A stretch of 64,000 nt of DNA from an archaeon (GTDB lineage Archaea; Nanobdellota; Nanobdellia; Woesearchaeales; GW2011-AR15): assembly GCA_018671515.1 (NCBI GenBank), contig JABHHN010000062.1, positions 13,746-77,745 of the forward strand. The letters are read 5' to 3'. This document shows positions 1 to 64,000 of this stretch, piece after piece. Position 1 is the first letter of the stretch. The number at the start of each line of letters is the position of its first letter. The position numbers and the translations under genes are program-made. The notes under the pieces are model-generated. The model searched no databases. It saw nothing but the letters and a program-made list of their open reading frames with translations, and was not told the origin of the DNA.

Positions 1-257
1 CATATTTTCTTTTTTCATAAACTCACCTTATACTATTTTTGTATTTAAATATTATAAATCTTTTCAAATATTGAATTAATTTTTACATGTAAAAGTAAAA
101 AAATCAAATATTTGATTTATCACATAAACAATATAGATTAATACGTCTATCATTATTAAAAAATGAATTTTATCACCTCGATCACCACTAAATAATGATA
201 ATTAATCAAAATATTTATAAATATCTTATTTATAACTACTTATAAATAGTTAAAAAT

Positions 258-1142
258 ATGAAAATGAATTTTCAAAAATTAGAGAATGGGGAAATTTTAA
301 CAGATGTTGACCACATCTTAGACATTATTAAAAAAAAAGGTAAAATTTCCGTACAAGAACTTGGAAGAAAACTTAATAGATCTACTGATTGCATAGAAAT
401 ATTGGTCGAAGTTTTAGAAGAAAATAACCTTATTGAAAAACATTTTACTTTAAATAAAATATTTTATACAATAAAAGATGAAAAGAAAAAAAATACTGTT
501 TCAAATAAAAGTGTTAAAGATGTAGTAAAATATACAAAACTTAAAATAAATTCTATAAAAAATAATCAAAATACTATTATCAAATTAAAAGAAGTTGAAA
601 AAAGATTTAAAACCTTTGAAAAAAAAATAGATAAGAAAATAATAGAACTAAAAAAATATGATAAAAAAATATCTTCTTCATTAAAAAAACATCAAAAATT
701 GTCTAAATATGCTATTGATTTTGAAAAAAGAAATAAAAAAATATCAAGGGAACTTAAAATTATCAATAATATAAATGATAAACAAAAAATAGAATTCAAA
801 AAAAGGATAAATACTATAATCCATATTTTAAAACATAAATCTGTGAATAAAAAAGAAATATCTCAAAATAACCATGATTTGATTATGATTATGAATGAAA
901 AAGAAAATATAAAAAATATTTCAAAATCTATAAGAGACGCAATAAAAAAAATGGATCTAAGATCTAAAAGACTTTTAAAAAATATTGAAAAAGTATCTGG
1001 AAAAAGAAATTTTGAATCAGAATATATGAAAATTGATAATGAAATGGATTCATTAAATCTAATATTTAAAAATAGTATAATGGACGTATCATCATTTGGA
1101 GAAGAATCTTATAAAAATGAAACCAAGCCAATTAGATTATGA
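258..1142 (+). CDS. Hypothetical Lys-rich coiled-coil protein with an N-terminal winged-helix-like segment
   Basis: 294-aa ORF. The N-terminal ~60 aa (ILDIIKKKGKISVQELGRKLNRSTDCIEILVEVLEENNLIEK) resembles a wHTH of the TrmB/MarR type. The rest is a K/E/N-rich low-complexity coiled coil. No catalytic motif. Confidence 0.4.
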   Translation: MKMNFQKLENGEILTDVDHILDIIKKKGKISVQELGRKLNRSTDCIEILVEVLEENNLIEKHFTLNKIFYTIKDEKKKNTVSNKSVKDVVKYTKLKINSIKNNQNTIIKLKEVEKRFKTFEKKIDKKIIELKKYDKKISSSLKKHQKLSKYAIDFEKRNKKISRELKIINNINDKQKIEFKKRINTIIHILKHKSVNKKEISQNNHDLIMIMNEKENIKNISKSIRDAIKKMDLRSKRLLKNIEKVSGKRNFESEYMKIDNEMDSLNLIFKNSIMDVSSFGEESYKNETKPIRL

Positions 1143-1587
1143 TTTATATAAACAAATTAAAAAAAAAGACTTAAAAAAAATCAGTCTTAAGTATTTAACA
1201 CTTCTTTTCATTATATCTTTTTCACTTACCTCTTTATTATTTATTTCAAAAAACCAACCAAGCATAACAGGAAAGGTAATAAGTGATAGTAATATAATAA
1301 AAAAATGTAGCACTTTAAATTCAATTTTCAGTAATGATTTAGTTTGTGGAATTACAGATAATAACTACCTTCAAATAAAAAATACAAAAATGAATGGAGC
1401 TAAATTAAAAATAAATAAAATTACATTAGATTCATGCATAGTTGAAACAGATGTAATTCTTTCTCCATATAGAATTAAAAATATAAATATTGAGAATTGT
1501 AAAACTGATTTACAAACAAATATTCAAATCGATTATACGAATTTAGACACAGGAATGAATCATTTAATTTCTGGAATAATAATCTAA
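1096..1587 (+). CDS. Hypothetical membrane-anchored exported protein
   Basis: 163 aa. Hydrophobic anchor LTLLFIISFSLTSLLFI follows a basic N-terminus. Overlaps the previous ORF in another frame, so the true start is probably internal (MKPSQ, ~1117). Confidence 0.35.
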   Translation: MEKNLIKMKPSQLDYDLYKQIKKKDLKKISLKYLTLLFIISFSLTSLLFISKNQPSITGKVISDSNIIKKCSTLNSIFSNDLVCGITDNNYLQIKNTKMNGAKLKINKITLDSCIVETDVILSPYRIKNINIENCKTDLQTNIQIDYTNLDTGMNHLISGIII

Positions 1588-1618
1588 TTTTTATAGAAAT
1601 TAATTTTTTCTTTTTATT

Positions 1619-2284
1619 ATGGAATTAAGTGAAATAGAAAAAGACATTCATCCAAATTTATATTCTAAACTAATAAAAGACATAAAAACATTAAGACCAT
1701 CACAGGAAAAATCCATTAATTCAGGACTAATTGACAATAATAATTTACTTGTATGTACACCTACTGCTTCTGGAAAAACTCTTGTTGCTGAAATTGCAAT
1801 GCTTAGTCACATATATAATAATAAAGGAAAAGCAATTTATATTGTTCCTCTAAAAGCACTTGCAAGTGAAAAATATGAAGAATTCAAAATTAAATATCAT
1901 GATATAAAAGTAGGCATTTCAATTGGAGATATTGATTCAAGTGATAGATATTTAGAAAAATGTGATTTAATAGTAACTGTTGCAGAAAAACTTGACTCAC
2001 TTATAAGACACAAAGCAATATGGCTTACCAATATATCTTGTATTGTAATCGATGAAATTCATCTTCTAAATGACACATCAAGAGGACCTACACTTGAAAT
2101 ATTAATTACTATCTTAAGAAAAATTGTCAAAAATGCACAAATAATTGGACTCTCAGCAACTATTGGAAACCCTGATGTTCTTGCAGGATGGCTAAAAGCT
2201 AAATTAGTAATCGATGATTGGAGACCAGTAAAACTTCGTAAAGGAATATTTCATGATGGAGAAATTGAATTTTATGATGATTAA
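1619..2284 (+). CDS. Ski2/Hel308-like superfamily-2 helicase, N-terminal RecA domain only (truncated or split gene)
   Basis: Motif I TASGKT, Ia/Ib, motif II DEIH and motif III SAT are present in 221 aa. No helicase C-terminal domain (motifs IV-VI). The ORF stops where the convergent antiporter gene ends. Confidence 0.6.
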   Translation: MELSEIEKDIHPNLYSKLIKDIKTLRPSQEKSINSGLIDNNNLLVCTPTASGKTLVAEIAMLSHIYNNKGKAIYIVPLKALASEKYEEFKIKYHDIKVGISIGDIDSSDRYLEKCDLIVTVAEKLDSLIRHKAIWLTNISCIVIDEIHLLNDTSRGPTLEILITILRKIVKNAQIIGLSATIGNPDVLAGWLKAKLVIDDWRPVKLRKGIFHDGEIEFYDD

Positions 2285-3519
2285 TGCATACGTTTTCGTC
2301 TTTTTTCTATAACTTTAATACCTAAACCTTTAAAATATCCTTTTTCAATTATAAATATTAAAATAGTACTTATCAAAATACTAAAAAAGATTATTGATAA
2401 AACTATAGTTGAATATTTTTCACCATATGGAAGACCCGCTTGAGCAGGTATTTGAGCAAGAACTGCAGCAGCAAGACCTTTTGGTGCAAGTGCCTCCATA
2501 AATGCCCTATCTTTATCTAAAATATGTGTTTTAACAGTTATTAATACAACAAAAGGCCTTATAATAAATATTATTAATGTCAATAAAAATCCAAGAAGAA
2601 TACCCCCCAAATCATTAAAATTCATCAATAATCCTAAATACACAAAAAAGAATGATTTTACAAAAAATGAAATTTCTGAATAAAAAAATTTTTGTGAATG
2701 TGACATAGAAGCAGTATTGTCTTTTTCTACCATATACATAATCTTCTTTGAATTTCCTAATATAAGACCAAATGCAAGACATGCTATAGCTCCATTTTGA
2801 TCCATGTATTCAACAAAACCATACATCAAAAGTAAAAATGCAATTGTTGTCATATATGATTTTGTGAATTTTTCCATCCTCTTCTGAATTTTTATCCACA
2901 TAAATCCACTAAAAAGTCCCAACAATATTGATACTGCAAATTTTATAATTACTTCATTAAAAATTGAATTTATACTAAGTCCACCTGAATCACTTCCAAT
3001 CAAAGTAATAAGTGTAACTGCACCAACAATACATAACACATCACTTATTGCAGATTCAATCGTAAGTATAAGTGAAGAATTTTTGTTCATAGTAATTTTT
3101 TTAGTTATCGGAATTACTACTGCACTTGAACTTCCTCCAACAATTGCACCTAAAAGCAATCCTGAACTAAATTTCCATCTAAAGAAAATAAACATCAATA
3201 TTCCAATAATTACAGTTGTGAAAATGAAATTGACAACAGTCAAATTTACTCCTTTGAAAAATTGTGTAATAAGCTGTTTTATATTTATTGACAAAGCACC
3301 TTCAAATAATATATATATCAATGCAAAAGATGTAAATATTTTTGATACTGCACCAAATGAAGGATTGTTTGCAAGCTGTGGAAAAAATATATTTAATACA
3401 ACTCCAAAAATCATCAACCAAATAATATCAGGAATATTTGTTTTTTCAAATATTATTTCTCCAAAAAAGCCTAAGAAAATGATAATTCCCGCCAATGCAA
3501 ATAATGAAAATACTTCCAA
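2281..3519 (-). CDS. Na+/H+ (cation:proton) antiporter, CPA1/NhaP-like
   Basis: 412 aa with ~11-12 TM segments. The architecture and Gly/Ser-rich helices are typical of the Na_H_Exchanger family. A short C-terminal basic tail follows. Confidence 0.55.
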   Translation of the reverse strand: MEVFSLFALAGIIIFLGFFGEIIFEKTNIPDIIWLMIFGVVLNIFFPQLANNPSFGAVSKIFTSFALIYILFEGALSINIKQLITQFFKGVNLTVVNFIFTTVIIGILMFIFFRWKFSSGLLLGAIVGGSSSAVVIPITKKITMNKNSSLILTIESAISDVLCIVGAVTLITLIGSDSGGLSINSIFNEVIIKFAVSILLGLFSGFMWIKIQKRMEKFTKSYMTTIAFLLLMYGFVEYMDQNGAIACLAFGLILGNSKKIMYMVEKDNTASMSHSQKFFYSEISFFVKSFFFVYLGLLMNFNDLGGILLGFLLTLIIFIIRPFVVLITVKTHILDKDRAFMEALAPKGLAAAVLAQIPAQAGLPYGEKYSTIVLSIIFFSILISTILIFIIEKGYFKGLGIKVIEKRRKRMH

Positions 3520-3599
3520 GTTTAAAGCCCCATATTATAGTATGTAAACAATTGTTGTTTTCCTTTATAAATTTTTAGGAAGAAAAAAATTAATTATTG

Positions 3600-3748
3600 T
3601 AAAGTCGAGACTAATACCACATACTTAAACTTGTGAATACATACTTGACCAACTCGACTTTGCGAGTTGAAAATTCACAAAAAAGATTTTTACGTAATAC
3701 CTCTCACTTTAGTATGAGAATAACGACAAAATCGTGGATTTTCATTAT
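3600..3748 (+). repeat. Intergenic hairpin-rich repeat element, copy A (family 1)
   Basis: About 80% identical over ~100 bp to the reverse complement of 51764..51870. Contains inverted repeats aaagtcgag/ctcgacttt and caactcg-actttg-cgagttg. Carries a 49-bp insertion flanked by acaaaa relative to copy B. Confidence 0.5.
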
Positions 3749-3781
3749 TTTTTTATATTAGATTTAATTCATGACAATACT

Positions 3782-4681
3782 ATGAATTTCATTCAAAAAC
3801 AATTATTTAAGGCATCATCAAAACTTTCATCTAAAAACACCATAGTAAGTGTAGAATTAGAAGATGGAAAAATTAGTGATGATGAAAATGATTTAGTTGG
3901 TTATTTTAATGAAATTGAAGGTTTGGAACGAAAAATTCTAGCAGTTAAACATGCTGATTTTTCAGGTTTAAATGACTTTTTTTCAGGAGCTTATGCAATA
4001 TCTAATTATATGTCTGATTCAAATTTTTCTATTTTGGCAACTAAAGAATTAGATTTACCAATAATTGGTAGCCTTTTAAAATATCTTGGATTTGTATTTG
4101 TAAATAGATCTGGTAAAAAAGAAGAGAAGAAAGAAAGTTTAGATCAACTGATTAAAGATATAGATAAAAATTATGTAGTAATTGCACCAAATGGTTCAAG
4201 ATATCCACAAACTCAAAAAATAGGTTTAAGTTTAGCAGAAAAAGCATTACTTATGCAATCATATGTTATTCCTATTGGTATAAAACATTTACCAGAGGAG
4301 GAAAAATATAGTATGCTAGGAAGATTTGATGAAACATTTATTACATTTAAAAAACCTGATGAAACATATATCACATTTGGACAACCGATTAAACCACCAA
4401 ATCCAAAAGATTATATTTGGTATGATGATTATGGTGCTATTGCAGATATTAAAACCTTAAGCAATGATGAAATTATTGAAAATTATCACTTACCTGATTC
4501 TGATACAAACTTACCTGATTCTGATGCAAATTATGAGAAAAACAAGGAAAAAATGTATGAATATGTACAAGATGTTTTAATAAAATCATGTGAATTAAAT
4601 GGAGAAGCAATACCAAAATCAATTTCACGAACCTATGAAGAAGCAGGAAAATTAATAGAACTGAAAAAAACATTAAAATAA
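3782..4681 (+). CDS. Hypothetical protein with lysophospholipid/glycerol-phosphate acyltransferase (PlsC-like) motif pattern
   Basis: The ORF track starts at a GTG (3734) inside the repeat. An ATG at 3782 is more plausible. Motif II-like GFVFVNR, motif III-like IAPNGSR and motif IV-like VIPIGI are present. Motif I (HxxxxD) is not canonical. There is a 21-bp tandem duplication (LPDSDTN/LPDSDAN) near the C-terminus. Confidence 0.35.
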   Translation: MNFIQKQLFKASSKLSSKNTIVSVELEDGKISDDENDLVGYFNEIEGLERKILAVKHADFSGLNDFFSGAYAISNYMSDSNFSILATKELDLPIIGSLLKYLGFVFVNRSGKKEEKKESLDQLIKDIDKNYVVIAPNGSRYPQTQKIGLSLAEKALLMQSYVIPIGIKHLPEEEKYSMLGRFDETFITFKKPDETYITFGQPIKPPNPKDYIWYDDYGAIADIKTLSNDEIIENYHLPDSDTNLPDSDANYEKNKEKMYEYVQDVLIKSCELNGEAIPKSISRTYEEAGKLIELKKTLK

Positions 4682-4696
4682 ATTAAAAAATTAGAA

Positions 4697-6061
4697 TTAA
4701 AACTTAGGCATACCCTTCATGCCACCTGCGCCACCCATCTTTTTCATCATACGTTCCATATTCTTCATGGAACCACCTTTAAACATTTTCATCATTTTCT
4801 TAGACTGTTTATATTGCTTAAGTAAATCTCTTACTTCTTTGATTTCTCTTCCACTTCCTTTATGAATCCTATCAACTCTGTTTCCTGATATGATTGTTGG
4901 GTCTTCAAGTTCTTCTTTAGTCATACTATCCATTACAAATTTCCATGCATCTATTTTTTCCTGCTGGACATCAATTGCTTCTTTTGGCATTTTTATCTGA
5001 CCCATTCCAGGTATTAATTCCATTACTTTTGAGAGCGGTCCCATTTTCTTCATTGCCTGCATCTGATCATATAAATCTATTAAATTAAATTCTCCTTTTA
5101 GAAATCTTTTCCCCATATCTTCTGCATCTTCGTTTGAGATTGCACCTCTTGCCTTTTCAAGTAAGACTTCTAAATCACCCATTCCTAGAATACGAGAGAC
5201 AAAACCTTCTGGATTGAATTCTTCTAAATCATCTATTTTTTCTCCTACTCCTATAAATTTTACTGGTGCATCTGTTACTGAACAAGCAATTAATGCTCCT
5301 CCACCTTTAGCAGTACCATCAAGTTTTGTTATTATGACTCCAGTGACATCACATGACTCATGGAATCCTTGTGCTTGTTTTTCTGCAGCCTGACCAATAT
5401 CACCGCTAAGTGTAAGAAGTGTCTCATCAGGGTTTATTAAAGCATTTATTTTTTTAATTTCAACAACTAATTCATCTGATAATGCATCACGTCCAGCAGT
5501 GTCCACGATTATAAAATCATATTTTTCTAATTCTTCTGCATATTTTTTATATATCTCTTGTGGATCTTTTGATTTTTCATCCCCAAAAACAGGGATATTT
5601 ATTTTATCTCCTAATTGTTTTAATTGTTTAAACGCTGCAGGTCTCCAAGTATCAAGCTGAATCATTGCAACTCTTATTGCTCTTTTCGAAAAATATTTTG
5701 CTAATTTTCCACATGTAGTTGTTTTTCCTGAACCATATAATCCAACAAGCATCAATTTGAACGGTTTTTTATCTATAGAAATCTTTGCTCCTTGCCCACC
5801 TAGGAAATTTACTAATTCTTCATATACAACATTTAAGAGATGCTCTTTTTTTGTAAGTCCTGCAGGTAAATCTTCTTTTAATGTTCTTTCTTTTATTTTA
5901 TTTGTTAGTTCAAATACTAATTTTACATTTACATCTGATGTCAATAATGCTCTTTGTATGTCTTTTATAAGCTCATTTATGAGTTTTTCATCTACAAAGA
6001 TGCTGCTAGTTATCTTATTTAGAGTGTTTTTTAGTGAATCTCCTAGTTTATCAAGTACCAT
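4697..6061 (-). CDS. srp54: Signal recognition particle protein SRP54
   Basis: N domain plus G domain with P-loop GLYGSGKTTTCGKLA and DTAGR. A Met-rich M domain is at the C-terminus (MMKMFKGGSMKNMERMMKKMGG). Confidence 0.9.
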   Translation of the reverse strand: MVLDKLGDSLKNTLNKITSSIFVDEKLINELIKDIQRALLTSDVNVKLVFELTNKIKERTLKEDLPAGLTKKEHLLNVVYEELVNFLGGQGAKISIDKKPFKLMLVGLYGSGKTTTCGKLAKYFSKRAIRVAMIQLDTWRPAAFKQLKQLGDKINIPVFGDEKSKDPQEIYKKYAEELEKYDFIIVDTAGRDALSDELVVEIKKINALINPDETLLTLSGDIGQAAEKQAQGFHESCDVTGVIITKLDGTAKGGGALIACSVTDAPVKFIGVGEKIDDLEEFNPEGFVSRILGMGDLEVLLEKARGAISNEDAEDMGKRFLKGEFNLIDLYDQMQAMKKMGPLSKVMELIPGMGQIKMPKEAIDVQQEKIDAWKFVMDSMTKEELEDPTIISGNRVDRIHKGSGREIKEVRDLLKQYKQSKKMMKMFKGGSMKNMERMMKKMGGAGGMKGMPKF

Positions 6062-6133
6062 TCTAAAAAAGAAGATGATATTATTTTAAAAATCTAGTGG
6101 AAAATCTGAAAAATATGATTAATTATTAATTAA

Positions 6134-7315
6134 TTATGTTTTATAAACAGAAGCTGCGTTTGCAGGTATACAATAATGAGGTGGATCCCATTCTGGCCAT
6201 GGATGAACTATTCCTAATTCCTCTGTGATTTTTATTACTTCAAGAGGCAAATCAATCCAATGAAAAGAATCTAATGATTTAGTAGGATCATTCAAATAAA
6301 GATCTACTGCATATCCTGTTTGATGTTGACTATATCCTGCTTTAGCTGTTGGATAACCTTTTTTTTTATTTTCTATATATAAGTTCCCTTGATCCGAATA
6401 TGATCTATAACCTTGTAAAGCATGTACTGTATAACCTTTCTCTTTTGCTTTTTTAACTAACTCATTTAGAATATGTTCAATATCTGGATGAATTTCTATT
6501 TTATTACTAATACCTTCATTTTCAAATATAGTTTTAGCATTAAGTACTTGATCTTCTCTCCAAGGTGTGTTTATTGGTCCACATCCATAATCCTCAAAAG
6601 TTGAACTTCCTGATGAAATTAGTTGATTTTCATTATTCTCTGCTGCTTCACATTGCTCTGTTGTAAAAACTTCTCCATTGGAATCATCACAATCCTCATT
6701 ATTCAAAGAAAATTTCTGTTGTGCAAAATCTAGCTGTGTTGGTTTATCATCTCCACTACAACACAAATAAATTTCTCCATCTATACCATGACCATCTCCA
6801 TCTGTATCTATATAATATGGACCTTGTGGATTATATCCCGAAAATCCTAAATTCTCACAAAAATCCACTACTTCTGTTTCTGTTTTTGTTGTTGCACTAG
6901 TTATCCAACATTTACCTTCTCCTGTGCTTCCAGTTGGTATTGGTTCAGGTTCTAAAGTTGGTTGTTGTTCTGTTGGTTCTATAGCTACTGGTTCATTAGT
7001 ATTCTCTTTACCTGTAACCCATTGCGTAATTCCACCTACAGTTACTCCTACTGCTGCACATGCTGCAATTACAGGTACCCAAGATATTGCTCCACCAGGA
7101 ACAAATGTAAGTATTCCTGCAATTACTCCTCCTACAACACATCCACCCACTCCTACTCCTATTGTCAAACCACCTATAGCTGAACCAGTAATATCAGCCA
7201 TAGTATTACCTGTAACTTCATTTCTTAGTTTACTATCTTCTGCATATGCAAATATACTATTTAGAATAATCAAGATTCCAAAAATTACAAATATTTTTTG
7301 TTTTGCTTTTTTCAT
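6134..7315 (-). CDS. Membrane-anchored exported protein with C-terminal peptidase M15 (VanY/D-Ala-D-Ala carboxypeptidase-like) domain
   Basis: Signal/anchor MKKAKQKIFVIFGILIILNSIFAYA. A Gly-rich multi-helix hydrophobic segment follows. Conserved Cys module FCENLGFSGYNPQGPYYIDTDGDGHGIDGEIYLCCSGDD. The C-terminus carries zinc-peptidase motifs SQHQTGYAVD ... VHPWPEWDPPHY (H-x6-D ... E-x-W-H pattern of M15). Confidence 0.6.
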   Translation of the reverse strand: MKKAKQKIFVIFGILIILNSIFAYAEDSKLRNEVTGNTMADITGSAIGGLTIGVGVGGCVVGGVIAGILTFVPGGAISWVPVIAACAAVGVTVGGITQWVTGKENTNEPVAIEPTEQQPTLEPEPIPTGSTGEGKCWITSATTKTETEVVDFCENLGFSGYNPQGPYYIDTDGDGHGIDGEIYLCCSGDDKPTQLDFAQQKFSLNNEDCDDSNGEVFTTEQCEAAENNENQLISSGSSTFEDYGCGPINTPWREDQVLNAKTIFENEGISNKIEIHPDIEHILNELVKKAKEKGYTVHALQGYRSYSDQGNLYIENKKKGYPTAKAGYSQHQTGYAVDLYLNDPTKSLDSFHWIDLPLEVIKITEELGIVHPWPEWDPPHYCIPANAASVYKT

Positions 7316-7467
7316 ATTTATTTTTTAATTTTTCATTACTATATAAATAAATTATATTTAGTTTAAAGAGTTTTTTATATATATATATTTTTATTCTAAA
7401 GTGGAAAAACAATATAATTTTAAAAATCTAATAGAAAAAATAAGAAAAGATGTAAGTTTTTATGATT

Positions 7468-8472
7468 CTAAGTATCAGTTTCTACAACTGCTGGCGGTTG
7501 TTGTGGTTCAGGCGTAGGTTCTACAGGAACTGGTTGTTCTGTTGATTTTTCTATTGAAACTACTTTTATCGTTAATCCCTCATTAAAATCCCATTGATTA
7601 CCAATAGTTACCCACTTAAAATTAACACCAACTTGTACCTTACATCCATTGACATCATTAACATCTATCAAAGTAACATCATTCCCATCTATAACTTTTA
7701 ATTCACCAATATTAAAAGATTCCGAATTACCACCAATATCCAATATACATCCTGTGATTTCACCTGCATTTTCTGCTGGTTCTTCTATTTCAGATTCTTC
7801 TTCCACTGGTTCTTCTCTTGCAGGTGAATCGTCTTCATCTTCATCATTAAGAGCAAAATGTTGTTGAGCTGCTTCTAATAAACCTGGTTCTTCCGTAAAT
7901 CCACTTCCACAACAAAAAAATATTTCTCCCCCAGTACCTTTACCATCTTTATCCGAATCTACATAATATGGACCTTTAGGATTATATCCTGGAAAACCTT
8001 CATTTTTACAAAAATCAGGTGTATCTGTTTCTGATATATATATTTCTTTAGCAGGCCAACAGAATTTACTACCAGTACTAGTTCCATCAGGTATTTGTTC
8101 TGGTGCTGCAGTTGGTTGTTCATCAGTACTTCCTGAATCATCTACATCAGTAGAAGTATCTCCTTCTCCACCATTCGATTTACTACTAACCCAACCACCT
8201 ATACCTCCTAGGGCTATCGCTGTAATCCATGTTGCTGGAGCTGCTGCGAGTCCCATTAAAAATACACCTAATCCTGTTGCTGCAACAGGAAGAATTAATG
8301 GCAATCCCACTACAACTAATGCCGTTAAAGCTACCGCAGCAACTACGCCCCCAATAACCCAACCCAAAGGAAACTTTTTTCCCTCACTAGTTTCTTCTGC
8401 ATAAGCCACTATTGAATTTAATATAATCAATATACTAAATATTGCAAATAATTTCAGTTTTGTTTTTTTCAT
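7468..8472 (-). CDS. Membrane-anchored exported protein, paralog of 6134..7315 (lacks the M15 domain)
   Basis: Start taken at the internal MKKTKLKL (8472), since the longer ORF overlaps the upstream giant gene. Same signal peptide, Gly-rich hydrophobic segment and Cys module (FCKNEGFPGYNPKGPYYVDSDKDGKGTGGEIFFCCGSG; AQQHFALNDEDEDDS) as the neighbour. Acidic and Pro-rich C-terminus. Confidence 0.55.
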   Translation of the reverse strand: MKKTKLKLFAIFSILIILNSIVAYAEETSEGKKFPLGWVIGGVVAAVALTALVVVGLPLILPVAATGLGVFLMGLAAAPATWITAIALGGIGGWVSSKSNGGEGDTSTDVDDSGSTDEQPTAAPEQIPDGTSTGSKFCWPAKEIYISETDTPDFCKNEGFPGYNPKGPYYVDSDKDGKGTGGEIFFCCGSGFTEEPGLLEAAQQHFALNDEDEDDSPAREEPVEEESEIEEPAENAGEITGCILDIGGNSESFNIGELKVIDGNDVTLIDVNDVNGCKVQVGVNFKWVTIGNQWDFNEGLTIKVVSIEKSTEQPVPVEPTPEPQQPPAVVETDT

Positions 8473-8498
8473 TCTTATTTTATTTTTTTTAATAATTA

Positions 8499-11400
8499 TT
8501 ATGGTGTATTCAAACAAGCACATACGTCATTATTTTTTTGATTGCAAACACTATCTGATATTGATGTACATACACCTTGTCCAGTACATATTGAACCAAA
8601 CTGTTTTTCACATTTCCTTTTGCAATAACAATCGGCTCCATTATCACCACATATTGTTTCAGTTTTAACATCAATACATAAAGTTTCTTCTTCATTTATA
8701 TCAGGACATGGTTTTGAATTATCACAAGAATATGAACATAAAGGATTAAGCCAAAAATGACCACCTTGCTTTAAGCATTCAAAATTTTCTCCACAAAAAT
8801 CATTACCTAAATTTTTACAATTTTTATCAAAATTAGGATTACTAATCCCATTTTCTACAATATCTTCTGGTGTTCCCCAATTTGTTCCAACACCATAATC
8901 ACAATTCTCTTTAAAATCTTCATACTCTCCTTTTTCTGTACCACATTGCACATAATATCCATTTTCTGGAGTTGAAATTAATGCTTTTCCAAAAGTACAA
9001 CTACCACTACTTATTTTTGATATAGCACACCAATCTGTACTTTCTGCATCTGGATCTGATGATTCAAGAGCATAAAATAAATCAGCTTTACAATAACACA
9101 TATTATCATTTACTTCTTCTACTGCTTCACAGACATTCATATCACATTTAGCATTATAATTTTCTCTATTTATTGTTTCTACTGCTTCCCCAATGTCTGC
9201 TAACTTTTCAACTAAAGCATGCCAAGCATCTTGTAAAACTCCACCAGTACCAGCAGCTGTTGATACATCATATTCATCAATATGTTTTTTTCCTTCATCA
9301 TCATCATCACCAAATGTAATAATTCCGCAATTTGCATCTTTAGCATCTTCAACTTGTGGACATTGACCTAATCCAATACCTCCACAAAAACAATATCCTT
9401 TATCTCCACCTTCTTCGCCACCATCTGGAATTTCGCCACCATCATCTGGAGTTTCTCCACCTTCTGGTTCTTCTTCTGGTGTTTCAGGTTCCTCTTCAGG
9501 ATCATCATCACATTCAATACCACATTTCTCTTCCATCTCATCAGTACATGCAGCTTCAATATTTTCCTCACTGCATATATCTTCATATTCACCATGACAT
9601 GTATCTTCATCATATCCTTCTATAGATGAATATCCCCATTCTGAATCATCATTTTCACAAATTAAGCAAATCCCACCAAACCAAAACAAATTGTTCTCAT
9701 CTATTTCTCCTTCTTCTTCACATACTTCATATTTTCCTTCACAAGTCTCAAATATTATTCCTTCTTCTCCAGGTTCTGTTAAATCAAGGCTTAAATACTT
9801 GAAAATATCATCATCTTCATTTTCAGTTATTGCTCCTTGTATCTGAGTACATCTTTTACATATTCCTTCGCCATAATCTTTTAAATCACCTAATTCATCA
9901 TTATCACATTCTTCATCAACCAATGCAACACAGCCTTCCTCAGTTTCTATTTCTGAATTAAGTAACCATGAATAATCTTCTACTTCTGCTACAGATTTTA
10001 CTTGACATATCCAACAACCATTTGGAAGTGGAGTTTCATCATCATCATCAAAAATAATATTATCAACATTTTGCTTATTGCAAACTTGTTCAGGAAATAT
10101 TTTTTCACAACACACAGAACTTACTCCACAATACATTTCAGGTAATGAAATTCCTTGCTCCAAAATACAAAGATCATCAGACTCCACACCATCTGTATTT
10201 TCCATACAAAACCTATCATCATTGTCTTCTCCTTCAACAACACAATCTTCTGGTATTGTAAGTTGATCGTCATCAGGAGGAACTAATATATTTGGACCAG
10301 GTACACATTTTAATTCTGATTCTTCTGGATTAAAATCTTCAAGCACACCTGCATTACAAAAATGTTTAGGTGGTTCTAATGTTGTTGGATTATTGCAATA
10401 ATACCAATCACCTTCTGATATGCTACACTCAAAGGTTAAACAAGCATCTCCAAACATTGGCTCTACATTACCTTCATTACAATAATAACAAAGACCATAT
10501 TTCCCATTTCCTTCATCAAAATAACTTTCATCAAAATAAGTCATACCTGTTTTAATATCCAAATCTGCTACTATTTCTTCTCTTGTATCTTCATTTACAA
10601 CAGTATATGTACCAATACAATCAGTTATACTTGGTTTTGCTCTACAGCTAATTGTATTTTCAGGTGGAGTTTCTAAAAATTCACCATTACAACAATACAT
10701 GAATTCATTATTAGCAGTAGGAACATAAACATTGTTTTCACCATTTGTATTTTCATCTGACCCTAATTTTAAACAAGTACAATCTTTGTCAGACTCAGAG
10801 ACAATATCTGGGCATGTTTTTGTGCCCAATTGACAGGATCCACCATTAGGACTTAATGTACCAGTCATTGTTCCATCATCATATATTATTTCACTACATT
10901 CCAATAACGCATTTTCAACTATTGTTTTATCCACTTCATCTAATAATATAATTCTTGATCTTAAATCTTCAAAATCACATAATGTAATTTCATTTGGTTC
11001 ATTATAATGTCTATTTGAAAATAATCTTGAAAGGAACAATGTTTTTTGTTCTTCGTCAACTGTACCATCAACTTCTGGAAATTCTTGATTAATTACATCA
11101 ATAAAAGTTCCAAGACATAATTCTTCACCAATAATTTCTGAATCTTCATCTATAATTGCTGAATCTTCATCTATAATTTCAGAATTTAGACAATCTCTTA
11201 GATATTCAATTCTTCCCTCTAATGTTGTTGAACATTCATCAATTCCAACAATTCCTTTTCCTGCAATCCTCAATACAAAATTGGTCCACAATGTTGTATC
11301 ATAAATTCCATTTCTTGGATAATTTACTGAATTAACATATATTTTGTTTTCACCAGAAAGTACTTCACTGCTCCCATCACCCAATCTTAATGGTCCTGTA

Positions 11401-13628
11401 ATTCCAAATGTTTCAGGATTTAATCTAATATATGAAATATCAGAAGATGTTGCTCCTACTTGTAAATTCTCTTCAGATGTATCAGTTTCAAAAAAAGCAT
11501 ATCTTTCTCCTGCCACATCTTCTTTTGAATAATAAGTATCATCGGGTAAAAATTCATCATTATCAATTACTACTGTTTCGACATATTTTTGATTATCATG
11601 TATAAAATAATTGTTTTCTCCAAAATCCCCACCAGGTAAAAATTCAAATGGATTTGAACTATATAATGCACTCAATATAATAGCTCTAGAATTGATTCTA
11701 AAATCATCCAACCAAATTATTCTTTCATCATCACCTTCATTGATAATCATAGGTTCATCAGCTGGTTTAAGTGAACAAGCATTACCAAATGTTAAAAGTT
11801 CAAAACTCAATTCACCTTCAAAACTTACAGAATCAATCTGATTTGGTTGATAAAATTTATCAAGACCTGATATTTTTTCTTTATTTGCATCAATATATCC
11901 ATAAGTCATAGGAGTTGCATAAAATGGTGCATTGATTCCATTATTAGGATATCCTAAAGACTCTCCAAAATAGTAAGGATATTCAATTGAAACTCCTCTT
12001 TTATTTTGTAAGTTATTATAATTTAATATAGGTGTAGCTGAAAGAATTGTAGAACCAATATGTAAATCACAAGTATTTGCATTATTACAAACACATTGTG
12101 CTCTATCATTAATTCCATCTCCACTAATATATTTTTCAACAAAAGAAATAAATTTTTCTTCATCAGTTTCTCCATTTAATGCAATATTAATATCTTCACT
12201 TGTAAAATATTCAAATAAATCTCTTTTTGCCATTTCAGAACAAGTATCATAACATAATTCATCATCTACATTTCCTGATGTTAAACCACAACCTTCGACT
12301 GCTTTTATTCGTTGACTGGGTAAATCTTCTGCACTTTTTACAGGAATCCAATCATCCTGATCCCAATCATTTAGCAACAATCCTTTATTTTCACAAAGAT
12401 GATCTCTAAAATCATTATTTTTCTCATAATTTGAAGGAATTGGATATTTTTCAATACTATATATAATATCATCATCAAATGTACAAGTCGCTTCACCCAT
12501 ATATTCTGGATATAAATGAAGACCGTTTCTTGTTGTTGGCAATTGAATATGTGTACACTTCTCTTTTTTATCCAATGCTTTATTTTCATTCCATTCTTTA
12601 AATTCAACAATACTACAATATTCTATAAGTCCATCTAAATTCTCAACCCATCTATTCCTATCACTTGGCTCAATTAGATTTATGAATTTATTAAGAACTG
12701 GTAAATTGTAATATCCTGTTTCTTGTGAACCACAATCTACAACAGCTACTTCTGTAAAATGATCTACTAATGCAACTACTTGATAATATGTATTTCCATC
12801 ATATGTAACTTTTTCTACTTTCTGTGTTTCATATGTTCTCCAAAGTCCTGTTCTTCTATCCCACCACCCTAATTTTAGTTCTTCTGGTGGATAACCTTTT
12901 GGTATTTTTTCTTCCAAAACATCTACAGTAAATTTAATTGGTGGATCAAAGATTGCACCATCAGGTGTTCCTTCATATACTACTGAACCAATTACAACTT
13001 TATTATCAAGACCATCAAAATTATTATCTAAAACTGAAATTGCAACTTTATCAATTGACGCACCACCATAATCTTTAACTGTAGTATCTTCACTAAAAAA
13101 TAATGTTGACCTACCATCACTTGATTTTAAGAATGTATTTTTTTTTATAAGACCATTTTCAGTCCTTATCTCAATTGAAACTGGAATCCTAAATTGAAAT
13201 TCATTTAGTTCTAAAATCTCTTCACTTTTACTAAGTTTTATTGGATAACTAATTTTTACAAATATAGAATCAGGAGAAATTTCTACATCTGCGTCAACAT
13301 CTCCCTCTTCAACCTTATACCCTGAATCTTTAAACAATCCATACTCTCCCGTACATTCTTTTAAATTATTTTCAATCCATGCTTCATAAATATTTTCAGT
13401 ATTATAAAGACCATATAATTCCTTTGCAAAAAGTGTATTTTGCTTAAGGCATTCTGTCACATAGAAATTAAGACTATCTTTAGCAAATGGAAATTGTCTG
13501 ACATCATCTGAATCCCTTTGAAGACCTGATTTTAAAAAAATGTCTTTAAAATAAAATGACATAATTACTGATATAACAATTATTAATCCAATTATTACAA
13601 ACTTTGTTACTTGAGATTTCTTTTTCAA
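8499..13628 (-). CDS. Giant (1709 aa) cysteine-rich extracellular surface protein, N-terminally membrane-anchored
   Basis: Single uninterrupted ORF. N-terminal anchor KFVIIGLIIVISVIMSFYF. More than 100 Cys in the C-terminal two thirds, as clustered CxxC/CC motifs. Acidic linker DDDPEEEPETPEEEPEGGETPDDGGEIPDGGEEGG. Internal 27-bp tandem repeat encoding IIDEDSAIIDEDSEII. Confidence 0.6.
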   Translation of the reverse strand: MKKKSQVTKFVIIGLIIVISVIMSFYFKDIFLKSGLQRDSDDVRQFPFAKDSLNFYVTECLKQNTLFAKELYGLYNTENIYEAWIENNLKECTGEYGLFKDSGYKVEEGDVDADVEISPDSIFVKISYPIKLSKSEEILELNEFQFRIPVSIEIRTENGLIKKNTFLKSSDGRSTLFFSEDTTVKDYGGASIDKVAISVLDNNFDGLDNKVVIGSVVYEGTPDGAIFDPPIKFTVDVLEEKIPKGYPPEELKLGWWDRRTGLWRTYETQKVEKVTYDGNTYYQVVALVDHFTEVAVVDCGSQETGYYNLPVLNKFINLIEPSDRNRWVENLDGLIEYCSIVEFKEWNENKALDKKEKCTHIQLPTTRNGLHLYPEYMGEATCTFDDDIIYSIEKYPIPSNYEKNNDFRDHLCENKGLLLNDWDQDDWIPVKSAEDLPSQRIKAVEGCGLTSGNVDDELCYDTCSEMAKRDLFEYFTSEDINIALNGETDEEKFISFVEKYISGDGINDRAQCVCNNANTCDLHIGSTILSATPILNYNNLQNKRGVSIEYPYYFGESLGYPNNGINAPFYATPMTYGYIDANKEKISGLDKFYQPNQIDSVSFEGELSFELLTFGNACSLKPADEPMIINEGDDERIIWLDDFRINSRAIILSALYSSNPFEFLPGGDFGENNYFIHDNQKYVETVVIDNDEFLPDDTYYSKEDVAGERYAFFETDTSEENLQVGATSSDISYIRLNPETFGITGPLRLGDGSSEVLSGENKIYVNSVNYPRNGIYDTTLWTNFVLRIAGKGIVGIDECSTTLEGRIEYLRDCLNSEIIDEDSAIIDEDSEIIGEELCLGTFIDVINQEFPEVDGTVDEEQKTLFLSRLFSNRHYNEPNEITLCDFEDLRSRIILLDEVDKTIVENALLECSEIIYDDGTMTGTLSPNGGSCQLGTKTCPDIVSESDKDCTCLKLGSDENTNGENNVYVPTANNEFMYCCNGEFLETPPENTISCRAKPSITDCIGTYTVVNEDTREEIVADLDIKTGMTYFDESYFDEGNGKYGLCYYCNEGNVEPMFGDACLTFECSISEGDWYYCNNPTTLEPPKHFCNAGVLEDFNPEESELKCVPGPNILVPPDDDQLTIPEDCVVEGEDNDDRFCMENTDGVESDDLCILEQGISLPEMYCGVSSVCCEKIFPEQVCNKQNVDNIIFDDDDETPLPNGCWICQVKSVAEVEDYSWLLNSEIETEEGCVALVDEECDNDELGDLKDYGEGICKRCTQIQGAITENEDDDIFKYLSLDLTEPGEEGIIFETCEGKYEVCEEEGEIDENNLFWFGGICLICENDDSEWGYSSIEGYDEDTCHGEYEDICSEENIEAACTDEMEEKCGIECDDDPEEEPETPEEEPEGGETPDDGGEIPDGGEEGGDKGYCFCGGIGLGQCPQVEDAKDANCGIITFGDDDDEGKKHIDEYDVSTAAGTGGVLQDAWHALVEKLADIGEAVETINRENYNAKCDMNVCEAVEEVNDNMCYCKADLFYALESSDPDAESTDWCAISKISSGSCTFGKALISTPENGYYVQCGTEKGEYEDFKENCDYGVGTNWGTPEDIVENGISNPNFDKNCKNLGNDFCGENFECLKQGGHFWLNPLCSYSCDNSKPCPDINEEETLCIDVKTETICGDNGADCYCKRKCEKQFGSICTGQGVCTSISDSVCNQKNNDVCACLNTP

Positions 13629-13730
13629 AATATTATAGTTTAAAGAAGCCAGATTATATAAATCTTACCTTATTTTTTAAAAATTAAAAACTCTAATTTT
13701 TATTAGAAAACTATATAAATTGGAAAACAA

Positions 13731-14381
13731 ATGAATAAATTTATGCTTAAAAAAATAATTTTTATCATTTCAATGATGTTAATAATTTCTGCGTGTGAAA
13801 CTGTGGCACCACAAAATGAAATAAATGAAACAGAAGAAATACAAGATGAAGAATTTAAATTAGTACTTCCAAATAAATTACGGCAATGGGCAATATCCGC
13901 AACTGCTAGTTCTGCATATGGAAGCATTCATGCTGATGGAGATTGGACACCAAGTTCTTTGATTGGTGAACCAGATGTAATAAAATGTGAAGATGATCCT
14001 AAAGCTTGGGTATCTGCACAAGAAGATGATGATCTTCAATGGATTGAACTTATATACGACAAAAATGTTTATGTGACTGATATAAGAATAAGAGAAACAC
14101 TTGGTCCAGGAGCAGTTGTAATGATTGAGGCAAAATCTGATGATGGATATAAAACAATATTTGAAGGTACTGATAATAATGAAGAATGTCTTGATTTTTT
14201 TGAATTTACTTATAATGATGGTGAATTAAATAAAACTGATTTCATGACAGACACAATAAAAATTACACTTGATACAAATGTTGCAGATTGGAATGAAATT
14301 GATGCAGTTGAACTAATTGGATATCAAAGAAATTGGCACATTGAACCAGATGGTAATTTTACAAAAGTTGTGCTTGAATAG
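13731..14381 (+). CDS. Hypothetical secreted lipoprotein (possible beta-sandwich carbohydrate-binding-like domain)
   Basis: Signal peptide with lipobox-like ISAC. Acidic extracellular domain. The W...IHADGDW...QWIELIYDKNVYVTDIRI pattern is weakly discoidin/galactose-binding-like. Confidence 0.45.
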   Translation: MNKFMLKKIIFIISMMLIISACETVAPQNEINETEEIQDEEFKLVLPNKLRQWAISATASSAYGSIHADGDWTPSSLIGEPDVIKCEDDPKAWVSAQEDDDLQWIELIYDKNVYVTDIRIRETLGPGAVVMIEAKSDDGYKTIFEGTDNNEECLDFFEFTYNDGELNKTDFMTDTIKITLDTNVADWNEIDAVELIGYQRNWHIEPDGNFTKVVLE

Positions 14382-14463
14382 GATTTAATTTTATTTAGAT
14401 ATGTTTTCTTTTTTAGTTTTTTATAATATTTTTTTATTGAATCACTATAATTTTCCATAGTAA

Positions 14464-14545
14464 GAGGCATAAAATGCCTCCTACAAAGTTGCACGTGCTT
14501 TTTCATTGTGCAACAACTTAGGAAGTCTTAAGACTTCCTTATGTG
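14464..14545 (+). repeat. Intergenic triple-hairpin element, copy X (family 2)
   Basis: Three hairpins: gaggcat-aaa-atgcctc; agttgcac-(13 nt)-gtgcaact; ggaagtc-tta-gacttcc. The core acaacttaggaagNC..GNcttccttatg is shared with the reverse complement of 19163..19235. Confidence 0.45.
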
Positions 14546-14670
14546 TTTAAATTAATAATACAAAAAAACAAAAATCTAAATTAATCTAAAAACTAACTTT
14601 TAAAAAATTTTAAATCTAATACCTCATCTTTTCGAAAGACTTTTAAAAAGATAAAATAAGAAATTATTCT

Positions 14671-16656
14671 ATGAAAAAAATTATATCAATATTTATATTC
14701 TTAATTTTAATAATAAATGTATATGCTGAAGTTGACAAAGATATTTTTTATTTTGATGAAATAGATCTTGATATAGAATTAAAATCAAGTGTTTTTTTAG
14801 TTCCTAAATCAGATGATCATGAAACAGAATATGTTTCAATAAATCTTAAATTCCTTCCAACTACAGATTCCAGACAAAATGTTATTTCAATAGAAACAAA
14901 TCCTAAAGCAGACATAGATGAAAATGTAAATTTCTGGATTGATAATCCAGATATTGGTGAAATAGAATATTCTTTGACTTCAAATATTAAAACTCACAAT
15001 AGATTCAATAGAATAAAAAAACATGTTGATTTTCCTATAAAAAATCTTGACTCTAATCTACAAGAATATATTATGCCAACTAATAAAATTGATATTAATA
15101 AAAATATAATTAATCTTGCATCAACTTTAGCTGAAGGTGAAAATAATCTTTTCAAAGTTGTATTTAATATTGCTGATTGGACACAAGAAAATATAGAATA
15201 TAGTCTAGACACACTTACTGCAGAAGCATCTCAAAAATCAAGCTGGGTATTAGAAAATAGATATGGTGTATGTGATGAAATTACAAATTTATTTATTGCT
15301 CTTTCAAGATCTCTTGGAATTCCAGCAAGATTTATTTCTGGAATTTCATATACAAATTCAGAACAATTTGCAAACCCATGGGGATTACATGGATGGGCTG
15401 AAGTGTATTTTCCAGATGTAGGATGGGTACCATTTGATGTAACATATGGACAACTAGGTTATATTGATGCAGGACATATAAAATTAAAGGAATCTTTAGA
15501 TTCAGATAAGACAAGTACTAAATTTGAATGGCGTGGAAACAATGTTGATTTAACAACAGAAAGCCTTGAAGTTGATGTAACAATAAATGGAAAAGGAAAA
15601 AAAATAATTTCTCCAATAGATATCAATGTAATATCAAATTCTCCGAGTGTAGATTTTGGTTCATATAATTTAATAATTGCAGATATAACAAATATAAGAG
15701 ATTATTATGTAACAACTGAATTACATTTAAGCACATCAAAAGAAATTGAATTAATTGATTCAAATAAAAAACATGTATATCTAAAACCTAAAGAAAAAAA
15801 AAGATTTTTCTGGATAATCAAAATTCCAGATAGCCTTAAAAAAGACTTCATATATACATTTCCAATTGGTATTACTTCTTCATTTGATGAATCATATAGT
15901 ACATCATTTGAAGCAAAAAGAAATGAAGTTAAATATTCATTAGCTGATGTAGAATCAATTGTTTCTTTAGAAAAAGAAGCAGATAAAAAAGTATATTCCC
16001 GAAATATTGAACTTATGTGTCTAAATATCAATGATGCAATAACAGGTAAAAAAATAATCATTGAATGTGATTTAAAAAATCTAGGAAATGTTGTCTTACA
16101 TGACTTAAAAATATGTCTTGAAAATGATTGTGAGGAAAGAGATTTACATATATCTGAGAGTAAAAAAATTGAATTTACTAAAATATATGATGAAACAGGA
16201 GAAAAAGCAGTCACCATAACTGCAAAAAACACAGGTGTTACTGCATCATCATTTTTTAAGATTTTTGTAGTTGATGAACCAGTAATTGATATCATTGATA
16301 TGGTTTATCCTGAAAGTATAAAATATAAGGAAAAATTTGATGTTGAATTTACATTAATTCCTATGTCACTTACTGAACCAAAAAATGTAATATTGACTTT
16401 TACATTCAATGATGAATCTCAGCAATGGAAATTTGATAGTTTAGAAACAAAAAAACCAGTAAAAATTGAAATTGATAGTGCACTTCTAAAAGAAGGAGAA
16501 ACTGAATTTAAAATATATACTACTTACACAGATGGAGTAGATAAAAAATTCAATAAAGATGATAGTTTTACAATCTCAATGGATGATCTAACAGGATTGC
16601 AAAAGATTGAGAAATTCTTTGTTGATTTATTTAGAAAAATTAGGAATTTATTCTGA
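14671..16656 (+). CDS. Secreted transglutaminase-like cysteine protease superfamily protein
   Basis: Signal peptide MKKIISIFIFLILIINVYA. Transglutaminase core triad context YGVCDEITNLF ... HGWAEVYFPDVGWVPFDVT (Cys-His-Asp). Beta-rich flanking domains. Confidence 0.6.
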   Translation: MKKIISIFIFLILIINVYAEVDKDIFYFDEIDLDIELKSSVFLVPKSDDHETEYVSINLKFLPTTDSRQNVISIETNPKADIDENVNFWIDNPDIGEIEYSLTSNIKTHNRFNRIKKHVDFPIKNLDSNLQEYIMPTNKIDINKNIINLASTLAEGENNLFKVVFNIADWTQENIEYSLDTLTAEASQKSSWVLENRYGVCDEITNLFIALSRSLGIPARFISGISYTNSEQFANPWGLHGWAEVYFPDVGWVPFDVTYGQLGYIDAGHIKLKESLDSDKTSTKFEWRGNNVDLTTESLEVDVTINGKGKKIISPIDINVISNSPSVDFGSYNLIIADITNIRDYYVTTELHLSTSKEIELIDSNKKHVYLKPKEKKRFFWIIKIPDSLKKDFIYTFPIGITSSFDESYSTSFEAKRNEVKYSLADVESIVSLEKEADKKVYSRNIELMCLNINDAITGKKIIIECDLKNLGNVVLHDLKICLENDCEERDLHISESKKIEFTKIYDETGEKAVTITAKNTGVTASSFFKIFVVDEPVIDIIDMVYPESIKYKEKFDVEFTLIPMSLTEPKNVILTFTFNDESQQWKFDSLETKKPVKIEIDSALLKEGETEFKIYTTYTDGVDKKFNKDDSFTISMDDLTGLQKIEKFFVDLFRKIRNLF

Positions 16657-16675
16657 ATATTGTTTTTTTGACGTT

Positions 16676-16684
16676 AGATTTATA
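16676..16684 (+). promoter_or_regulatory. Candidate archaeal TATA box (TTTATAAAT) for the tRNA gene
   Basis: AT-rich TATA-like octamer centred ~30 nt upstream of the tRNA 5' end. A T-run (tattttt) lies immediately 3' of the tRNA. Confidence 0.3.
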
Positions 16685-16712
16685 AATGATTTATTTATTC
16701 ACTTTAATAGAC

Positions 16713-16829
16713 GCGCCGGTGGTCTAATGGCTATGATTTTGGCCTTCCACACGTTAAAATCGAAGATTCACTGGATCTTCAACTACGTGAAGATAGCCGA
16801 CGATCTGGGTTCAAATCCCGGCCGGCGCA
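16713..16829 (+). tRNA. tRNA-Gly (anticodon UCC) with a 45-nt intron at the canonical 37/38 position
   Basis: Acceptor stem GCGCCGG/CCGGCGC, discriminator A. T-arm CTGGG-TTCAAAT-CCCGG. D-loop with GG. Anticodon stem TTGGC/GCCGA with loop CUUCCA|A. Exon 1 is 16713..16749, intron 16750..16794, exon 2 16795..16829. Mature length 72 nt. The intron 5' CACG can pair with CGTG near its 3' end (BHB-like). No encoded CCA. Confidence 0.75.
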
Positions 16830-16928
16830 TATTTTTATATAAAAATTCAACAAATACATTATTTAAAATATTTTACAACTATTTCTTAACACAATAAATA
16901 TATACTAAATCAAATTAATAACAAACTA

Positions 16929-17591
16929 ATGGAGAAAAAAACAAATAATAAATCAATTATGTGTATATGTGCACATAATGATGACCAAGTAATTGGAGCT
17001 GGTGGAGCTCTTGCTAAGTATGCAAAAGAAGGATATAAAATAATTACAATAATTATGAGTTTTGGAGAACTAGGAATTGTACATTTTAAAGAAGAAGAAG
17101 CAAGAAAAATAAGAGTAAAAGAATCAAGAAGAGCAGATAAAATCCTAGGTTTTGAAAGAACTCATTATCTTGGATTAACAGAAGGAAAATTTGCAGAAGA
17201 AATAAAAATAAAAAATATCAAAGAAAAAATAATAAATATCATAAAAAAAGAAAAACCAATAAAAATATTCACACATGCAACTGATGATCCACATCCTGAT
17301 CATAGAGATGTAAATAAATTTGTTCTTGATATTGCTAATCAAATTGATTATAAAGGAGAAATATATAGTTATAATATATGGAATTTTTTTATAAATTTTA
17401 AAAATAGATATAATCCTAAAATGGTTGTCGACATAACCGACACATTCAAATTAAAAGCAAGTGCTTTTGATGCACATAAAAGTCAATGGCATGCAAGATG
17501 GTCACTAACCTGGAATGTATATTTTCAAGCTATTTATTACGGATTAAAATATAAAAAAAAATATGCCGAAGTTTTTTATAAATTAAGATGA
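16929..17591 (+). CDS. PIG-L/LmbE family N-acetylglucosaminyl deacetylase
   Basis: The CAHNDDQVIGAGG (AHPDDE-like) and DDPHPDHRD motifs are diagnostic of the PIG-L/LmbE zinc deacetylases. Confidence 0.7.
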   Translation: MEKKTNNKSIMCICAHNDDQVIGAGGALAKYAKEGYKIITIIMSFGELGIVHFKEEEARKIRVKESRRADKILGFERTHYLGLTEGKFAEEIKIKNIKEKIINIIKKEKPIKIFTHATDDPHPDHRDVNKFVLDIANQIDYKGEIYSYNIWNFFINFKNRYNPKMVVDITDTFKLKASAFDAHKSQWHARWSLTWNVYFQAIYYGLKYKKKYAEVFYKLR

Positions 17592-18733
17592 AAGAAAAAG
17601 ATAAGAAAAAAAGAAAAAAATTATTAATTGTAAGTGATGCATTTCTTCCTAGATGGGATGGTATCGCTAGATTCCTATACGAAATTATTCCAAGACTTAG
17701 TAAAACATATGATATAACAATATTGACTACTGATAATGGTAAAATTCAAGAAGATCTTGGTGTAAAAATAGTCCAGATAAGTAAACTAAATTTAAGACTT
17801 GGAGATTTTTATCCAAGCAAAATTGATTTTGTAACAGCAACAAAATTAGTATCTAAATCAGATGTAGTTTTTGTCCAATCATTAGGTCCTATTGGTGGTG
17901 CTGCAATTCTTGTTGCTAATAAATTAAGAAAACCAATATTGTTCTATTCTCATGTTATTGATTGGAAATTATATCCTAAAAGTATAAATTCAAAAATATT
18001 AAAACCAATTCTAAATACAATTGTTAAAATATATGCCAAATATATGTTCAATAGATGTAATCTTCTTTTAGTTCCTTCTGTTGAAACAATGGAACTTTTT
18101 TCTTTCATGAAAATAACTGCTAAAAAACAAGTTGTTCATCTGGGAGTTGACATAATAAATTTTTCACCACCAAGAGATAAAAGAAAAGCTAAAGAAGATA
18201 TAGGGATAAACCCTGATCATTTAGTCATTGGTTCAGTAGGTAGATTCGGACATGAAAAAGATCTTCCTACTCTCCAAAGAGCATTTTTAAGATTAAGATC
18301 AAAAAAAAAAGACGTAACATTATTAATTGTTGGAGATGGACGGGAAGACATCAAAAAATTATTTGTTAATAAAAAACAAATACTATATGTTGGACAAAAA
18401 AAAGATCCTTCAAAATATTACAAAGCAATGGATATATATGTCCTTCCAAGCCTTGAAGAAACTACATCCCTTACAACACTTGAAGCAATGTCTTGTAAAG
18501 TTGCACCAATAACTACTCAAGTAGGTTTTATAAAAGAATATTTGAAAGATGGAAAAAATGGTCTATTCTTTCCAAAAAGAGATTCATATAGATTGTATAT
18601 TAAAATAAGAAATCTAATAACAAGTCCAAGTCAAAGAATGCACCTGGCAGAAAACGCTAGAAGCACAGTTATAAATAAATTTTCATGGGAAATAACAACT
18701 AAAAAAATTCAAAAAGCCATTGAATCACTCTAG
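17588..18733 (+). CDS. Glycosyltransferase family 4 (GT-B, group 1)
   Basis: C-terminal E-x7-E motif (EETTSLTTLEAMSCKVAPI). GT-B architecture. Start overlaps the upstream stop (ATGA), indicating translational coupling. Confidence 0.7.
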   Translation: MKEKDKKKRKKLLIVSDAFLPRWDGIARFLYEIIPRLSKTYDITILTTDNGKIQEDLGVKIVQISKLNLRLGDFYPSKIDFVTATKLVSKSDVVFVQSLGPIGGAAILVANKLRKPILFYSHVIDWKLYPKSINSKILKPILNTIVKIYAKYMFNRCNLLLVPSVETMELFSFMKITAKKQVVHLGVDIINFSPPRDKRKAKEDIGINPDHLVIGSVGRFGHEKDLPTLQRAFLRLRSKKKDVTLLIVGDGREDIKKLFVNKKQILYVGQKKDPSKYYKAMDIYVLPSLEETTSLTTLEAMSCKVAPITTQVGFIKEYLKDGKNGLFFPKRDSYRLYIKIRNLITSPSQRMHLAENARSTVINKFSWEITTKKIQKAIESL

Positions 18734-19047
18734 AACTTATCAAGCATTGTAGTCACTTGATTTAACATCTGAACAATTTTTCTTAATTGCCCTTCAAGAC
18801 CCATATTCGCAATACCTTCTGCCTTTTCCATTTGAATTATACTTCTTATATTTTGAGAAATACCATCTAAATAATCTTGATAATCACTAAGTTCATTTAC
18901 AGTGAGATTTTTTCCACTTGTTAGTCTTTTTTCGATATTTTTTAAACTCACATCATCAGTCTTTGTAATCCTATAACCTCTTCGCCCTATGTCTTTTATA
19001 TATTCACCCATAGGTTTGGATTTATCTTCGACTTTTCCATCTGCCAT
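18730..19047 (-). CDS. Hypothetical small protein
   Basis: 105 aa, no recognisable motif. Stop overlaps the stop of the convergent GT4 gene. Confidence 0.35.
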   Translation of the reverse strand: MADGKVEDKSKPMGEYIKDIGRRGYRITKTDDVSLKNIEKRLTSGKNLTVNELSDYQDYLDGISQNIRSIIQMEKAEGIANMGLEGQLRKIVQMLNQVTTMLDKF

Positions 19048-19162
19048 AAATAAATTAAATAGAAATGGAAGTTATAAATTTATCGAAAAAGAAAGTATAA
19101 GGAAATAATAATTAATTAATTCAAAAAATATAATTTTTCTTTTTTTATCATTATTTCATAAT

Positions 19163-19235
19163 CACCATAAGGAAGACTCTGTCTTCCTAAGTTGTACCAC
19201 AATGTAAAAACATGTGACAATTGCAGAGTGCAAAT
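19163..19235 (-). repeat. Intergenic hairpin element, copy Y (family 2, inverted relative to X)
   Basis: The reverse complement shares attgtcacatgtttttacattgtggtacaacttaggaagacagagtcttccttatgg with the 14488..14545 core at ~80% identity. Hairpin ggaagac-tct-gtcttcc. Confidence 0.45.
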
Positions 19236-19371
19236 GTTGAAGTTAGATATAACTTTGACAATAGGAATGGTAATGAGTTATGCACTATGCTATGGAAAAT
19301 TATAGTGATGAAAATAATTTAAGATAAAAAAATTACAGATAAAAAAATCAGAATTCTAAAAAATAACTTTC

Positions 19372-20400
19372 TTACTTTATCTCTTCTTTAATTACATTTA
19401 AAAATTGATCAAATGAATCTTCTTGGATATTTGCACCACATGCATATCTATGTCCGCCACCATATCCTTGAACTCCAACCAATGCTTTATCTACAATTTC
19501 TCTAACTTCATATTTTTTTGATCTAAGAGAAATCCTGTAATGTCCTGATTTTTTTCGTCCTATAATTATAAATTTATTAGGATAAAAATGTAATATCTCA
19601 TTTGATAGCATTGATGTAAAAGAAGTCTTGTCTTCAGGACAAATATACATCAAAAGATTTGAATCATCAACTTTTACACCTGATTTTAAATCTTCATATT
19701 TTTCATTCATATTATTATAATGTCTATATATGAATTTTCCCTGTGCTGTTGTCTCATCTAAAATTTCAAATGGATCTTTTATTCTTGTAAGTATTTTAAT
19801 GCATTTTTTTGATTTATCATGCCCACCTTTCATGACATAATTAAATGCTTTTACTAAATCACCAACACGAGATTCAAATAATACATCATCTGGTTTTTCT
19901 GGAACTGATTCTAATAGTTTTGGGTATTCTTTTGAGAACTCTTCTGCAAAGTCTGGTATCATCCAGTCCCCAGTACATCCAATCATTGCAAGCCACATTG
20001 GTCCACCTGTTATTTTATATGACCAATATGAAACACTTCTATTATCTTTACCATCACTATCAATCATAGGATTAAAATATTTTATATTATTTCTTTTAAC
20101 AGGCTTATGATGATCTATCCAAATAATTGGTGATTTACATCCATCTATGAAATCTTGTGAAACATCAGACATATCAAGAACAATAACTAAATCAGGTTGA
20201 TATTCTTCAACTTTTCTAGTAAATGATTCATCTAAAAATGGTTTTGTGTTCACCACAATTCCTTTACTTTCTGTATTTAGATGATAAAATTGCAAGAATG
20301 AACATAATCCATCAGGATCATCATCATAGAAAATTAATGGTCTTGCTGAATTAATAAATCGTTCTTTTATATAATCTAAATCTTTTTGTGAAATTGACAT
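19372..20400 (-). CDS. DHH/DHHA1 family phosphoesterase (RecJ/GAN-like nuclease or nanoRNase)
   Basis: Motif I FYDDDPDG, motif III IWIDHHKP, and the DHHA1 signature GGGHRYACGA near the C-terminus. Confidence 0.65.
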   Translation of the reverse strand: MSISQKDLDYIKERFINSARPLIFYDDDPDGLCSFLQFYHLNTESKGIVVNTKPFLDESFTRKVEEYQPDLVIVLDMSDVSQDFIDGCKSPIIWIDHHKPVKRNNIKYFNPMIDSDGKDNRSVSYWSYKITGGPMWLAMIGCTGDWMIPDFAEEFSKEYPKLLESVPEKPDDVLFESRVGDLVKAFNYVMKGGHDKSKKCIKILTRIKDPFEILDETTAQGKFIYRHYNNMNEKYEDLKSGVKVDDSNLLMYICPEDKTSFTSMLSNEILHFYPNKFIIIGRKKSGHYRISLRSKKYEVREIVDKALVGVQGYGGGHRYACGANIQEDSFDQFLNVIKEEIK

Positions 20401-20511
20401 TTAAAAAGAAAAGAAAAAGAGATGTTATATAAATATTTGTTAACTAAATTTCAATTTAAAATTTTATAAAAAATAAAAAAATTAAATTTGTTCTATTCCA
20501 GCACCTGATTC

Positions 20512-21108
20512 TTATGCAATTGCATCTCTTTTTGCACAAACAGGACTAAAATCAAATTTATCATTTTCAGGATTTATAAAACATTGAGAAAATTTAAAAA
20601 AATTTTCATTTTCTATCGCTTCACCATCTTTTGTATTAAGATCAAAAGAAGAGTAACATGAAAAACCAGGCCCATAAGTTTCTTTACAATCAATATATTT
20701 AATACCTGGAACTCTTAATTCTTCTGATACCGTTGTATCTTCAATAGGAATTTTATCTCTATTTTTTATTGCATTAGAGTTTGTTATACAATAACCATTT
20801 TCAGATTCTCCATAATATGTTAAGCCTGGTTTAACTTCACTTTCTCTTGATTCAAATTTACATTGAAATTCTTTTACTGTATTATCCCCTATTAGTCTTC
20901 CATTTATCCCAAATAAAAATCCTGAGATACATTCTTCTCCTTCTTGATCACAAGAATCTATACCATTTGTCATATCTACACCATCTACTATTGTAGGCTC
21001 TTGAGGTTCTTCTGCAGTTGGTTCTTCTGTAGCTGGCGCACACGATGAGACAAGCATTATTATACTAACTATTAGTATTGGTATTAAATATTTATTTTTA
21101 GATTTCAT
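20512..21108 (-). CDS. Hypothetical secreted Cys-rich lipoprotein
   Basis: Signal peptide plus lipobox-like VSSCAPA. An acidic Pro/Glu linker (EEPTAEEPQEPT) is followed by a Cys-rich domain (10 Cys). Confidence 0.45.
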   Translation of the reverse strand: MKSKNKYLIPILIVSIIMLVSSCAPATEEPTAEEPQEPTIVDGVDMTNGIDSCDQEGEECISGFLFGINGRLIGDNTVKEFQCKFESRESEVKPGLTYYGESENGYCITNSNAIKNRDKIPIEDTTVSEELRVPGIKYIDCKETYGPGFSCYSSFDLNTKDGEAIENENFFKFSQCFINPENDKFDFSPVCAKRDAIA

Positions 21109-21213
21109 ATTACAATTAATTAAATTCCACTTTAAAAACTTTTTTAATTTTTTAAATAATTAATTCTCTTTCAAAACCATAATCTTTAAATTAATTTCAC
21201 GTCTTCTTGTGAC

Positions 21214-22152
21214 ATGGGTGAAATCAATATGGAAAAAATATATGTCATAGGTCACAAAAATCCTGATACTGATACAACAATTAGTGCAATTGCAATGGCT
21301 AATTTTCTAAATACAATAACTAGAACTGAAAATTATATTCCAGTTACAACTGCAAAGATTAATTCTGAAACTGAATTTGTTCTAAATAAATTTGGATACG
21401 TTGCTCCAGAAATTTTAGAAGACGCAACAGATAAAAAATTATTTCTTGTAGATCATAATGAACAGAGTCAATGGGTTAATGGCGCGTCTGCAGAAAATAT
21501 TCTAGGTTTTGTTGATCATCATAAAATTAAATTCGAAAATTCATTTCCTATTGAAATCATAACAAAACCATGGGGATGTACATGTACAATAATTTATTAT
21601 CTTTTTGAAGGACAAAATATTGAAGTGCCAAAAGAACTAAAACCATTGATGCTTTGTGCAATGCTCTCAGACACAGTTATTCTAAAATCTGTAACCACAA
21701 CAAAAAGGGATAAAAAGTATGTTGAAGATATTTCACAAGAATTAGAAATTGACTACAAAGAAATAGGAATGGAAATGTTCAAAGCAAAAGCTCAAATTTC
21801 AAATAAAACAGCTGATGAAATAATTCATAATGATTTTAAGAATTTCGATTTTAATGCGGGTAAATTTGGAATAGGACAAATTGAAACTCCTGATTTAACT
21901 GATGTTGTAGCAAGAGCTGATGAAATAAAATCTAAAATGCAGGAATTAGTTGAGAGTGAAGGATATCATTCAATGATTATTATGTTAACAGATATTATTG
22001 AAGTTGGATCCAAACTATTAGTTGTATCAAAGGATGAAAATAAAATTGCAGAAATATTCAACACAACAATAGATGATGGACTTAGTGAATTCTTGCCAAG
22101 TGTAATGTCAAGGAAAAAGCAGATAATGCCTAAACTAAGTGAAAAATTTTAA
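21214..22152 (+). CDS. ppaC: Manganese-dependent inorganic pyrophosphatase, family II (DHH)
   Basis: The motifs GHKNPDTDT, DHNE and DHHK are at the canonical family II PPase positions. Length ~310 aa. The true start is probably the MEKIYVIGH ATG at 21229. Confidence 0.8.
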   Translation: MGEINMEKIYVIGHKNPDTDTTISAIAMANFLNTITRTENYIPVTTAKINSETEFVLNKFGYVAPEILEDATDKKLFLVDHNEQSQWVNGASAENILGFVDHHKIKFENSFPIEIITKPWGCTCTIIYYLFEGQNIEVPKELKPLMLCAMLSDTVILKSVTTTKRDKKYVEDISQELEIDYKEIGMEMFKAKAQISNKTADEIIHNDFKNFDFNAGKFGIGQIETPDLTDVVARADEIKSKMQELVESEGYHSMIIMLTDIIEVGSKLLVVSKDENKIAEIFNTTIDDGLSEFLPSVMSRKKQIMPKLSEKF

Positions 22153-22231
22153 TTTTTTTCTAATTATATTTTATTTATCACAGGACATTCTTACAAAATA
22201 TATATAATCTAATTTCATATTTCTTATCTTA

Positions 22232-23449
22232 ATGAATTTCAAATGTCCTTATTGTGGAGGAAGCAGACTTGAACATTTACGTAATTGTCCAAAAGTCTAC
22301 AACATCATCAATAAGAAACAATTCAATGAAAAAGCAAAGAAAGATTATTTTGGAGAATCACCCAATGTTTTTGTTGGGAGATATGGTTATCCAAGAGTAA
22401 ATGTAGGAATTCTTTCTAATGAAGATATTAAAAAAGATCATGACAGCCCTAAAACTTGGGCTGGTGATAATTATAAAATTCCAGACATAGTCAATTTACG
22501 AAGCGAATTAATAAATTCAAGATTTAGAATGGATGTAAAGACATTTGATCAAAAATTCCTTGATGTAACTCAAGAAGTTTCTATGCTTAAAAAACCAGTA
22601 GATGTGGAAATAAATCTAAATAAAAAACCTGCATTTAATATAAATTACAATCAAGATATCACACCCTATGGACCATCTGTTAAACTTGAAAAAGCAAAAA
22701 TTACAGAAAATGTGTCAATTCCAAAAGCAGTTGATAAAGTAGTTAGTGATGATGACTTAAAGGCAAAAAATGCAATGAATTATTTGTATGATAAAGGTTA
22801 TGATGAACATTTTTTGACAAAAGTTATTTCCGCAGGAAATCTTGGTGTAAAACAAGAAAGAAAACTAGTTCCAACTAGATGGTCAATTACTGCAACTGAT
22901 GACATGATTGGTAAAAAACTTATTGATGAAGTAAATGATTTTAGTATGATACAAGATTATTCAATTCATTTTGGTGGTTATTTAGGAAATAATTATCTTA
23001 TTGCATTTTTTCCTGATTCATGGTCATATGAATTATTTGAAAATTATATAGGGGATCCTAAAAACCCGGATCCGTCGGTTTTTGAAACAGGCACAGATTT
23101 TGAAGGATATTATGGAAGAAAAACATATGCAACAAATACAGTAGGTGGATATTATGCAACAAGACTTGCAATTTTAGAACATCTTAAAAGAAATAAAAGA
23201 AAATCAACTGTTCTTGCACTTAGATTCATAACTGATGAATATTGGATGCCACTTGGTGTATGGGTTGTAAGAGAAGCAACAAGAAAAGCACTTGCAAATA
23301 AACCTTTGAAATTAAATTCAAAAGAAGAAGTCCTTAGATATATTGAATTATTCATCAGAAGAAAGTTTTCTTTTAAATTTGATGATATAAAAAGTAAGTC
23401 TAAATTAATAAAGAATCTGATGATGCAGAAGAAATTATTTGAGTTCTAA
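22232..23449 (+). CDS. Hypothetical protein with N-terminal C4 zinc ribbon (possibly archaeal Nre-family)
   Basis: CPYCGGSRLEHLRNCP at the N-terminus. ~400 aa, which is the typical Nre size. Family assignment is not verifiable without a profile search. Its last 16 codons lie in direct-repeat copy 1. Confidence 0.4.
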   Translation: MNFKCPYCGGSRLEHLRNCPKVYNIINKKQFNEKAKKDYFGESPNVFVGRYGYPRVNVGILSNEDIKKDHDSPKTWAGDNYKIPDIVNLRSELINSRFRMDVKTFDQKFLDVTQEVSMLKKPVDVEINLNKKPAFNINYNQDITPYGPSVKLEKAKITENVSIPKAVDKVVSDDDLKAKNAMNYLYDKGYDEHFLTKVISAGNLGVKQERKLVPTRWSITATDDMIGKKLIDEVNDFSMIQDYSIHFGGYLGNNYLIAFFPDSWSYELFENYIGDPKNPDPSVFETGTDFEGYYGRKTYATNTVGGYYATRLAILEHLKRNKRKSTVLALRFITDEYWMPLGVWVVREATRKALANKPLKLNSKEEVLRYIELFIRRKFSFKFDDIKSKSKLIKNLMMQKKLFEF

Positions 23450-23451
23450 AT
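23402..23451 (+). repeat. 50-bp direct repeat, copy 1 (3' end of the zinc-ribbon gene)
   Basis: aaattaataaagaatctgatgatgcagaagaaattatttgagttctaaat has 47/50 matches to 25385..25434. Confidence 0.75.
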
Positions 23452-23516
23452 ATTTATTACTAATAAGTACTAAATATAGAAAACTTTATATATTAATTGA
23501 GATAAAACCTGAGATT

Positions 23517-25340
23517 ATGCTAGAAGAAGCTATGCAAGTCGGAACTGGTTTAGGTAGTCGTATAACTAATCTTGAAACTCTAATTCCAAGATTAATTGAT
23601 AAAAAAGTTGTTTTTAGACCTGCAAAAGAAACTGAAGTTAATGATTGGGTAGGTTTTAGAACTGATTATATTGATTTAGGTCTTGATCAAATAGACATCG
23701 CATTAAGAGAAGACAAAGAATTAGATTATGAAAAGGCAGAAAATAATATCTATTATCATATTAGTAAAAAAAAAGAAGATGGTTCTCAAACAAAAATCCC
23801 TAAATTAAGATATTATTTATTAAAAGGATTACATGCAAACAAAGAAAATAGTAACCTTGAAAATATGATATTGAAAAAAGATGGGTTCAAAGACTTTAGC
23901 CCTGAAGATTATAAAGAATTTATTAGTGAAATCAAAAGTAAAGGAATAAAGGTGCAAGAACAAACTATTTTAAAATGGCTTACAGGAGAAGTCATAGCTC
24001 CTAGAAATTGGGAAAATTTCAAACTTCTTGGAGAAATCAATCCAAAATTCAATGATATTCATCGAAGCATATATAATACTTTACAATGTGAAGGAGATAT
24101 GGGTTTTCATACTGATTATCTTTATTATACTAGATTAAGAAGAACCGCACAAAAAAGTATAATGAAAAAACTAAAAAGTAAAAAATATCTAAATAAAAAA
24201 CAACCTGAAAATCTTGAACCTAAAAAAGGGCGTTATCCTATTAAATCTTTTAATTTCACAGATGAAATAGATTCGATTGTGGAAAGATTTATGCAACAAA
24301 TAGATACTGATTTAACATTTGTAAAAGTCTCATATATTAATCAAATTCCTAAACCTAAAAAAAAAAGAAATAAAAAAAAAGCAAAAAATACACAAGAAAG
24401 GGAACATCATCTAGTAAGACAAGGTTTTGTATCACCAAGAGATGTATATAAATTACGTGACCAAGATAATCCTACTCAAATAAGAGATGAATTATATCTT
24501 TTAGAACAGGCATTATATGATGGTTTAACTAGATATATACAACATAGAGAAAATATTAGAACAACAAAAAGTGAAGGTATTTTTGATACAATGATTAATC
24601 AGTATATATTTTCTAGAAAAATCGCTGAAAGTGAAACAAATGTTGATAATTTCAACCACAATATTGATGCTTTAATTTTTAATGAAAAACAAAGAATGAA
24701 AAATAAAAATCAAAAAATCCCTAAAAAATATAATATTAATAGAAAAACTGAATTAATAAAATATGCGAGAACTGAATTTGAAAATTTTGAAAATGATCTT
24801 AAATTAGGATATTTGGATAATAAAATTTTAAAACTTGAACCTGGTACAATGCAAAAATTATTTGATTTAGTAAATAAATATAGGGCAATGACGCCAATAG
24901 AATATACATTTCTAGATATGGCTGATAGTTCATATCAACATAATTTAAAAATTATTAAGATTTTAAAAGAAAAAAACCAATTAAAAAAAAAACAACTAGA
25001 AAAAAAAATGGAAAAAGTAGAAGGTATTAAAGAGATAATTCAAGATTTGGAAGAAAAACTCGAAAAAAATTATGGTATAAAACCTCAAAAAAAATATTTA
25101 TTTTTAGACTATTTTGCAAGTAAAATGACAAGTCAAAATGATGAAGGTGCATTTTATCAAGCAACCATAGTTGAAAATGGTATAGTTAAAAACACTCCTT
25201 TACTTAAGAAATTCAAAAACAGCTATGAGAAACAAGGAATGAAATTTTTTCAAGATTTTGAAGTTGGAGAAGTGTTTAATAAACTTGGTATTTATTCTGC
25301 ATTAAATCTTTTTGATAGACAACTTAATTTTTTTAGATGA
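23517..25340 (+). CDS. Hypothetical Lys/Glu-rich protein encoded by the repeat-flanked insertion
   Basis: The long ORF from 23439 begins inside the repeat. An internal ATG at 23517 (MLEEAMQ) follows a TATA-like ctttatatatt and is the more likely start. ~608 aa with long basic stretches (KPKKKRNKKKAKN). No recognised catalytic motif. Confidence 0.45.
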   Translation: MLEEAMQVGTGLGSRITNLETLIPRLIDKKVVFRPAKETEVNDWVGFRTDYIDLGLDQIDIALREDKELDYEKAENNIYYHISKKKEDGSQTKIPKLRYYLLKGLHANKENSNLENMILKKDGFKDFSPEDYKEFISEIKSKGIKVQEQTILKWLTGEVIAPRNWENFKLLGEINPKFNDIHRSIYNTLQCEGDMGFHTDYLYYTRLRRTAQKSIMKKLKSKKYLNKKQPENLEPKKGRYPIKSFNFTDEIDSIVERFMQQIDTDLTFVKVSYINQIPKPKKKRNKKKAKNTQEREHHLVRQGFVSPRDVYKLRDQDNPTQIRDELYLLEQALYDGLTRYIQHRENIRTTKSEGIFDTMINQYIFSRKIAESETNVDNFNHNIDALIFNEKQRMKNKNQKIPKKYNINRKTELIKYARTEFENFENDLKLGYLDNKILKLEPGTMQKLFDLVNKYRAMTPIEYTFLDMADSSYQHNLKIIKILKEKNQLKKKQLEKKMEKVEGIKEIIQDLEEKLEKNYGIKPQKKYLFLDYFASKMTSQNDEGAFYQATIVENGIVKNTPLLKKFKNSYEKQGMKFFQDFEVGEVFNKLGIYSALNLFDRQLNFFR

Positions 25341-25384
25341 AATTGTATTAAACTAATTTTATAATAAATACATAAGTAAATCTC

Positions 25385-25434
25385 AAATTGATAAAGAATC
25401 TGATGATGCAGAAGAAATTATTTGAATTCTGAAT
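25385..25434 (+). repeat. 50-bp direct repeat, copy 2
   Basis: aaattgataaagaatctgatgatgcagaagaaattatttgaattctgaat. The three differences from copy 1 (tta>ttg, gag>gaa, taa>tga) are all synonymous in the reading frame of the upstream gene. The preceding ~15 bp are also similar, with an indel. Confidence 0.75.
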
Positions 25435-26681
25435 TATAGTGATTTTATATGAAAATAATCAACATTTTTTTTAAGAGACGCTGATTTTTGAAATGATGCA
25501 AATCTTAAATTACATCCATATGCTCTCAATATACCTTTGGCATTTTTTGATACTCGATCATCTTTAGCAAAATAATTTCCAACCATAAGAACATCTATTT
25601 CATCTTCCATATAGCCTTTAATTTCATCCCTTGTACCTAATAAACTATCAACTGGTACACAAGATAAATTCATATTTGTAATCCCATCATTCGTCCTCAT
25701 TACTGTATGTCTAATTTTTCTTGCAGGTCTTTCTTCTTTTATTGCATAATATTGTTCTAATGCTTTAAATGCTTCATGAATATATAATGAAGATGCACCA
25801 TGTTCTGAATAATCTCCAGGAGAAAGAGAAACAATCATTTTAGGATTAAATTTTTCTTCTGCTTTCATTGAATCATACATTTTTCTTGCAAACTTAAATG
25901 ATTCCATAGCTAACCATTCTTCAGAATTTTGTTCTTTTTCATTTTCAGGATTTAGGTTTGGATTTTCACCAAATAAAATATCAAATATTTGCTTTCCTCC
26001 TTTTTTTCCAATAATTAATTTTTCATAAAGATCAAGTTTGTGTTTGGTTGATAATTTTATTACACTTTTTGGTATAGGTTCTCCATCTTCAATTTCCAAA
26101 ACATTACCTTCTAAATCTATATAATTTGGAATTCCCCAATCTGAGATTTCGTGTGGAAATACCGCCCATAAATCTGGATCTAACTCATGAATTGTTTCAA
26201 CTAAACCATCATTTTGTAATTTACGATAAGCTTCAGGTCTATCTTTTGCGTAAACAGTAAATAACCTCAATCTTTTTGCAATATTTGTATCATTTGTTTT
26301 ATCATATGCTGCTGCAACATCTATAAGTTTCTGAAATGTTGGACCATTATCAATCATATCCTCAACTATTGGTATAATCATTTCAGGGTTTCCATCTACC
26401 TGATCAGCAATATAATCTAATAATGATTCATCAAATCCAAATACATCTACTTGATGTTGATCACCATTTGTTGTATAAGAACTTGTTTGAATACCAATCC
26501 ATTTTTTTGGAATTTGATGTAAATGTCTTGACACATATATTGGATCAGATTTATTTTTTAGCCCATTTACTTTTTCTATTAATTGAGAATTTGCTTTAGA
26601 AAATGCATTTGCTGTAATATATTCAAGATCAGGATAATTAATATTGATTGGTGTTGTCCCATCTGTGACTGTAAATTGCAT
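25434..26681 (-). CDS. Hypothetical protein, co-oriented immediately downstream of the IMPDH-family gene
   Basis: 415 aa, no recognisable signature. Separated by 74 bp from the upstream IMPDH-family gene on the same strand. Its start ATG is the last triplet of repeat copy 2 on the opposite strand. Confidence 0.4.
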   Translation of the reverse strand: MQFTVTDGTTPININYPDLEYITANAFSKANSQLIEKVNGLKNKSDPIYVSRHLHQIPKKWIGIQTSSYTTNGDQHQVDVFGFDESLLDYIADQVDGNPEMIIPIVEDMIDNGPTFQKLIDVAAAYDKTNDTNIAKRLRLFTVYAKDRPEAYRKLQNDGLVETIHELDPDLWAVFPHEISDWGIPNYIDLEGNVLEIEDGEPIPKSVIKLSTKHKLDLYEKLIIGKKGGKQIFDILFGENPNLNPENEKEQNSEEWLAMESFKFARKMYDSMKAEEKFNPKMIVSLSPGDYSEHGASSLYIHEAFKALEQYYAIKEERPARKIRHTVMRTNDGITNMNLSCVPVDSLLGTRDEIKGYMEDEIDVLMVGNYFAKDDRVSKNAKGILRAYGCNLRFASFQKSASLKKNVDYFHIKSL

Positions 26682-26755
26682 TACTACGTCATAAACTTCA
26701 AATTATATTTAAATATAACTATTTAAAAGTAGAAACTAAAAATAAAAAATAATTT

Positions 26756-28048
26756 TTAACCTTTCAAGCCTTTCTGGCCTTCAAATGTTCCTGCAGCACT
26801 TTGCATTGTCCATCTGCTATGTTTTGCAAGTCTAAGTAAATTATTACGTCCATCATCACTTACCCCAGCATAACTAAGACCTGATTGAATTCCAGTAATT
26901 AAATTCGCAATAAAAATAGACGTATCACCTAAATATTCTACTTCTCTTTCTCGTCCTTCAGCAGCATCCCATTTAGGTCTTCCTTGTTTTTCTTTTGCTC
27001 GACTTGATGCACTTCCCCAAATCTTTAGTTTATTTGTTTTCTTATTATATCTTTTATTAAAATTTGGACTATCACTTGTTGAACCAAGTTTTGTACCCAT
27101 CATAATTCCTTTACATCCAGTTGCAAAATATTTTACAGCAATACCTGAATCGTTTACTCCACCATCTCCAACGACATCTACACCAAATTCTTTTGCAATT
27201 GTTGCAACATCATACAGACCTGAAATTGTAGGAACTCCAAAACCTGTTATTTTTCTTGTTGTACATGCATATCCTGGACCAACATTTGCTTTTATAATAT
27301 CAACACCAGCTTTACAAAACATATATGCTGCCTTTGGAGTAATTATATTTCCTACCATCAAAACAACATCTGGAAATTTCTGTCTGACATTTTTTATTGC
27401 ATCATACATCTGACCAGAATCACCATGTGCTACATCAAGCACCACAATATCTGCTCCCGCATCAATTATACTTTTTATTCTATCCATAAAATCATATCTA
27501 ATGCCTGTTGCTCCAGCAACAATTAATCTTCCATCTTTGTCAATTGCAGGTTCATATGACCTTCCATCAATAGAAATTTTATTTACTTTTGCACTTTTTA
27601 CTTTTCTGATATCTTTTGTCTGTTCTTCAATTGTCTGAAACTGATGAGTTACTCCAACTCCTCCCATAAGAGCTAAAGTAATTGCAAGTTTAGGACCAAT
27701 TACTGATTCCATATTTGAAGAAAATAATGGAAATGGTAATTTTATTTTTTTAGCAATAGTTACTGTTGTATCACAATCTCGCCTTGATGCTGATCCTGTA
27801 AATGGTACACCAGTTATATCATCAGGAGCCAATGCCATAAGCATATCTTCTCTTGCTAAATTAACAAGCTGGTTTAAATTATATCCACCTCTTGCCCAAG
27901 CCTCAATTCTTGCTTTTTCTGAAAGAATCCATTTATTTTGGTTCCCATCCCAAATAAACTGCGCATCCTTCATTGCTTTTGAAAGAATTTTGTAAACTTC
28001 TTTATCTATTTTCTTATGATTAATCTTTTTCATAAACCAATCCACCAA
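26756..28048 (-). CDS. IMP dehydrogenase/GMP reductase family protein (no CBS pair, N-terminal extension)
   Basis: TIM-barrel motifs LPFPLFSSNMESV, GGVGVTHQ, VLDVAHGDS, GNIITPKAA, VGPGYACTTR (catalytic Cys loop) and VVGDGGV. No CBS domains. An unusual ~100-aa N-terminal extension is present. Confidence 0.7.
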   Translation of the reverse strand: MVDWFMKKINHKKIDKEVYKILSKAMKDAQFIWDGNQNKWILSEKARIEAWARGGYNLNQLVNLAREDMLMALAPDDITGVPFTGSASRRDCDTTVTIAKKIKLPFPLFSSNMESVIGPKLAITLALMGGVGVTHQFQTIEEQTKDIRKVKSAKVNKISIDGRSYEPAIDKDGRLIVAGATGIRYDFMDRIKSIIDAGADIVVLDVAHGDSGQMYDAIKNVRQKFPDVVLMVGNIITPKAAYMFCKAGVDIIKANVGPGYACTTRKITGFGVPTISGLYDVATIAKEFGVDVVGDGGVNDSGIAVKYFATGCKGIMMGTKLGSTSDSPNFNKRYNKKTNKLKIWGSASSRAKEKQGRPKWDAAEGREREVEYLGDTSIFIANLITGIQSGLSYAGVSDDGRNNLLRLAKHSRWTMQSAAGTFEGQKGLKG

Positions 28049-28081
28049 ACAAATAAATTGTAAATAGGGTATATAATTGTT

Positions 28082-28672
28082 TTGGAAATATTTATATTAC
28101 CCAATGTAATAAATAATCAAATGAAAAAGAAAAATATTCTATTTATAATAACTCTAGCAACAATGATTTTTTTATTTAGTGCATGTACTGAATCAACACC
28201 AAAAGAAACTGCTTGTACAATGGATGCAATGATCTGTCCTGATGGAACATCTGTTGGACGTGTTGGTCCAGATTGTGAATTTGAAAAATGTCCTGACTTA
28301 CCCGTTGATGATGGAACTTTAGTAAAAGGATGTACAGAAGAAGCAAAAATATGTCCTGATGGATCTGCAGTTGGAAGGATTCCTCCTAATTGTGAATTTG
28401 CACCTTGTGATCCAAGATATATTGGTCCACCAGAAACAAATAATAAAAATGAAGGAGAAATAGAAGAAAAACACTATTGTCCTGATAGCAGTAGAGGTGC
28501 AGAAATCTGTACATTCGATTACACACCTGTATGTGGATGGTTCAATGAAGATATTCAATGTGTAAAATTTCCCTGTGCTCAAACATATGGAAATTCATGT
28601 GGTGCATGTTCTAATGAAGATGTTGAATATTATACCGAAGGTGAATGCCCAACTGATATGATTGAGGAATAA
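28082..28672 (+). CDS. Secreted Cys-rich lipoprotein with internal repeats and a C-terminal Kazal-like domain
   Basis: Probable start at MKKKN (28121). Lipobox LFSAC. Two repeats ICPDG(T/S)xVGR..P.CEF..C. C-terminus CTFDYTPVCG...TYGNSCGACSNEDVEYYTEGEC matches the Kazal pattern (PVCG, TYxNxC, xAC, C). Confidence 0.5.
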   Translation: MEIFILPNVINNQMKKKNILFIITLATMIFLFSACTESTPKETACTMDAMICPDGTSVGRVGPDCEFEKCPDLPVDDGTLVKGCTEEAKICPDGSAVGRIPPNCEFAPCDPRYIGPPETNNKNEGEIEEKHYCPDSSRGAEICTFDYTPVCGWFNEDIQCVKFPCAQTYGNSCGACSNEDVEYYTEGECPTDMIEE

Positions 28673-28941
28673 GGATTGACTTTTTTTTATTCTTTTTTAT
28701 TGTATTATTTTTGAAATCTGTAAAATATATTTAAATAATTCTTTGGGTCTTTGACCCTTTCTATATGCAAGGTCAAATTTGACTTTGCTAGGAAGAAGGC
28801 CTGGTAAGGCCTAAATATTTATGAAAAAATAATATGAAAAAATAAAAAAAAGTAAGTTACTTCAAACATAAATATAAAAAAGAATTATTCCCTTTAATTA
28901 CATCTACTAAATAAATTAATACAAAAAACAAGGTGATTAAT

Positions 28942-29541
28942 ATGGATTTTAAAGAAATTGTTATGAAAAGATATGCTTCCAAAGAATTTGATGGTAAAAA
29001 AATACCACAAGAAAAAGTTGATGAGCTTTTAGAACTAATTAGATACTCAGCTTCATCATTTAATCTGCAAACTTGGAAAGTTAAAGTAATTGAAGATCAA
29101 GAAACAAAAGATAAGTTGCTAGCAGCTTCAATGAATCAACCACAAATAACAACTTGTTCACATCTTTTGGTGTTCTGCGCAGATGCAAATATTATGTCAA
29201 ATATAAAAAAGATAGAAAAAATGATGAAAGATGCAGGAGTCCCTGAAGCAGGATATAAAGGATATATAGATATGATGATTGGTTTTGAATCAAGTATGAA
29301 TGATGCAAAAAGAGTTGAATATGCAAAAGAACAGGTTTTCATTGCTCTTGGAAATGCACTAAATGGTGCAGCATCTCTTGGATTTGATTCTTGTCCAATG
29401 GGTGGATTTAATCCAGTTGAATTTAAAAAAATATTAGAACTTCCAGAAAATCTTCATCCAGCTGTCTTATGTCCAATTGGATATGGTGCAGATGAACCAA
29501 AACCTAAAATGAGATTTTCAAAAGAAGATGTATTTTTTTAA
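28942..29541 (+). CDS. Nitroreductase family protein
   Basis: The KRYASKEF and SASSFNLQTWKV motifs are typical of the NfsB/NfnB-like FMN nitroreductases. The ATG at 28942 is preceded by AGGTGA (the track's GTG at 28933 is unlikely). Confidence 0.7.
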   Translation: MDFKEIVMKRYASKEFDGKKIPQEKVDELLELIRYSASSFNLQTWKVKVIEDQETKDKLLAASMNQPQITTCSHLLVFCADANIMSNIKKIEKMMKDAGVPEAGYKGYIDMMIGFESSMNDAKRVEYAKEQVFIALGNALNGAASLGFDSCPMGGFNPVEFKKILELPENLHPAVLCPIGYGADEPKPKMRFSKEDVFF

Positions 29542-30437
29542 TTTTTTTTATTATTAGTTGGTTGATTTTTAACTGAACCATCACTCATTATATCAAATAT
29601 ATGATATGGTTTACTTTTTTCTGCTGTTACATTATATATTGGTTTATCTGAAATGAAAACTCTACGATCATCTATAGGACTATGATCATGGCCACATAAT
29701 CCTAAAACTAATTTTGGAAATTTAGTATATAGTTTGCCAATTGCATTTGATCCTAAATATGTTCCTTTATAATTAAAATCCTCAAATTTTTCTGGTGCAA
29801 TAAGTTTTTCAGTTGGTAAATAATGAGTTGATGCTACAATATAATCAACATCATCATTTTTTTGATAAGCTCTTAATTCTTTTCTCAATTTTTTAAAATT
29901 TTGATAGAAAAATCCTAAATTACTAAACAAAATAGGATCTAATTTTCCTTTATACCTTTCTTCATTTTTTAATATTTGTCCTGCTTTTCTTAAAGCAGAT
30001 ACCCAATTATTTGGATCTCCATTTTTTATTTTTACATTTTTTTTTACAAAATCAAAAAAATCACCATTATACCATCCAATATTTCCTACAAAACCAATTT
30101 TTTCTATTACTTTTGGTTTATTATCCAAAAGATGAAAATCATATTTATTAAGTAATTCATTTAATTCATCTATATGAAATGGAACTTTAGAATTTTCCAA
30201 ATTTATTAAATCATGATTACCTAAAACATATAATTTTTCACCAGGAAATTTACCTAATTCTTTTAAAACATTTTCCACATCTTCTTTTGGAGTGCCAATA
30301 TCTCCTATTACAACTAATACATCTGCTATTAATTGTGAAATTTCAGTTGCATGTTCTACTGCTTTAAGACCATTTCTTTCACTTTCAATATGCATATCAG
30401 AAGTAGCAACTATTCTTAGTTTTCTCTCTAATCCCAT
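29538..30437 (-). CDS. Calcineurin-like metallophosphoesterase
   Basis: Motifs TSDMH, VIGDIGTP, GNHD and GHDH match the phosphoesterase signature. Confidence 0.65.
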   Translation of the reverse strand: MGLERKLRIVATSDMHIESERNGLKAVEHATEISQLIADVLVVIGDIGTPKEDVENVLKELGKFPGEKLYVLGNHDLINLENSKVPFHIDELNELLNKYDFHLLDNKPKVIEKIGFVGNIGWYNGDFFDFVKKNVKIKNGDPNNWVSALRKAGQILKNEERYKGKLDPILFSNLGFFYQNFKKLRKELRAYQKNDDVDYIVASTHYLPTEKLIAPEKFEDFNYKGTYLGSNAIGKLYTKFPKLVLGLCGHDHSPIDDRRVFISDKPIYNVTAEKSKPYHIFDIMSDGSVKNQPTNNKKN

Positions 30438-30496
30438 TTTTGAATTTAAGAAAAGATTTAAAACTAATATTTAAATTATAATGAAAAAATATTAAA

Positions 30497-30733
30497 TCAA
30501 AAAAAGAACCACATTACGCTAAATATAACCAAACCAACTATTGTTGCTAGATTAATTATCCATTCATGTCCTTCTAAATCATAAATCTTTACTCTATCTG
30601 TAAAGGTTCTTCTATAAAATACAAATTTATTGTATTTAATTTTAAAATAGTGCATTGGGGCCAATACGTAAATTATAACAATTGTAAACATTAATTTGTA
30701 ATTTTCACTGTATTGAGAAAAGAAAAACACCAT
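30497..30733 (-). CDS. Hypothetical small membrane protein
   Basis: 78 aa, two hydrophobic helices. Weak call. Confidence 0.25.
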   Translation of the reverse strand: MVFFFSQYSENYKLMFTIVIIYVLAPMHYFKIKYNKFVFYRRTFTDRVKIYDLEGHEWIINLATIVGLVIFSVMWFFF

Positions 30734-30819
30734 AAAAATTATGGAAAAAGCAATATACCAATAATAACTTCTCTTAATCTCTTTTTCGATCTTCTCTTCA
30801 TCAGGTTTAGTTTTTTCTT

Positions 30820-33348
30820 TTATTTAATATTTACTTTTGCTTTTTCCAAATCACTCTTAAAACGAGTGATTGTTTTTACAATATGTTCTTCTTGAGTCTT
30901 TAATGTTTTGGCAGTCTCTTCAAGAATATTTCCTTTGAATACTTCCTTTGACACTAAAATAAAGTTTTCTTTGTCGTATCTCTTCTTTTTTACTGCTGCT
31001 TTCCATTTCTTAAATAATTCAGATGCACGTCCAGGTATATGATTCATTTCACAATCAAGTAATTTTGCAGCACTCTGCATTATATCCATGTCTTTATTTA
31101 GATTCTGTGCTGCTGCATTCCCTGCAGTAAATTCAATCCTTACAATTCCATCTTGTATTTTTGATGTCTTTAAAATCTTAATCATCTTTGCCTCACCAGT
31201 CAAATTAAGATGAGTTCCACCACATGCCTCAACATCAAGTCCTTTAATATTTACTACTCTTAATTTTTTTCCAGGAACTGCTCCACCCTGATAAAGTGTA
31301 AAACCATATTCTAATTCTGCTTCATTTCTTGGCATAATGGTAGATTCAACTACTAGATTTTTTTCAATTATTTTATTTGCTTCTTCCTCAATTTGTTTTT
31401 CAGTTCTGCTATCAATTGCTTCAAAATGTGTTATGTCAAGACGTGCCTTATCAATATCTTTATTTGCACCTGCCTGCCAAATATGATTCCCTAATATCTT
31501 TCTTGCAACACCATTTATTATGTGAGTTGCTGTATGATGTTGTGCCAATTGTAATCTCCTATCAAAGTCTACTTTGCATTTAACTACATCACCAACTTTG
31601 AACTTTGGATTCTCTTTTAATGTATGGATTACAACTGCTCCTTGTTTGTGAATTTTTTCTACATCTTGATCTTGTATTGTTCCATGATCATGTACCTGTC
31701 CACCTGATGTTGGGTATAATATTGTATGGTCAAGTATCACATGTTTCCCAATTATTTTTAAGACATTTGCATTATCATCTACAATGTCATAAGATTCCCA
31801 ATACCTAATTTCTGTATCAGCTATTTCTCCTAATTCTATTTCTTCTTCTTTTTTTGGGGGTTTTGAAACAGATGCTTGAAGTTCTGAGAGTTGAGCATAG
31901 AAATTATCAGGAATAGAAATTTTAATGCCTTGTTTTTTTGCATGTTCCTGTATCATTTCAGGAGTTATTCCTTGACTTGAATATAATTCAAGAAATTTCT
32001 TATCTGAGATTTGTTTATTTGATTTTAATAATTGTTCAATTTTCTGTTTTGATTTTTTCTTTGTAGCATAATATTTTTTCTTTTCTACATCAAGGATTCT
32101 ATGTACATCACTAAGATTTTCAGATAATTCTGGAAATAATGGTTTTAAATATTCTGCATGCCATACTACAACATCCTTGATATCTATATTCCATTCATAT
32201 TTATCAATAAATGATAATGATCTTCTTAATATCCCTCTTAAATCATATCCTGATCCTACATTTGAAGGAAGTGCTCCATCAGATATTGCAAAAAGTAATG
32301 AACGCGTATGTTCTGCAATAGATAACATTGCTGCCAATGGCTGGATTTTTTCTTTTAATCTTTCTGTGTCCACACCTACTTTTTTTGCAACTACATTCCA
32401 AGTTTCATTTATATCTTCAACTTCATCTACATTTAGATATGAAGAATAAGGTAAGAATTTCATCATCAATTCCTGATCAATTTCTATTCCTGTAATTTTT
32501 CTTAATTTTTTTACAACTGTTGGAAATGTTGATTCATATGAAGTTGAAGTCCCTTTTGTAAACCATGCGTTCCTTTCATGACCCATCCCCATATCAAGTA
32601 CTTTTAGAGGAAGTCCTTTTCGTCCTTTTTCTGTCTGTTCAAACATCATATATACTTGATTTCCAAGTTCTAGACCACGTGAAAAGTATTCCATACAAGG
32701 CCCAAAATTTCCTCCACCTGCCCATGCATCTTCATGAAAGGTTATTTCTTCATTTGGAAGACCAAGACCATCTTTTAGCCATTTATGAATATCTCCAAAA
32801 ACTCTATTCTGATCCCATTGACTTTCAGGAACAAACATATGTTGACCAATCATTACAAAACCAGTATAATGTGCACCTGTAATTCCAACATTGTCAATAT
32901 CATTGAATCTTAAACAAAATTGTGGAACTACAAGTGGATTAGCAGGTGGTTCAATTGTACCATTTACAACATATGGCTGAAAATCATAAATTGATGCACC
33001 TACAAATTCTGCATCATCACGCCACCTTGCAACAACTGGATATCTTTTAATTGGTGTATATCCTAATTTTGTAAAGAATTTTGAGAATTTTTTCCAAACT
33101 TGGATATAATCCATTTCTTCTTTTGCAGGTGTATCACCAATAAAACGAAATCCACCACTACATGCTGGATCCCCGCAAATCTTCTGGTCTTTGTTTACCG
33201 TCCAAAAAAATGTCTTGCACTCACATTGTCTTCTTATATAACCTTCTGATTTTAGGTATTTAGTAGCATAAAAATCATCAGGATTCTCTGATGCTTCTTT
33301 CTTAAATTCTTTTTTTATCTGTTTATCTGTCTTCATGATTATCACCAA
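30820..33348 (-). CDS. alaS: Alanyl-tRNA synthetase, archaeal type
   Basis: Class II catalytic core. Editing-domain zinc motif HTATHIINGV ... CGGTHLN. A C-terminal C-Ala-like region. 842 aa. The start may be the MKTDKQ ATG at 33336. Confidence 0.9.
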   Translation of the reverse strand: MVIIMKTDKQIKKEFKKEASENPDDFYATKYLKSEGYIRRQCECKTFFWTVNKDQKICGDPACSGGFRFIGDTPAKEEMDYIQVWKKFSKFFTKLGYTPIKRYPVVARWRDDAEFVGASIYDFQPYVVNGTIEPPANPLVVPQFCLRFNDIDNVGITGAHYTGFVMIGQHMFVPESQWDQNRVFGDIHKWLKDGLGLPNEEITFHEDAWAGGGNFGPCMEYFSRGLELGNQVYMMFEQTEKGRKGLPLKVLDMGMGHERNAWFTKGTSTSYESTFPTVVKKLRKITGIEIDQELMMKFLPYSSYLNVDEVEDINETWNVVAKKVGVDTERLKEKIQPLAAMLSIAEHTRSLLFAISDGALPSNVGSGYDLRGILRRSLSFIDKYEWNIDIKDVVVWHAEYLKPLFPELSENLSDVHRILDVEKKKYYATKKKSKQKIEQLLKSNKQISDKKFLELYSSQGITPEMIQEHAKKQGIKISIPDNFYAQLSELQASVSKPPKKEEEIELGEIADTEIRYWESYDIVDDNANVLKIIGKHVILDHTILYPTSGGQVHDHGTIQDQDVEKIHKQGAVVIHTLKENPKFKVGDVVKCKVDFDRRLQLAQHHTATHIINGVARKILGNHIWQAGANKDIDKARLDITHFEAIDSRTEKQIEEEANKIIEKNLVVESTIMPRNEAELEYGFTLYQGGAVPGKKLRVVNIKGLDVEACGGTHLNLTGEAKMIKILKTSKIQDGIVRIEFTAGNAAAQNLNKDMDIMQSAAKLLDCEMNHIPGRASELFKKWKAAVKKKRYDKENFILVSKEVFKGNILEETAKTLKTQEEHIVKTITRFKSDLEKAKVNIK

Positions 33349-33595
33349 TATAGTATCTTGATTTAAATATTTTTATCTGTTGAAATAAATTGAAAATTGA
33401 AAAATATGTTTAATTAAAGTTAATGAACTAGTTGTATCCCGCTATTGCGGTTGCAGAAAAATAATCATATTGAATTCTGTTCATTAGAAAAAGTAAAACT
33501 CTTTTATATATAAGGATTTTGGCAAACATAATCTAAAATTAATTTAGAAAAAAATTAATAAAATTGAAAAAAAATCTTTTTTTAAAATGTTATAA

Positions 33596-33946
33596 TTAAA
33601 CTTCTCCTACACCTGGAATACCTGCTTGTTCATCAATATTTGTATTCAATTCATTAGGATTATTAATCTCTACGTTTGATTGTGTCAAATCTTCTTCTTT
33701 TCCATTTGGATATAATCCACATATACAATTAGTATTACAATAAACAGGAAAATCATTTGTACCACCACATTTTTCTTCTAAATTATAATCACTTAGTGGT
33801 CCATATGCTATTAATCCTCTGCATTCAACATTCACTATAGAAAAAATAGTGCATTTTTTTCCAGGTTCTGTTTTTGGAAACTCTGTACCACATGATGAAA
33901 TTATAGTAATACAAAGTGCCAATAATAAAATTATTTTTATTTTCAT
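33596..33946 (-). CDS. Hypothetical secreted Cys-rich lipoprotein
   Basis: Signal peptide MKIKIILLLALCITIISSCG. 8 Cys in ~90 mature residues. Confidence 0.4.
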   Translation of the reverse strand: MKIKIILLLALCITIISSCGTEFPKTEPGKKCTIFSIVNVECRGLIAYGPLSDYNLEEKCGGTNDFPVYCNTNCICGLYPNGKEEDLTQSNVEINNPNELNTNIDEQAGIPGVGEV

Positions 33947-34135
33947 AACTTAAAAAGTTATATTTAATATATTTAAAGATTACTATTATGAATTTTAGAT
34001 AAATAATATATTTAATAAAAAAGATATTTAAAATTAAATTTTTATATTTAAAATAAAAATAATTTCTAAAACGACATTTTTATAAACCCTTTTTAATTTT
34101 AAAAAAACAGTTAAGTTAATAATATTTAAGTTGGG

Positions 34136-36079
34136 GTGCAAAAAAACATGGGTAAAAATTCAAAACATAAAGTGAAGACTATGCCAAAAAGAAAAGTGCA
34201 TAGCAGCAATAGTTCTCATCCTAAAAAACATGAGACAAAACACAAAGTTAAACATACAGAAACACCAAAGTACGAAACAAAACACGTTTCAAAAAATAAT
34301 AATACAGGTCTATGGATCGCAGTATTTCTGCTTTCAATTCTTGTTGTAACAGCAGTTGCAACAGATGGATTCAAAACTCTTTTTGATAAAAAAGATACAC
34401 CTGCAACGAGTACAGGTGGAGAATATGGAACAGCAAAATTAGAATTCTATGTTATGAGTCAGTGCCCTTACGGTACACAAGTAGAAGATGCTATTGGTCC
34501 AGTTCTTGATAAATTAGGAGATGCTGTTGATTTCGAATTAAATTTTATATCAACTGATCTTGGAGATGGAACTTTTAAAAGTCTCCACGGAGAACCTGAA
34601 ACTAAAGGAAATATAGCTCAACTTTGTGCAATAAAATATAATCCTGAAAAATATATGGATATGATACTTTGCATGAATAAAGATGCAAGAGCAATACCTG
34701 ATAATTGGGAATCATGTGCAAATAGCAATGATCTTGATGTAGCTAATATTAAAACCTGTTATGAAGGACAAGAAGGAATTGATTTACTAAAAACAAATGT
34801 TCCAAAGGCAGTTGAAGCTAATGCAAGAGGTTCACCAACTATATTTCTAAATGGAAACCCATATAATAGTGGACGAGACACAACTGCATTTCTAAAAGCA
34901 ATTTGTGCTCAACTAGATGGACATCCTGAATGTATTAATCTTCCTAAATGTTCAGCAGATACAGATTGTATTGCAGAAGCTGATAAAAATGGAGTATGTG
35001 AAAATCCAGGAGAAAAAGATGCTAAATGTACTTATACAGATCCAGTTGCAGTTGCAGTTAAATTTTTAGTAGATGATAATTGCGTCGCGTGTCAGCCTGA
35101 ACAAGTAAACGATGTCACTAAAAATTTCTTTAAAGGTGCAGATTTTAATGAAGTAAAATTTGAATCAAATGAAGGGCAAGCTATGATGGAAAAATATAAT
35201 ATTGTTTATCTTCCAGCATATGTTTTTGAATCAGAAATTGAAAACACACTTATGTGGAAAACACAGCCAGGACTTGCTAATTCATTTATTAAAAATGATG
35301 ATGGCTCATATAGACTTAATCCTGAAGCAGTAGGTTCAACATGGGATCCTTATCAGGAAGTCTGTGATAATGAAATAGATGACAATGATGATGGTAAGAC
35401 TGATTGTGAAGATGAAAAATGTGGTGGAACAATGGCTTGTATGGAAAAATTAGAAGTGCCTAAAGTTGAAATGTTTGTCATGAGTCACTGTCCTTTTGGA
35501 ACACAATTTGAAAAAGGAGCTGTACCAGCACTAAAATTATTAGGGGATAAAATTGATTATGATATGAATTTTGTTTATTATGCAATGCATGGTAAAATAG
35601 AACTTGATGAACAATTAATCCAACACTGTATCCAGCAAGAACAAAAAGATATATATCTTGATTATCTTGAATGTTTCTTAATTGATGGAAATACAGATAG
35701 ATGTCTAAGTGTTGTAGATATTGAAAAATCAGATATTCAAAGTTGCATCGATAGTACAGATGAAGAATTTAAAATAACTGAACAATTCAATGACAAATCA
35801 ACCTGGTTATCAGGAAACTACCCATTATTTGATGTATCAAAAGACTTGAATACAAAATATAACGTAGGTGGTTCACCTAGCTGGGTAGTCAATGGAGTAA
35901 ATATAGATAGCGTTGGACGAGATCCTGCAAGTATATTAAAAGCAATCTGTTATGGGTTTGATGAAAAGCCTGCAGAATGTGATGAAGTATTACCTGCTGT
36001 TACCTATGGTTCTGGTTTTGGTCCATCTGATGAAAATGTACCTGCTGCTCCTGCAAGTACAAGTGGAAGCTGCGGATAA
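34136..36079 (+). CDS. Membrane-anchored extracellular protein with two tandem thioredoxin-like (CP[YF]G) domains
   Basis: Basic His/Lys-rich cytoplasmic N-terminus, one TM (LWIAVFLLSILVVTAVA), then two ~290-aa repeats beginning LEFYVMSQCPYGTQ and VEMFVMSHCPFGTQ. Many additional Cys. The Trx-fold assignment is a motif-level inference. Confidence 0.45.
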   Translation: MQKNMGKNSKHKVKTMPKRKVHSSNSSHPKKHETKHKVKHTETPKYETKHVSKNNNTGLWIAVFLLSILVVTAVATDGFKTLFDKKDTPATSTGGEYGTAKLEFYVMSQCPYGTQVEDAIGPVLDKLGDAVDFELNFISTDLGDGTFKSLHGEPETKGNIAQLCAIKYNPEKYMDMILCMNKDARAIPDNWESCANSNDLDVANIKTCYEGQEGIDLLKTNVPKAVEANARGSPTIFLNGNPYNSGRDTTAFLKAICAQLDGHPECINLPKCSADTDCIAEADKNGVCENPGEKDAKCTYTDPVAVAVKFLVDDNCVACQPEQVNDVTKNFFKGADFNEVKFESNEGQAMMEKYNIVYLPAYVFESEIENTLMWKTQPGLANSFIKNDDGSYRLNPEAVGSTWDPYQEVCDNEIDDNDDGKTDCEDEKCGGTMACMEKLEVPKVEMFVMSHCPFGTQFEKGAVPALKLLGDKIDYDMNFVYYAMHGKIELDEQLIQHCIQQEQKDIYLDYLECFLIDGNTDRCLSVVDIEKSDIQSCIDSTDEEFKITEQFNDKSTWLSGNYPLFDVSKDLNTKYNVGGSPSWVVNGVNIDSVGRDPASILKAICYGFDEKPAECDEVLPAVTYGSGFGPSDENVPAAPASTSGSCG

Positions 36080-36256
36080 AACCTAAATTTTTATTTTTTT
36101 ATTTATTTTTTTATTGAGTTAAAAACATTAAGTAAATTCTCTTTTTATCTAAAAAACATCTAAAATTGCATAACACTTATAAAATCTTCAATATTTGTTA
36201 TATTATAGTAATCAAATATTAGCAAACATTCTGACAAATGTTTAATATTATAAATA

Positions 36257-36586
36257 GTGATTCTTGAGGGGAAAAATTCTTTTCAAGATGGAAGAATCAA
36301 ATACAAAATGGCATTTAAAAGAAACGAAAAATCAATGGATAATTTTATAGACTATCATAATAAGAAATATTTTAGTGCTATGGAATATAGAAAAGAAGAA
36401 AAAAAAGATATAGATATATCTCAAAAAATCAAAGTCTCAATTAAGTCAATTGGATCCAAAGGAGATGGGATTGCAAAATTCAAAAATTATGTTGTGATAA
36501 TTCCTGATGTAAAAGTTGGAGATGAAGTTGAAGTCATAATAACAAATATCAAAGATAATTTGGTATTTGCAAAAAAAAGTGAATAA
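36257..36586 (+). CDS. TRAM-domain small protein
   Basis: The C-terminal VSIKSIGSKGDGIAKFKNYVVIIPDVKVGDEVEVIITNIKDNLVFAK matches the stand-alone archaeal TRAM OB-fold pattern (GDG ... GE.V.V.I). Confidence 0.55.
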   Translation: MILEGKNSFQDGRIKYKMAFKRNEKSMDNFIDYHNKKYFSAMEYRKEEKKDIDISQKIKVSIKSIGSKGDGIAKFKNYVVIIPDVKVGDEVEVIITNIKDNLVFAKKSE

Positions 36587-36589
36587 AAA

Positions 36590-36727
36590 ATGAGAGTATA
36601 CAAACAATTATCAAATTGCCTAATGTGCAAACAAAGATTTGTTGTTGAAAACCCAAAAATCAGAGCAAGAAATTATTGTCCTGAGTGCAAAAACAAATAC
36701 TTTGAAATGAAAAAAGAAATAGTCTAA
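36590..36727 (+). CDS. 45-aa zinc-ribbon protein (absent from the ORF track because <60 aa)
   Basis: MRVYKQLSNCLMCKQRFVVENPKIRARNYCPECKNKYFEMKKEIV has two CxxC pairs. It starts 4 nt after the TRAM gene stop. Confidence 0.35.
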   Translation: MRVYKQLSNCLMCKQRFVVENPKIRARNYCPECKNKYFEMKKEIV

Positions 36728-37286
36728 ATGGAAGAAAATAATCTTTTTTCAATTCTTAATATATAATTAGAGAAATATCAGCAAAATTTATTAAATAAAT
36801 AATAATAAAATTTATTTTAATCTACTTAAATAATCATTCTTCTTCCATTTTATTCACCTCATCTGAATCAAAATATTTATTGCATATACTTGCCCTATTC
36901 ATCTTGAAATTTTCATCATTATACACTACATTTATCCACTTTTTTTCTTCCATCTCTAATTTCCTCCTTTTCATAGAATTATTCTTGCATCCTTTGTTTA
37001 TATATGATGCGTGAGGACTTGTCCAGTGCAAGAAGTTTTATTAAAATAAATATTAATGATTTATTGTGAATTTTAGTTGTGAAATTACTTCATAAATAAT
37101 TTAGAAAGTGCAAAAAGCACTTTCTTTTATAAAAAAGAATTTTCAAAATGAAAATTCTTTACTTTAATGATGAAACTATTTTTTCTAAAAAAAATATAAT
37201 CTAATAAGCACAAACAATTCATAATATATATAAAAAATTAAAAAAAAAAAAATTAAAAAAAAAAGAAAAAATATTTTAAAAAATAC

Positions 37287-40004
37287 TTAAGAAATATCCA
37301 AGTCCTTTAATGAATCTTCAAGAAGTTTCATGTATTTACCTATACCTTCCCAATCTTGATTCTCCATCGCTTCCATTGCTTTATTATAATATTCAAGTGC
37401 TTCTGATGTTGAAGGAATTTCACCTGTTTCTCCATTATCTTCACCATCATCATCATCTGATATTTTAATGTATTTTCCAGCATACAATGCATTTAGAGCT
37501 GACTCGAAATCCTTTTCCATGACAATTCTATTGCCATAAGAAAGTAAAATTCTTTTTAGCTCAGGTATTTCACCATTATCTGCTGTTATATATAATGGTT
37601 CAATGTAAAGCAGTGTATTTTCAATTGGAATCACCAAAAGATTACCTCTTATGACATTTGAACCTCTCTGGCTCCACAATGTCAATTGTTCTGAAATCTC
37701 TGAGTTCTGATCGATTCTTGCTTCAATCTGTGATGGTCCAAATACCAATTTGTCTTTTGGAAATTTGAAAAGAACTAAATCATTATTGACATTATTATCA
37801 TCAATTGTAATTCTTCCTGAAATCCAAGCAATCATGTTATCTTTATTTACAGGTGTGTATGGTGTAATTATTACATATTCTTCATCATCCATATCTGGAA
37901 GTTTTAATAATACATAATAAGGAGTCATAACTTGTGATGTTCCCTGTCCATAAATCTCGTTTGGTATATCCCATAGATCTTCTCTATTATAGTATACTTT
38001 AGGATCTTTCATATGATATGTTGCAAAAATATCTACCTGAACTTTAAATAATTCTTCAGGATATCTAAAGTGACTCCTGATACTTTCTGGAACTTCACTT
38101 ATTGATTTTACAAGTCCTGGAAATATCTTTGAATAAGTCTGAATCAATGGGTCAGTTGGATCAGTTAGATAAAATTCAACAGTACCATCATACGCATCCA
38201 TTACAATTTTTACAGAATTTCTTATATAATTGAAATTTGATGTTGGATCTGAATAAGGGAATCTATTTGATAATGTATATGCATCCTGTATCCATTTTAT
38301 TCTTCCATCAACCACAACTACATATGGATCACTATCAAGTGCCAAAAATGGTGCTATCTTTGAAATCCTTTTCTGTACCTGCCTGTTAAATAATATTTTA
38401 CTTTCATCATTTACTGCACTATTTAGAATAATGTTGATGTCTGAAAAATACATTGCCAGGAAAACTTTTTTGAAAAATGAATCTACTTTTACTCCACCGT
38501 GTCCTGCGTAGTTTGTATATTCATTTAAGTCACCTTTTGGATAATCAAATTCTTCTATTTCAGTGTCAACAATAACAAAATTATTTGCAATTTCCCCATA
38601 ATAAATTTCAGGTCTTTCTATTTCAAAAGTTTCACTAACTGGAGGGATATCTTTAATTAATAATTCTGGAAGTCCTTCTTTAGATATTTTGTTTACTGGA
38701 CTCATTACTACACCATAACCATGTGTAAAAACCATGTGTTCATTTATCCAAGTTTTAGCTTTATCTCTTAATTGAGTATGATCAAGTTCTCTTGCTGAGA
38801 GCATTACTTGTGTTTCTTCTCCATCTATATCATATTTTCCTATATCAACATCATAGAAATCATAGTATAATCTTATTTCCTGAAGTTGTTTATATGTTTG
38901 TTTTAGTGGTCTCCAATCAAGTATTCTTAATTTTTTTATTGCTTCTTCATTATCTCTTAATACACTTTCTTTAGGTTCATCTACAACATCAAAAAATGTT
39001 TCTTCTACTTTATCTAATCCATATGCAATATTTGTATATTTTATATTGTGCTTGATGTATTCTTCTTCTAATGAGAATTCATTTGGATTTACTTTAAAAG
39101 ACTGAACAAAAACTGGAACAAACTGACTTGCAAGAATTGAAATCATATAAAGTCCTACTAATGTAATTAAAACATGACGTCTTTTGATTTTTTTTGATTT
39201 TACAAATATCCTTATAATAAAAATTACTGATATCATTATTGAAAAAATCACAAGTAAATTTGCTATTGGAAGTGATACATTTACATCTGAGAAACCTGCT
39301 CCAAAAACAACACCTGCTTTTGAAAAAAGAATATTAAATCTTGATAAATAATGTTTTATTGCAGCTAATATAAAAAATAAACATCCAAAAATAAATAGGT
39401 GATTTTTTGCACCTATTGTTATGTTGAACTCCATATTTTTTTTATATGCATTCATATCAATTGTTTTTCCACTTTTTTCAGTCACATTAGGTGCCTGTGA
39501 AGTAAAGAATTGTTTAATCTCTTTCCACAAATAAATCAATGAAATCCAGATTAGATTTATTACAAGAATTACACCTAAAATATTAGTTACAAAAGATATG
39601 AAAGGAAGTGCGAAAACATAATAACTGATATCTCTTGAAAATATTGGATCGACAATGTTAAATGCAAATCCATTTAAATATTTAAGATAGACATCCCAAC
39701 CTAAGGAGGCAACACTTCCTACAAAAAAACTTGTAGCCAATCCAACAGGCAGAGATAATTTTGAAAAAAATGATTTTTTCTTGTGCATTGCAATAAAATT
39801 ATTTAGGAAAAATATTGCTAATGAAACACCAAAGAATATTATAAAAAGAGTGATTTTAGCCTTAATCGGAATAATAAATAGATCTTTATATCCTGTTGAA
39901 TCAAACCACATATAGTCTACAATAAAAGTGACTATCTGCTGCCAAAAAATAAATAAAAGGGCAATTATCATTAATGTAAAATTAAAAGAATTTTTTGTTT
40001 TCAT
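37287..40004 (-). CDS. Large polytopic membrane protein with big extracytoplasmic domain (UPF0182/COG1615-like architecture)
   Basis: 905 aa. About 7 TM helices in the first 290 aa are followed by a ~600-aa soluble region. Family assignment is by architecture only. Confidence 0.45.
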   Translation of the reverse strand: MKTKNSFNFTLMIIALLFIFWQQIVTFIVDYMWFDSTGYKDLFIIPIKAKITLFIIFFGVSLAIFFLNNFIAMHKKKSFFSKLSLPVGLATSFFVGSVASLGWDVYLKYLNGFAFNIVDPIFSRDISYYVFALPFISFVTNILGVILVINLIWISLIYLWKEIKQFFTSQAPNVTEKSGKTIDMNAYKKNMEFNITIGAKNHLFIFGCLFFILAAIKHYLSRFNILFSKAGVVFGAGFSDVNVSLPIANLLVIFSIMISVIFIIRIFVKSKKIKRRHVLITLVGLYMISILASQFVPVFVQSFKVNPNEFSLEEEYIKHNIKYTNIAYGLDKVEETFFDVVDEPKESVLRDNEEAIKKLRILDWRPLKQTYKQLQEIRLYYDFYDVDIGKYDIDGEETQVMLSARELDHTQLRDKAKTWINEHMVFTHGYGVVMSPVNKISKEGLPELLIKDIPPVSETFEIERPEIYYGEIANNFVIVDTEIEEFDYPKGDLNEYTNYAGHGGVKVDSFFKKVFLAMYFSDINIILNSAVNDESKILFNRQVQKRISKIAPFLALDSDPYVVVVDGRIKWIQDAYTLSNRFPYSDPTSNFNYIRNSVKIVMDAYDGTVEFYLTDPTDPLIQTYSKIFPGLVKSISEVPESIRSHFRYPEELFKVQVDIFATYHMKDPKVYYNREDLWDIPNEIYGQGTSQVMTPYYVLLKLPDMDDEEYVIITPYTPVNKDNMIAWISGRITIDDNNVNNDLVLFKFPKDKLVFGPSQIEARIDQNSEISEQLTLWSQRGSNVIRGNLLVIPIENTLLYIEPLYITADNGEIPELKRILLSYGNRIVMEKDFESALNALYAGKYIKISDDDDGEDNGETGEIPSTSEALEYYNKAMEAMENQDWEGIGKYMKLLEDSLKDLDIS

Positions 40005-40236
40005 GAGTTTATATAATATAGAATAAAGATATAAAGGTATGTATGAAAAAAACTATATTTTAAATGAATTTTAATTAAGATTTTTAGCACTTAATCATTT
40101 AAAAAAAAAATTAATTTATTATTAATTAAGTTCTATAATCTCGCTTTGCGAGATAGTTCTTTGCAGATGCGTAGCCTATGCTCTGTTTAAAATTAATGAT
40201 TAAAAAAAGTAAACTCTTCAATAAATAAATAAAAAA

Positions 40237-40623
40237 TTATTTAATTCCTACAAAAAATGTTGATACAAAAAATATCAATCCAATTACCAATATTGCAAAT
40301 AAGAACCACATCTTCTTTTTCTTCAATTCTTTTTCTTCCTTTGTTAGTGGTCTTATTTTATCTTTATTTTTTTCTTCCATACCTTTACCAATTGCAACAC
40401 CAATTCCCATACCAATGGCAGGACCTATTGCTATATTTCCTATAGCCATTCCAATTGGCATTCCAATAGCAATTCCTAATCCAATACCTTGTGACATAAA
40501 ATGCCCAACAGGGTATTTTCCAGTCTTTTTATACATCTCATTTTTTAATTTAAATGCAGGAATTGCTAAAACAAATCCAACTACTAAAAGAACAGAAATC
40601 ACAATCAAAACTATTGCTACCAT
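40237..40623 (-). CDS. Glycine-zipper small membrane protein
   Basis: Two TM helices and a GxxxG-rich segment GIGLGIAIGMPIGMAIGNIAIGPAIGMGIGVAIG. Confidence 0.4.
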   Translation of the reverse strand: MVAIVLIVISVLLVVGFVLAIPAFKLKNEMYKKTGKYPVGHFMSQGIGLGIAIGMPIGMAIGNIAIGPAIGMGIGVAIGKGMEEKNKDKIRPLTKEEKELKKKKMWFLFAILVIGLIFFVSTFFVGIK

Positions 40624-40636
40624 TTTATTTAATCAC

Positions 40637-41191
40637 CTAATTAACTTCTCTTGTTACTTCTTCATAATATTTAACTTGTGTGACATTTTCAATCTTTTCT
40701 CTAACTGACGGTTCAATTGAAATTATATCAATTAAGTCTATTTTTTTTCCATTTTTAAATATTCCTGAAACAATATATGGAACTTTTGATTTTTTCCCCC
40801 TGATAAAATAATTTACATGTTCACGTCCTATTTTATTTATAAGTATTGAATTATTATCATCATCTATTAGAATATTTAGATATACAATTGATTCATTATG
40901 TTCTAATTCCTGTAATAAAAATCCTTTAACACTTATTCTTTTTAAAAAATAATTTTCAGGATTTTCTGTTAAATATGAAAATTTTATTTCTTCATTTGTA
41001 AATGTAGATTCATTTTTTATTTTTTCAACAGTTTCAGTAATATATTGTGGTTCCTCTATTTTAAAAAAATTTTCTCCTTCAAAATAAGGAAGCATTATAA
41101 AAATAATTATAATCAACATCGTAATTGACATAAATATAGGAATCAATCTAAAAATAATATCTCCTTTTTTATTTAATATCTGTTTTATCAT
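40637..41191 (-). CDS. Hypothetical N-terminally anchored protein
   Basis: 184 aa, a single N-terminal TM. No motif. Confidence 0.35.
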   Translation of the reverse strand: MIKQILNKKGDIIFRLIPIFMSITMLIIIIFIMLPYFEGENFFKIEEPQYITETVEKIKNESTFTNEEIKFSYLTENPENYFLKRISVKGFLLQELEHNESIVYLNILIDDDNNSILINKIGREHVNYFIRGKKSKVPYIVSGIFKNGKKIDLIDIISIEPSVREKIENVTQVKYYEEVTREVN

Positions 41192-41251
41192 ATTTATTAA
41201 AATAATTAAGAATGTCTTATATATATATTTTAAGTATAATGAAATTTATAT

Positions 41252-41884
41252 CTACTTTATTGCATAACCTTGAATATGTGGTTTTACAAGACTTCCTTTA
41301 TCAAGATTATATTTTTCAAAAACTAATTTTTTAAATCCTGTTTTTCTAATTGTTGATAATATATCTCTATTTAGATTACATCCTAATGCAATATATTTCC
41401 AAGGTGGGTTAATTAGATCCTGGACTTTTTTTAATTTAGTTCCAGTATTTGCACAGACATGTTCTAAAAAAATAAATTTTCCATTTTTCTTTAATACTCT
41501 TTTTATCTCCAATAATGATTTTTCTAAATCATTTACTGAGCAGAGGACATGAGTGGAAACTACATAATCTGTATAATTATTTGGAAGTTCGATGTTTTCA
41601 GAACTTCCTTTGATAAATTTAATTTTCCAGTTTCCTTTTTTGGAATTCTTATTTAGATATTTTTGCATATATGGATTTGGATCTATGCATGTCACTTCTA
41701 TTTTTTCATCATAATACTTTAGATTTGCACCTGTCCCAATTCCAATTTCTACAACTTTTCCTTTAACATTTGATAAAAGTTTTTTCTTTCTATCATAAAA
41801 TGTTTTTTCCATATTATCTGAAAATTTATTCATAGTATATGCAAAAAGGAGGTTGTGTAATTTAGTTGACATCAAGTCTAGCAA
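41252..41884 (-). CDS. Class I SAM-dependent methyltransferase
   Basis: Motif I VVEIGIGTGANL. Post-I acidic residue. Motif KNGKFIFLEH (Methyltransf_11-like). Confidence 0.65.
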   Translation of the reverse strand: MLDLMSTKLHNLLFAYTMNKFSDNMEKTFYDRKKKLLSNVKGKVVEIGIGTGANLKYYDEKIEVTCIDPNPYMQKYLNKNSKKGNWKIKFIKGSSENIELPNNYTDYVVSTHVLCSVNDLEKSLLEIKRVLKKNGKFIFLEHVCANTGTKLKKVQDLINPPWKYIALGCNLNRDILSTIRKTGFKKLVFEKYNLDKGSLVKPHIQGYAIK

Positions 41885-42043
41885 AGAATAAGTGTTTAAA
41901 ATAGTTTAGTTTGAATTATAAATAAATAAAATAAAGAAGTATAATAATATACATTTATACACATTCATATATAGAAATACTTTTTTATATACTTTTTTAT
42001 ATACTTATTTCTAAAATATCTATAGGCATTAAAAAATAAATAA

Positions 42044-42457
42044 TCACAAATCATCTTCGCTTAAAACTTCAATATTATTTTCTTTTAATAATTTTGCAAA
42101 AACACCATAATCTTTAATAAGAGATGTTGGACATGTTTTATCATAAATTTGTTTGGGTCCACATGAGGGTGATCGTGCTTTTAGAATTGCTTTTTTACAC
42201 CCTGTTAATTGAGCTATAAAAAGTCCCTCTTTTGCACCTAAAACATATTGAGCAGTAACATCTTTTCCATTTCTTGTAATTACTTTATCTCCAATTTGAT
42301 CTGCAGAATCTCTTGGAGTGGGTAAACCTCCCAGTTGTTCAGGACAAATTGGAATCAATTTTCCAGTACGCATAAGTCCAAGAACTTTTCTATTTGGTCT
42401 AGATCTTCCATCAAATGCACAATTTATACCAATTAAACACGCACTTACGATAATCAT
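42044..42457 (-). CDS. DUF523/TudS-like [4Fe-4S] protein
   Basis: The IVSACLIGINCAFDG ... PICPEQLGGLPTPR ... SPSCGP pattern with conserved Cys is typical of DUF523 (YbbK). Confidence 0.6.
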   Translation of the reverse strand: MIIVSACLIGINCAFDGRSRPNRKVLGLMRTGKLIPICPEQLGGLPTPRDSADQIGDKVITRNGKDVTAQYVLGAKEGLFIAQLTGCKKAILKARSPSCGPKQIYDKTCPTSLIKDYGVFAKLLKENNIEVLSEDDL

Positions 42458-42909
42458 AAAATTATGAAATAATATATTATATATAAAATGAATTTATATC
42501 ACTTGAATTTTTATATAAAATATTATTTAATTACATGCAAATAATATAAATTATTTAACAATTCTTCAAAGTCAGATTTCATCTACCTTTTTTACATGTG
42601 CAAGTTTCAAAAAAGAAACTTGCTATAATGAAGCCAAAGGCTGAAACTTATAATAAACTATTTAAATACAAAATTTGATTCTCTTTTAAAAATTCTAAAA
42701 AAAATAATTTAATATTTCTTCATAGGTAAACAATAAATCCTTCATAAAGCATATGTAAATGTAGATGAATTTTGTTTAATGGGTGTTCAACGAAATATTA
42801 CTCGGAATCAATTTAAATATAAAATTAACGAGGTTTTTCCAAAATTATAAGGAGGAGTTTTTTTAATAAATAATAATATATAAATACTTAATACCAATAT
42901 AAAAATTAA

Positions 42910-44097
42910 ATGAAACTTAAAAAAGAACATTACATAATATTTACAATTATTATAACTGAAGTACTTGGTCTTACTTTAATTATTCCTTTCCTACCCTTAT
43001 TTGCAAAAGATTTGGGTGCATCTCCTTTAATTATCGGTTTAATTTTAATGTCATTTTCTTTCTTTCAATTTTTCACAAGTCCAATACTAGGAAAATTAAG
43101 TGATCACTTTGGTAGAAAACCACTATTAATTATTACTCAAATATCAACATGTATAAGTTTTCTTATTCTTGGCTATGCAAATACAATATGGCTATTACTT
43201 TTATCTAGAATCGTTGATGGATTATTTGGAAGTAATTTAGTAATAGCAAGAGCATATTTAACAGATATTACTACAAAAAAAGACCGAAGCAAAGCATTTG
43301 GATTAAGTAACGCTGCTTATGCCTTCGGATTCATGCTTGGTCCTGGAATTGGTGGCTTTTTAGCTAATCTTACACCTTTAAGCTTTAGATTACCAAGTCT
43401 TATAGCAGCAGGAATTTCATTTATAACTATACTATTTACTATTTTTTTCATAAAAGAAACCGTAAAAAAGAAAAAAAAAATTAAGATATCATTTAACATA
43501 TTTCCTTTTGCATCAATTCTAAAATATCTAAAAAACGTTAATGTTTCGTTATTATTAATACAATTATTTTTATTATCTTTTGGTAATTCAATAGCATTTG
43601 AAACTTTTGCATTATTTGCAAATATGCATCTCGGATTAAGTGCATTAGTTATAGGTTATATTCTTGTGTATCTTAGTATATTAGCTGTTCTTATTAATGG
43701 AATATTTATTAGCAAATTGATAAATTATTTAGGTGAGATGAAACTAAAAAATATTTCTCAATTTTTTTTTTTAATTGGATTAATTATTGTTGCGTTTTCA
43801 AAAAATACTTTTGTTTTACTTTTAGGATTAACTATTTATATGATTGGGGGAATGACAACAACAATTTTGATGGGTGAAATATCAAGAAGAATTTCTAATA
43901 AGGAACAAGGAGAAATCCTTGGTGTTCAGACTTCATTGAGAGGAATTACAGAAATAATAGGACCACTAGTTGGTGGATTTATGCTAAATTATTTTATTCC
44001 AAATTATTTAATTTTAGTTGCTGCATTTTTTGCATTTATTGGATTATTAATAAATTTTATCTCAAATAGAAATATTCATTCTCTAAATCCAAAATAA
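42910..44097 (+). CDS. Major facilitator superfamily transporter (DHA1-like)
   Basis: 12 predicted TM. MFS motif A-like GKLSDHFGRKPLLI between TM2 and TM3. Confidence 0.7.
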   Translation: MKLKKEHYIIFTIIITEVLGLTLIIPFLPLFAKDLGASPLIIGLILMSFSFFQFFTSPILGKLSDHFGRKPLLIITQISTCISFLILGYANTIWLLLLSRIVDGLFGSNLVIARAYLTDITTKKDRSKAFGLSNAAYAFGFMLGPGIGGFLANLTPLSFRLPSLIAAGISFITILFTIFFIKETVKKKKKIKISFNIFPFASILKYLKNVNVSLLLIQLFLLSFGNSIAFETFALFANMHLGLSALVIGYILVYLSILAVLINGIFISKLINYLGEMKLKNISQFFFLIGLIIVAFSKNTFVLLLGLTIYMIGGMTTTILMGEISRRISNKEQGEILGVQTSLRGITEIIGPLVGGFMLNYFIPNYLILVAAFFAFIGLLINFISNRNIHSLNPK

Positions 44098-44217
44098 ACT
44101 CCCCCTTTAAGGTATAATAGAATAGCCTTCGGCTTAAAATAAGAAAAATCCTATTTGTAATACTTCATCACACTTCAAAAAGATATTTAAATAATTGGTC
44201 TATCTCTTATCCCCACA

Positions 44218-45282
44218 ATGCCACATAGAAAAATGTTTACAGTTGGACCTGTTGAGGTCTTTCCTGAAATCCTAGATATTATGTCAACACCAGTAGTAGG
44301 ACATAGGACAAAGGAATGTTATGAATTATATGCACGAATCAAAGTAAAATTACAAAAAATTCTATACACAGAAAATAGATGTTTCATATTTGCTTCATCA
44401 TCATCTGGTATCATGGAAGCTGCAGTTAGAAATTGTGTAAAAAATAGATGCCTTAATTTAGTTAATGGTGCTTTTTCAGAAAGATGGCATAAGATGACTA
44501 TTTCAAATGGAAAATCAGCAGATAGACTTGATTTCCAGTGGGGTTCCCCAATTGAAGCATCAAAGGTTGATGAAGCATTATCATCAGGTAAATATGATGC
44601 TATGACTTTTGTTCATAATGAAACATCAACTGGTGTAATGAGTCCGATTGCTGAAATTACAGAAGTGATGAAAAAATACCCTGATGTAATTTTCTTAGTT
44701 GATACAGTATCTTCAATGACTGCAACAAAAATTGAAGTAGATAAGTTAGGAATTGATGTTTGTCTTGCAGGAGTACAAAAAGCATTTGCATTACCTCCTG
44801 GTTTAGCAGTTGCGTCAATTTCTGACAAAGCTATTGAGAAAGCAAAGACTGTTGATAATAGAGGGTACTATTTTGACTTTTTAGAATTATTGAAATATTA
44901 TGAAAAAGATCAATATCCAACAACACCACCTATATCAATAATGTATGCACTTGATTTCCAATTAAATAGAATGATTATCGAAGGACTTGATAATAGATAC
45001 AAAAGACATAATGACATGGCAAACATGGCAAGAGAATGGGCACACAAAAAAGGTTTTAAGATATTTCCAAAAGAAGGATATGAATCTGTAACACTTACAT
45101 GCATCAATCATGAAGGAAAAGTAGATGTTCCAAGCATGAAAGAAAAATTAGCCCAAAAAGGTTTTGAAATATCAAGTGGATATGGAAAAACAAAAGAGGT
45201 TACATTTAGAATTGGTCATATGGGAGATATTGGAGTAAATGATTTAAAAGAATTATTAGAAATAATGGATGATTTAATATGA
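44218..45282 (+). CDS. Class V aminotransferase (phosphoserine/serine-glyoxylate aminotransferase type)
   Basis: PLP fold-type I. FVHNETSTGV, and the PLP-Lys context GVQKAFALPPG. Overlaps the downstream serA start (ATGA). Confidence 0.7.
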   Translation: MPHRKMFTVGPVEVFPEILDIMSTPVVGHRTKECYELYARIKVKLQKILYTENRCFIFASSSSGIMEAAVRNCVKNRCLNLVNGAFSERWHKMTISNGKSADRLDFQWGSPIEASKVDEALSSGKYDAMTFVHNETSTGVMSPIAEITEVMKKYPDVIFLVDTVSSMTATKIEVDKLGIDVCLAGVQKAFALPPGLAVASISDKAIEKAKTVDNRGYYFDFLELLKYYEKDQYPTTPPISIMYALDFQLNRMIIEGLDNRYKRHNDMANMAREWAHKKGFKIFPKEGYESVTLTCINHEGKVDVPSMKEKLAQKGFEISSGYGKTKEVTFRIGHMGDIGVNDLKELLEIMDDLI

Positions 45283-46232
45283 AAATCATTATATTAGACA
45301 AAATAGATAATTCAGCAATAGATATGTTTAAAGAAAGTTTTGAAACAGATGTCAAAACAGGTCTTTCTGAACAAGAAATAATTGATATCATTAATCCTTA
45401 TGATGCAGTCGTTGTAAGAAGTGCAACAAAAATCACTAAAAAAATAATTGATGCAGCACCTAATCTTAAATTAATAGGAAGAGGAGGAACAGGTGTAGAT
45501 TCAATTGATATAAAGGCAGCAACAGAAAAAAATATTGCAGTCATGAATACACCAACAAGTAATTGTATTTCAGTTACAGAATATGTAATTGGACTTATGA
45601 TTGGAGCATCTCGAAATATCATTTTTGCAAATAATAAATTAAAAGAAAATATTTGGGCAAAAAAAGAATCAAAAGGATATGAACTAAAAGATAAGACATT
45701 AGGAATAATTGGTTTTGGTAACATTGGCAAAGAAGTATGTAAAAGAGCAATTGCTTTTGATATGACTGTTCTTACATATGATCCATTTATAGATAATGAA
45801 ATAGTTAAAAGTTTTGGTGCTAAAAAAATGGAGATTGATGAAATAATCACCAATTCAGATTATATCACATTACATATTCCATTAATTGATGCAACAAAAA
45901 ATCTTATTGATTCAAAAAAACTTGAATCAATGAAAAAAAATGCTATCTTAATAAATTGTGCAAGAGGAGGAACAGTTGATGAAGATGCACTATACACTGC
46001 ACTAAAAAACAATTCAATAAAAGGTGCAGCTCTTGACGTATTTGCAAATGAGCCTCTAAAAAATAGTAAATTATGTGAACTTAATAATATCATATTGACA
46101 CCACATATTGCTGGTTCAACACATGAAGCCCAAGCGAGATGTGGAACTGATTTAGTAAAACAATTTCTATATTTTTTCAATAATGAATATAAAAACATTC
46201 TAAATTTAAAAGATATAAAACTTGGTGATTAA
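45279..46232 (+). CDS. serA: D-3-phosphoglycerate dehydrogenase (D-isomer 2-hydroxyacid dehydrogenase, short form without ACT)
   Basis: NAD-binding GIIGFGNIGKEV. Catalytic R/E/H context (NCARGG, TPHIAGST). Homology to the SerA catalytic core. Confidence 0.75.
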   Translation: MKIIILDKIDNSAIDMFKESFETDVKTGLSEQEIIDIINPYDAVVVRSATKITKKIIDAAPNLKLIGRGGTGVDSIDIKAATEKNIAVMNTPTSNCISVTEYVIGLMIGASRNIIFANNKLKENIWAKKESKGYELKDKTLGIIGFGNIGKEVCKRAIAFDMTVLTYDPFIDNEIVKSFGAKKMEIDEIITNSDYITLHIPLIDATKNLIDSKKLESMKKNAILINCARGGTVDEDALYTALKNNSIKGAALDVFANEPLKNSKLCELNNIILTPHIAGSTHEAQARCGTDLVKQFLYFFNNEYKNILNLKDIKLGD

Positions 46233-46233
46233 A

Positions 46234-47052
46234 ATGGATATGCCTAGAATAAAAATTATTTCAATGGATGATGTTGATGTCCATGAACATACTGATAACG
46301 CTAGAGTTGATAGATTAAGATATTCAATCAAACGAGATGCAAAAATCAGAAATCCAGTTATAGTTTCAAAAATTGCCGATAAATACATGATTCTTGATGG
46401 TGCAACTAGACATGGTGGTCTAAAAAAACTTGGAGCAAAACACATATTAGCACAAATTGCAGATTATGATAAAGATGATTTAACACTTGATACATGGGAT
46501 CATGTAATAACTGGAATAAAATTTGTCGATTTTTTAGAAAAAGTCAAAAAAATTAAAGATGTGACAATTGAAGAATCATTTCAGGCAATGGCTGAAAAGT
46601 CACTTGAAAAAAAAGAAATATTTGGATATTTTATTCTAAAAGAGGGAAAAACATATACTGTAAAATGCCCTATGGATTATGAAAATATTGTCAGAATAAT
46701 CTGTGAAATAACTAAAATATATACTAATGAAGAAGAAACAGTAAGAATTGTACACGCACAAATTGATGATTATCTAAGAGTGTCTGATAATGAGACTGCA
46801 ATTTTTTGTACACCTAAATTTACAAAAGAAGATATTAAAGAAATTTTTAACATGGGTCTAAAAGTTTCAGCAGGAATAACAAGGCATCTTATTCCTTGTA
46901 GAATATTAAATGTAAATCTGGGACTTAATCTTCTGATCAATGATGATACTACTGAATCAAAAGCAAAATATCTTGATGAGTTCATAGATCTGAGATTAAA
47001 ACATGGTAAAGTCAGATATTATTCAGAACCAACAATTGTATTTGATAATTAG
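46234..47052 (+). CDS. ParB/sulfiredoxin-fold protein, candidate SerK-like ADP-dependent serine kinase
   Basis: N-terminal IKIISMDDVDVHEHTDNARVDRLRYSIKRDAKIRNPVIVSKIADKYMILDGATRHGG follows the ParB/Srx N-domain pattern. The ATG is 2 nt after the serA stop. Function is inferred from fold plus operon context. Confidence 0.4.
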   Translation: MDMPRIKIISMDDVDVHEHTDNARVDRLRYSIKRDAKIRNPVIVSKIADKYMILDGATRHGGLKKLGAKHILAQIADYDKDDLTLDTWDHVITGIKFVDFLEKVKKIKDVTIEESFQAMAEKSLEKKEIFGYFILKEGKTYTVKCPMDYENIVRIICEITKIYTNEEETVRIVHAQIDDYLRVSDNETAIFCTPKFTKEDIKEIFNMGLKVSAGITRHLIPCRILNVNLGLNLLINDDTTESKAKYLDEFIDLRLKHGKVRYYSEPTIVFDN

Positions 47053-47116
47053 AGTTTTATTTTTATATTCTTATAATTTTATTTCTAAATTTTTTTCTTT
47101 TTCATCAATATTCTAG

Positions 47117-47182
47117 TTGTGCCAGAGCAAGGCATTCTGCCTCGCAAATTCCCTGCATACGGCAAAGCCCGATGCTATGTAG
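47117..47182. ncRNA. GC-rich structured island, candidate small ncRNA
   Basis: ~60% GC in a ~25% GC intergenic region. Contains hairpins ggca-ttc-tgcc and gcatacgg-caaag-cccgatgc. Strand unknown. No tRNA or C/D box signature found. Confidence 0.3.
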
Positions 47183-47403
47183 TAAAAAAATAATTATAAT
47201 AAACTTACATAAAAAAAATATCATTTTAACTAAAATTAAAAGATTGGGAAGATTTATATAATTTAATCTATTCTCTTTTCTGATGAAATACAAGTCTATA
47301 TCGGGTTCTTCGATTTAATTCTTATTATTAGACTATTAATAACAACAATTTTTCAATAAATTTTTTATTTACAAAATATTTTAACAAAACAAAGGTGATA
47401 TGA

Positions 47404-48675
47404 ATGCTCGATATTAAACTCATTAGAGAAAATCCAGAAATTATAAAGAAAGATCTTGAAAAAAGAGATAAATTAGATTTAATCAAAAAAGTAGATGAAA
47501 TAAGAGAATTAGACATCCTTTGGAGAGAAAACTTGCAGAAAGTTGAAAAATTAAAACATCAAAGAAATGTTTTATCTCGTGAAGTTGCACAATTAAAAAA
47601 GGCAGGAAAAGATGCAACTGAAAAATTAAATCTAGTAAAAGAGATTCCAAAAAAGATTGTAGATGTAGAAGAAAAAACTGATTCAATACAAGTAAAAATT
47701 AAAAAAATCATGTTCCAACTTCCAAACATATTACATGATACAGTTCCAGTAGGCGCTGATGATACACAAAATGTATCTGTTAAAAAATGGGGAAAACCTA
47801 GAAAAGACAAGACAATTAGTCATGTTGATCTATTAGAAAAATGGGATGTTGGAGATACTGCACGTGGTGCAAAAACAAGTGGTTCAAGATTCTATTTCTT
47901 AAAAAATGAATTAGTAATGCTTGATATGGCACTACAGAAATTTGGTATGGATCATATGATGAACAAAGGATTGATACCTATGATTCCTCCATATATGTTA
48001 AGAAGAGAAGCGTATGATGCTATGACTTCAATGGATGATTTTGAAGAAGTCATCTATAAAATTGAAGATGAAGATTTATACTTAATTGCAACATCTGAAC
48101 ATCCAATTGGTGCTTATCATATGAATGAAACAATTGAAAAAAAAGATCTGCCGTTAAAGTACGCAGGTATATCTCCTTGTTTTAGAAAAGAAGCAGGAAG
48201 CCATGGAAAAGATACAAAAGGAATCTTTAGAGTTCATCAATTCCACAAAATTGAACAATTTGCTTTTTCCATGCCTGAAGACTCATGGAAGATACATGAA
48301 GAACTTCTTGCAAATGCAGAAGAATTATTCCAAAAACTTGAAATCCCATATCAAATAGTAAATGTATGTACTGGTGACATGGGTTCAATTGCAGCAAAGA
48401 AATATGATCTTGAAGTATGGATGCCTGCACAACAAAAATACAGAGAAGCAGTATCAAATAGTAATTGTACTGATTACCAGGCAAGAAGACTAAATACCAA
48501 ATATCTTGATGGAAGCAAAAGAGATTATGTCCACACATTAAATAGTACAGCATTTGCTACATCACGTGTCATTGTTGCAATAATGGAGAACTTCCAGGAT
48601 GAAGATGGAGTAATTAGTATACCAGAAGCATTATGGCCATATATGAACGGGATAAAGAGTATTGGTAAGAAGTAG
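47404..48675 (+). CDS. serS: Seryl-tRNA synthetase
   Basis: N-terminal coiled-coil arm. Class II motif 2 (FRKEAGSHGKDTKGIFRVHQFHKIE) and motif 3 (TAFATSRVIVAIMEN). AGGTGA lies 5 nt upstream of the ATG. Confidence 0.9.
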   Translation: MLDIKLIRENPEIIKKDLEKRDKLDLIKKVDEIRELDILWRENLQKVEKLKHQRNVLSREVAQLKKAGKDATEKLNLVKEIPKKIVDVEEKTDSIQVKIKKIMFQLPNILHDTVPVGADDTQNVSVKKWGKPRKDKTISHVDLLEKWDVGDTARGAKTSGSRFYFLKNELVMLDMALQKFGMDHMMNKGLIPMIPPYMLRREAYDAMTSMDDFEEVIYKIEDEDLYLIATSEHPIGAYHMNETIEKKDLPLKYAGISPCFRKEAGSHGKDTKGIFRVHQFHKIEQFAFSMPEDSWKIHEELLANAEELFQKLEIPYQIVNVCTGDMGSIAAKKYDLEVWMPAQQKYREAVSNSNCTDYQARRLNTKYLDGSKRDYVHTLNSTAFATSRVIVAIMENFQDEDGVISIPEALWPYMNGIKSIGKK

Positions 48676-48849
48676 AGTTTTTTTATTTTAATTTATTTAT
48701 TTTATACTTAAATTTTTAGAAGTTGATAATAAATTTATCTTGAAGTATGTAAGTGTAGAGGGATTTGGGATAATGGGTGCTATCTACAATATTACTAAGA
48801 GAAATTAACTAATAGAAAATATTATAAACAATTAAAAAAATTTAATATT

Positions 48850-50187
48850 ATGTTTAAGAAAAGGTATCAACAAACATTCTTAATTGGATTACTAATATTA
48901 CTCTTGTCTTCCACTGTTTTTGCTATGGACGTGCCATTTGAGGTTGTGAAAACAAAAGTTGTGGCAGAAACTACTGTTATTGCAGGCGGCGAATCAATGG
49001 TTAAAGACGGAATTCTTGTTGATTTTCCTGAAGTACCTAGTAAAGACGGATATGACCCTAGAGTTAGAATTCCTACAGAGGGTGTTAATTATAAACTTGA
49101 GTTTTGGAATGTTGGAAAAATGGGTGGTTCAAAATGGTCTATTTTTAAGTCAGGTTATGAAAAAGCAAAACTAACTATTACTTATGAAACAGGACAAGCA
49201 TATAAGTTACAAGGCACAGGAGAGAAATTTATGGATATGGAATCAGTAGAGAGTGTTGATGTAAGAACTCCTAATTTTGAAGACACTTTAAGCTATGATA
49301 TCTGGTTTACTGGAGGTCCTTATGGGAAATTCTTTCACACAGATAAAAACGGAAAAACTATACAGATTGCATATATTGAAAACGGAGAATATATCCACTT
49401 TACAAATATTCCAGAAAAAAAACATCTTCTGTATTATAATAATGCACTTATACAAATAGAAGATAGCTCAGCCTTTGAAAAATGGTTAGAAATTCTAAAT
49501 CAACAACCTGGTTGTATTGATCCTAGTGACCCTAAAACAGATAGTGGGTGGAGATTTACTGATTATGAAGGGGAAGTTATGGTTCGTCCTTGTGACGATG
49601 AAGATGCTTGGTATGGTGCAGAATTGGATATGGTATTACACAGAAGCGACCATATTAAAAATGGTGAGGATAGTACCTGCAGTATAATGTCAACTGATAT
49701 GTTTCTTTTTATTATGAATAAACCAGAATCTGAAATCATTTTAACCTATTCTGAACAAGAAAGTAATGCACACGTAATTTGGGGAAAAATAAAGGTTAAT
49801 GTTAAACGAATGTTAAAAGATGGAACAATGGATGTTGAGATGTCTCAAGCGGTTGCAGGAATTAAAGGCACTATTTTTGTTGTTGAAGAAACAGGAACCG
49901 AATCAACCCTCAAAGTTATTGAGGGAGAAGTCGAATTTACAAGTAAATCAAATGGAAAGTCTGAAATGGTTGGTGCTGGTGAAATGATAACTGCAACAAA
50001 GAAAGGTTTAGAAAAAAAGAAAAAATTTGATATTGCTAAAGAAAACGCTACTTGGGAAAGCAACGAAGCAATGATTAAAGATATTAAAAACAAAAATAAT
50101 TCAAAAGGTTCATTCTTTTTTCTAGTGATAATTTTATTTGGAGTTATTGGTGTAGGTTCATTTTATTTTAAAAAGCAAAAAAAATAG
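48850..50187 (+). CDS. Hypothetical surface protein (signal peptide plus C-terminal TM anchor)
   Basis: N-terminal signal LIGLLILLLSSTVFA. C-terminal anchor FFFLVIILFGVIGVGSFYF followed by KKQKK. Confidence 0.45.
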   Translation: MFKKRYQQTFLIGLLILLLSSTVFAMDVPFEVVKTKVVAETTVIAGGESMVKDGILVDFPEVPSKDGYDPRVRIPTEGVNYKLEFWNVGKMGGSKWSIFKSGYEKAKLTITYETGQAYKLQGTGEKFMDMESVESVDVRTPNFEDTLSYDIWFTGGPYGKFFHTDKNGKTIQIAYIENGEYIHFTNIPEKKHLLYYNNALIQIEDSSAFEKWLEILNQQPGCIDPSDPKTDSGWRFTDYEGEVMVRPCDDEDAWYGAELDMVLHRSDHIKNGEDSTCSIMSTDMFLFIMNKPESEIILTYSEQESNAHVIWGKIKVNVKRMLKDGTMDVEMSQAVAGIKGTIFVVEETGTESTLKVIEGEVEFTSKSNGKSEMVGAGEMITATKKGLEKKKKFDIAKENATWESNEAMIKDIKNKNNSKGSFFFLVIILFGVIGVGSFYFKKQKK

Positions 50188-50436
50188 AATTTATACGAAA
50201 TATACGAAAGTTTACAGATGAATAAAAACGAAAAACATTTTTTAAACTGAATATTCTGAATTTAATTTTTTCATCTTTTCTCCCTCCAAGTAATTGGATT
50301 ATTTATTTTAACTTTTGGAGGTCAAAAGTGGAAACTTCATGTTAAACAGAAGTAGAATTAGTATTATTCCGATGTGAGATTCAATTTAATATTTGAAAAC
50401 AAATAATTTATAATCACCTAAATTCTCATTTTATAT

Positions 50437-50883
50437 ATGCGTATTAGAAAATTTAAAAAAGAAGATGCAAGAAAGGTTTCTAATCTAATTAGGAAATGTC
50501 TTGTTGAAGTAAATAGCAAAGATTATGAAAAAAAAGTTATTAATTTTTTATATAATTTAAATACTCCATCCCATATAATTTCTAGATCTAAAGAAAGAAT
50601 TATATTAGTTGCTGTAGATAAAAAAACAATTCTAGGAACTGTAAGTTTAAATGGAAATATTATTCAGTCAGTATTTGTAAACCCAAAATTTCATGGAAGA
50701 AAAATAGGAACACAATTAATGGACAAAATTGAAAATGTGGCTAAAAAAAATGGATGCAATTTTGTTAAATTACCTTCAAGTTTTACAGCATTTGAATTCT
50801 ATAAGAAATTAGGATATATAAAAATTAAAATGCTTCATTCTGATGAGTATGGAGATACTATTGAAATGAAAAAGAGGTTATAA
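50437..50883 (+). CDS. GNAT family N-acetyltransferase
   Basis: Motif A QSVFVNPKFHGRKIGTQLM (acetyl-CoA binding Q/RxxGxG/A). Confidence 0.65.
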   Translation: MRIRKFKKEDARKVSNLIRKCLVEVNSKDYEKKVINFLYNLNTPSHIISRSKERIILVAVDKKTILGTVSLNGNIIQSVFVNPKFHGRKIGTQLMDKIENVAKKNGCNFVKLPSSFTAFEFYKKLGYIKIKMLHSDEYGDTIEMKKRL

Positions 50884-50975
50884 ATTTTTTAAAATTTATA
50901 ATATCAACAAAAATAAACTAAATTATAAACTAGAAAACAATAAATTTATAATCACAATTTTAAATAATTTAAAAA

Positions 50976-51308
50976 ATGACAAAAAATAAAGATTTTATTA
51001 GAGAATTGATTACTCTAGGATTAACTTTTCTTTCTGTTATTTTATTTTGGAGAAATGATTTCTTGATTTTCTTTATACTAATCTCAATTTATGCAGTTAG
51101 ATCATTTTTTTGGCATAAATCAAGTGACCATATTCTTTTTTTAGTTTCTATATTAATTGGTTTTACAATGGAGTTTTCTTTTACTACAGCTGGACTTTAT
51201 AAATTTGTCAAGCCAACATTATTTAAAATACCTTTTTGGATTCCATTATCATGGGGTTTAAGTTTACTTCTTTTTTTTAGAATTACTCAGTATTTTATAA
51301 AAAAATAA
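50976..51308 (+). CDS. Hypothetical small membrane protein
   Basis: 110 aa, 3-4 TM helices. Confidence 0.4.
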   Translation: MTKNKDFIRELITLGLTFLSVILFWRNDFLIFFILISIYAVRSFFWHKSSDHILFLVSILIGFTMEFSFTTAGLYKFVKPTLFKIPFWIPLSWGLSLLLFFRITQYFIKK

Positions 51309-51336
51309 AAACGATTATTAACTCTTCCAAATATAT

Positions 51337-51696
51337 TTAATCCGACAATGCATCTCTATCTAATTTACTCTTTGATTTATGGCACTCTTTACAAAGTGTT
51401 CTAAGATTAGCTTTTTCAAATAATTTACCACCCATTTGGATTGGAATTATATGATCAACTTCAAGCCCTGCTTTTCTAAATCGTTTTTTACAAATACTAC
51501 ATCTGTATTTATCTCTTCTTAAAACATCTTTTCTAACCCAAAACCATGAATTATTCCTATTGAATTCATCCATGCATATTTTAGAACAATAATGACGTCG
51601 TCCTTCTCCAATTAGATTATCGCAATTCCTACAAAGTTTATCTCCTAAACTATCAAATTTGTCAGGCGTGTCAGATATTCTTGGATAACGTGGCAT
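51337..51696 (-). CDS. HNH endonuclease
   Basis: Zn ribbon CRNC...CSKIC. HNH core CSICKKRF...LEVDHIIPIQMGG...NLRTLCKECH. Confidence 0.65.
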   Translation of the reverse strand: MPRYPRISDTPDKFDSLGDKLCRNCDNLIGEGRRHYCSKICMDEFNRNNSWFWVRKDVLRRDKYRCSICKKRFRKAGLEVDHIIPIQMGGKLFEKANLRTLCKECHKSKSKLDRDALSD

Positions 51697-51763
51697 AGTA
51701 ATTCTAATATTTGAATCTTTTAAAACAATTTTTATTTTTGTAGTTAATTTTTTATTATTTAAT

Positions 51764-51870
51764 TTGTTTTATAATTAAAATCCACGATTTTGTGGATTTT
51801 CAACTCGCAAAGTCAAATTGGTCTAGTTCATATCCACAAACTCAAGTATATGATATTAGCCTAGACTTTA
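51764..51870 (-). repeat. Intergenic hairpin-rich repeat element, copy B (family 1)
   Basis: The reverse complement taaagtctaggctaatatcatatacttgag...ccaatttgactttgcgagttgaaaatccacaaaatcgtggatttt aligns to 3600..3748 at ~80% identity. It lacks the 49-bp insert of copy A. Confidence 0.5.
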
Positions 51871-51883
51871 CAATAATTAAAAA

Positions 51884-52438
51884 ATGAAAAATGCATTTAT
51901 AATACATGGAACTGAAGGTTATCCCGAAGAAAACTGGTTTCCATGGCTAAAAGAAAAATTAGAAGCAAATAATTACAAAGTATTTATTCCTCAATTTCCA
52001 ACTCCTAAAAATCAAGACCCTGAACACTGGTTTGAAGTTTTTAATGAATATGAAAAATATCTTGATAATGAAACTATAATTGTTGCACATAGTGGTGGGT
52101 GTGCTTTTTTATTAAGACTTTTGGAAAAAATTAAAATTAAAATCAATATAGCTGTTTTTGTTGCACCACCTGTAGGTGTAATGCCTATAAAATATATAAA
52201 AGCAGATTGGCCATTTATTAAAGATCCTATTGATTGGAAAAAGATAAAAAGTAATTCAAATAATTTTTTAGTTTTTCACTCAGTTGACGATCCATTCATA
52301 TGCATTGAAAATGGTGAAAAAGTTGCAGAAGAATTAGGAACAAATTTAATTAGATTAGAAGATGCAGGACATTTCAATAAAAAATCAGGTTATCTTAAAT
52401 TTGACCTTCTTTTAGAAAAATTAAAACCAAATCTTTAA
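51884..52438 (+). CDS. RBBP9/YdeN-like serine hydrolase (alpha/beta fold)
   Basis: FIIHGTEGYPEENWFPWLK. Nucleophile elbow VAHSGG. Acid/His in the C-terminal part. ~180 aa, typical of the Ser_hydrolase family. Confidence 0.6.
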   Translation: MKNAFIIHGTEGYPEENWFPWLKEKLEANNYKVFIPQFPTPKNQDPEHWFEVFNEYEKYLDNETIIVAHSGGCAFLLRLLEKIKIKINIAVFVAPPVGVMPIKYIKADWPFIKDPIDWKKIKSNSNNFLVFHSVDDPFICIENGEKVAEELGTNLIRLEDAGHFNKKSGYLKFDLLLEKLKPNL

Positions 52439-52511
52439 CAAAATTATTTTTATCAAAACAAAAACAATTATAAAACATAAAAACAATCATAATTCACAGG
52501 GTGATTTATTT

Positions 52512-53045
52512 ATGGACAATTCAAATATTCTAAAATTAAAATCATTGATGAGAAACGTACCTGATTATCCTATACCTGGAATTAATTTCTTTGATATTAC
52601 TACAATCTTAAAAGATTCAGTTGGTCTTAAATTATCAATTAATGAAATGTATGAATCAATCAAAGATATGAAAATTGATAAGGTTGCAGGAACTGAAAGC
52701 AGAGGTTTTATTTTTGGAGTCCCATTAGCATTAAAATTAGGAGTTGGTTTCATTCCAATAAGAAAACCTGGAAAACTTCCGGCAGAAACAATATCCAAAG
52801 AATATTCACTTGAATATGGAACAAATAAAATTGAAATTCATAAAGATGCAGTAAGTCCAGGAGAAAATATTCTTTTAGTTGATGATTTGATTGCTACAGG
52901 TGGAACTGCAAAAGCATCTGTTGATTTAATAAAAGAATTAGGTGGTAATGTTCCTGCATTTCTATCCTTAGTTGAACTTAAATTCCTTAATGGAAGAGAA
53001 TTATTAGAAGAAATTAAAGTAATATCTATTTTAAAATATAATTAA
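52512..53045 (+). CDS. apt: Adenine phosphoribosyltransferase
   Basis: PRPP-binding loop LLVDDLIATGGTAKA. The N-terminal hood YPIPGINFFDIT is typical of APRT. Confidence 0.8.
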   Translation: MDNSNILKLKSLMRNVPDYPIPGINFFDITTILKDSVGLKLSINEMYESIKDMKIDKVAGTESRGFIFGVPLALKLGVGFIPIRKPGKLPAETISKEYSLEYGTNKIEIHKDAVSPGENILLVDDLIATGGTAKASVDLIKELGGNVPAFLSLVELKFLNGRELLEEIKVISILKYN

Positions 53046-53049
53046 AAAA

Positions 53050-54132
53050 ATGCTGAAATATAATAAACTAAAATGGAGCGAACTCTTTGAAAAAATAAGC
53101 CCTATTATTTTAAATCCTAAAAAATCTTCCATAACAATTAGTTTATCAAAAAGATTTATTTTATTTGATTTTTTAAATAAAATTACAAAAAACATTGAAG
53201 ATGATCCACATTTGAATTATCTTTCAATACTTAAGTATTACAAAGTTCTAGGCAACCTATTGACTGGCTCAATACATGAACTTCATCGTGATAGGAATAA
53301 AAAATATTTCAAGGATTTTTTTATTGATAATGATCTTTATATTTTAGTCAAAACAGATTTAGAAAGAGTTTATAAGATAAATAATAAATTAAATTTAACA
53401 ATTACAAAAAGAGGAATTATCATATATGATAATTATAAAATTAATGATTTTAACATGCTTCTACTTACTACACATTCAGGAACATGGGTACCTGAAAATA
53501 TTAAAAATAAACAATTAATATCCAATGAAACTAGATTTCTTGAAGAAGATATTGCAATAGACAGAATATATAGTGATTTAGTTTTAAAAAAATCTGGTAT
53601 TTGGATAGATAATAAAATGTCAAGGTTTGCTTGTGATTATAACAGAACTCCAAAGAGAGCAATCTATAATGATCATTCTGAAAGCTGGATAAAAAAATTA
53701 TGGAAAACAGATCTTACAAAAAATGAAAAACAACGTTTAATGAAAGGATACGAAGAATTCTATTTTATTCTAGAACAATTGATTGTAACATACAAATTCA
53801 ACATAATATTTGATGGTCATTCTATGAGAGATGCAAAAGGAAGACCAGATGTAAGTTTTGGTGTAAAGTTTGTTCCTGATTTTTATATGCCTATAATCCA
53901 TCATTTAAAAACCGAATTTGCAGATAAACAATGCTTCTGTGATGTTGAATTAAATGCACCATATAGTGGAGGTCATATTTTAGAAAGAATACATAGAAAA
54001 CATCCAAATGTATTTACAAGTTCTCTTGAAATTAATAAAAGACTTTACATGTCTAAAAACAGAAAAAAAGTCAAAGAAGATAAAATATTAGATTTGTCTG
54101 AAAAAATATTTAAAATATTTGGAAATTTTTAA
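53050..54132 (+). CDS. N-formylglutamate amidohydrolase (FGase) family zinc hydrolase
   Basis: THSGTWVPE, SRFACDYNRTP and FDGHSM match the conserved H...D-x-N-R...H-S-M blocks of PF05013. Confidence 0.5.
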   Translation: MLKYNKLKWSELFEKISPIILNPKKSSITISLSKRFILFDFLNKITKNIEDDPHLNYLSILKYYKVLGNLLTGSIHELHRDRNKKYFKDFFIDNDLYILVKTDLERVYKINNKLNLTITKRGIIIYDNYKINDFNMLLLTTHSGTWVPENIKNKQLISNETRFLEEDIAIDRIYSDLVLKKSGIWIDNKMSRFACDYNRTPKRAIYNDHSESWIKKLWKTDLTKNEKQRLMKGYEEFYFILEQLIVTYKFNIIFDGHSMRDAKGRPDVSFGVKFVPDFYMPIIHHLKTEFADKQCFCDVELNAPYSGGHILERIHRKHPNVFTSSLEINKRLYMSKNRKKVKEDKILDLSEKIFKIFGNF

Positions 54133-54137
54133 AATTT

Positions 54138-54836
54138 TTATTTCCTATAGAATTCAAGTGCTTTAACAAAATCATTTTTTGAATACAAATCAAATGATTT
54201 TTCTAAAAACAATATTTTTGCACCTACACTATCCCACATGAATGTTCCTGTAAATGTTTTTCCAAATTCAACAATCATATCTGCAGGAAGAAAATATGAA
54301 CTATAAATATTTTCCTTTACTTTTTCTACATCTACTGCAAATTCATCTTCTTTGTTAAGTTCAATTTTTTTCACCATGACTTTACATGCATCTGCTATTT
54401 CCTGATATGGGTCATACCCAATACAAATATTTAGAAAAAAATCATTATATTCTTTTGTCTCAAGTGTTATCTTTTTCATATAATCAACAATGTAACCTGT
54501 AATACCTGTCCACTTACCAATTACAAGAACTCTAATTTTTTTTTCTTTTGCAATAATTGGTAAATAATCATCAAAGAGATGCATGTGACCTGTGTCAGTT
54601 AATAAATCTGCTTTTTTACCAAGATTCAATGTTAAAATTGGAATATTATATTCAATTTGTGATTCAATAATTTGTTTTATACTTTCAAGTCTTTTATTAT
54701 TGACTTCTTTTTTTTTCTCTTTTTCTTCAAATTTTTCCTGTTCTGGAATATTAATTATAACATGTTTTGGAAGATTTTCTGCCTTAAAATCAGGTCTTTT
54801 CATAATCATTTCTTGTATTTTTTTTACATCTAACAT
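54138..54836 (-). CDS. Divergent cis-prenyltransferase (UPP synthase)-like protein
   Basis: Overall layout and C-terminal ...FLPADMIVEFGKTF...MWDSVGAKILFLEKSFDLY resemble the UPPS fold. The canonical DGNRRWA motif is absent. Confidence 0.3.
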   Translation of the reverse strand: MLDVKKIQEMIMKRPDFKAENLPKHVIINIPEQEKFEEKEKKKEVNNKRLESIKQIIESQIEYNIPILTLNLGKKADLLTDTGHMHLFDDYLPIIAKEKKIRVLVIGKWTGITGYIVDYMKKITLETKEYNDFFLNICIGYDPYQEIADACKVMVKKIELNKEDEFAVDVEKVKENIYSSYFLPADMIVEFGKTFTGTFMWDSVGAKILFLEKSFDLYSKNDFVKALEFYRK

Positions 54837-54914
54837 AGATTTAGAAAAATTTACTAGATTTATAAAGATTGTTTCTAATATGTTTATATATTAGATACTT
54901 TTTACTCATGTAAA

Positions 54915-55340
54915 ATGAGCGATATATCAGATACTGTGTTAGTTATTGAAGATGAGCCAGATATTGTAATGTTTATGAAAAGAGTTTTAGAGTCTAAAGG
55001 ATATACGGTTGAAACTGCTAAAAATTATCAACAAGCAATGGATGCTTTAGATGGTAATGCAAACCCTAATGAAAGTGGAAATTATAGTGGACTATCAAAA
55101 TATGGATATATTTTTACTGATAACCAATTACCTGGTGGGTCTGGGATTGATATAGTTAAAAAAATTAGAGGTCCTAATTATAACACCATAAACCCTAATA
55201 TAAAAATAATATTTATGTCCGCTGATATTTCAGGTACTACTAAAAGTGAGTTAGAAGGTAAAGTAGACTTATATTTACCTAAACCTATAGATATGGATAT
55301 AATTTCAAGACCTAATCTAGAAAAACTTTACACAAAATAA
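54915..55340 (+). CDS. Stand-alone response-regulator receiver domain (CheY-like)
   Basis: VLVIEDEPDIVMF (acidic pocket), phospho-acceptor context YIFTDNQLPGGSG, and S/T plus K in the C-terminal half (IIFMSAD...LPKP). An ~18-aa Asn/Gly-rich insertion precedes the acceptor Asp. Confidence 0.65.
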   Translation: MSDISDTVLVIEDEPDIVMFMKRVLESKGYTVETAKNYQQAMDALDGNANPNESGNYSGLSKYGYIFTDNQLPGGSGIDIVKKIRGPNYNTINPNIKIIFMSADISGTTKSELEGKVDLYLPKPIDMDIISRPNLEKLYTK

Positions 55341-55418
55341 TTTCTATTCTTATTATTTTAATAATTGAAACATTAAAATATATATTTTTAAATTAATTTA
55401 TCATTCCCATTAAATAAG

Positions 55419-55826
55419 ATGGGAAAAAGTTTAGAAAAAATATTGTTAATTGAAGATGAAAATAGTATATTAATTACTATGAAATTTCAATTAGAAGAAG
55501 AAGGCTACCTAGTAGAAACTGCTAAAACATACAAAGATGCAGTAAAAGCAGTAAAAGGAGAAGGAAATTATAGTGGATTAAATGAATATAAATATATTAT
55601 TACTGACAATCAATTGCCTGATGGCTTGGGAATTAATCTAGTAAAAATGATTAGAGGGTCAGAAGATAAACAATATAATAACCAAGATGTTAAAATTATT
55701 GTTATGTCTGGAACAATGAAAGAGGATAATATTAAGCAAAAATTACAACATTATAATGTTAATTTATTTCTAGAAAAACCAACTCCACTATCATATTTCA
55801 CAAAAATCAATTTGGAAAAATTATAA
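55419..55826 (+). CDS. Stand-alone response-regulator receiver domain, tandem paralog
   Basis: ILLIEDENSILIT, YIITDNQLPDGLG, VMSGT...LEKP. Same insertion (GEGNYSGLNEYKY) as the upstream paralog. Confidence 0.65.
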   Translation: MGKSLEKILLIEDENSILITMKFQLEEEGYLVETAKTYKDAVKAVKGEGNYSGLNEYKYIITDNQLPDGLGINLVKMIRGSEDKQYNNQDVKIIVMSGTMKEDNIKQKLQHYNVNLFLEKPTPLSYFTKINLEKL

Positions 55827-55880
55827 TTAGAAAAATCTTAATACCAAACCTTTAAATAATTTAAAGAGATTAATCAAATC

Positions 55881-56756
55881 ATGCTTGAGATTATTTTTAT
55901 TATTGCTTTAGTTAGTTTAGTTATTGGTTCTATTTCAGACTTAAAGACATATGAAATACCTGATTGGTTAAACTTTTCTCTAATTGCAGTTGGAGTTGGA
56001 GTTAATGCAATCTATTCATTATCTACTCAAAATTATATATACATAATTGAATGCCTTGTTGGTCTTGCATTCTCAGTTGCACTAGCTTATCTAATGTTTT
56101 ATACTGGTCAATGGGGTGGAGGAGATAGTAAAATGATTATGGGCCTAGGTGCAATAATTGGTCTTCCATTTAAAATTACTTATATGTCATTTTTATCATA
56201 TTTTTACATAAATATTGCATTTATTGGAGCATTATATGGTTTCATATGGATTATTTCATATTTATTATTCAATCTAAAAAAAGTATTTAAAAGAACTAAA
56301 TTAAAACTAAAAAAGACTAAACTAGTAAGATATATTGTATATGGATTTACAATCATATCAATAGCTTTAGTTTATTTCATGCCCGAAAGTGCAATAGACC
56401 CAATCTTCAAATATTTTGCATATAGTATGATATTTTTTATATTTTCTACATTCTTCATATGGGTTGTAGTAAAATCAATTGAAGAAGTATGCATGATAAA
56501 AAAAGTTGCTCCTGAAAAACTTACAGAAGGAGACTGGATTGTAAAAGATATCAAAATTGATGGTAAAAGAATATGTGGTCCTAAGGATTTGGGAATTGAG
56601 AGAAAACAAATTGATCAATTAATCAAATTCAAAAAACAAAAAAAAATAACTTATGTCACAATAAAAAATGGAATACCATTTGTTCCTTCGTTTTTATTTG
56701 CATTTGTATATACAATTATTTTTAATAATATTATATTTCTCTCGATGATTGTATAA
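55881..56756 (+). CDS. A24-family type IV prepilin/preflagellin peptidase (FlaK/PibD-like) with C-terminal extension
   Basis: First catalytic Asp in SISDLKTYEIPD, second in QWGGGDSKMIMGLGA. Extra TM helices plus a soluble C-terminal domain, as in archaeal FlaK. Confidence 0.65.
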   Translation: MLEIIFIIALVSLVIGSISDLKTYEIPDWLNFSLIAVGVGVNAIYSLSTQNYIYIIECLVGLAFSVALAYLMFYTGQWGGGDSKMIMGLGAIIGLPFKITYMSFLSYFYINIAFIGALYGFIWIISYLLFNLKKVFKRTKLKLKKTKLVRYIVYGFTIISIALVYFMPESAIDPIFKYFAYSMIFFIFSTFFIWVVVKSIEEVCMIKKVAPEKLTEGDWIVKDIKIDGKRICGPKDLGIERKQIDQLIKFKKQKKITYVTIKNGIPFVPSFLFAFVYTIIFNNIIFLSMIV

Positions 56757-56793
56757 AATAAATTTATATATAACTTTCTAATCTTTCAAGCAA

Positions 56794-57597
56794 ATGGTAA
56801 GTGAAAGTTTTTTAGAGTATATTGTAAACTCTAAAGAATTAGTCTTTGATCATCATTCACATGAACATAAAGGCATCAGTGTAAAAATTGATGAAGAAAC
56901 ACATTATAAAGCCAAAGATGCGGTCTTTGGTTTATCTCAACATTTTAAAAATTACTTAAATGAATTCCTAAGTGATAGTGGAACTTGGGTTGTAAAAGAA
57001 CCAAATGATTTTTTAGATCATCCTGAAGTTGAAGAAGAAACTACTAAATATGTAATCAAAAATAATGCTTCTGGAAGTATTGATTTTATTGTTGAACTTG
57101 GAAAACATAATACAGTTCAAATTTATCATTCAAAAGAAGGAAATCATAATACCAAATTTCATGATTTCCATTATTTATTAAGAAATTATCTTGACATATT
57201 AGATATTGATTCTGCCTTTTACAAATCTGCAAAATCAGGTCATACTACAACATCAGAAAAAAGCCATATCTATTTTTTAAAATCTCCAGCATTTGAAGAT
57301 AAAAAACATATAGTAGATCACCTATCTATGAGAACGGATTCAGATTTAAATTATATAAAGTTTGATAAAAAATACTATCTTAAAGCAAATCCTGAAAGTA
57401 TAACATTTTTTGCAAATGCATTAACTAAAATTCAAACTCAAAATTTTATTCTAGACTCAAATTATTTAAAAAATGAAGACATAGAACAAGGTTTTAAAAA
57501 TAATCATATAAGCATAAATTACATTAAACCTGATGATAAAAAAAAAAATTTAAATAAAACTTCAGTTAGAGACTACTTAACTAATAGACATCTATAA
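56794..57597 (+). CDS. Hypothetical His-rich protein
   Basis: 267 aa, no TM. HHSHEHKG and several HxH pairs. Unknown family. Confidence 0.4.
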   Translation: MVSESFLEYIVNSKELVFDHHSHEHKGISVKIDEETHYKAKDAVFGLSQHFKNYLNEFLSDSGTWVVKEPNDFLDHPEVEEETTKYVIKNNASGSIDFIVELGKHNTVQIYHSKEGNHNTKFHDFHYLLRNYLDILDIDSAFYKSAKSGHTTTSEKSHIYFLKSPAFEDKKHIVDHLSMRTDSDLNYIKFDKKYYLKANPESITFFANALTKIQTQNFILDSNYLKNEDIEQGFKNNHISINYIKPDDKKKNLNKTSVRDYLTNRHL

Positions 57598-57621
57598 TTT
57601 TAATTAACAACAAAAATAATC

Positions 57622-57954
57622 TCAAACAATCTTCTGCTGTAATAAATCTTTGACATCTCCAGTATATTGATCAATTACTACAATAAACAATCCCTTCTTA
57701 GATTGTCCATCAACATTTGAATCTACAAATATCTCTACCTTCCAGAAATTATCTTCATTAAATATCCTTGTTATTTGATTATTTGCCTGATGCACCAAGA
57801 CATTTGCTGATTCACTATCTGTCCTTGCAGTAAACCGTACTTTCTCATTTACAAAGTCAATTGCAATTTTCTCTGCCTTGTCTCTTGTAATTTTTTCTTT
57901 ACATCCTGCAAGAACTATAATTAGTAATAATATTATATAAATTATTTTTTTCAT
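57622..57954 (-). CDS. Hypothetical small lipoprotein
   Basis: Signal peptide with lipobox LAGC. 110 aa. Confidence 0.45.
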   Translation of the reverse strand: MKKIIYIILLLIIVLAGCKEKITRDKAEKIAIDFVNEKVRFTARTDSESANVLVHQANNQITRIFNEDNFWKVEIFVDSNVDGQSKKGLFIVVIDQYTGDVKDLLQQKIV

Positions 57955-58230
57955 GTTAAAGTTTAATAAAATATATTGATTTAAATTGTTTTTGAAAAGA
58001 ATTTTATTTAATTAATAGTGATACGCTTTTCTACTTGCTGAATCACTATTCTTGCAAGCCAAAGGCTTGCTCTACACAAAAGAATTTTCTTGAAAAATTC
58101 TTTAAGTTAATGATGAAAATATTGCATAACTTTAGAAAAAGAATTCACAAATATACATCTAAAATTCATACTAATAAATGTTTTAAAAGATTTAGAAATA
58201 AAATAAAAATAAAAAAAATTAATTAAAAAC

Positions 58231-59625
58231 TTATGCTGGACAGTCTCCTATAAAGCAAGGTGCACTATTTACTGTAACTTTTACATCAACAGATACGCTT
58301 TCTCCTTCAGAATCTGTAGCTGTTACTGTTACTGTGTGCTCTCCTCCTTCTACTCCCCAAGCAATTTCTTTTGTACTTTCTTCCATCCATCCTGAATAAG
58401 ACAATGTAACTTCTCCTTCTGCATCTTCTGCTACAGGGCTTAATTCAATTGTTTTTGTCTCTCCTACTGGAATTGATACATATATATCTTCAAGTGCTTC
58501 TAATGTTGGTGCTGCATTTAATTTTTCAACCACAACTAAAACTTCCTGAGAAGCTTCAACTTCACCATCAGTTGCAATTACTTCAATTACGTATTCACCT
58601 GCATTTCCAACTTCAGTTTGCCATGATCCATCAGTAAATGGTTCTGAAAATGATACTTCAATTTCATCTCCATCTTCATCTTCTGTAACATACTCAATCA
58701 GAACTTCTTCTCCTTCAACAACATAGATTTTTCCATCTTCCATTCCTGAAATTTTAAGGGATGGTTTTCGGTTCATATTCTCAACTATTATTGTAACTTC
58801 TTTTGAAGCTTCAACTTTTCCATCTGTTGCTGTGATTGTTACTACATATTCACCTGCATCATCAAATGTTGTTTCATATGATTCACTATCCATCCATCCA
58901 GAAAATGATACTGCTACTTCATCATCATCTTCATCAGTTACTTCTGGCTCAAGGACAACTACATCTCCTTCATTAAATGTAAATTCATCAGCAATTTCAA
59001 TTACAGGAACTGCATTTTGTGGAAAAACTTTAATCATCACTACTTGTGATATTTCTTCTGTTCCATCACTTGCTGTGACTGTTACTTCATAATCACCAGC
59101 ATCACCTATTTCAGTTTGCCATGTTCCATCTTCTGCAATTGGTTCTGAATAAGTTAATGTTAATTCATCACCATCTGGATCGCTTGCTTCTGTTGCTAAC
59201 TCAACTAATTCTCCTTCGACAACAACAATGTCAGCAACACTTCCTTCCATCTCAATTTCTTCAACAACTTCTTCGACTTCAGTTTCTTCTTCAACAATTT
59301 CCACTTCAGTTTCCATATCTTCTTCTTCAGTTGCTTCTTCTTCGACTTCTTCTGTTTCCTCTTCGTGAGTCTCTTCTTCAGTTACTTCTTCTTCATGAGT
59401 CTCTTCTTCTCCTTCTTCAATCTCAATTAAAAGTGATTCATCTGTTTCTTCCTCTCCTTCAACAGGAGTCACTGCAGCATCTGGACAAGATATAACTGAT
59501 CCATCTGCACATACCAGAGTACTTGTACCTTCTGGATATGGTTGATATTGTACTGGTGTACATGCAGCAATAGCTGTAATCATAGCCAATGCTAAAATTA
59601 GAATAATATTATTTTTTTGATTCAT
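58231..59625 (-). CDS. Acidic cell-surface protein with four tandem Ig/cadherin-like repeats and a poly-Glu linker
   Basis: Start at MNQKNN (59625), preceded by GGAGGGG 6 nt upstream. Signal with lipobox-like AIAACT. An E/T-rich linker is followed by four ~95-aa repeats of the pattern V.EGE.V.L....DPDGDELT.SYS......W....G.AGEY.VTVTATDG. Confidence 0.55.
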   Translation of the reverse strand: MNQKNNIILILALAMITAIAACTPVQYQPYPEGTSTLVCADGSVISCPDAAVTPVEGEEETDESLLIEIEEGEEETHEEEVTEEETHEEETEEVEEEATEEEDMETEVEIVEEETEVEEVVEEIEMEGSVADIVVVEGELVELATEASDPDGDELTLTYSEPIAEDGTWQTEIGDAGDYEVTVTASDGTEEISQVVMIKVFPQNAVPVIEIADEFTFNEGDVVVLEPEVTDEDDDEVAVSFSGWMDSESYETTFDDAGEYVVTITATDGKVEASKEVTIIVENMNRKPSLKISGMEDGKIYVVEGEEVLIEYVTEDEDGDEIEVSFSEPFTDGSWQTEVGNAGEYVIEVIATDGEVEASQEVLVVVEKLNAAPTLEALEDIYVSIPVGETKTIELSPVAEDAEGEVTLSYSGWMEESTKEIAWGVEGGEHTVTVTATDSEGESVSVDVKVTVNSAPCFIGDCPA

Positions 59626-60147
59626 TATTTGCCCCTCCCAATCAAAATAATTTTGAAATCTTAATCTCAAAAATTATTTTGCCTCCATATTTATTTTTGA
59701 TTTAAACTCGCTAAATAAAATTTGTTGCTTTTTTAGCGTAACAACTATTTGTTAGTATTACCAAATAGAAACTCCTATTTATATCTTGTGGTTTTCTTAA
59801 TATTAAGAAAGCAAAAGTCAATTCACCCATAAAAAAGTAGATATGGAATTTACTATTAATCATTGCTTTCTTGATAGTAGAAAATGTATCTATAAAAAAA
59901 TAACAATCAACATTTTCTTAAATTTTATACAATCATCAAAGATAAATTTATATTCTAAAAGATTGTTCAAAATGATATGTCATTAATAGCAAAAACACAA
60001 ATAAAAGAAATCATTGGAGACTTTAGTCTATCCTCAGATTTCATCCCTGCACTTGATCAGGAAGTAAGACAAATAGTAAAAAAGGCAATACTTAGAGCAA
60101 AGAAGAATAATAGAAGAACTGTTATGGCAAGAGATATTTAATTAAAA

Positions 60148-60828
60148 TCAATAAATGTCTTCAATTTTTTTTGTCAAATTATCTATTGCATTCTTTAATT
60201 TAGAAAGTCTTTTTTTCTTATCCTTGTAAGCTTTTAATCTTTTGACCCTATTGTATTCATTTTTTATGAGTTCTAATTTTTCTTTTAGTGGATCAAGTCT
60301 CTCATCTAGAAATTTTCTATGTATTTTTTTTTCTAATTCTTCTTGTCTTTCTCTTTTTTTTTCAGAAGAGAGAGCTGCTAATCTCTCATCTTTATTTACC
60401 AATTGAGTAATCTGCTCTTTTTGCTGAACAATTGGTTTTTGAAATCCTAATTTTTCTTCAATCTTTTTTTCAAGTTCGTGTTTTCTCTCTATACCTGTAA
60501 ATATTTCAGAAGGAAAAACTTTCTCAATGTCTGTTTTTGATCTTTTTGGATTATGATTTTTAATCTGTGAAATGTTTTTTATTTCATCAATTATTTCTTG
60601 TTTTGATCTTAATTTTTTTTCTTTAAATATATCTGGTTTTATTCTTTGTTCAATATCATTTAATTTTATTGATAAAAGTCTATTTTTATCTTCTAAATCA
60701 TTAATTTTTGATTTTAATGTATTTTCCTGATGTGCTTTTACATGATATTTTCTAGAATTAATTGCTAAATATTTAAGAAGGTTTTTTGCATCCTGCATAT
60801 TTAATGAAGGTGTCACTTGCTGCTGCAT
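60148..60828 (-). CDS. Hypothetical coiled-coil protein
   Basis: 226 aa, K/E-rich heptad-like coiled coil throughout. Starts 1 nt after the upstream gene's stop. Confidence 0.4.
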   Translation of the reverse strand: MQQQVTPSLNMQDAKNLLKYLAINSRKYHVKAHQENTLKSKINDLEDKNRLLSIKLNDIEQRIKPDIFKEKKLRSKQEIIDEIKNISQIKNHNPKRSKTDIEKVFPSEIFTGIERKHELEKKIEEKLGFQKPIVQQKEQITQLVNKDERLAALSSEKKRERQEELEKKIHRKFLDERLDPLKEKLELIKNEYNRVKRLKAYKDKKKRLSKLKNAIDNLTKKIEDIY

Positions 60829-60829
60829 T

Positions 60830-61468
60830 TTATTTGAATTCTAATGGTCCTAATTTAAATCCTTTTTTTGCTTTTTTTGCTTCTTCGTGATGTTCTGGTG
60901 CTGGTGGTTTCTGTGTTGTAGGAAGTGGTTTTGGATTAAACATAGGTTTGGAATTATTTGTCATTGGAGGCATGCTAAAATTATCATGTTGAGGCGCCAT
61001 TGGTGTTGGTGCACTTGGAAATGATTGCATAGGAGGAACACTTGACATCCTTGGTGCTGAACCAAATGATAATGACTGTGGTGCCTGATTATGTTGTGGT
61101 GGAGGTGTTTGGTTTTCAGGAGGCATATTCAAATGCATTTTTTGCATATCTTGAACCATATCAGCTACAGCAACAATTCCTTTTGCTATCTTTTCATTCT
61201 GTTCAAGAAGTTTATCTATTTTGTCTGATAGAGGACCCATCTTATCTGACATAAGAACTGAATCATGTTCATCTAACTTCATATCATTATAAGCTTGATT
61301 AAATATTGTAAGTAAAGAATTCATTGAACTTGATAATCTATCCATTGAATTTGACATAACATCCTGGTTTGTTCCTTCACCAGATTTCAATTTTTTTATT
61401 TCTGTTTTTAATCTTTCAACTTCATTATGAGGTAGAATTTCATAATTTTCATCCATAATCATCACCAA
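60830..61468 (-). CDS. Hypothetical protein: N-terminal coiled coil plus Pro/Gln/Met-rich low-complexity tail
   Basis: 212 aa. ~110-aa helical N-domain, then PPENQTPPPQHNQAPQ...PMFNPKPLPTTQKPPAPEHH and a basic C-terminus KKAKKGFKLGPLEFK. Confidence 0.4.
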   Translation of the reverse strand: MVMIMDENYEILPHNEVERLKTEIKKLKSGEGTNQDVMSNSMDRLSSSMNSLLTIFNQAYNDMKLDEHDSVLMSDKMGPLSDKIDKLLEQNEKIAKGIVAVADMVQDMQKMHLNMPPENQTPPPQHNQAPQSLSFGSAPRMSSVPPMQSFPSAPTPMAPQHDNFSMPPMTNNSKPMFNPKPLPTTQKPPAPEHHEEAKKAKKGFKLGPLEFK

Positions 61469-61594
61469 TCTTTTATAGGCAGTATTAGTAGAATTAGATT
61501 TATTATGTTTAAATAGTTTACTGTTTTTTCAAACTATGTTATTCTTCTAAATTTTTTAATTTATGTGTTTTTATTTTTTCTTTCATGACGGCAG

Positions 61595-61665
61595 TCACAC
61601 TTTTTTTAAAAAAGTGTTAGTCGACGGTTTCCGTAAGAACACCCCTCCGTCGACCTGCGTCAAGA
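61595..61665. promoter_or_regulatory. GC-rich palindromic element between the thermosome 3' end and the coiled-coil operon start
   Basis: Inverted repeats acacttttttt/aaaaaagtgt and gtcgacgg-(19 nt)-ccgtcgac. Could be a terminator for ths and/or an operator for the downstream operon. Confidence 0.3.
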
Positions 61666-61727
61666 AAAAATAACATTTTGTAATGTTAATAATGATTAAA
61701 AGAAAAGAAATATTAAAAATAAAAAAG

Positions 61728-63359
61728 CTACATACCCATGCCATCAGCACCTGGTGGCATTTGAGGCATTCCGCCTTTATCTCCACCGCTTGCTGCAATG
61801 ACATCATCAATTCTTAATATCATTGTTGAGACTTCAGTTGCACTTGTTAGTGCTTGGGTTTTTATTTTAAGAGGTTCAATTACACCTTCTTTCCATGCGT
61901 CCATCACTTTTCCACTAAATACATTGATACCTGACCATAGATTTCCCTTATTATGTGAACTTTTAAGTTCAGTCAAAACATCAATTGGATCAAGTCCTGC
62001 ATTTTCTGCTAATGTTCTTGGAATTATTTCCATACTCTCAGCAAAAGCTTTTACTGCTAACTGTTCCCGTCCTGAAAGTGATTCTGCAAATCTTCTTAAT
62101 TGAATTGCAAGTTCAATTTCAGTTGAGCCTGCTCCTGCAACAACCTTTCCACTTTTTATACATGAGATAACAACACCAATTGAATCTTCAAGTGCTCTTT
62201 CTGCTTCATCAACTACATGTTCAGTTCCCCCTCTAAGAAGGATTGTTACTGCTTTTGGATTTTTACATCCTTTGATGAAAGTCATTTCTTCATCACCAAC
62301 TTTTGTTTCTTCTACTAGTTTAGCATAACCTAAATCATTTTCAGTTAGACTTTCAAGATTGCTTGCAACTTTTGCACCTGTTGCTTTAGCTAATCTTTCC
62401 ATATCACTTTTTTTTACTCTTCTTATTGCAAAAATTCCTTCTTTTGCAAAAAAATGCTGAGCTATCTCATCAATTCCTTTCTGGCACAATAAAACATTAG
62501 CACCAGTCTTGATTACTTTATCAACCATATTTCTAAGCATCTTTTCTTCCATATCAATAAAAGCCTGCATTTGATTAGGATCAGTTATCTGAATCTTTGC
62601 ATCTGTTTCAGTACTTTTTACTTCAATTGGTGAATCAACAAGTGCAATTTTTGCTTCTTTTACTGATTCAGGCATTCCTGAATGGACTCTTTCTTTATCA
62701 AGAACAATTCCTTGGATAATTTCAGTCTCTTCAATACTTTCTCCAACTTTTTTCTCAATTTTTATATCATCATGATCAATTAGAATTTTTCCATCTTTAT
62801 TTTCAGCAACTTGTTTTACAGCAGTCACTATTAATTTTGAAAGTTTTTCTCTTGAACTCTCAGCACCTTTACCTGTCATTGATGTTTGGGATGCTTTGAT
62901 TAATGTTTCTTCATCAGTTTCAGAAATTTCTATTGCCATTTTTTCAAGAATTTCTCTTGCTTTATCCATTGCCTGTCTGTATCCTTTGACAACAACAGTA
63001 GGATGAATATCCATATCAAGAAGTTCTTCTGCTCTTTTAAGAAGCTCACCAGCTAAAATTACTGCAGTGGTTGTTCCATCTCCTACTTCATTTTCCTGAG
63101 TCTTTGCAATCTCAACAATCATTTTTGCTGTTGGATGTTCTATTGACATTTCTTCAAGAATTGTAACACCATCATTTGTAACAACAATGTCACCCATAGA
63201 ATCTACTAACATCTTGTCCATTCCTTTTGGACCAAGAGTTGAACGAACTACTTCAGCAACTGCCTTTGCAGCCATAATATTATTTCTTTGTGCATTCCTT
63301 CCGGTATTTCTTTTTGTACCTTCAGGTAATATGTAAATTGGTTGAACTTCTTTACTCAT
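61728..63359 (-). CDS. ths: Thermosome subunit (group II chaperonin)
   Basis: The [12 protein letters not shown] signature, ATPase motifs (GDGTTT, the VxGGGA-type region), and a C-terminal GGM-like tail ([15 protein letters not shown]). Confidence 0.9.
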
Positions 63360-63447
63360 GATAATTACCCCCGTCTATTAGTTTATAAATTAAAGTAGTA
63401 TTTTGAAATGACAGAGTATATAAATATGTTATGGTGAAAAAGAATAT

Positions 63448-63984
63448 TTATTGAACCCTAAGTCCAAACTTTTCAATCTGTCTCAATGTCCATTGATATA
63501 CCAACATATCCTTTCCAGAAATATGCAAGAACCATTCATGATATAATTTTGGGATTGCCAGTAATATCAATATCCACCAGGCATTCTTTTTTGTAAAACT
63601 AAATTTGGGAAAATGTTTTATCCTTATTGCAGTAAATAAATAAAAGTTTTCAAATATATTTGCAAATATAAAAAATATCCACCTGACTTTTGTTACTTCA
63701 AATATTATTGTTCCAATAATTCTCCAAATAAACAATCCTCTAATAATATTTTTGCTTAGAATATCAAACTTTCTACTTACAATAAATGCAAATATGAACA
63801 TCAACATATCTAATATTTTGTCTATTATATGATAATGCACACCAAATGTAGAATTAAATATCTCAAAAATCCATAGATCTGTTAAATCAAAAAATATAGA
63901 AAGCAAATATCCAAATACAGGAAATCTAAGTATCAATACAGCAGATATAACTCTTGTAAAAATTACTATCCATAATCCTAACAT
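63448..63984 (-). CDS. Hypothetical polytopic membrane protein
   Basis: 178 aa, ~5 TM helices, aromatic-rich. Confidence 0.4.
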   Translation of the reverse strand: MLGLWIVIFTRVISAVLILRFPVFGYLLSIFFDLTDLWIFEIFNSTFGVHYHIIDKILDMLMFIFAFIVSRKFDILSKNIIRGLFIWRIIGTIIFEVTKVRWIFFIFANIFENFYLFTAIRIKHFPKFSFTKKNAWWILILLAIPKLYHEWFLHISGKDMLVYQWTLRQIEKFGLRVQ

Positions 63985-64000
63985 AAAAAAAGAAATGTGT

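Follow-up and report, generated by a model that had tools for sequence, protein, structure and literature searches.

Two diverged copies of a hairpin-forming intergenic element in a marine Woesearchaeota-like archaeon: candidate genes for a small structured RNA

Two intergenic regions lying 48 kb apart in the genome of an uncultured, marine, Woesearchaeota-like DPANN archaeon hold diverged copies (A and B) of one non-coding, hairpin-forming element, and the duplication is real. We tentatively interpret copies A and B as paralogous genes of a small structured non-coding RNA, so far encountered in this archaeon only, and place this reading first among those considered while regarding it as possible and not as established. 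A preliminary description of the same DNA had listed a small structured RNA gene, a MITE-like mobile element and a shared operator as candidates, and the first of these now emerges as the best supported of the three, given a strand-specific consensus fold, substitutions that spare the helices, an insertion confined to a loop, a TATA-like box and a 3' U-run. The alternatives to it rank in the order cis-acting leader, DNA regulatory module, decayed mobile element and functionless duplication, and each is weighed below where the pertinent evidence is given. All positions refer to the 64,000-nt stretch of contig JABHHN010000062.1 that was analyzed (the window; 28% G+C).

Copy A occupies positions 3590–3748 of the plus strand (159 nt, including a 49-nt insertion) and copy B positions 51771–51880 of the minus strand (110 nt). 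After removal of the insertion from A, 94 of 110 aligned columns are identical in a pairwise alignment (85%), while BLASTN aligns the two at 83.9% over 93 nt (E ~1e-22), complemented by the common tail ACAAAATCGTGGATTTT. The earlier estimate of ~80% over ~100 bp is thus upheld, and rigorous computation does not bring identity down to a background level of <60%. The boundaries given at the time require correction: both copies exist, but A starts at 3590 and not at 3600, and the interval 51764–51870 assigned to B is off by ~10 nt at both ends. Core patterns of 27–28 nt occur in the window at the A and B sites only, with 0.00 occurrences expected from 100 shuffles, and a permissive search of the window returned no third copy. 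As had been recognized, both copies reside between divergently transcribed genes, A between a Na+/H+ exchanger gene (minus strand) and an acyltransferase-like gene (plus strand), B between an HNH endonuclease gene (minus strand) and a serine hydrolase gene (plus strand). No conserved ORF is common to A and B, and the substitutions lack a 3-nt periodicity. The 16 substitutions that separate the copies comprise 12 transitions and 4 transversions, with six of them in helices; their clustering is not significant (p 0.13–0.27), and uneven substitution density was for that reason dropped as a sign of selection. The insertion of copy A, bounded by ACAAAA as previously described and confirmed by alignment, is located in the terminal loop of hairpin H3 and folds into a small hairpin of its own. 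Part of it (3695–3722) is a direct repeat of positions 3612–3639 within loop L1 of copy A (71% identical, 20/28). There are hints, from comparison of the sequences, that the insertion arose by internal duplication and not from foreign DNA. The coordinates of all features are collected in Table 1.

Table 1. Predicted structural elements, TATA-like boxes and further features of the window (strand + or −; positions in window coordinates).
Feature	Copy or gene	Position	Strand	Details
Hairpin H1	A	3604–3649	+	P2 GUCGAG (3604–3609) with CUUGAC (3644–3649), encloses variable loop L1; RNAalifold
Hairpin H2	A	3650–3669	+	P3 CAACUCG/CGAGUUG, invariant loop ACUUUG
Hairpin H3	A	3670–3742	+	P4 AAAAUUCAC (3670–3678) with GUGGAUUUU (3734–3742); insertion in loop
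Alternative helix Px	A	3631–3638 with 3673–3680	+	
Insertion specific to copy A	A	3683–3731	+	49 nt, bounded by ACAAAA; alignment and fold
Hairpin H1	B	51821–51866	−	P2 GUCUAG (51866–51861) with CUAGAC (51826–51821)
Hairpin H2	B	51801–51820	−	P3 CAAUUUG/CGAGUUG, loop ACUUUG; two G-U pairs, possible on minus strand only
Hairpin H3	B	51777–51800	−	P4 AAAAUCCAC-AAAAUC-GUGGAUUUU, then AAUUAU
Alternative helix Px	B	51839–51832 with 51797–51790	−	
TATA-like box	A	3563–3572	+	CTTTATAAAT, 8.7 bits, ~1 per 2560 positions; predicted start 3594–3597
TATA-like box	B	51895–51904	−	TATTATAAAT, 5.2 bits, ~1 per 236 positions; predicted start 51873–51870
Own TATA-like box	Acyltransferase-like gene	3749–3758		ATG at 3782; leaderless spacing
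Own TATA-like box	HNH gene	51727–51718	−	ATG at 51696; leaderless spacing
tRNA-Gly(UCC)		16713–16829	+	Rfam 46.5 bits; ~45-nt intron after position 37

The strand of the element is predicted to fold into three consecutive hairpins, with helices at alignment columns 15–20/55–60 (P2), 61–67/74–80 (P3) and 81–89/96–104 (P4), and an alternative helix Px at columns 42–49/84–91. Folded singly, copy A reaches −36.4 kcal/mol (z −4.9) and copy B −28.0 kcal/mol (z −3.8); the reverse complements fold about equally well (z −3.7 and −4.6), and single-sequence folding is therefore without strand preference. For the element strand, RNAalifold arrives at a consensus energy of −26.05 kcal/mol (z −6.6; 0/500 column shuffles did as well), as opposed to −14.15 kcal/mol (z −2.5) for the reverse strand, an asymmetry that arises because each G-U pair becomes a C-A mismatch on the opposite strand. 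All 21 pairs of P2, Px and P3 are formed in both copies, and P4 is intact as well. Compensatory double changes are seen at pair 18/57 of P2 (G-U in A, U-A in B) and at pair 47/86 of Px (A-U in A, G-C in B), while pairs 64/77 and 66/75 of P3 differ between A, with G-C, and B, with G-U; with the change at column 86, P4 also stays paired, providing a third G-C/G-U change. The nested inverted repeats of the preliminary description are present, but its aaagtc(g/t)ag…ct(c/a)gacttt fuses two different helices: AAAGTCGAG pairs with CTCGACTTT in copy A only, and in copy B the partner of GTCTAG is a CTAGAC placed 9 nt more upstream, at a site where A has CTTGAC and forms a G-U pair.

We then asked of the substitution pattern how often it would leave the fold intact by chance. 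When 16 random substitutions were introduced into either copy, followed by refolding, the observed consensus energy was reached in 10–11 of 400 runs, and in 162 of 400 runs when the same simulation was done for the reverse strand. In a simulation with fixed helices the chance of zero broken pairs amounts to 1.2–1.5%, with 3.3–3.5 of 21–22 pairs expected to break. The significance of the structure-preserving pattern is thus p 0.01–0.03 only, for helices that were derived from the same two sequences on which they were tested. Judged from two sequences, these data point to a secondary structure kept by evolution in DNA devoid of coding potential.

It is on this pattern that the last-ranked alternative turns, namely that the copies are a functionless remnant of an old small intergenic duplication, their hairpins kept by chance or by template-switch correction of quasi-palindromes. 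The existence of just two copies of an element not found elsewhere, the modest p values and the nonsignificant clustering of differences all fit such a remnant. Neutral drift should, however, have broken the ~3.3–3.5 pairs just mentioned, template switching yields perfect arms and not the G-U pairs observed, and the strand asymmetry together with the upstream TATA-like boxes would have to be coincidence. We therefore assign a low probability to this explanation and continue with small structured RNA genes as the preferred one.

Next to the three-hairpin fold, both copies can form mutually exclusive helices. Helix P1 (columns 8–17 with 67–76) is invariant between the copies and extends to 13 bp in A, an extension that is broken in B. 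In copy A the P1 state is favored (−36.4 versus −32.0 kcal/mol), and in copy B the combinations P1+P4 and P2+P3+P4 are nearly equal (−27.7 versus −28.0 kcal/mol). Px, in turn, is an alternative to P4 and forms a knot with P2. These properties invite a bolder reading, in which the element would be a bistable, pseudoknot-capable regulatory RNA and the first of a new DPANN class, alternating between a knotted P2+P3+Px state and a P1+P4 state, with switching by ligand, protein or temperature gating the abutting promoters or distant targets. Of all proposals put forward here we hold this one to be the most doubtful.

To locate transcription signals, a promoter weight matrix was derived from the sequences preceding 35 genes of the window; it converges on ATTTATAAAT. 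The TATA-like 10-mer ends 22–25 nt before the ATG in most of the 35 genes, a spacing which suggests that the mRNAs of the host are predominantly leaderless. A ATTTATAAAT site scoring 10.2 bits is also found at the tRNA-Gly(UCC) gene, where it ends 26 nt before the mature 5' end; this tRNA was found by Rfam, and ARAGORN reports no tRNA in the window. Both copies of the element are preceded by a TATA-like box on their own strand, the box of A ending 27 nt and that of B 24 nt before element position 10, and both boxes lie beyond the conserved block or just touch its margin. At the 3' end, H3 is followed by U4 in both copies, and by a further U7 in A. What would be expected of a small RNA gene, that is, a promoter of its own at the correct spacing and a termination signal, thus appears to be present as far as sequence signals go. 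Two points count against reading these signals as those of an RNA gene. The TATA-like box of copy B scores weakly and falls among the first codons of the divergently oriented serine hydrolase gene, in coding DNA rich in A+T, and the palindromic box of copy A may be simply the promoter of the antiporter. With 8.7 bits in the plus direction and 9.0 bits in the minus direction, in which the antiporter gene lies, the latter box (TTTATAAA) could be used by the Na+/H+ exchanger gene and by the element alike. When read on the plus strand (51845–51859), loop L1 of copy B gives AAGTATATGATATTAG, which has its last base 25 nt upstream of the serine hydrolase start codon (ATG at 51884) and probably represents the TATA region of that gene. 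By the A/B differences at columns 28 and 31, the opposite strand of L1 is more TATA-like in B than in A.

Taking the copies as small RNA genes, we envisage the following. Each copy would be transcribed from its own TATA box, with a start near element position 7–10 (~3596 in A, ~51872 in B), and transcription would end at the U-run after the last hairpin (~3742 in A, ~51777 in B), to give predicted RNAs of ~147 nt (A) and ~96 nt (B). Such an RNA would consist of a short A/U-rich 5' tail followed by H1 (6-bp P2 and a variable loop), H2 (7-bp P3 and the invariant ACUUUG) and H3 (9-bp P4). Through the competing pairings P1, in which the 5' tail engages the H2 loop and 3' arm over 10–13 bp, and Px, it may switch between two states. 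Its role could be that of a trans-acting regulatory or a protein-binding RNA, and we conjecture that the invariant 5' block and the H2 loop would serve as contact surfaces. In a search for trans targets by duplex energy, the top nonself windows fell within the expected extreme-value tail, and neither a target nor a partner emerged.

The competing helices and the position of the element with respect to its neighbors bear on the alternative that ranks first, a cis-acting leader or upstream transcript. Here the element would be read towards the acyltransferase-like gene (A) or the HNH gene (B), and would exert control either by alternative folding (Px versus P4 plus U-run, P1 versus P2+P3) or through interference of its transcription with the promoter adjoining its 3' end. 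Mutually exclusive helices occur in both copies, with the two states of B nearly isoenergetic, H3 plus the U-run resembles a terminator, the TATA-like box of the next gene begins 0–6 nt after the element, and copy B ends in U4 only, which makes read-through conceivable. On the other hand, both downstream genes possess a TATA-like box of their own, spaced as is typical for leaderless genes of this genome, which argues for the element being a separate unit. These two genes are functionally unrelated, and the orientation of the element is uninformative, as any element in a divergent intergenic region points at one gene. A U7 run is expected to stop archaeal RNA polymerase, and the one that follows copy A should do so. 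On balance a leader appears unlikely, and the stand-alone RNA gene remains the reading that we prefer.

Alternatively, the conserved blocks may act as DNA, as transcription factor sites (for instance the palindrome ATCCAC-N6-GTGGAT) combined with parts of a bidirectional promoter and common to two coregulated divergent gene pairs. This would agree with the location of both copies in divergent promoter regions, with a perfect 9+9 palindrome in B directly upstream of a TATA-like box, and with L1 of B, whose opposite strand probably provides the serine hydrolase gene with its TATA region. In copy A, however, the palindrome, which is the only clean one, is split by 49 bp, and an insertion in the loop of H3 is tolerable for a helix but not for a protein-binding palindrome. 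In GTGRAT/ATYCAC a G-to-A change is matched by C-to-U; this pair of changes and the U-A versus G-U change in P2 suit a helix and not half-sites, and G-U pairs render the folding strand-specific. Finally, the half-site-like motif TTGTGRAT occurs 14 times in the window against an expectation of 12.8, which is no enrichment, and neither copy has a regulator gene as its neighbor. The shared operator of the preliminary description is disfavored on the grounds of the TTGTGRAT count and the split palindrome, and we consider a DNA module improbable when set beside small structured RNA genes.

The third alternative is a nonautonomous mobile element or decayed relic thereof, either MITE-like or a hairpin-ended derivative of IS200/IS605, that at some time in the past inserted at two intergenic sites. 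The element is short, noncoding, hairpin-rich, intergenic and present in more than one copy, it has TAATTA at both ends, and single-strand transposons need strand-specific hairpins, which would explain why the helices were kept. No terminal inverted repeats of at least ~10 bp were found at either copy, the ends comprising only the self-complementary hexamer TAATTA and A/T runs of differing polarity in the two copies, so that a terminal inverted repeat is at most a low-complexity palindrome of 6–7 nt. Target-site duplications are equally absent from the flanks, which read AAAAAAA/TTTTTTA for A and CATTTT/AAAACA for B. With regard to the copy count and the target-site duplications that the preliminary description had proposed to look for, ~93 kb of this one contig contain two copies and neither is flanked by a duplication. 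Collections of viruses, plasmids and phages yielded no copy, both copies are present in all same-species contigs that were retrieved, with no empty site seen, and each copy has a TATA-like box beyond its conserved block, at a distance that agrees between the two. A Pfam domain of a transposase or integrase was not detected among the genes of the contig surveyed, several ORFs of which lack any Pfam match. The MITE-like element proposed before is therefore not borne out by the ends and flanks of the copies, and a mobile origin in the wider sense is, in our estimation, not a likely one.

Mobility had also been read from the HNH endonuclease gene next to copy B, a suggestion that finds no support. 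The encoded protein is a stand-alone, phage-type protein of 119 aa with a zinc ribbon and an HNH domain and has its own promoter-like box; its gene keeps the same neighborhood across all contigs retrieved, and no nuclease gene lies beside copy A. Its closest solved structure is 5h0m, a phage HNH nuclease of 130 aa. The best NCBIfam match is the HNH segment of IscB (guided_IscB), at E 8.9e-12 and 44.7 bits versus a cutoff of 175. Pfam returns no RuvC-family match for the protein, and no PLMP motif is evident in its translation. An IscB/HEARO omega-RNA system was considered and rejected on the basis of the length of the protein (119 aa versus ~400–500 aa for a split-RuvC effector), of the same bit score and of the lack of a HEARO match in Rfam.

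We searched for further copies and for known families at several levels. A covariance model (R1) built from copies A and B scores these at 118.5 and 136.5 bits, respectively, and retrieves only A and B from ~93 kb of the same contig and nothing from ~100 kb of the closest relatives. As to compensatory base changes, which the preliminary description had hoped to trace with such a model, the two double changes described above are found, and a formal covariation shuffle test, which has almost no power with two sequences, reaches the observed score in 131 of 500 shuffles. A scan of species-representative genomes with a 19-mer core produced seven bacterial matches, all attributable to chance, and a 17-mer core scan of JGI metagenomes yielded 62 loci with one real match, being copy A itself. 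Core scans of viral contigs gave chance matches only, and BLAST against phages and plasmids no match. The negative outcome of the core scans carries little weight, since the collections barely contain the host and copy B itself was not recovered. In Rfam (4227 families, Rfam 15) the sole match in the whole window at the gathering threshold is the tRNA at 16713–16829, and at E ≤10 both loci return subthreshold noise only. Full-text searches of the literature uncovered no described small RNA family resembling the element. The element is thus known from one clonal population only, and this weakens the small RNA reading.

RNA-seq studies of Methanosarcina, Haloferax, Sulfolobus and Thermococcales have yielded catalogues of intergenic small RNAs. 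The element resembles such archaeal sRNAs in that it would be a stand-alone RNA of ~100–150 nt with a TATA-type promoter, several hairpins, a 3' U-tract, no ORF, a lineage-restricted occurrence and paralogous copies, but it matches no Rfam family by sequence or structure, and its host is an uncultured DPANN archaeon. With MITEs and the palindrome-associated elements derived from IS200/IS605 it shares being short, AT-rich, noncoding, hairpin-forming, intergenic and repeated, and it differs from these in having no real terminal inverted repeats and no target-site duplication, with two copies in the ~93 kb surveyed and no partner transposase seen among the genes of that contig. Copy B, as a structured candidate RNA upstream of an HNH ORF and in the same direction, is reminiscent of HEARO/omega RNA with IscB; the 119-aa ORF, however, is without RuvC and PLMP, and no nuclease is found beside copy A. 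The element also recalls riboswitch and attenuator leaders, in that it offers two choices between competing helices and its last hairpin runs into a U-run. In contrast to these, the downstream genes are unrelated and have their own promoter-like boxes, no ligand-binding family is matched, and the genes of the host appear to be mostly leaderless. Features of box C/D or H/ACA RNAs were looked for by inspection: neither copy contains UGAUGA or CUGA, nor a tandem G-A motif flanking a 3-nt bulge. The snoRNA-like matches in Rfam fell outside the element and far below threshold. Replication-origin boxes were discarded, since the surroundings of the cdc6 gene hold no related repeats. On its antisense strand, the tRNA-Gly intron (16750–16796) matches columns 80–110 of copy B at 25/31 positions, with E 0.006 in blastn and 12 bits under the covariance model. 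This resemblance of the intron to H2–H3 was dismissed as chance: the duplex energies looked unusual versus random queries, but proved unexceptional when ranked among all 48-nt windows of the stretch analyzed.

The gene content is in line with the assignment of the host, and includes an archaeal Nre protein and tRNA-Gly(UCC), with a Cdc6-type gene located just upstream of the window. The same DNA was matched to NCBI contig JABHQI010000067.1 of the marine assembly GCA_018696815.1. The SRP54 protein retrieves entries labeled archaeon, Woesearchaeota or Nanoarchaeota, with the best nonself match 74% identical, and a synteny search for orthologous loci found the gene order around SRP54 not to be conserved in relatives. 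The acyltransferase-like gene is an orphan, with no homologue outside its own cluster. The 1709-aa ORF at 8499–13628 (minus strand) has no Pfam domain on record and occurs as a 1687-aa variant in another assembly. Same-species contigs are 99.2–100% identical and both elements are invariant among them, from which it follows that we are dealing with an approximately clonal population that is uninformative on constraint. The sole variable tract of these contigs is inside SRP54, where the contig from GCA_018657865.1 has 44 mismatches in ~150 bp (window 5231–5379) and is identical over the other 5.2 kb; this is a recombination tract or an assembly artifact at a breakpoint. In ENA ERZ508549, NODE_722 joins the NTP-transferase gene of the host to bacterial-type sigma-70, GGDEF, BacA and GMP synthase genes (1–9400 versus 10001–11397), and is probably a chimeric assembly.

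The element is so far confined to one clonal population and is otherwise an ordinary finding, with no bearing on a long-standing question. Its interest lies in the host. DPANN archaea are uncultured, have reduced genomes and apparently mostly leaderless mRNAs, and information on their regulatory RNAs is, as far as we are aware, very scarce. A promoter-equipped structured RNA in two diverged copies, as proposed here, would offer a concrete candidate to be sought in marine metatranscriptomes and may become the seed of a new RNA family.

Follow-up and report, generated by a model that had tools for sequence, protein, structure and literature searches.

The window, a 64,000-nucleotide stretch of archaeal DNA, carries a lineage-specific, Woesearchaeales-like surface cassette of three minus-strand genes, and its function is most probably, though far from certainly, the contact-range cleavage of bacterial peptidoglycan stems. 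The cassette encodes a giant orphan protein and two tandem paralogs, one of which ends in a zinc peptidase domain of the M15 clan.

Layout of the Locus and Its Host

The host is archaeal, DPANN-like and Woesearchaeales-like. The host markers are Nre, a thermosome and an intron-bearing tRNA, and the best matches of SRP54 are to Woesearchaeota MAGs. All three reading frames that an earlier sequence-only reading placed on this strand are found where it placed them, and its description of an exported, membrane-anchored locus is supported for the encoded proteins.

8499-13628, minus: giant ORF, 1709 aa from a TTG start; giant orphan surface protein by ORF and composition, intact in 4 contigs
7468-8523, minus: middle ORF (paralog 2), 351 aa as called
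6134-7315, minus: M15 protein ORF (paralog 1), 393 aa

Translation of the middle ORF likely begins at the ATG at 8472, giving a protein of 334 aa (7468-8472, minus) that begins 26 nt past the giant stop. Adjacency and a shared strand are all that tie the giant to the two paralogs.

The Giant Protein

13530-13628, minus: N-terminal signal anchor, a Lys-rich n-region and one hydrophobic helix (hydropathy segment 4-33)
12741-13628, minus: anchor plus an N-domain of ~300 aa, common to a 772-aa Woesearchaeal protein (L007)
8502-10931, minus: Cys-rich acidic C-terminal half by composition (residues 900-1709), containing the PE-rich linker
9402-9509, minus: PE-rich acidic linker (residues 1374-1409)

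The giant is strongly acidic, with 354 D+E versus 124 K+R, and the acidic PE-rich linker attributed to it is present. The more than 100 Cys also attributed to it number 84 (4.9%), 66 of them within residues 900-1709 (8%), and the supposed CxxC/CC clusters were an error, there being four CxxC and two CC. Calling the protein typical of DPANN adhesins was a guess without homology support. It has no Pfam or PDB match, nor does the C-terminal half match Pfam when scanned separately; a search for internal repeats found none, and among 5.8 billion clusters the only homolog is the protein itself. Frameshifts in other assemblies had been raised as a possible refutation, but four independent contigs all carry the ORF without a break, and a colinear 1709-aa tblastn match is present in L002.

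The predicted anchor depends on the TTG start and is lost from public gene calls, which begin 22 codons later. At 13662-13655, 27 nt ahead of the TTG, is a TTTATATA box, and the anchor segment lines up, residue by residue, with the one at the N-terminus of the L007 homolog. The N-domain is 26% identical to that protein over 302 aa (E 6e-23; also a tblastn match). The C-terminus of the L007 protein is a papain-like Peptidase_C39_2 domain (60.5 bits, Pfam C39_2). Beyond L007, the N-domain has two marginal matches only in 1.27 Mb of Woesearchaeal DNA.

The Tandem Paralogs

Features of the M15 protein and its 3' flank are as follows.

7244-7315, minus: signal peptide, cleavage site between AYA and ED
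7013-7198, minus: Gly-rich hydrophobic segment, residues 40-101, 6 GxxxG
6638-6943, minus: Cys module, residues 125-226
6137-6616, minus: LAS/M15 zinc peptidase domain, residues 234-393
6078-6113, minus: 36-nt element 3' of the gene (repeat family D9), with an 81% identical copy at 7412-7447

Those of paralog 2 are as follows.

N-terminus, minus: signal peptide, cleavage site between AYA and EE
8173-8376, minus: Gly/Ala-rich hydrophobic segment, ~68 aa
7789-8097, minus: Cys module
7543-7767, minus: small two-Cys C-terminal domain, beta-type

The two proteins are real paralogs, as had been proposed, being 42% identical over 220 aa (E 3e-42) and retaining DNA-level duplicate blocks that include 5' and 3' flanks. 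Blocks D1 and D2 are 73-76% identical over the Cys module and over the signal peptide with a 27-nt 5' leader. The second copy of the 36-nt element is directly 3' of paralog 2; the element belongs to the tandemly duplicated unit, and it may be a shared 3' signal. A second TTTATATA box is found ~25 nt upstream of the ATG of the M15 protein.

Both paralogs have AxA signal peptides and a hydrophobic segment of 55-65 aa, a length that would suffice for a two-helix hairpin. Between this segment and the Cys module is a Pro/Glu linker in the M15 protein and an acidic linker in paralog 2, which also ends in a Pro/Glu-rich tail. The C-terminal domain of paralog 2 has no match in Pfam or PDB searches, and its ortholog P0005 keeps both module and domain (54% identity, both Cys). 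Each predicted outward-facing ectodomain has an even number of Cys. The M15 protein has 8 and paralog 2 has 6, C209 and C222 having been lost as a pair in the latter; this fits extracellular disulfides. In the orthologs P0002 and P0005, a lipobox-like ...SSC signal takes the place of the AxA signal and hydrophobic segment. The tether is thus interchangeable, the conserved parts being the module and the C-terminal domains.

The Cys Module

The motif FCxNxGFxGYNPxGPYYxDxDxDGxGxxGEI(F/Y)xCC occurs in both paralogs, as had been noticed, and the description of the module as previously unnoted is partly right. The full 100-aa module is rare: of 1.84 billion proteins, just four have it. Its core (YYxDxDxDGxG...C...DCDDxN), by contrast, is one divergent copy of a known repeat, the one carrying PF11617 (Cu-binding_MopE, "putative metal-binding motif") in T9SS-secreted Bacteroidota proteins, with which it aligns column for column. 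Against the YYxDxDGDGxG...C...GY..N.DCDDxN units (alignment A8), D46, D48, D50, C61 and D84 never vary, and conservation is at least 90% for Y44, G51, G53, N81, C85 and D87. The module may bind Ca or another metal. The archaeal module differs from the Bacteroidota tandem arrays in being single copy, and it has extra parts over the repeat units: an N-terminal CW...C segment, a CC doublet and a helical insert (LxFAQQxF). It does not score against Pfam profiles, PF11617 included.

The M15 Domain and Its Active Site

6176-6406, minus: M15 catalytic/metal residues, identified by aligning the SPO1 endolysin and the M15 peptidase of a Roseobacter microvirus
6404-6406, minus: R304
6323-6331, minus: S329/H331
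6302-6304, minus: D338
6185-6187, minus: D377
6176-6178, minus: H380

The assignment of one paralog to the M15 clan stands on the Pfam VanY profile (E 3.7e-13; 49.8 bits against a cut-off of 25) and on R304, H331, D338, D377 and H380, and SQHQTGYAVD and VHPWPEW are indeed confined to the 393-aa protein. R304, S329, H331, D338, W373, D377 and H380 are invariant with respect to phage M15 endolysins, and the Arg, His and Asp also align to LdcB, 4jid and Ply500. The active-site residues correspond to R120, H153, D160, E204 and H207 of LdcB, for which residue roles and substrate recognition are described in PMC4087270. Going by these alignments, every alignable catalytic/metal residue is kept, and the active site is apparently intact. 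The PDB matches of the domain are the B. anthracis DD-carboxypeptidase family, Ply500, LdcB and LysB4 (E 2e-6 to 1e-4), and it is ~30% identical to any characterised enzyme. Structure prediction on the full-length protein gave a pLDDT of 37.6.

The motifs had been read as those of a zinc D-Ala-D-Ala carboxypeptidase, and it is the specificity in that label that is insecure. The Glu of "PEW" is not conserved, being Ser in P0002; conservation of an acid and a His is instead found in D377-P-P-H380. This pair forms the DxxH motif seen in phage L-Ala-D-Glu endolysins and not the ExxH of LdcB/VanY. The domain does resemble the VanY/LdcB LD- and DD-carboxypeptidases (PF02557; 4ox5, 4jid, 4mph) in that VanY is its best Pfam model and in its Arg, His, Asp and final His. 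However, D377 takes the place of the invariant Glu204, and the protein scores 29 bits where the NCBIfam equivalog cut-offs are 250-275, so carboxypeptidase specificity cannot be assumed. With the phage L-alanoyl-D-glutamate endolysins (SPO1 gp19.3, Ply500/2vo9, LysB4/6akv), it has in common SxHxxGxAxD, the Arg of G(Y/F)RS and the C-terminal W...DxxH with Asp instead of Glu (E 1e-4 in phage genomes, 4e-6 for 2vo9). It is 31-34% identical to them with an unrelated N-terminal architecture, no holin partner, no phage context and a host without murein to lyse from within.

Conservation and Distribution

The order giant-like ORF, paralog 2, M15 gene and SRP54 is kept in one sister population, where a cut 658-aa ORF is followed on the contig by a 243-aa ORF, a 317-aa VanY protein and SRP54 at similar spacing. 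The ORFs there are intact, at the same chromosomal place and at 60% protein identity, which points to vertical descent under selection. In 80 other Woesearchaeal genomes, there is no M15 or module gene near SRP54, and relatives vary in what lies between the PIG-L/GT pair and SRP54. The cassette is lineage-restricted.

Proposed Function and Alternatives

In the arrangement we propose, the giant would be a disulfide-rich, highly acidic protein held in the membrane by its signal anchor. Export of each paralog would use its cleavable signal peptide, and the Gly/Ala-rich hairpin would tether it again, a lipobox lipid anchor taking the place of the hairpin in the sister lineage. An acidic Pro/Glu stalk would present the ~100-aa disulfide-bonded module, built on one DxDxDG-type putative metal-binding repeat copy, and beyond it the small beta domain in one paralog or the LAS/M15 peptidase, of the phage-endolysin DxxH flavour, in the other. 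The peptidase would most probably act on the peptide stems of bacterial peptidoglycan, either as an L-Ala-D-Glu endopeptidase or as an LD/DD-carboxypeptidase. Its target would be the wall of a bacterium serving as host or prey, or else muropeptides already released, and the module and giant would supply reach or adhesion. Since the host is a DPANN archaeon, a bacterial wall would be the most economical substrate. Against this, a tethered enzyme would reach a wall solely in tight cell-cell contact, and an outer membrane would shield Gram-negative peptidoglycan.

Action on the wall of a host or competitor, as the sequence-only reading suggested, fits the DPANN host and a published idea; it is not new. 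Archaeal peptidoglycan hydrolases are enriched in Nanoarchaeota (PMC12352652), and such enzymes, M15 types among them, were previously reported in Woesearchaeales (Strock 2025, PMC12352652; Vigneron 2022, PMC9723730). The known forms include Sec-secreted LysM+Peptidase_M15 and LysM+SLT in Woesearchaeales and PG_binding_1+VanY in Nitrososphaerales, and two haloarchaeal hydrolases were shown to kill bacteria (Strock et al. 2025, PMC12352652). Woesearchaeal murein transglycosylases were read as predatory (PMC9723730). The present case resembles the Strock et al. 2025 set in its murein-free archaeon, exported M15-clan enzyme, clade (Nanoarchaeota/Woesearchaeales) and patchy, lineage-restricted spread. 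What is new is the domain architecture. Unlike that set, the 393-aa protein has a Cys module instead of a Pfam cell-wall-binding domain, is predicted to be membrane-tethered rather than freely secreted, and stands alongside a non-enzymatic paralog and a giant orphan. Lacking such a domain, it would be missed by the definition used in that survey (PMC12352652).

Profile scans of all three proteins find no LysM, PG_binding_1, SH3 or other recognised peptidoglycan-binding domain. This would suit nutrient scavenging, in which the tethered peptidase trims free muropeptides or D-amino-acid peptides to feed an auxotrophic small-genome archaeon with no specific host wall involved; so would a tether that holds products close to the cell, the carboxypeptidase-type relatives (LdcB, the 4jid family) that are the best PDB matches, and the MFS transporters and other hydrolases in the window. 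We consider it rather unlikely, because DxxH and the phage-endolysin likeness suggest endopeptidases acting on intact walls, the giant surface protein and binding-type paralog beside the peptidase resemble a contact apparatus, and the patchy spread is like that of weapon-type peptidoglycan hydrolases (PMC12352652).

The low identity to characterised enzymes gives room for a role outside murein: maturation of the cell's own surface proteins such as the giant, downstream of which the M15 gene lies; attack on an archaeal host envelope (pseudomurein/S-layer); or metal-dependent binding with no hydrolysis, of the kind known from Hedgehog-type LAS domains. Methanogens are often proposed to be the partners of Woesearchaeota. 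Pseudomurein stems, however, contain L-amino acids only and are cut by C71 cysteine peptidases; M15-clan enzymes, few exceptions aside, are specific for D-amino-acid peptidoglycan stem peptides; and catalytic residues beyond the metal ligands are all conserved in two orthologs and the phage enzymes. A non-murein role is accordingly unlikely. It is very improbable that the cassette is a virus or mobile-element remnant, inserted beside a tRNA gene, with its peptidase once an endolysin and with no present cellular role. The intron-bearing tRNA gene (16713-16829) does border the variable block, relatives lack the block between PIG-L/GT and SRP54, the phage collection has endolysins as the nearest annotated relatives, and the Gly/Ala-rich segment bears a superficial likeness to a SAR (signal-arrest-release) anchor. 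Yet viral genes such as an integrase, capsid or terminase are absent from the block, no att-like direct repeat matches the tRNA, no relative turned up in the viral contigs searched, a murein endolysin would be useless to archaeal viruses, and the second population argues for selection. Cleavage of bacterial peptidoglycan at contact range is the reading we retain.

Neighbouring Genes

The transglutaminase-like protein nearby (14671-16656) had been added to the same surface theme. Its transglutaminase core is confirmed (89.8 bits, Pfam), but the gene is on the opposite strand from the cassette with another gene in between and is of a common secreted archaeal type, so the link is thematic rather than functional. 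Other genes in the window encode transporters (MFS) and further hydrolases.

Organization of the Surface Locus

The three minus-strand reading frames described in the sequence-only reading are present and form a cassette that runs from a giant orphan protein through two tandem paralogs, the second of which carries an M15 peptidase domain. The transglutaminase-like neighbor noted along with them is also borne out (Pfam, 89.8 bits). The cassette and its surroundings are as follows:

4697–6061, minus: SRP54, on the same strand after the cassette
6134–7315, minus: M15 protein (paralog 1), 393 aa
7468–8523, minus: paralog 2, 351 aa as the longest reading frame
8499–13628, minus: giant, 1709 aa from a TTG start
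13731–14381, plus: 216-aa lipobox protein, divergent, upstream of the cassette
14671–16656, divergent, upstream of the cassette: transglutaminase-core secreted protein
16713–16829, plus: tRNA, 117 nt
16929–18733: PIG-L/glycosyltransferase pair, flanking the block

Paralog 2 probably starts at the ATG at 8472, as public gene calls have it, for a product of 334 aa with the N-terminus MKKTKLK. Since that start falls only 26 nt past the stop codon of the giant, the two genes are likely co-transcribed. The M15 gene follows an AT-rich spacer of 152 nt and has a TATA-like box of its own there. Such boxes were read by eye, and a sigma-70 promoter scan was set aside as not applicable to archaea.

The window is archaeal, as indicated by Nre, the thermosome, archaeal-type SRP54 neighbors and an intron-bearing tRNA, and its GC content is about 28%. 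Because the top SRP54 matches among 185,579 species representatives are MAGs of Woesearchaeota and Nanoarchaeota at up to 74% identity, the host is taken to be a DPANN archaeon without a close sequenced species representative. A survey of 80 Woesearchaeal SRP54 neighborhoods (1.27 Mb) returned no homolog of the M15 protein, the Cys module shared by the paralogs, the 216-aa protein or the transglutaminase protein. In four relatives the PIG-L/glycosyltransferase pair lies 0.8–7 kb from SRP54, with unrelated content between. Therefore, we regard the ~10.8-kb block as a lineage-specific filling of a variable slot. Neither an integrase nor a viral gene occurs in it, and no att-like repeat matches the adjacent tRNA; for those reasons a mobile-element reading was dropped. 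The tRNA (Rfam 46.5 bits, missed by ARAGORN) is located at the variable block's edge, with the transglutaminase gene on one side and PIG-L on the other, and its length implies an archaeal intron.

The M15 Peptidase Domain

A significant VanY profile match had been set beforehand as the test of the peptidase assignment, and the M15 protein scores 49.8 bits against Pfam VanY (PF02557; cut-off 25, E 3.7e-13), above the gathering threshold of this family, which belongs to the LAS zinc peptidases of the MEROPS M15 clan. The match covers residues 273–375, or profile positions 2–112 of 132. The NCBIfam equivalog cut-offs are not reached: the VanXY, LdcB and VanY models all score about 29 bits against cut-offs of 250–425 (vanXY 29.7 against 250, LdcB 29.4 against 275). 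These scores are so far below the cut-offs that the protein is to be considered a member of the family and not an ortholog of any characterized enzyme. Related PDB entries (E 2e-6 to 1e-4) are 4mph/4jid (the B. anthracis DD-carboxypeptidase family), 2vo9 (the L-Ala-D-Glu peptidase Ply500), YodJ, LdcB (4ox5/4d0y) and LysB4. The sole matches in the phage collection are M15 endolysins at 31–34% identity, from SPO1-like Bacillus phages and a Roseobacter microvirus.

In the LdcB structure, the substrate carboxylate or oxyanion is bound by R120 and the zinc by H153, D160 and H207, with the acid E204 nearby (PMC4087270). The M15 protein has the first zinc-ligand motif SxHxxGxAxD as S329-Q-H331-Q-T-G-Y-A-V-D338, which aligns with 4jid, 4mph, 2vo9, 4ox3, 4d0y and the phage enzymes. 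R304 in QGYRSY aligns with the GFRSY/GYRS motif of the PDB and phage homologs. The third zinc ligand is H380, with the acid D377 at −3; this D377-P-P-H380 is invariant in both orthologs and aligns with the YDAPH and YDPAH of phage M15 enzymes. Against SPO1 gp19.3 and the microvirus enzyme, the invariant residues are R304, S305, Q309, S329, H331, G334, A336, D338, W353, W373, D377 and H380. The active site, then, looks complete. Whereas the acid in LdcB is Glu, here it is Asp in DPPH as in the phage enzymes, and the Glu of the PEW motif on which the sequence-only reading had relied is Ser in the ortholog. These two differences suggest an active site of endolysin flavor rather than of VanY/LdcB flavor. 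The label D-Ala-D-Ala carboxypeptidase is not usable as a statement of specificity, because the DxxH site is of the endolysin type and the equivalog cut-offs are missed. An AF2 model of the full protein came from too shallow an alignment and has a mean pLDDT of 37.6.

Codon 330 (window 6329–6331) is polymorphic. The window and P0002, the ortholog from a sister population, read SQHQTG, while the near-identical ENA copy (P0001/L001) reads SEHQTG, as is canonical for VanY/LdcB. The difference is confined to one residue beside a zinc-ligand His.

Duplication and Tethering of the Paralogs

The M15 protein and paralog 2 are 42% identical over 220 aa (E 3e-42). Both have a signal peptide (…NSI(F/V)AYA↓E), a 60–70-aa Gly/Ala-rich hydrophobic stretch, an acidic Pro-rich linker and the Cys module of about 100 aa. 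The hydrophobic stretch of the M15 protein (residues 40–101) is 50% G+A+S+T with six GxxxG, and the hydrophobic segments match neither a glycine-zipper nor any other Pfam family. The duplication is still visible in the DNA at 73–76% identity, and it extends over 27 nt of 5′ leader and over an element of 36 nt that lies 3′ of either gene (repeat families D1, D2 and D9).

There is a second tandem pair on a 5.6-kb contig from the same JGI sample, 3300072015, consisting of P0005 (243 aa), the ortholog of paralog 2, and P0002 (317 aa, VanY). The order and spacing on this contig are as in the window, with a cut 658-aa reading frame, the paralog 2 ortholog, the M15 ortholog and SRP54. Both sister proteins are without the Gly-rich segment and have a lipobox-like …SSC signal in its place. 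It follows from this swap that one tether can replace another and that conservation lies in the module and the two differing C-terminal domains. The 75-aa C-terminal domain of paralog 2 is 54% identical between the orthologs and keeps both Cys. A word-indexed homolog search started from the M15 protein returned nothing beyond the protein itself and a single ortholog. Scans of GTDB genomes (alignment A1) and of viral sequences (A3) gave no relative, and a metagenome scan with A2, an alignment with poor N-terminal patterns, returned only the window's own sequence.

The Cys Module

By exhaustive HMMER search of 1.84 billion representatives, the full module is found in only four proteins, namely the two window paralogs, P0005 and P0002. 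Four module Cys are invariant; a further two, C209 and C222, are kept by three of the proteins and jointly missing from paralog 2, as expected of a disulfide pair, and the ectodomain Cys counts are even (8 in the M15 protein, 6 in paralog 2).

Another 27 proteins match the module profile at E 1e-15 to 5e-4, confined to profile positions ~38–96 and in several stretches per protein. Nine of these were scanned against Pfam, and five carry PF11617 (50–272 bits), all with Por_Secre_tail; they are T9SS proteins of Bacteroidota type, full of "putative metal-binding motif" repeats. The repeat unit of the PF11617 type, YYVDADGDGYGSTTTAMLC…GYSTNNTDCDDxN, aligns column for column with the module's YYIDTDGDGHGIDGEIYLCC…FSLNNEDCDDSN, and the aligned columns are conserved. 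The PF11617 profile itself does not match any of the three module sequences even at E ≤ 10. An AF2 model of the module with added repeat rows reached a moderate pLDDT of 63 and has no PDB neighbor. Judged by these alignments, the module is a lineage-specific elaboration of a known, functionally uncharacterized secreted repeat. Its description as previously unnoted thus holds for the full module in its four proteins but not for the core. The kin is a secreted repeat. A known domain with an intracellular function, the finding that had been named as counting against the surface interpretation, is not what the module is.

The Giant Protein

Frameshifts in other assemblies had been named as grounds for abandoning the giant. 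It is instead intact in four contigs of up to 132 kb (JGI, ENA and Logan assemblies) and, by tblastn, colinear over its 1709 aa in L002, which rules out an assembly artefact. The predicted PE-rich linker is there at residues 1374–1409, and the protein has 354 acidic versus 124 basic residues. The sequence-only reading had credited it with more than 100 Cys in CxxC/CC clusters; the count is 84 (4.9%), 66 of them within residues 900–1709, with merely 4 CxxC and 2 CC. Whole or in pieces, the giant has no match in Pfam, NCBIfam or PDB, no internal repeats and no recognizable adhesive or repeat domain (Ig, cadherin, LamG, PKD, beta-helix, etc.). In 5.8 billion clusters, the word-indexed search found no homolog and returned the giant alone. 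No family, repeat or PDB match backs the claim that it is an adhesin, which is still a plausible guess for a protein so huge, anchored, acidic and disulfide-rich.

The sole relative found is local. Residues 1–296 are 26% identical (E 6e-23) to the N-terminus of a protein in another Woesearchaeote:

L007 10772–13090, minus: 772-aa Woesearchaeal protein with a giant-like anchor plus ~300-aa domain and a C-terminal papain-like Peptidase_C39_2 domain

This architecture suggests a lineage-specific anchor-stalk with varied C-terminal cargo. The alignment begins within the Lys-rich hydrophobic anchor and so supports the TTG start of the giant. A TATA box, TTTATATA, lies 27 nt upstream of the TTG, and the mRNA is possibly leaderless. 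Public gene calls begin at an ATG 22 codons downstream (1687 aa; window 13562–13628, minus) and so lose the signal anchor. The homology and the TATA box together favor the TTG.

Possible Function and Precedent

Our best reading of these sequences is that the cassette is a surface apparatus in which the enzyme would be a LAS/M15 peptidase held by its tether. It would act on the stems of bacterial peptidoglycan at contact range, or else on muropeptides, and the Cys module and the giant would give reach or binding. A more elaborate proposal assigns a role to every part: an episymbiotic or predatory Woesearchaeon would use the cassette to breach walls on contact. In it the giant, acidic and disulfide-rich, would be an adhesin or spacer. 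The paralogs would form a pair tethered to the membrane, with a new Ca-binding Cys module in the place of conventional peptidoglycan-binding domains. The Gly/Ala-rich hairpin would serve as a SAR-like or glycine-zipper anchor whose release allows the endolysin-type peptidase to be deployed onto a bacterial partner. We consider this full assignment of roles unlikely. If true, it would be direct evidence at the molecular level for bacteria, and not archaea, as the hosts of some Woesearchaeota, and wall hydrolases would gain a new targeting domain.

The concept of archaeal peptidoglycan hydrolases is already published, including for Woesearchaeales. Modular enzymes of this kind occur in about 5% of archaeal genomes, Nanoarchaeota most prominently; among those in the supplementary table are Sec-secreted LysM+Peptidase_M15 and LysM+SLT of Woesearchaeales and PG_binding_1+VanY of Nitrososphaerales (PMC12352652). 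Murein transglycosylases of Woesearchaeota have been interpreted as predatory (PMC9723730). The M15 protein falls outside the modular definition of Strock et al. 2025, having the catalytic domain without a binding-domain match at E ≤ 0.1 on the whole protein or E ≤ 10 on the module. What is new here, at the level of sequence, is the architecture (a membrane tether and a four-member Cys module, without a known wall-binding domain), the endolysin-type DxxH site, and the conserved pairing of the M15 protein with a non-enzymatic paralog and a giant orphan.

The cassette thus extends a recently published picture and does not overturn current views. Surveys requiring a known wall-binding domain miss the M15 protein because it has none, and they undercount enzymes of this sort. 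For Woesearchaeota, whose partners and ways of life are almost wholly obscure, few hints of engagement with bacteria exist at the sequence level, and exposed surface enzymes specific for murein are among them. The module plus M15 domain (~270 aa) is a small expressible candidate for an archaeal protein with antibacterial activity. The giant orphan and the four-member module add to the large share of the DPANN surface proteome that has no detectable relatives.

Other Surface and Cys-Rich Proteins

Several other genes in the window encode exported, membrane or Cys-rich proteins:

20512–21108, minus: small exported protein, lipobox-like signal …VSSC
28082–28672, plus: small exported protein, lipobox-like signal …FSAC
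34136–36079, plus: GILT-domain protein, 647 aa, 3.9% Cys
37287–40004, minus: UPF0182 family membrane protein, 905 aa, 888 bits

UPF0182 is a family of uncharacterized proteins known mostly from Actinobacteria and some archaea. Together with the 216-aa protein at 13731–14381 (…ISAC), there are three small lipobox-type proteins; none has a Pfam match, and two are very Cys-rich (8.7% and 4.5%). A precomputed table labels the 216-aa lipoprotein PF25900 (PAPPA), a label not reproduced by hmmscan of Pfam-A even at E ≤ 10. The organism seems to make wide use of lipid-anchored and disulfide-rich surface proteins. GILT (gamma-interferon-inducible thiol reductase, here at 61.5 bits) is unusual in archaea, and a thiol-disulfide oxidoreductase of this kind would fit the many Cys-rich exported proteins.

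Follow-up and report, generated by a model that had tools for sequence, protein, structure and literature searches.

A gene of a low-GC (28%) DPANN-type archaeon that NCBI labels 'ParB N-terminal domain-containing protein' very probably encodes a free-serine kinase, as judged from profile searches and a predicted structure. It follows an aminotransferase gene and serA in the 64,000-nucleotide stretch of DNA analysed here (hereafter the window). Taken as a whole, the three genes are best explained, with reasonable probability, as a node of O-phospho-L-serine (OPS) metabolism, in which a kinase of the SbnI/SerK type would be co-transcribed with a phosphoglycerate dehydrogenase (PGDH) and an aminotransferase.

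Organization of the locus

Four open reading frames lie on the plus strand where an earlier note on this DNA had placed them: the aminotransferase gene (44218..45282, 354 aa), serA (45279..46232, 317 aa), the ParB-fold kinase gene (46234..47052) and serS (47404..48675). The start of serA overlaps the aminotransferase stop by 4 nt (ATGA), as the note had claimed, whereas the spacer between serA and the kinase gene measures 1 nt (TAA at 46230-46232, A at 46233, ATG at 46234) and not 2 nt, and the kinase protein is not 273 aa long but 272 aa from ATG 46234, or 276 aa from an upstream TTG. A Shine-Dalgarno-like GGTGAT (46224..46229, plus strand) stands 4 nt before ATG 46234 and is found with identical spacing 5' of the serS start.

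As read from the sequence, the aminotransferase gene, serA and the kinase gene probably form one transcript. Because an archaeal TATA-box-like element, TTTAAATA (44186..44193, plus strand), is located only ~25-30 nt 5' of the first ATG, the analysis suggests a leaderless operon transcript with a promoter at ~44186. Directly 3' of the kinase stop, an oligo-T-rich tract (47053..47110, plus strand) is likely to be an archaeal transcription termination region marking the end of the operon; a scan for bacterial-type terminators gave no match at 47053..47110.

Family of the ParB-fold protein

The protein encoded by 46234..47052 begins with a ParB/Srx-fold domain, continues with a C-terminal domain and ends in an R-x-Y-x-E tail of the SbnI type. 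In NCBIfam its full length matched SbnI (7e-26) and SerK (1e-18), and the same two enzymes were recovered by sequence in the PDB (SbnI 2.4e-15, SerK 3.7e-12); the profile of its family matched SbnI at 9e-39, again over the full length, tail included. When its AlphaFold2 model (pLDDT 94.8) was submitted to Foldseek, the best structural matches, covering both domains, were SbnI (TM 0.78/0.83) and SerK (TM 0.72/0.80). Residues E18, D55, G56, R59, T216, R217 and H218 correspond to E30, D69, G70, R73, T223, R224 and H225 of SerK, so that the catalytic Glu and the DGxxR and T-R-H motifs are kept, together with every family-invariant residue; the titles of PDB entries for the free serine kinase name E30A/E30Q mutants. 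Judged by profile, predicted fold and motifs, the protein is a member of the SbnI/SerK family of free L-serine kinases, a family of more than 2,000 clusters. Since its scores lie far below both equivalog cutoffs (91 vs 350 bits for SbnI, 67 vs 380 bits for SerK) and its identity to characterised enzymes is only 19-23%, the substrate or the donor could nevertheless have shifted.

The protein shares with ParB, Noc and sulfiredoxin an N-terminal nucleotide-binding fold of ~80 residues and the DGxxR/GxxR motif. Together with the NCBI label and a weak Pfam match to ParB_N (E = 0.0033) that falls short of the gathering score, this might suggest a genuine chromosome- or plasmid-partitioning ParB lying downstream of serA by chance. 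That reading, to which I assign a negligible probability, is effectively refuted by the TIGR00180 score (22.7 bits vs a cutoff of 58), by the SbnI family-profile match and by Foldseek, where ParB/Noc/Srx structures align with only ~80 residues of the model (TM ~0.25 for ParB/Noc) while SbnI and SerK align over the whole protein. The window protein has neither an HTH nor a dimerisation domain, nor the context of a ParA-binding motif, and no ParA-type ATPase match was obtained among the window ORFs scanned near the operon.

Gene order and fusions in relatives

The closest relatives of the window kinase repeat the aminotransferase-SerA-kinase layout. Gene order is the same in locus L127; in L001 the aminotransferase gene is followed by a SerA-kinase fusion, and in L136 it lies 138 nt upstream of such a fusion, with PGK, GlpX FBPase and class-I FBP aldolase immediately ahead of the module. 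The window aminotransferase is 64% identical to its counterpart in L001 and 38% identical to that in L127, and the same type is present in L136. As the order recurs in relatives whose kinases are only 38-46% identical to that of the window (L127, L001), the arrangement is more than chance. Among the 150 top family representatives about 15 carry a SerA-kinase fusion, and these fusions fall into at least three distinct parts of the tree; in L134 the fusion is preceded by TrpB2, and in P0133 the kinase is fused instead to a SAMP/CysO-like protein. Family-wide neighbourhoods were sampled in 119 species-representative genomes, counting genes on the same strand within 3 kb of the kinase gene. SerA was within reach in only 4-5 of these 119 loci and an aminotransferase in none; only a minority of the kinase family shows the linkage to serA and an aminotransferase gene.

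Profiles, predicted fold, catalytic residues, fusions and gene order thus support the guess, made in the earlier note, of a SerK-like protein taking part in a phosphoserine operon; the outcome that the note had set against it, an alignment to a true partitioning ParB with its HTH/dimerisation domain and no affinity to SerK, was not obtained. The fusions also bear on another proposal, namely that the protein is mainly a nucleotide-binding regulator or switch that controls the serA/aminotransferase operon and performs no catalytic step. CTP-binding ParB-fold proteins provide a model for such a role, SbnI is annotated as bifunctional (regulator and OPS synthase), its second role being that of a heme-responsive transcription factor, and CTP binding by a SerK-like protein from an archaeon was recorded in a screen for nucleotide binders (PMC12704722). 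Moreover, the catalytic Glu has been lost from two close relatives (P0004, P0005) encoded beside the thermosome gene, and non-catalytic members of the family therefore exist. Covalent fusion with SerA or with a SAMP/CysO-like carrier, however, is typical of pathway enzymes and not of transcription factors, the window protein retains the catalytic Glu along with the other invariant residues, and no HTH or other DNA-binding domain was detected in it; I regard a mainly regulatory function as highly improbable.

The aminotransferase and the dehydrogenase

The product of the first gene is, as had been called, a class-V aminotransferase (Pfam Aminotran_5, 1.2e-21), of the AGXT/SGAT type, with the PLP-lysine motif GVQK(188)A and P. 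horikoshii PH1308 as its best solved relative (2dr1, 8.9e-70). A canonical SerC identity was rejected, as the TIGR01366 score was 69 bits and the cutoff is 402. The protein is a putative phosphoserine aminotransferase of the archaeal type; MJ0959, reportedly described by Helgadottir in 2007, is said to be a class-V-type enzyme of this kind. SerA (Pfam 2-Hacid_dh_C, 8e-62) matched the PGDH model TIGR01327 at 2e-114 and 383 bits over model positions 1-312 of 525, the catalytic part only, in line with the earlier call of a short-form D-3-phosphoglycerate dehydrogenase; it is devoid of ACT/ASB regulatory domains. Its top 16 PDB matches were all PGDHs (best 1wwk, 7.5e-79).

These assignments have to be weighed against a non-phosphorylated route, Ser -> hydroxypyruvate -> glycerate -> phosphoglycerate. 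Here the first gene would encode a class-V serine:glyoxylate/pyruvate aminotransferase, SerA would act as a hydroxypyruvate reductase and the third protein, with its kinase fold, would be a novel glycerate kinase. Glycerate and serine are alike except for an OH in place of the NH3+, the scores against both curated serine-kinase models fall far short of the cutoffs, the nearest families of the aminotransferase are AGXT/SGAT/BhcA-like and not SerC, the 2-hydroxyacid dehydrogenase fold includes hydroxypyruvate/glyoxylate reductases (PRK13243, 231 bits), and the L136 module sits in a gluconeogenic cluster. PGDH is nonetheless clearly the better match for the dehydrogenase, with 383 against 231 bits in NCBIfam and, in the PDB, 268/250 bits for PGDHs, human PHGDH included, against ~188 bits for glyoxylate reductases. 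Class V is also the type of archaeal phosphoserine aminotransferases such as TK1548 (PMC5120207). Furthermore, the window kinase keeps all the family-invariant residues common to the OPS-linked bacterial members, and archaeal kinases of the same clade are encoded between SepRS and SepCysS, which need OPS. The glycerate route is accordingly rated quite improbable.

Association with OPS consumers

An OPS-consumer gene lies beside the kinase gene in 48 of the 119 genomes, CysM-like in 28, TrpB2-like in 19 and SepRS+SepCysS in 1, and the CysM-like gene is often joined by JAMM (17) and SAMP/CysO-like (17) genes. CysM of M. tuberculosis works with OPS and CysO (PMC11361707), and TrpB2 enzymes are described as OPS-dependent (Busch 2014, as cited in PMC11917138). 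The single SepRS-kinase-SepCysS locus belongs to a Woesearchaeota MAG, in which SepRS and SepCysS both score above the NCBIfam cutoffs and the kinase is a member of the window kinase's small archaeal clade; this layout was seen in one lineage only, and an Aenigmarchaeota SepRS-SepCysS locus has no kinase gene. No OPS consumer was found among the ORFs scanned in the 64-kb window. Of the two functions put forward in the earlier note, a kinase feeding phosphoserine is the one favoured by the family-wide context, the SepRS-kinase-SepCysS locus being an example, while replacement of phosphoserine phosphatase finds no positive support here.

Such a replacement would have the kinase-fold protein run backwards (OPS + ADP -> Ser + ATP, or OPS + AMP -> Ser + ADP), the operon making serine from 3-phosphoglycerate (3-PG). 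The three genes do cover the phosphorylated serine pathway minus the SerB step, and no HAD phosphoserine phosphatase was found among the ~46 window ORFs scanned, as had been noticed before, although this absence of SerB covers only 64 kb of genome. SerA-kinase fusions fit a biosynthetic pathway as well as a catabolic one, the adjoining serS might be explained, and the DUF1015 protein 'SerBK', reported to replace serB, offers a precedent (bioRxiv 10.1101/2024.10.14.618325). By contrast, the reverse reaction is thermodynamically unfavourable, with an equilibrium constant of ~4e-4 quoted in the same preprint, the neighbours of the family consume OPS and not serine, the window protein is not a DUF1015 protein (no Pfam hit to that family at E <= 0.01), and the adjacency of serS, a gene with its own expression signals, is not conserved. 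Synthesis of serine by reversal of the kinase is therefore considered unlikely.

In the favoured scheme, that of a serine kinase at an OPS node, the kinase would use a nucleotide to phosphorylate free L-serine on its side-chain hydroxyl, with Glu18, the counterpart of SerK Glu30, as the catalytic base. ATP is the likeliest donor because the protein resembles SbnI more closely. Scavenged serine would be pushed into OPS essentially irreversibly, and the aminotransferase and the dehydrogenase would interconvert OPS, 3-phosphohydroxypyruvate (3-PHP) and 3-PG reversibly. Serine could then enter central carbon metabolism and gluconeogenesis (Ser -> OPS -> 3-PHP -> 3-PG), which is the route proposed for Thermococcus and Desulfurococcales, or OPS drawn from both serine and 3-PG could supply a consumer whose gene lies elsewhere (SepRS/SepCysS, a CysM-type cysteine synthase or TrpB2); both outcomes may apply. 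The data show the family membership, the operon architecture, the conserved layout, the fusions and the association of the family with OPS consumers, while the activity, the donor, the aminotransferase substrate, the net direction of flux and the sink are what I infer in this scheme.

Relation to known systems

SbnI is the best match to the window protein by every measure (NCBIfam, family profile and structure): its catalytic E20/D58 align to E18/D55, and the OPS it makes goes to a dedicated downstream pathway, as is proposed for the window protein. The two proteins are however only ~20% identical, T-R-H of the window protein is T-R-F in SbnI, and the C-terminal domain of the former contains a 13-residue insertion. 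SbnI belongs to a bacterial siderophore cluster, in contrast to a DPANN-type archaeal serA/aminotransferase operon, and has a regulatory role of which the window protein gives no evidence. [quoted passage not shown] It differs by being 22-23% identical and by lacking the ~40-residue C-terminal tail common to SbnI and the window family; moreover, serK of T. kodakarensis stands outside any operon and away from serA and the aminotransferase gene (PMC5120207).

The closest known analogue of the whole module is provided by the serK loci of the Desulfurococcales (Staphylothermus marinus, S. hellenicus, Desulfurococcus mucosus), where serK is clustered, partly in operons, with genes annotated as 3-PGDH and aminotransferase, an arrangement interpreted as a serine-assimilation pathway (Makino 2016, PMC5120207). 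The S. marinus enzyme was later reported to depend on ATP (Mori 2021, J Bacteriol). These hosts are hyperthermophilic Crenarchaeota with close SerK homologues, whereas the window kinase is SbnI-like and C-terminally extended. Because both the enzyme family and the gene arrangement are known from other archaea, the window gene represents an unannotated new member of the family and not a new system, and the novelty at first attributed to the operon was overstated, such clusters having been reported in 2016. A bacterial parallel is DUF1015 'SerBK' (C. difficile CDIF630erm_01132, B. thetaiotaomicron BT1151), which is encoded in serA-serC operons and has been put forward as a serine kinase serving both serine use and synthesis; complementation tests together with fitness data are reported to show that it replaces SerB (bioRxiv 10.1101/2024.10.14.618325). 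Structurally it is distantly related to SbnI, and it follows the same operon logic, but it belongs to another protein family, and Pfam gives no DUF1015 match for the window protein.

serS and its upstream spacer

The 351-nt spacer before serS, previously described as structured and GC-rich, has 23% GC overall and one GC-enriched patch of ~70-80 nt (47118..47185; ~46% GC over the 80-nt stretch 47111-47190). A structured spacer is not supported, since the patch folds no more stably, at a significant level, than shuffles on either strand (z = -0.56 on the plus strand, -1.9 on the minus strand) and has no Rfam match; no other copy was found in the window or in any locus, save the identical contig L133. 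The patch may encode a small RNA on one strand or the other, or have no function at all. The adjoining serS had likewise been given too much weight: no SerS lies beside the kinase gene in L001, L127, L129 or L131, nor among the called genes of L136. SerS itself is of the common bacterial/archaeal type (TIGR00414, 515 bits, cutoff 302), and its gene, which has an A/T-rich upstream region and a GGTGAT motif of its own, is probably a transcription unit separate from the kinase operon.

Layout of the operon

Three plus-strand genes packed as in an operon occupy 44218-47052. The first (44218-45282) encodes a class-V aminotransferase of 354 aa. The second (45279-46232), whose ATG overlaps the preceding TGA, encodes a short 3-phosphoglycerate dehydrogenase of 317 aa (SerA), and the third (46234-47052), which starts 1 nt past the SerA stop codon and has a GGTGAT motif ahead of it, a kinase-fold protein of 272 aa. 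The operon is flanked by a TTTAAATA box, some 28 nt ahead of its first ATG, and by an oligo-T tract directly after its last stop codon. serS (47404-48675) starts 351 nt downstream of the operon, behind a separate A/T-rich region and a second GGTGAT motif; its product is a seryl-tRNA synthetase (TIGR00414, 515.3 bits against an equivalog cutoff of 301.65). The coordinates and gene calls proposed earlier from the sequence were right, except that the spacer between SerA and the third gene was taken as 2 nt instead of 1 and the third product as 273 aa instead of 272. A bacterial promoter/terminator scan returned 26 promoter-like sites against 33.5 expected, a figure that is uninformative here since the models are bacterial and the host is archaeal.

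The stretch ahead of serS had also been described as a structured, GC-rich spacer. It contains no tRNA, no Rfam family, no significant fold and no sequence with a second copy, and that description was dropped. This intergenic spacer, with a GC content of 23%, does hold a lone GC-enriched patch (47118-47185), which folds only marginally on the minus strand (z = -1.9), matches nothing in Rfam and is present in the window's genome only; it could be a small RNA.

The third gene encodes a predicted member of the SbnI/SerK family

The earlier note had tentatively called the third gene SerK-like, with a ParB/sulfiredoxin (Srx) fold, and profile searches and structural comparison both bear this out. 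The Pfam ParB_N model matches the protein below threshold (17.9, cutoff 26.3), while the NCBIfam models of SbnI and of archaeal SerK align with the whole of it (7e-26 and 1e-18, respectively). Its scores stay under both equivalog cutoffs, at 91.1 bits against 350 for SbnI (NF033589) and 67.4 bits against 380 for archaeal SerK (NF053625), and the protein therefore represents a separate subfamily, orthologous to neither of the two characterised enzymes. A profile built from 41 family members matches SbnI end to end, including the C-terminal R-x-Y-x-E tail (9e-39), Thermococcales SerK over the core only (about 1e-20), and ParB/Noc over the N-terminal domain only, with E >= 0.004 at best.

The AlphaFold2 model of the protein (pLDDT 94.8, pTM 0.90) was compared with the PDB using Foldseek. 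Its sole full-length matches (TM 0.72-0.83) are SbnI (5ujd, E 3.6e-20, TM 0.78/0.83, 271 columns) and SerK of Thermococcus kodakarensis (TK0378; 5x0b, TM 0.72/0.80), and the predicted two-domain architecture, a ParB/Srx-fold N-domain followed by a specific C-terminal domain, superposes on both crystal structures. Structures of ParB, Noc and sulfiredoxin align over about 80 residues only. A true partition ParB, for which TIGR00180 also scores below threshold (22.7, cutoff 58.45), is thereby excluded. Membership of the DUF1015 'SerBK' group was likewise rejected, no DUF1015 Pfam match being found in the protein at E <= 0.01.

The key residues of the two known kinases have counterparts in the protein. 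In the alignment, Glu18, within H17-E18, corresponds to the catalytic glutamate, SerK Glu30 and SbnI Glu20; the DGxxR nucleotide/phosphate motif, D55-G56-A-T-R59, to SerK D69-R73 and SbnI D58-R62; and T216-R217-H218 in the C-terminal domain to SerK T223-R224-H225 and SbnI T201-R202-F203. Across the alignment of 41 family members, each of these positions is either invariant or conserved at 90% or more. Roles for E20 and D58 of SbnI were reportedly established by Verstraete in 2018. The catalytic role of SerK E30 is read from the PDB titles of the E30A and E30Q mutants (5x0e, 5x0j). Since the key residues align and are nearly invariant in the family, sequence and predicted structure place the third-gene protein in the SbnI/SerK kinase family, within a subfamily of its own whose architecture is nearer to that of SbnI. 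SbnI uses ATP as phosphoryl donor and SerK uses ADP; the putative kinase of the window may use either of these or another nucleotide. An archaeal SerK-like protein has been reported to bind CTP (PMC12704722).

The dehydrogenase and the aminotransferase

The second gene product scores 383 bits with TIGR01327, over model positions 1-312 of 525; that it misses the cutoff of 454, set for the whole protein, is due solely to its lack of the ACT/ASB portion of the model. The next-best family, glyoxylate reductase, scores 231 bits, all of the top 16 PDB matches are phosphoglycerate dehydrogenases (PGDH), and the catalytic and NAD domains are complete. PGDH is thus preferred over other D-2-hydroxyacid dehydrogenases, and the gene qualifies as encoding a short-form D-3-phosphoglycerate dehydrogenase on the strength of these matches. 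The aminotransferase is not a canonical SerC (TIGR01366, 69.5 against a cutoff of 401.65); within class V it falls in the AGXT/SGAT branch, with PH1308 (2dr1) as its best PDB match. I infer from its conserved linkage and from an archaeal precedent, TK1548, that it would act as a phosphoserine aminotransferase.

Gene order and fusions among relatives

A word-indexed homology search with the single kinase protein returned two near-identical matches only, and an exhaustive HMMER search (934 cluster representatives) was needed to reveal the family. It comprises more than 2,150 clusters at 90% identity, mostly from mesophilic Chloroflexota, and its members are mostly labelled 'hypothetical', with a few 'L-serine kinase (ATP)' at JGI. 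The window's own subclade is sparsely sampled: the sample consists of the window, the representative P0002 and eight fetched loci, and the sole match in a metagenome scan for it was an identical sequence on a 1.6-kb contig.

The three-gene order recurs. At locus L127, where the kinase is 38% identical, aminotransferase, SerA and kinase genes follow each other with a 4-nt overlap and a 1-nt spacer, as in the window; at L001 (46% identical) the aminotransferase gene precedes a gene for a single 587-aa SerA-kinase fusion protein. Among the 150 best representatives, about 15 are such fusions or contig-edge fragments of them, and those of about 560-605 aa are P0003, P0043, P0045, P0056, P0073, P0102, P0105, P0106 and P0150. 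They are scattered over three or more distinct regions of a neighbour-joining tree, a crude one (Kimura-corrected p-distances, no bootstrap) that shows context clades and the scatter of fusions but not branching order. There are other fusions: P0076 (910 aa) is a triple fusion of a threo-3-hydroxyaspartate/serine-dehydratase-like PLP enzyme, PGDH and kinase, and P0133 joins a SAMP/MoaD-like (CysO-like) carrier to the kinase. A gene for a SerA-kinase fusion comes after those for PGK, GlpX FBPase, class-I FBP aldolase and the aminotransferase in L136, and after TrpB2 in L134.

The fusion count leaves out two long ORFs, L073 901-2655 (584 aa) and L090 1989-5249 (1,086 aa), each with a kinase domain at the C-terminal end and nothing recognisable as a domain at the other. 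Calling the longest ORF in high-GC DNA may have produced them as artefacts, or they may be genuine fusions.

P0004 (L002 1965-2768) and P0005 (L125 1690-2505), which are among the closest relatives of the window protein (40% identity), are encoded directly downstream of a thermosome gene with 70% identity to the window's own. Both have lost the catalytic Glu, P0004 reading H-A and P0005 having no H-E motif at all, and the two may thus be paralogues without catalytic activity. A role solely as a regulator or nucleotide switch would suit these two proteins; as a reading of the window protein, which retains all the conserved residues and has SerA-fused relatives, it is very unlikely.

In a further pair of loci, the gene of P0009 (L131 6001-7573, L132 2703-4275) is immediately followed by a sugar/alcohol-phosphate nucleotidylyltransferase gene, with a 23-nt overlap in L131 and a 1-nt gap in L132. 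Both loci adjoin GT4 glycosyltransferase genes, and in L131 a CDP-alcohol phosphatidyltransferase gene is also nearby. This context could point to a nucleotide-activated phosphoserine or to a phosphoserine-containing lipid or glycan head group.

Phosphoserine consumers around the family

Neighbours were surveyed at 119 species-representative loci among the matches listed, fetched with a hand-built degenerate DNA motif, a neighbour being a gene on the same strand within 3 kb of the kinase gene. The loci are fixed 8-kb blocks in which the kinase gene lies off-centre, so that all frequencies are lower bounds. A CysM-like cysteine synthase is found in at least 28 of the 119, a TrpB2-like enzyme in at least 19, a JAMM desampylase and a SAMP/CysO-like carrier in at least 17 each, TrpRS in at least 11, SerA in at least 4, and SepRS plus SepCysS in at least 1; the aminotransferase was found in none of the 119 among the matches listed. 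Three independent classes of enzymes that consume O-phospho-L-serine (OPS) and two other phosphoserine-pathway enzymes thus surround the family, as expected of an OPS-making enzyme. M. tuberculosis CysM works with O-phosphoserine and CysO (PMC11361707), TrpB2 enzymes are O-phosphoserine-dependent according to Busch 2014 as cited in PMC11917138, and SepRS charges tRNA-Cys with O-phosphoserine (PMC5424206). Genomic context therefore supports phosphorylation of free L-serine to OPS as the putative activity of the window protein.

In bacterial loci (L006-L124, e.g. L024, L031, L040, L056, L060, L121), whose sources are Chloroflexota, Armatimonadota, Bacillota and MAGs without classification, the genes for the kinase and the CysM-like synthase abut, often with a SAMP/CysO-like carrier and a JAMM desampylase; JAMM and the CysM-like enzyme are sometimes fused, as in L036. 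The layout resembles mec-cysO-cysM, the system by which mycobacteria make cysteine from phosphoserine, with a serine kinase added. The order TrpRS, TrpB2-like enzyme, small MGMT-like gene (not always present), kinase is seen in L003 (3117-6840), L010, L013, L034, L079, L081 and L114 and recurs in Anaerolineae. It suggests that the kinase may supply the TrpB2 substrate, which fits the reported phosphoserine dependence of TrpB2.

In the Woesearchaeota MAG FT1_083 (JAHWGX010000019.1, the contig of L099), the genes run SepRS, kinase, SepCysS (L129 4409-7949), spaced by 68 and 2 nt. The proteins on either side of the kinase score above their NCBIfam equivalog cutoffs (SepRS, 459 bits against 381; SepCysS, 562 bits against 365), and L130 has the same SepRS-kinase order. 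The arrangement is lineage-specific: in an Aenigmarchaeota SepRS-SepCysS locus (L137-L139) no kinase gene lies between the pair, and the idea that the layout is general in DPANN was rejected on that ground. A 2017 survey of SepRS makes no mention of a dedicated phosphoserine-supplier gene in a tRNA-dependent cysteine locus. SepRS homologues were also compared with the accession ranges of the window's MAGs; none fell within them, most matches carrying no accession.

The SepRS-linked clade-mate of FT1_083, together with the clear preference of the dehydrogenase for PGDH models, makes it highly improbable that the operon encodes a non-phosphorylated route in which the kinase acts on glycerate. 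The neighbourhoods also bear on the two readings first offered for the gene, a kinase or a phosphatase replacement: the family sits beside phosphoserine-consuming enzymes, which favours the kinase. Reverse operation, with the kinase-fold enzyme substituting for SerB, is modelled on the proposal made for DUF1015 'SerBK'; being thermodynamically unfavourable and without support from the family contexts, it is unlikely. In the particular form suited to a reduced DPANN-type genome, in which the kinase run in reverse would catalyse the missing last step of serine synthesis and regenerate ATP (or ADP) by dephosphorylating OPS, so that the phosphate is not lost, it is likewise unlikely. If true, this would be a substrate-level-phosphorylating SerB replacement with an origin independent of the bacterial 'SerBK'. 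A less radical variant is that, in DPANN archaea living on serine scavenged from their hosts, the kinase may be a dedicated OPS supplier for cysteine synthesis on tRNA by SepRS/SepCysS.

A proposed route from serine

In the preferred reading, the kinase would convert free serine to O-phosphoserine, and the aminotransferase and dehydrogenase would reversibly interconvert O-phosphoserine, 3-phosphohydroxypyruvate and 3-phosphoglycerate (3-PG). The net role would be assimilation of serine into 3-PG and/or dual supply of OPS, from serine and from 3-PG, to a consumer elsewhere in the genome; no OPS consumer was found among the scanned ORFs of the 64-kb window. Assimilation of serine to 3-PG, proposed for Thermococcus and Desulfurococcales (Makino et al., PMC5120207), is favoured by the gluconeogenic context of L136, the dual supply of OPS by L134, L129 and the bacterial loci. 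I infer, in this scheme, the activity, the phosphoryl donor, the substrate of the aminotransferase and the direction of flux. The archaeon probably activates scavenged serine and links it to 3-phosphoglycerate and/or to phosphoserine-dependent biosynthesis.

SerK has reportedly been known since 2016 and SbnI since 2018. In Desulfurococcales, serK is already known to cluster with genes for 3-PGDH and an aminotransferase (PMC5120207), and the bacterial DUF1015 'SerBK' case follows a parallel operon logic. The additions made here are modest yet genuine: a low-GC archaeon of DPANN type has an SbnI-like kinase with an extended C-terminus and without useful public annotation, and the family proves to occur widely among mesophilic bacteria, with repeated fusion to SerA and a place beside CysM-, TrpB2- and SepRS-type enzymes. 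No description of this wider pattern was found in the searchable literature, a search to which Mori 2021 is external. Public labels read 'ParB N-terminal domain-containing protein', 'hydroxyacid dehydrogenase' and 'alanine--glyoxylate aminotransferase family protein'; the three separately labelled genes can be re-read as one phosphoserine module, which alters the metabolic reconstruction of an uncultured archaeon of host-dependent type. If the family members are serine kinases, phosphorylation of free serine widely feeds phosphoserine-dependent cysteine and tryptophan synthesis and is no speciality of hyperthermophiles, contrary to the suggestion of 2016, and the source of substrate for OPS-dependent enzymes is explained when serine is abundant.

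Other features of the window

The window is AT-rich (GC about 28%) and archaeal, coding for archaeal Nre, a thermosome subunit, SRP54 and an archaeal-type AlaRS. Its proteins were found identical in four NCBI MAGs, and the source MAGs of the relatives of the thermosome, UPF0182 and kinase proteins include a Candidatus Woesearchaeota, which makes a DPANN-type archaeon the likeliest host. Four of its genes are unusual in an archaeon: those for a VanY-type D-Ala-D-Ala carboxypeptidase domain protein (6134-7315, minus strand), a 1,709-aa ORF (8499-13628, minus strand), a UPF0182 protein of 905 aa (37287-40004, minus strand) shared with the Woesearchaeota relative L129, and, right after serS, a FecR-domain protein whose two termini are hydrophobic (48850-50187, plus strand). 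The sole tRNA detected in the 64 kb (16713-16829, plus strand, 117 nt) is found by Rfam (46.5 bits) and missed by ARAGORN run with bacterial settings; this disagreement between the programs suggests an intron, and an archaeal tRNA gene interrupted by one is the likeliest explanation.
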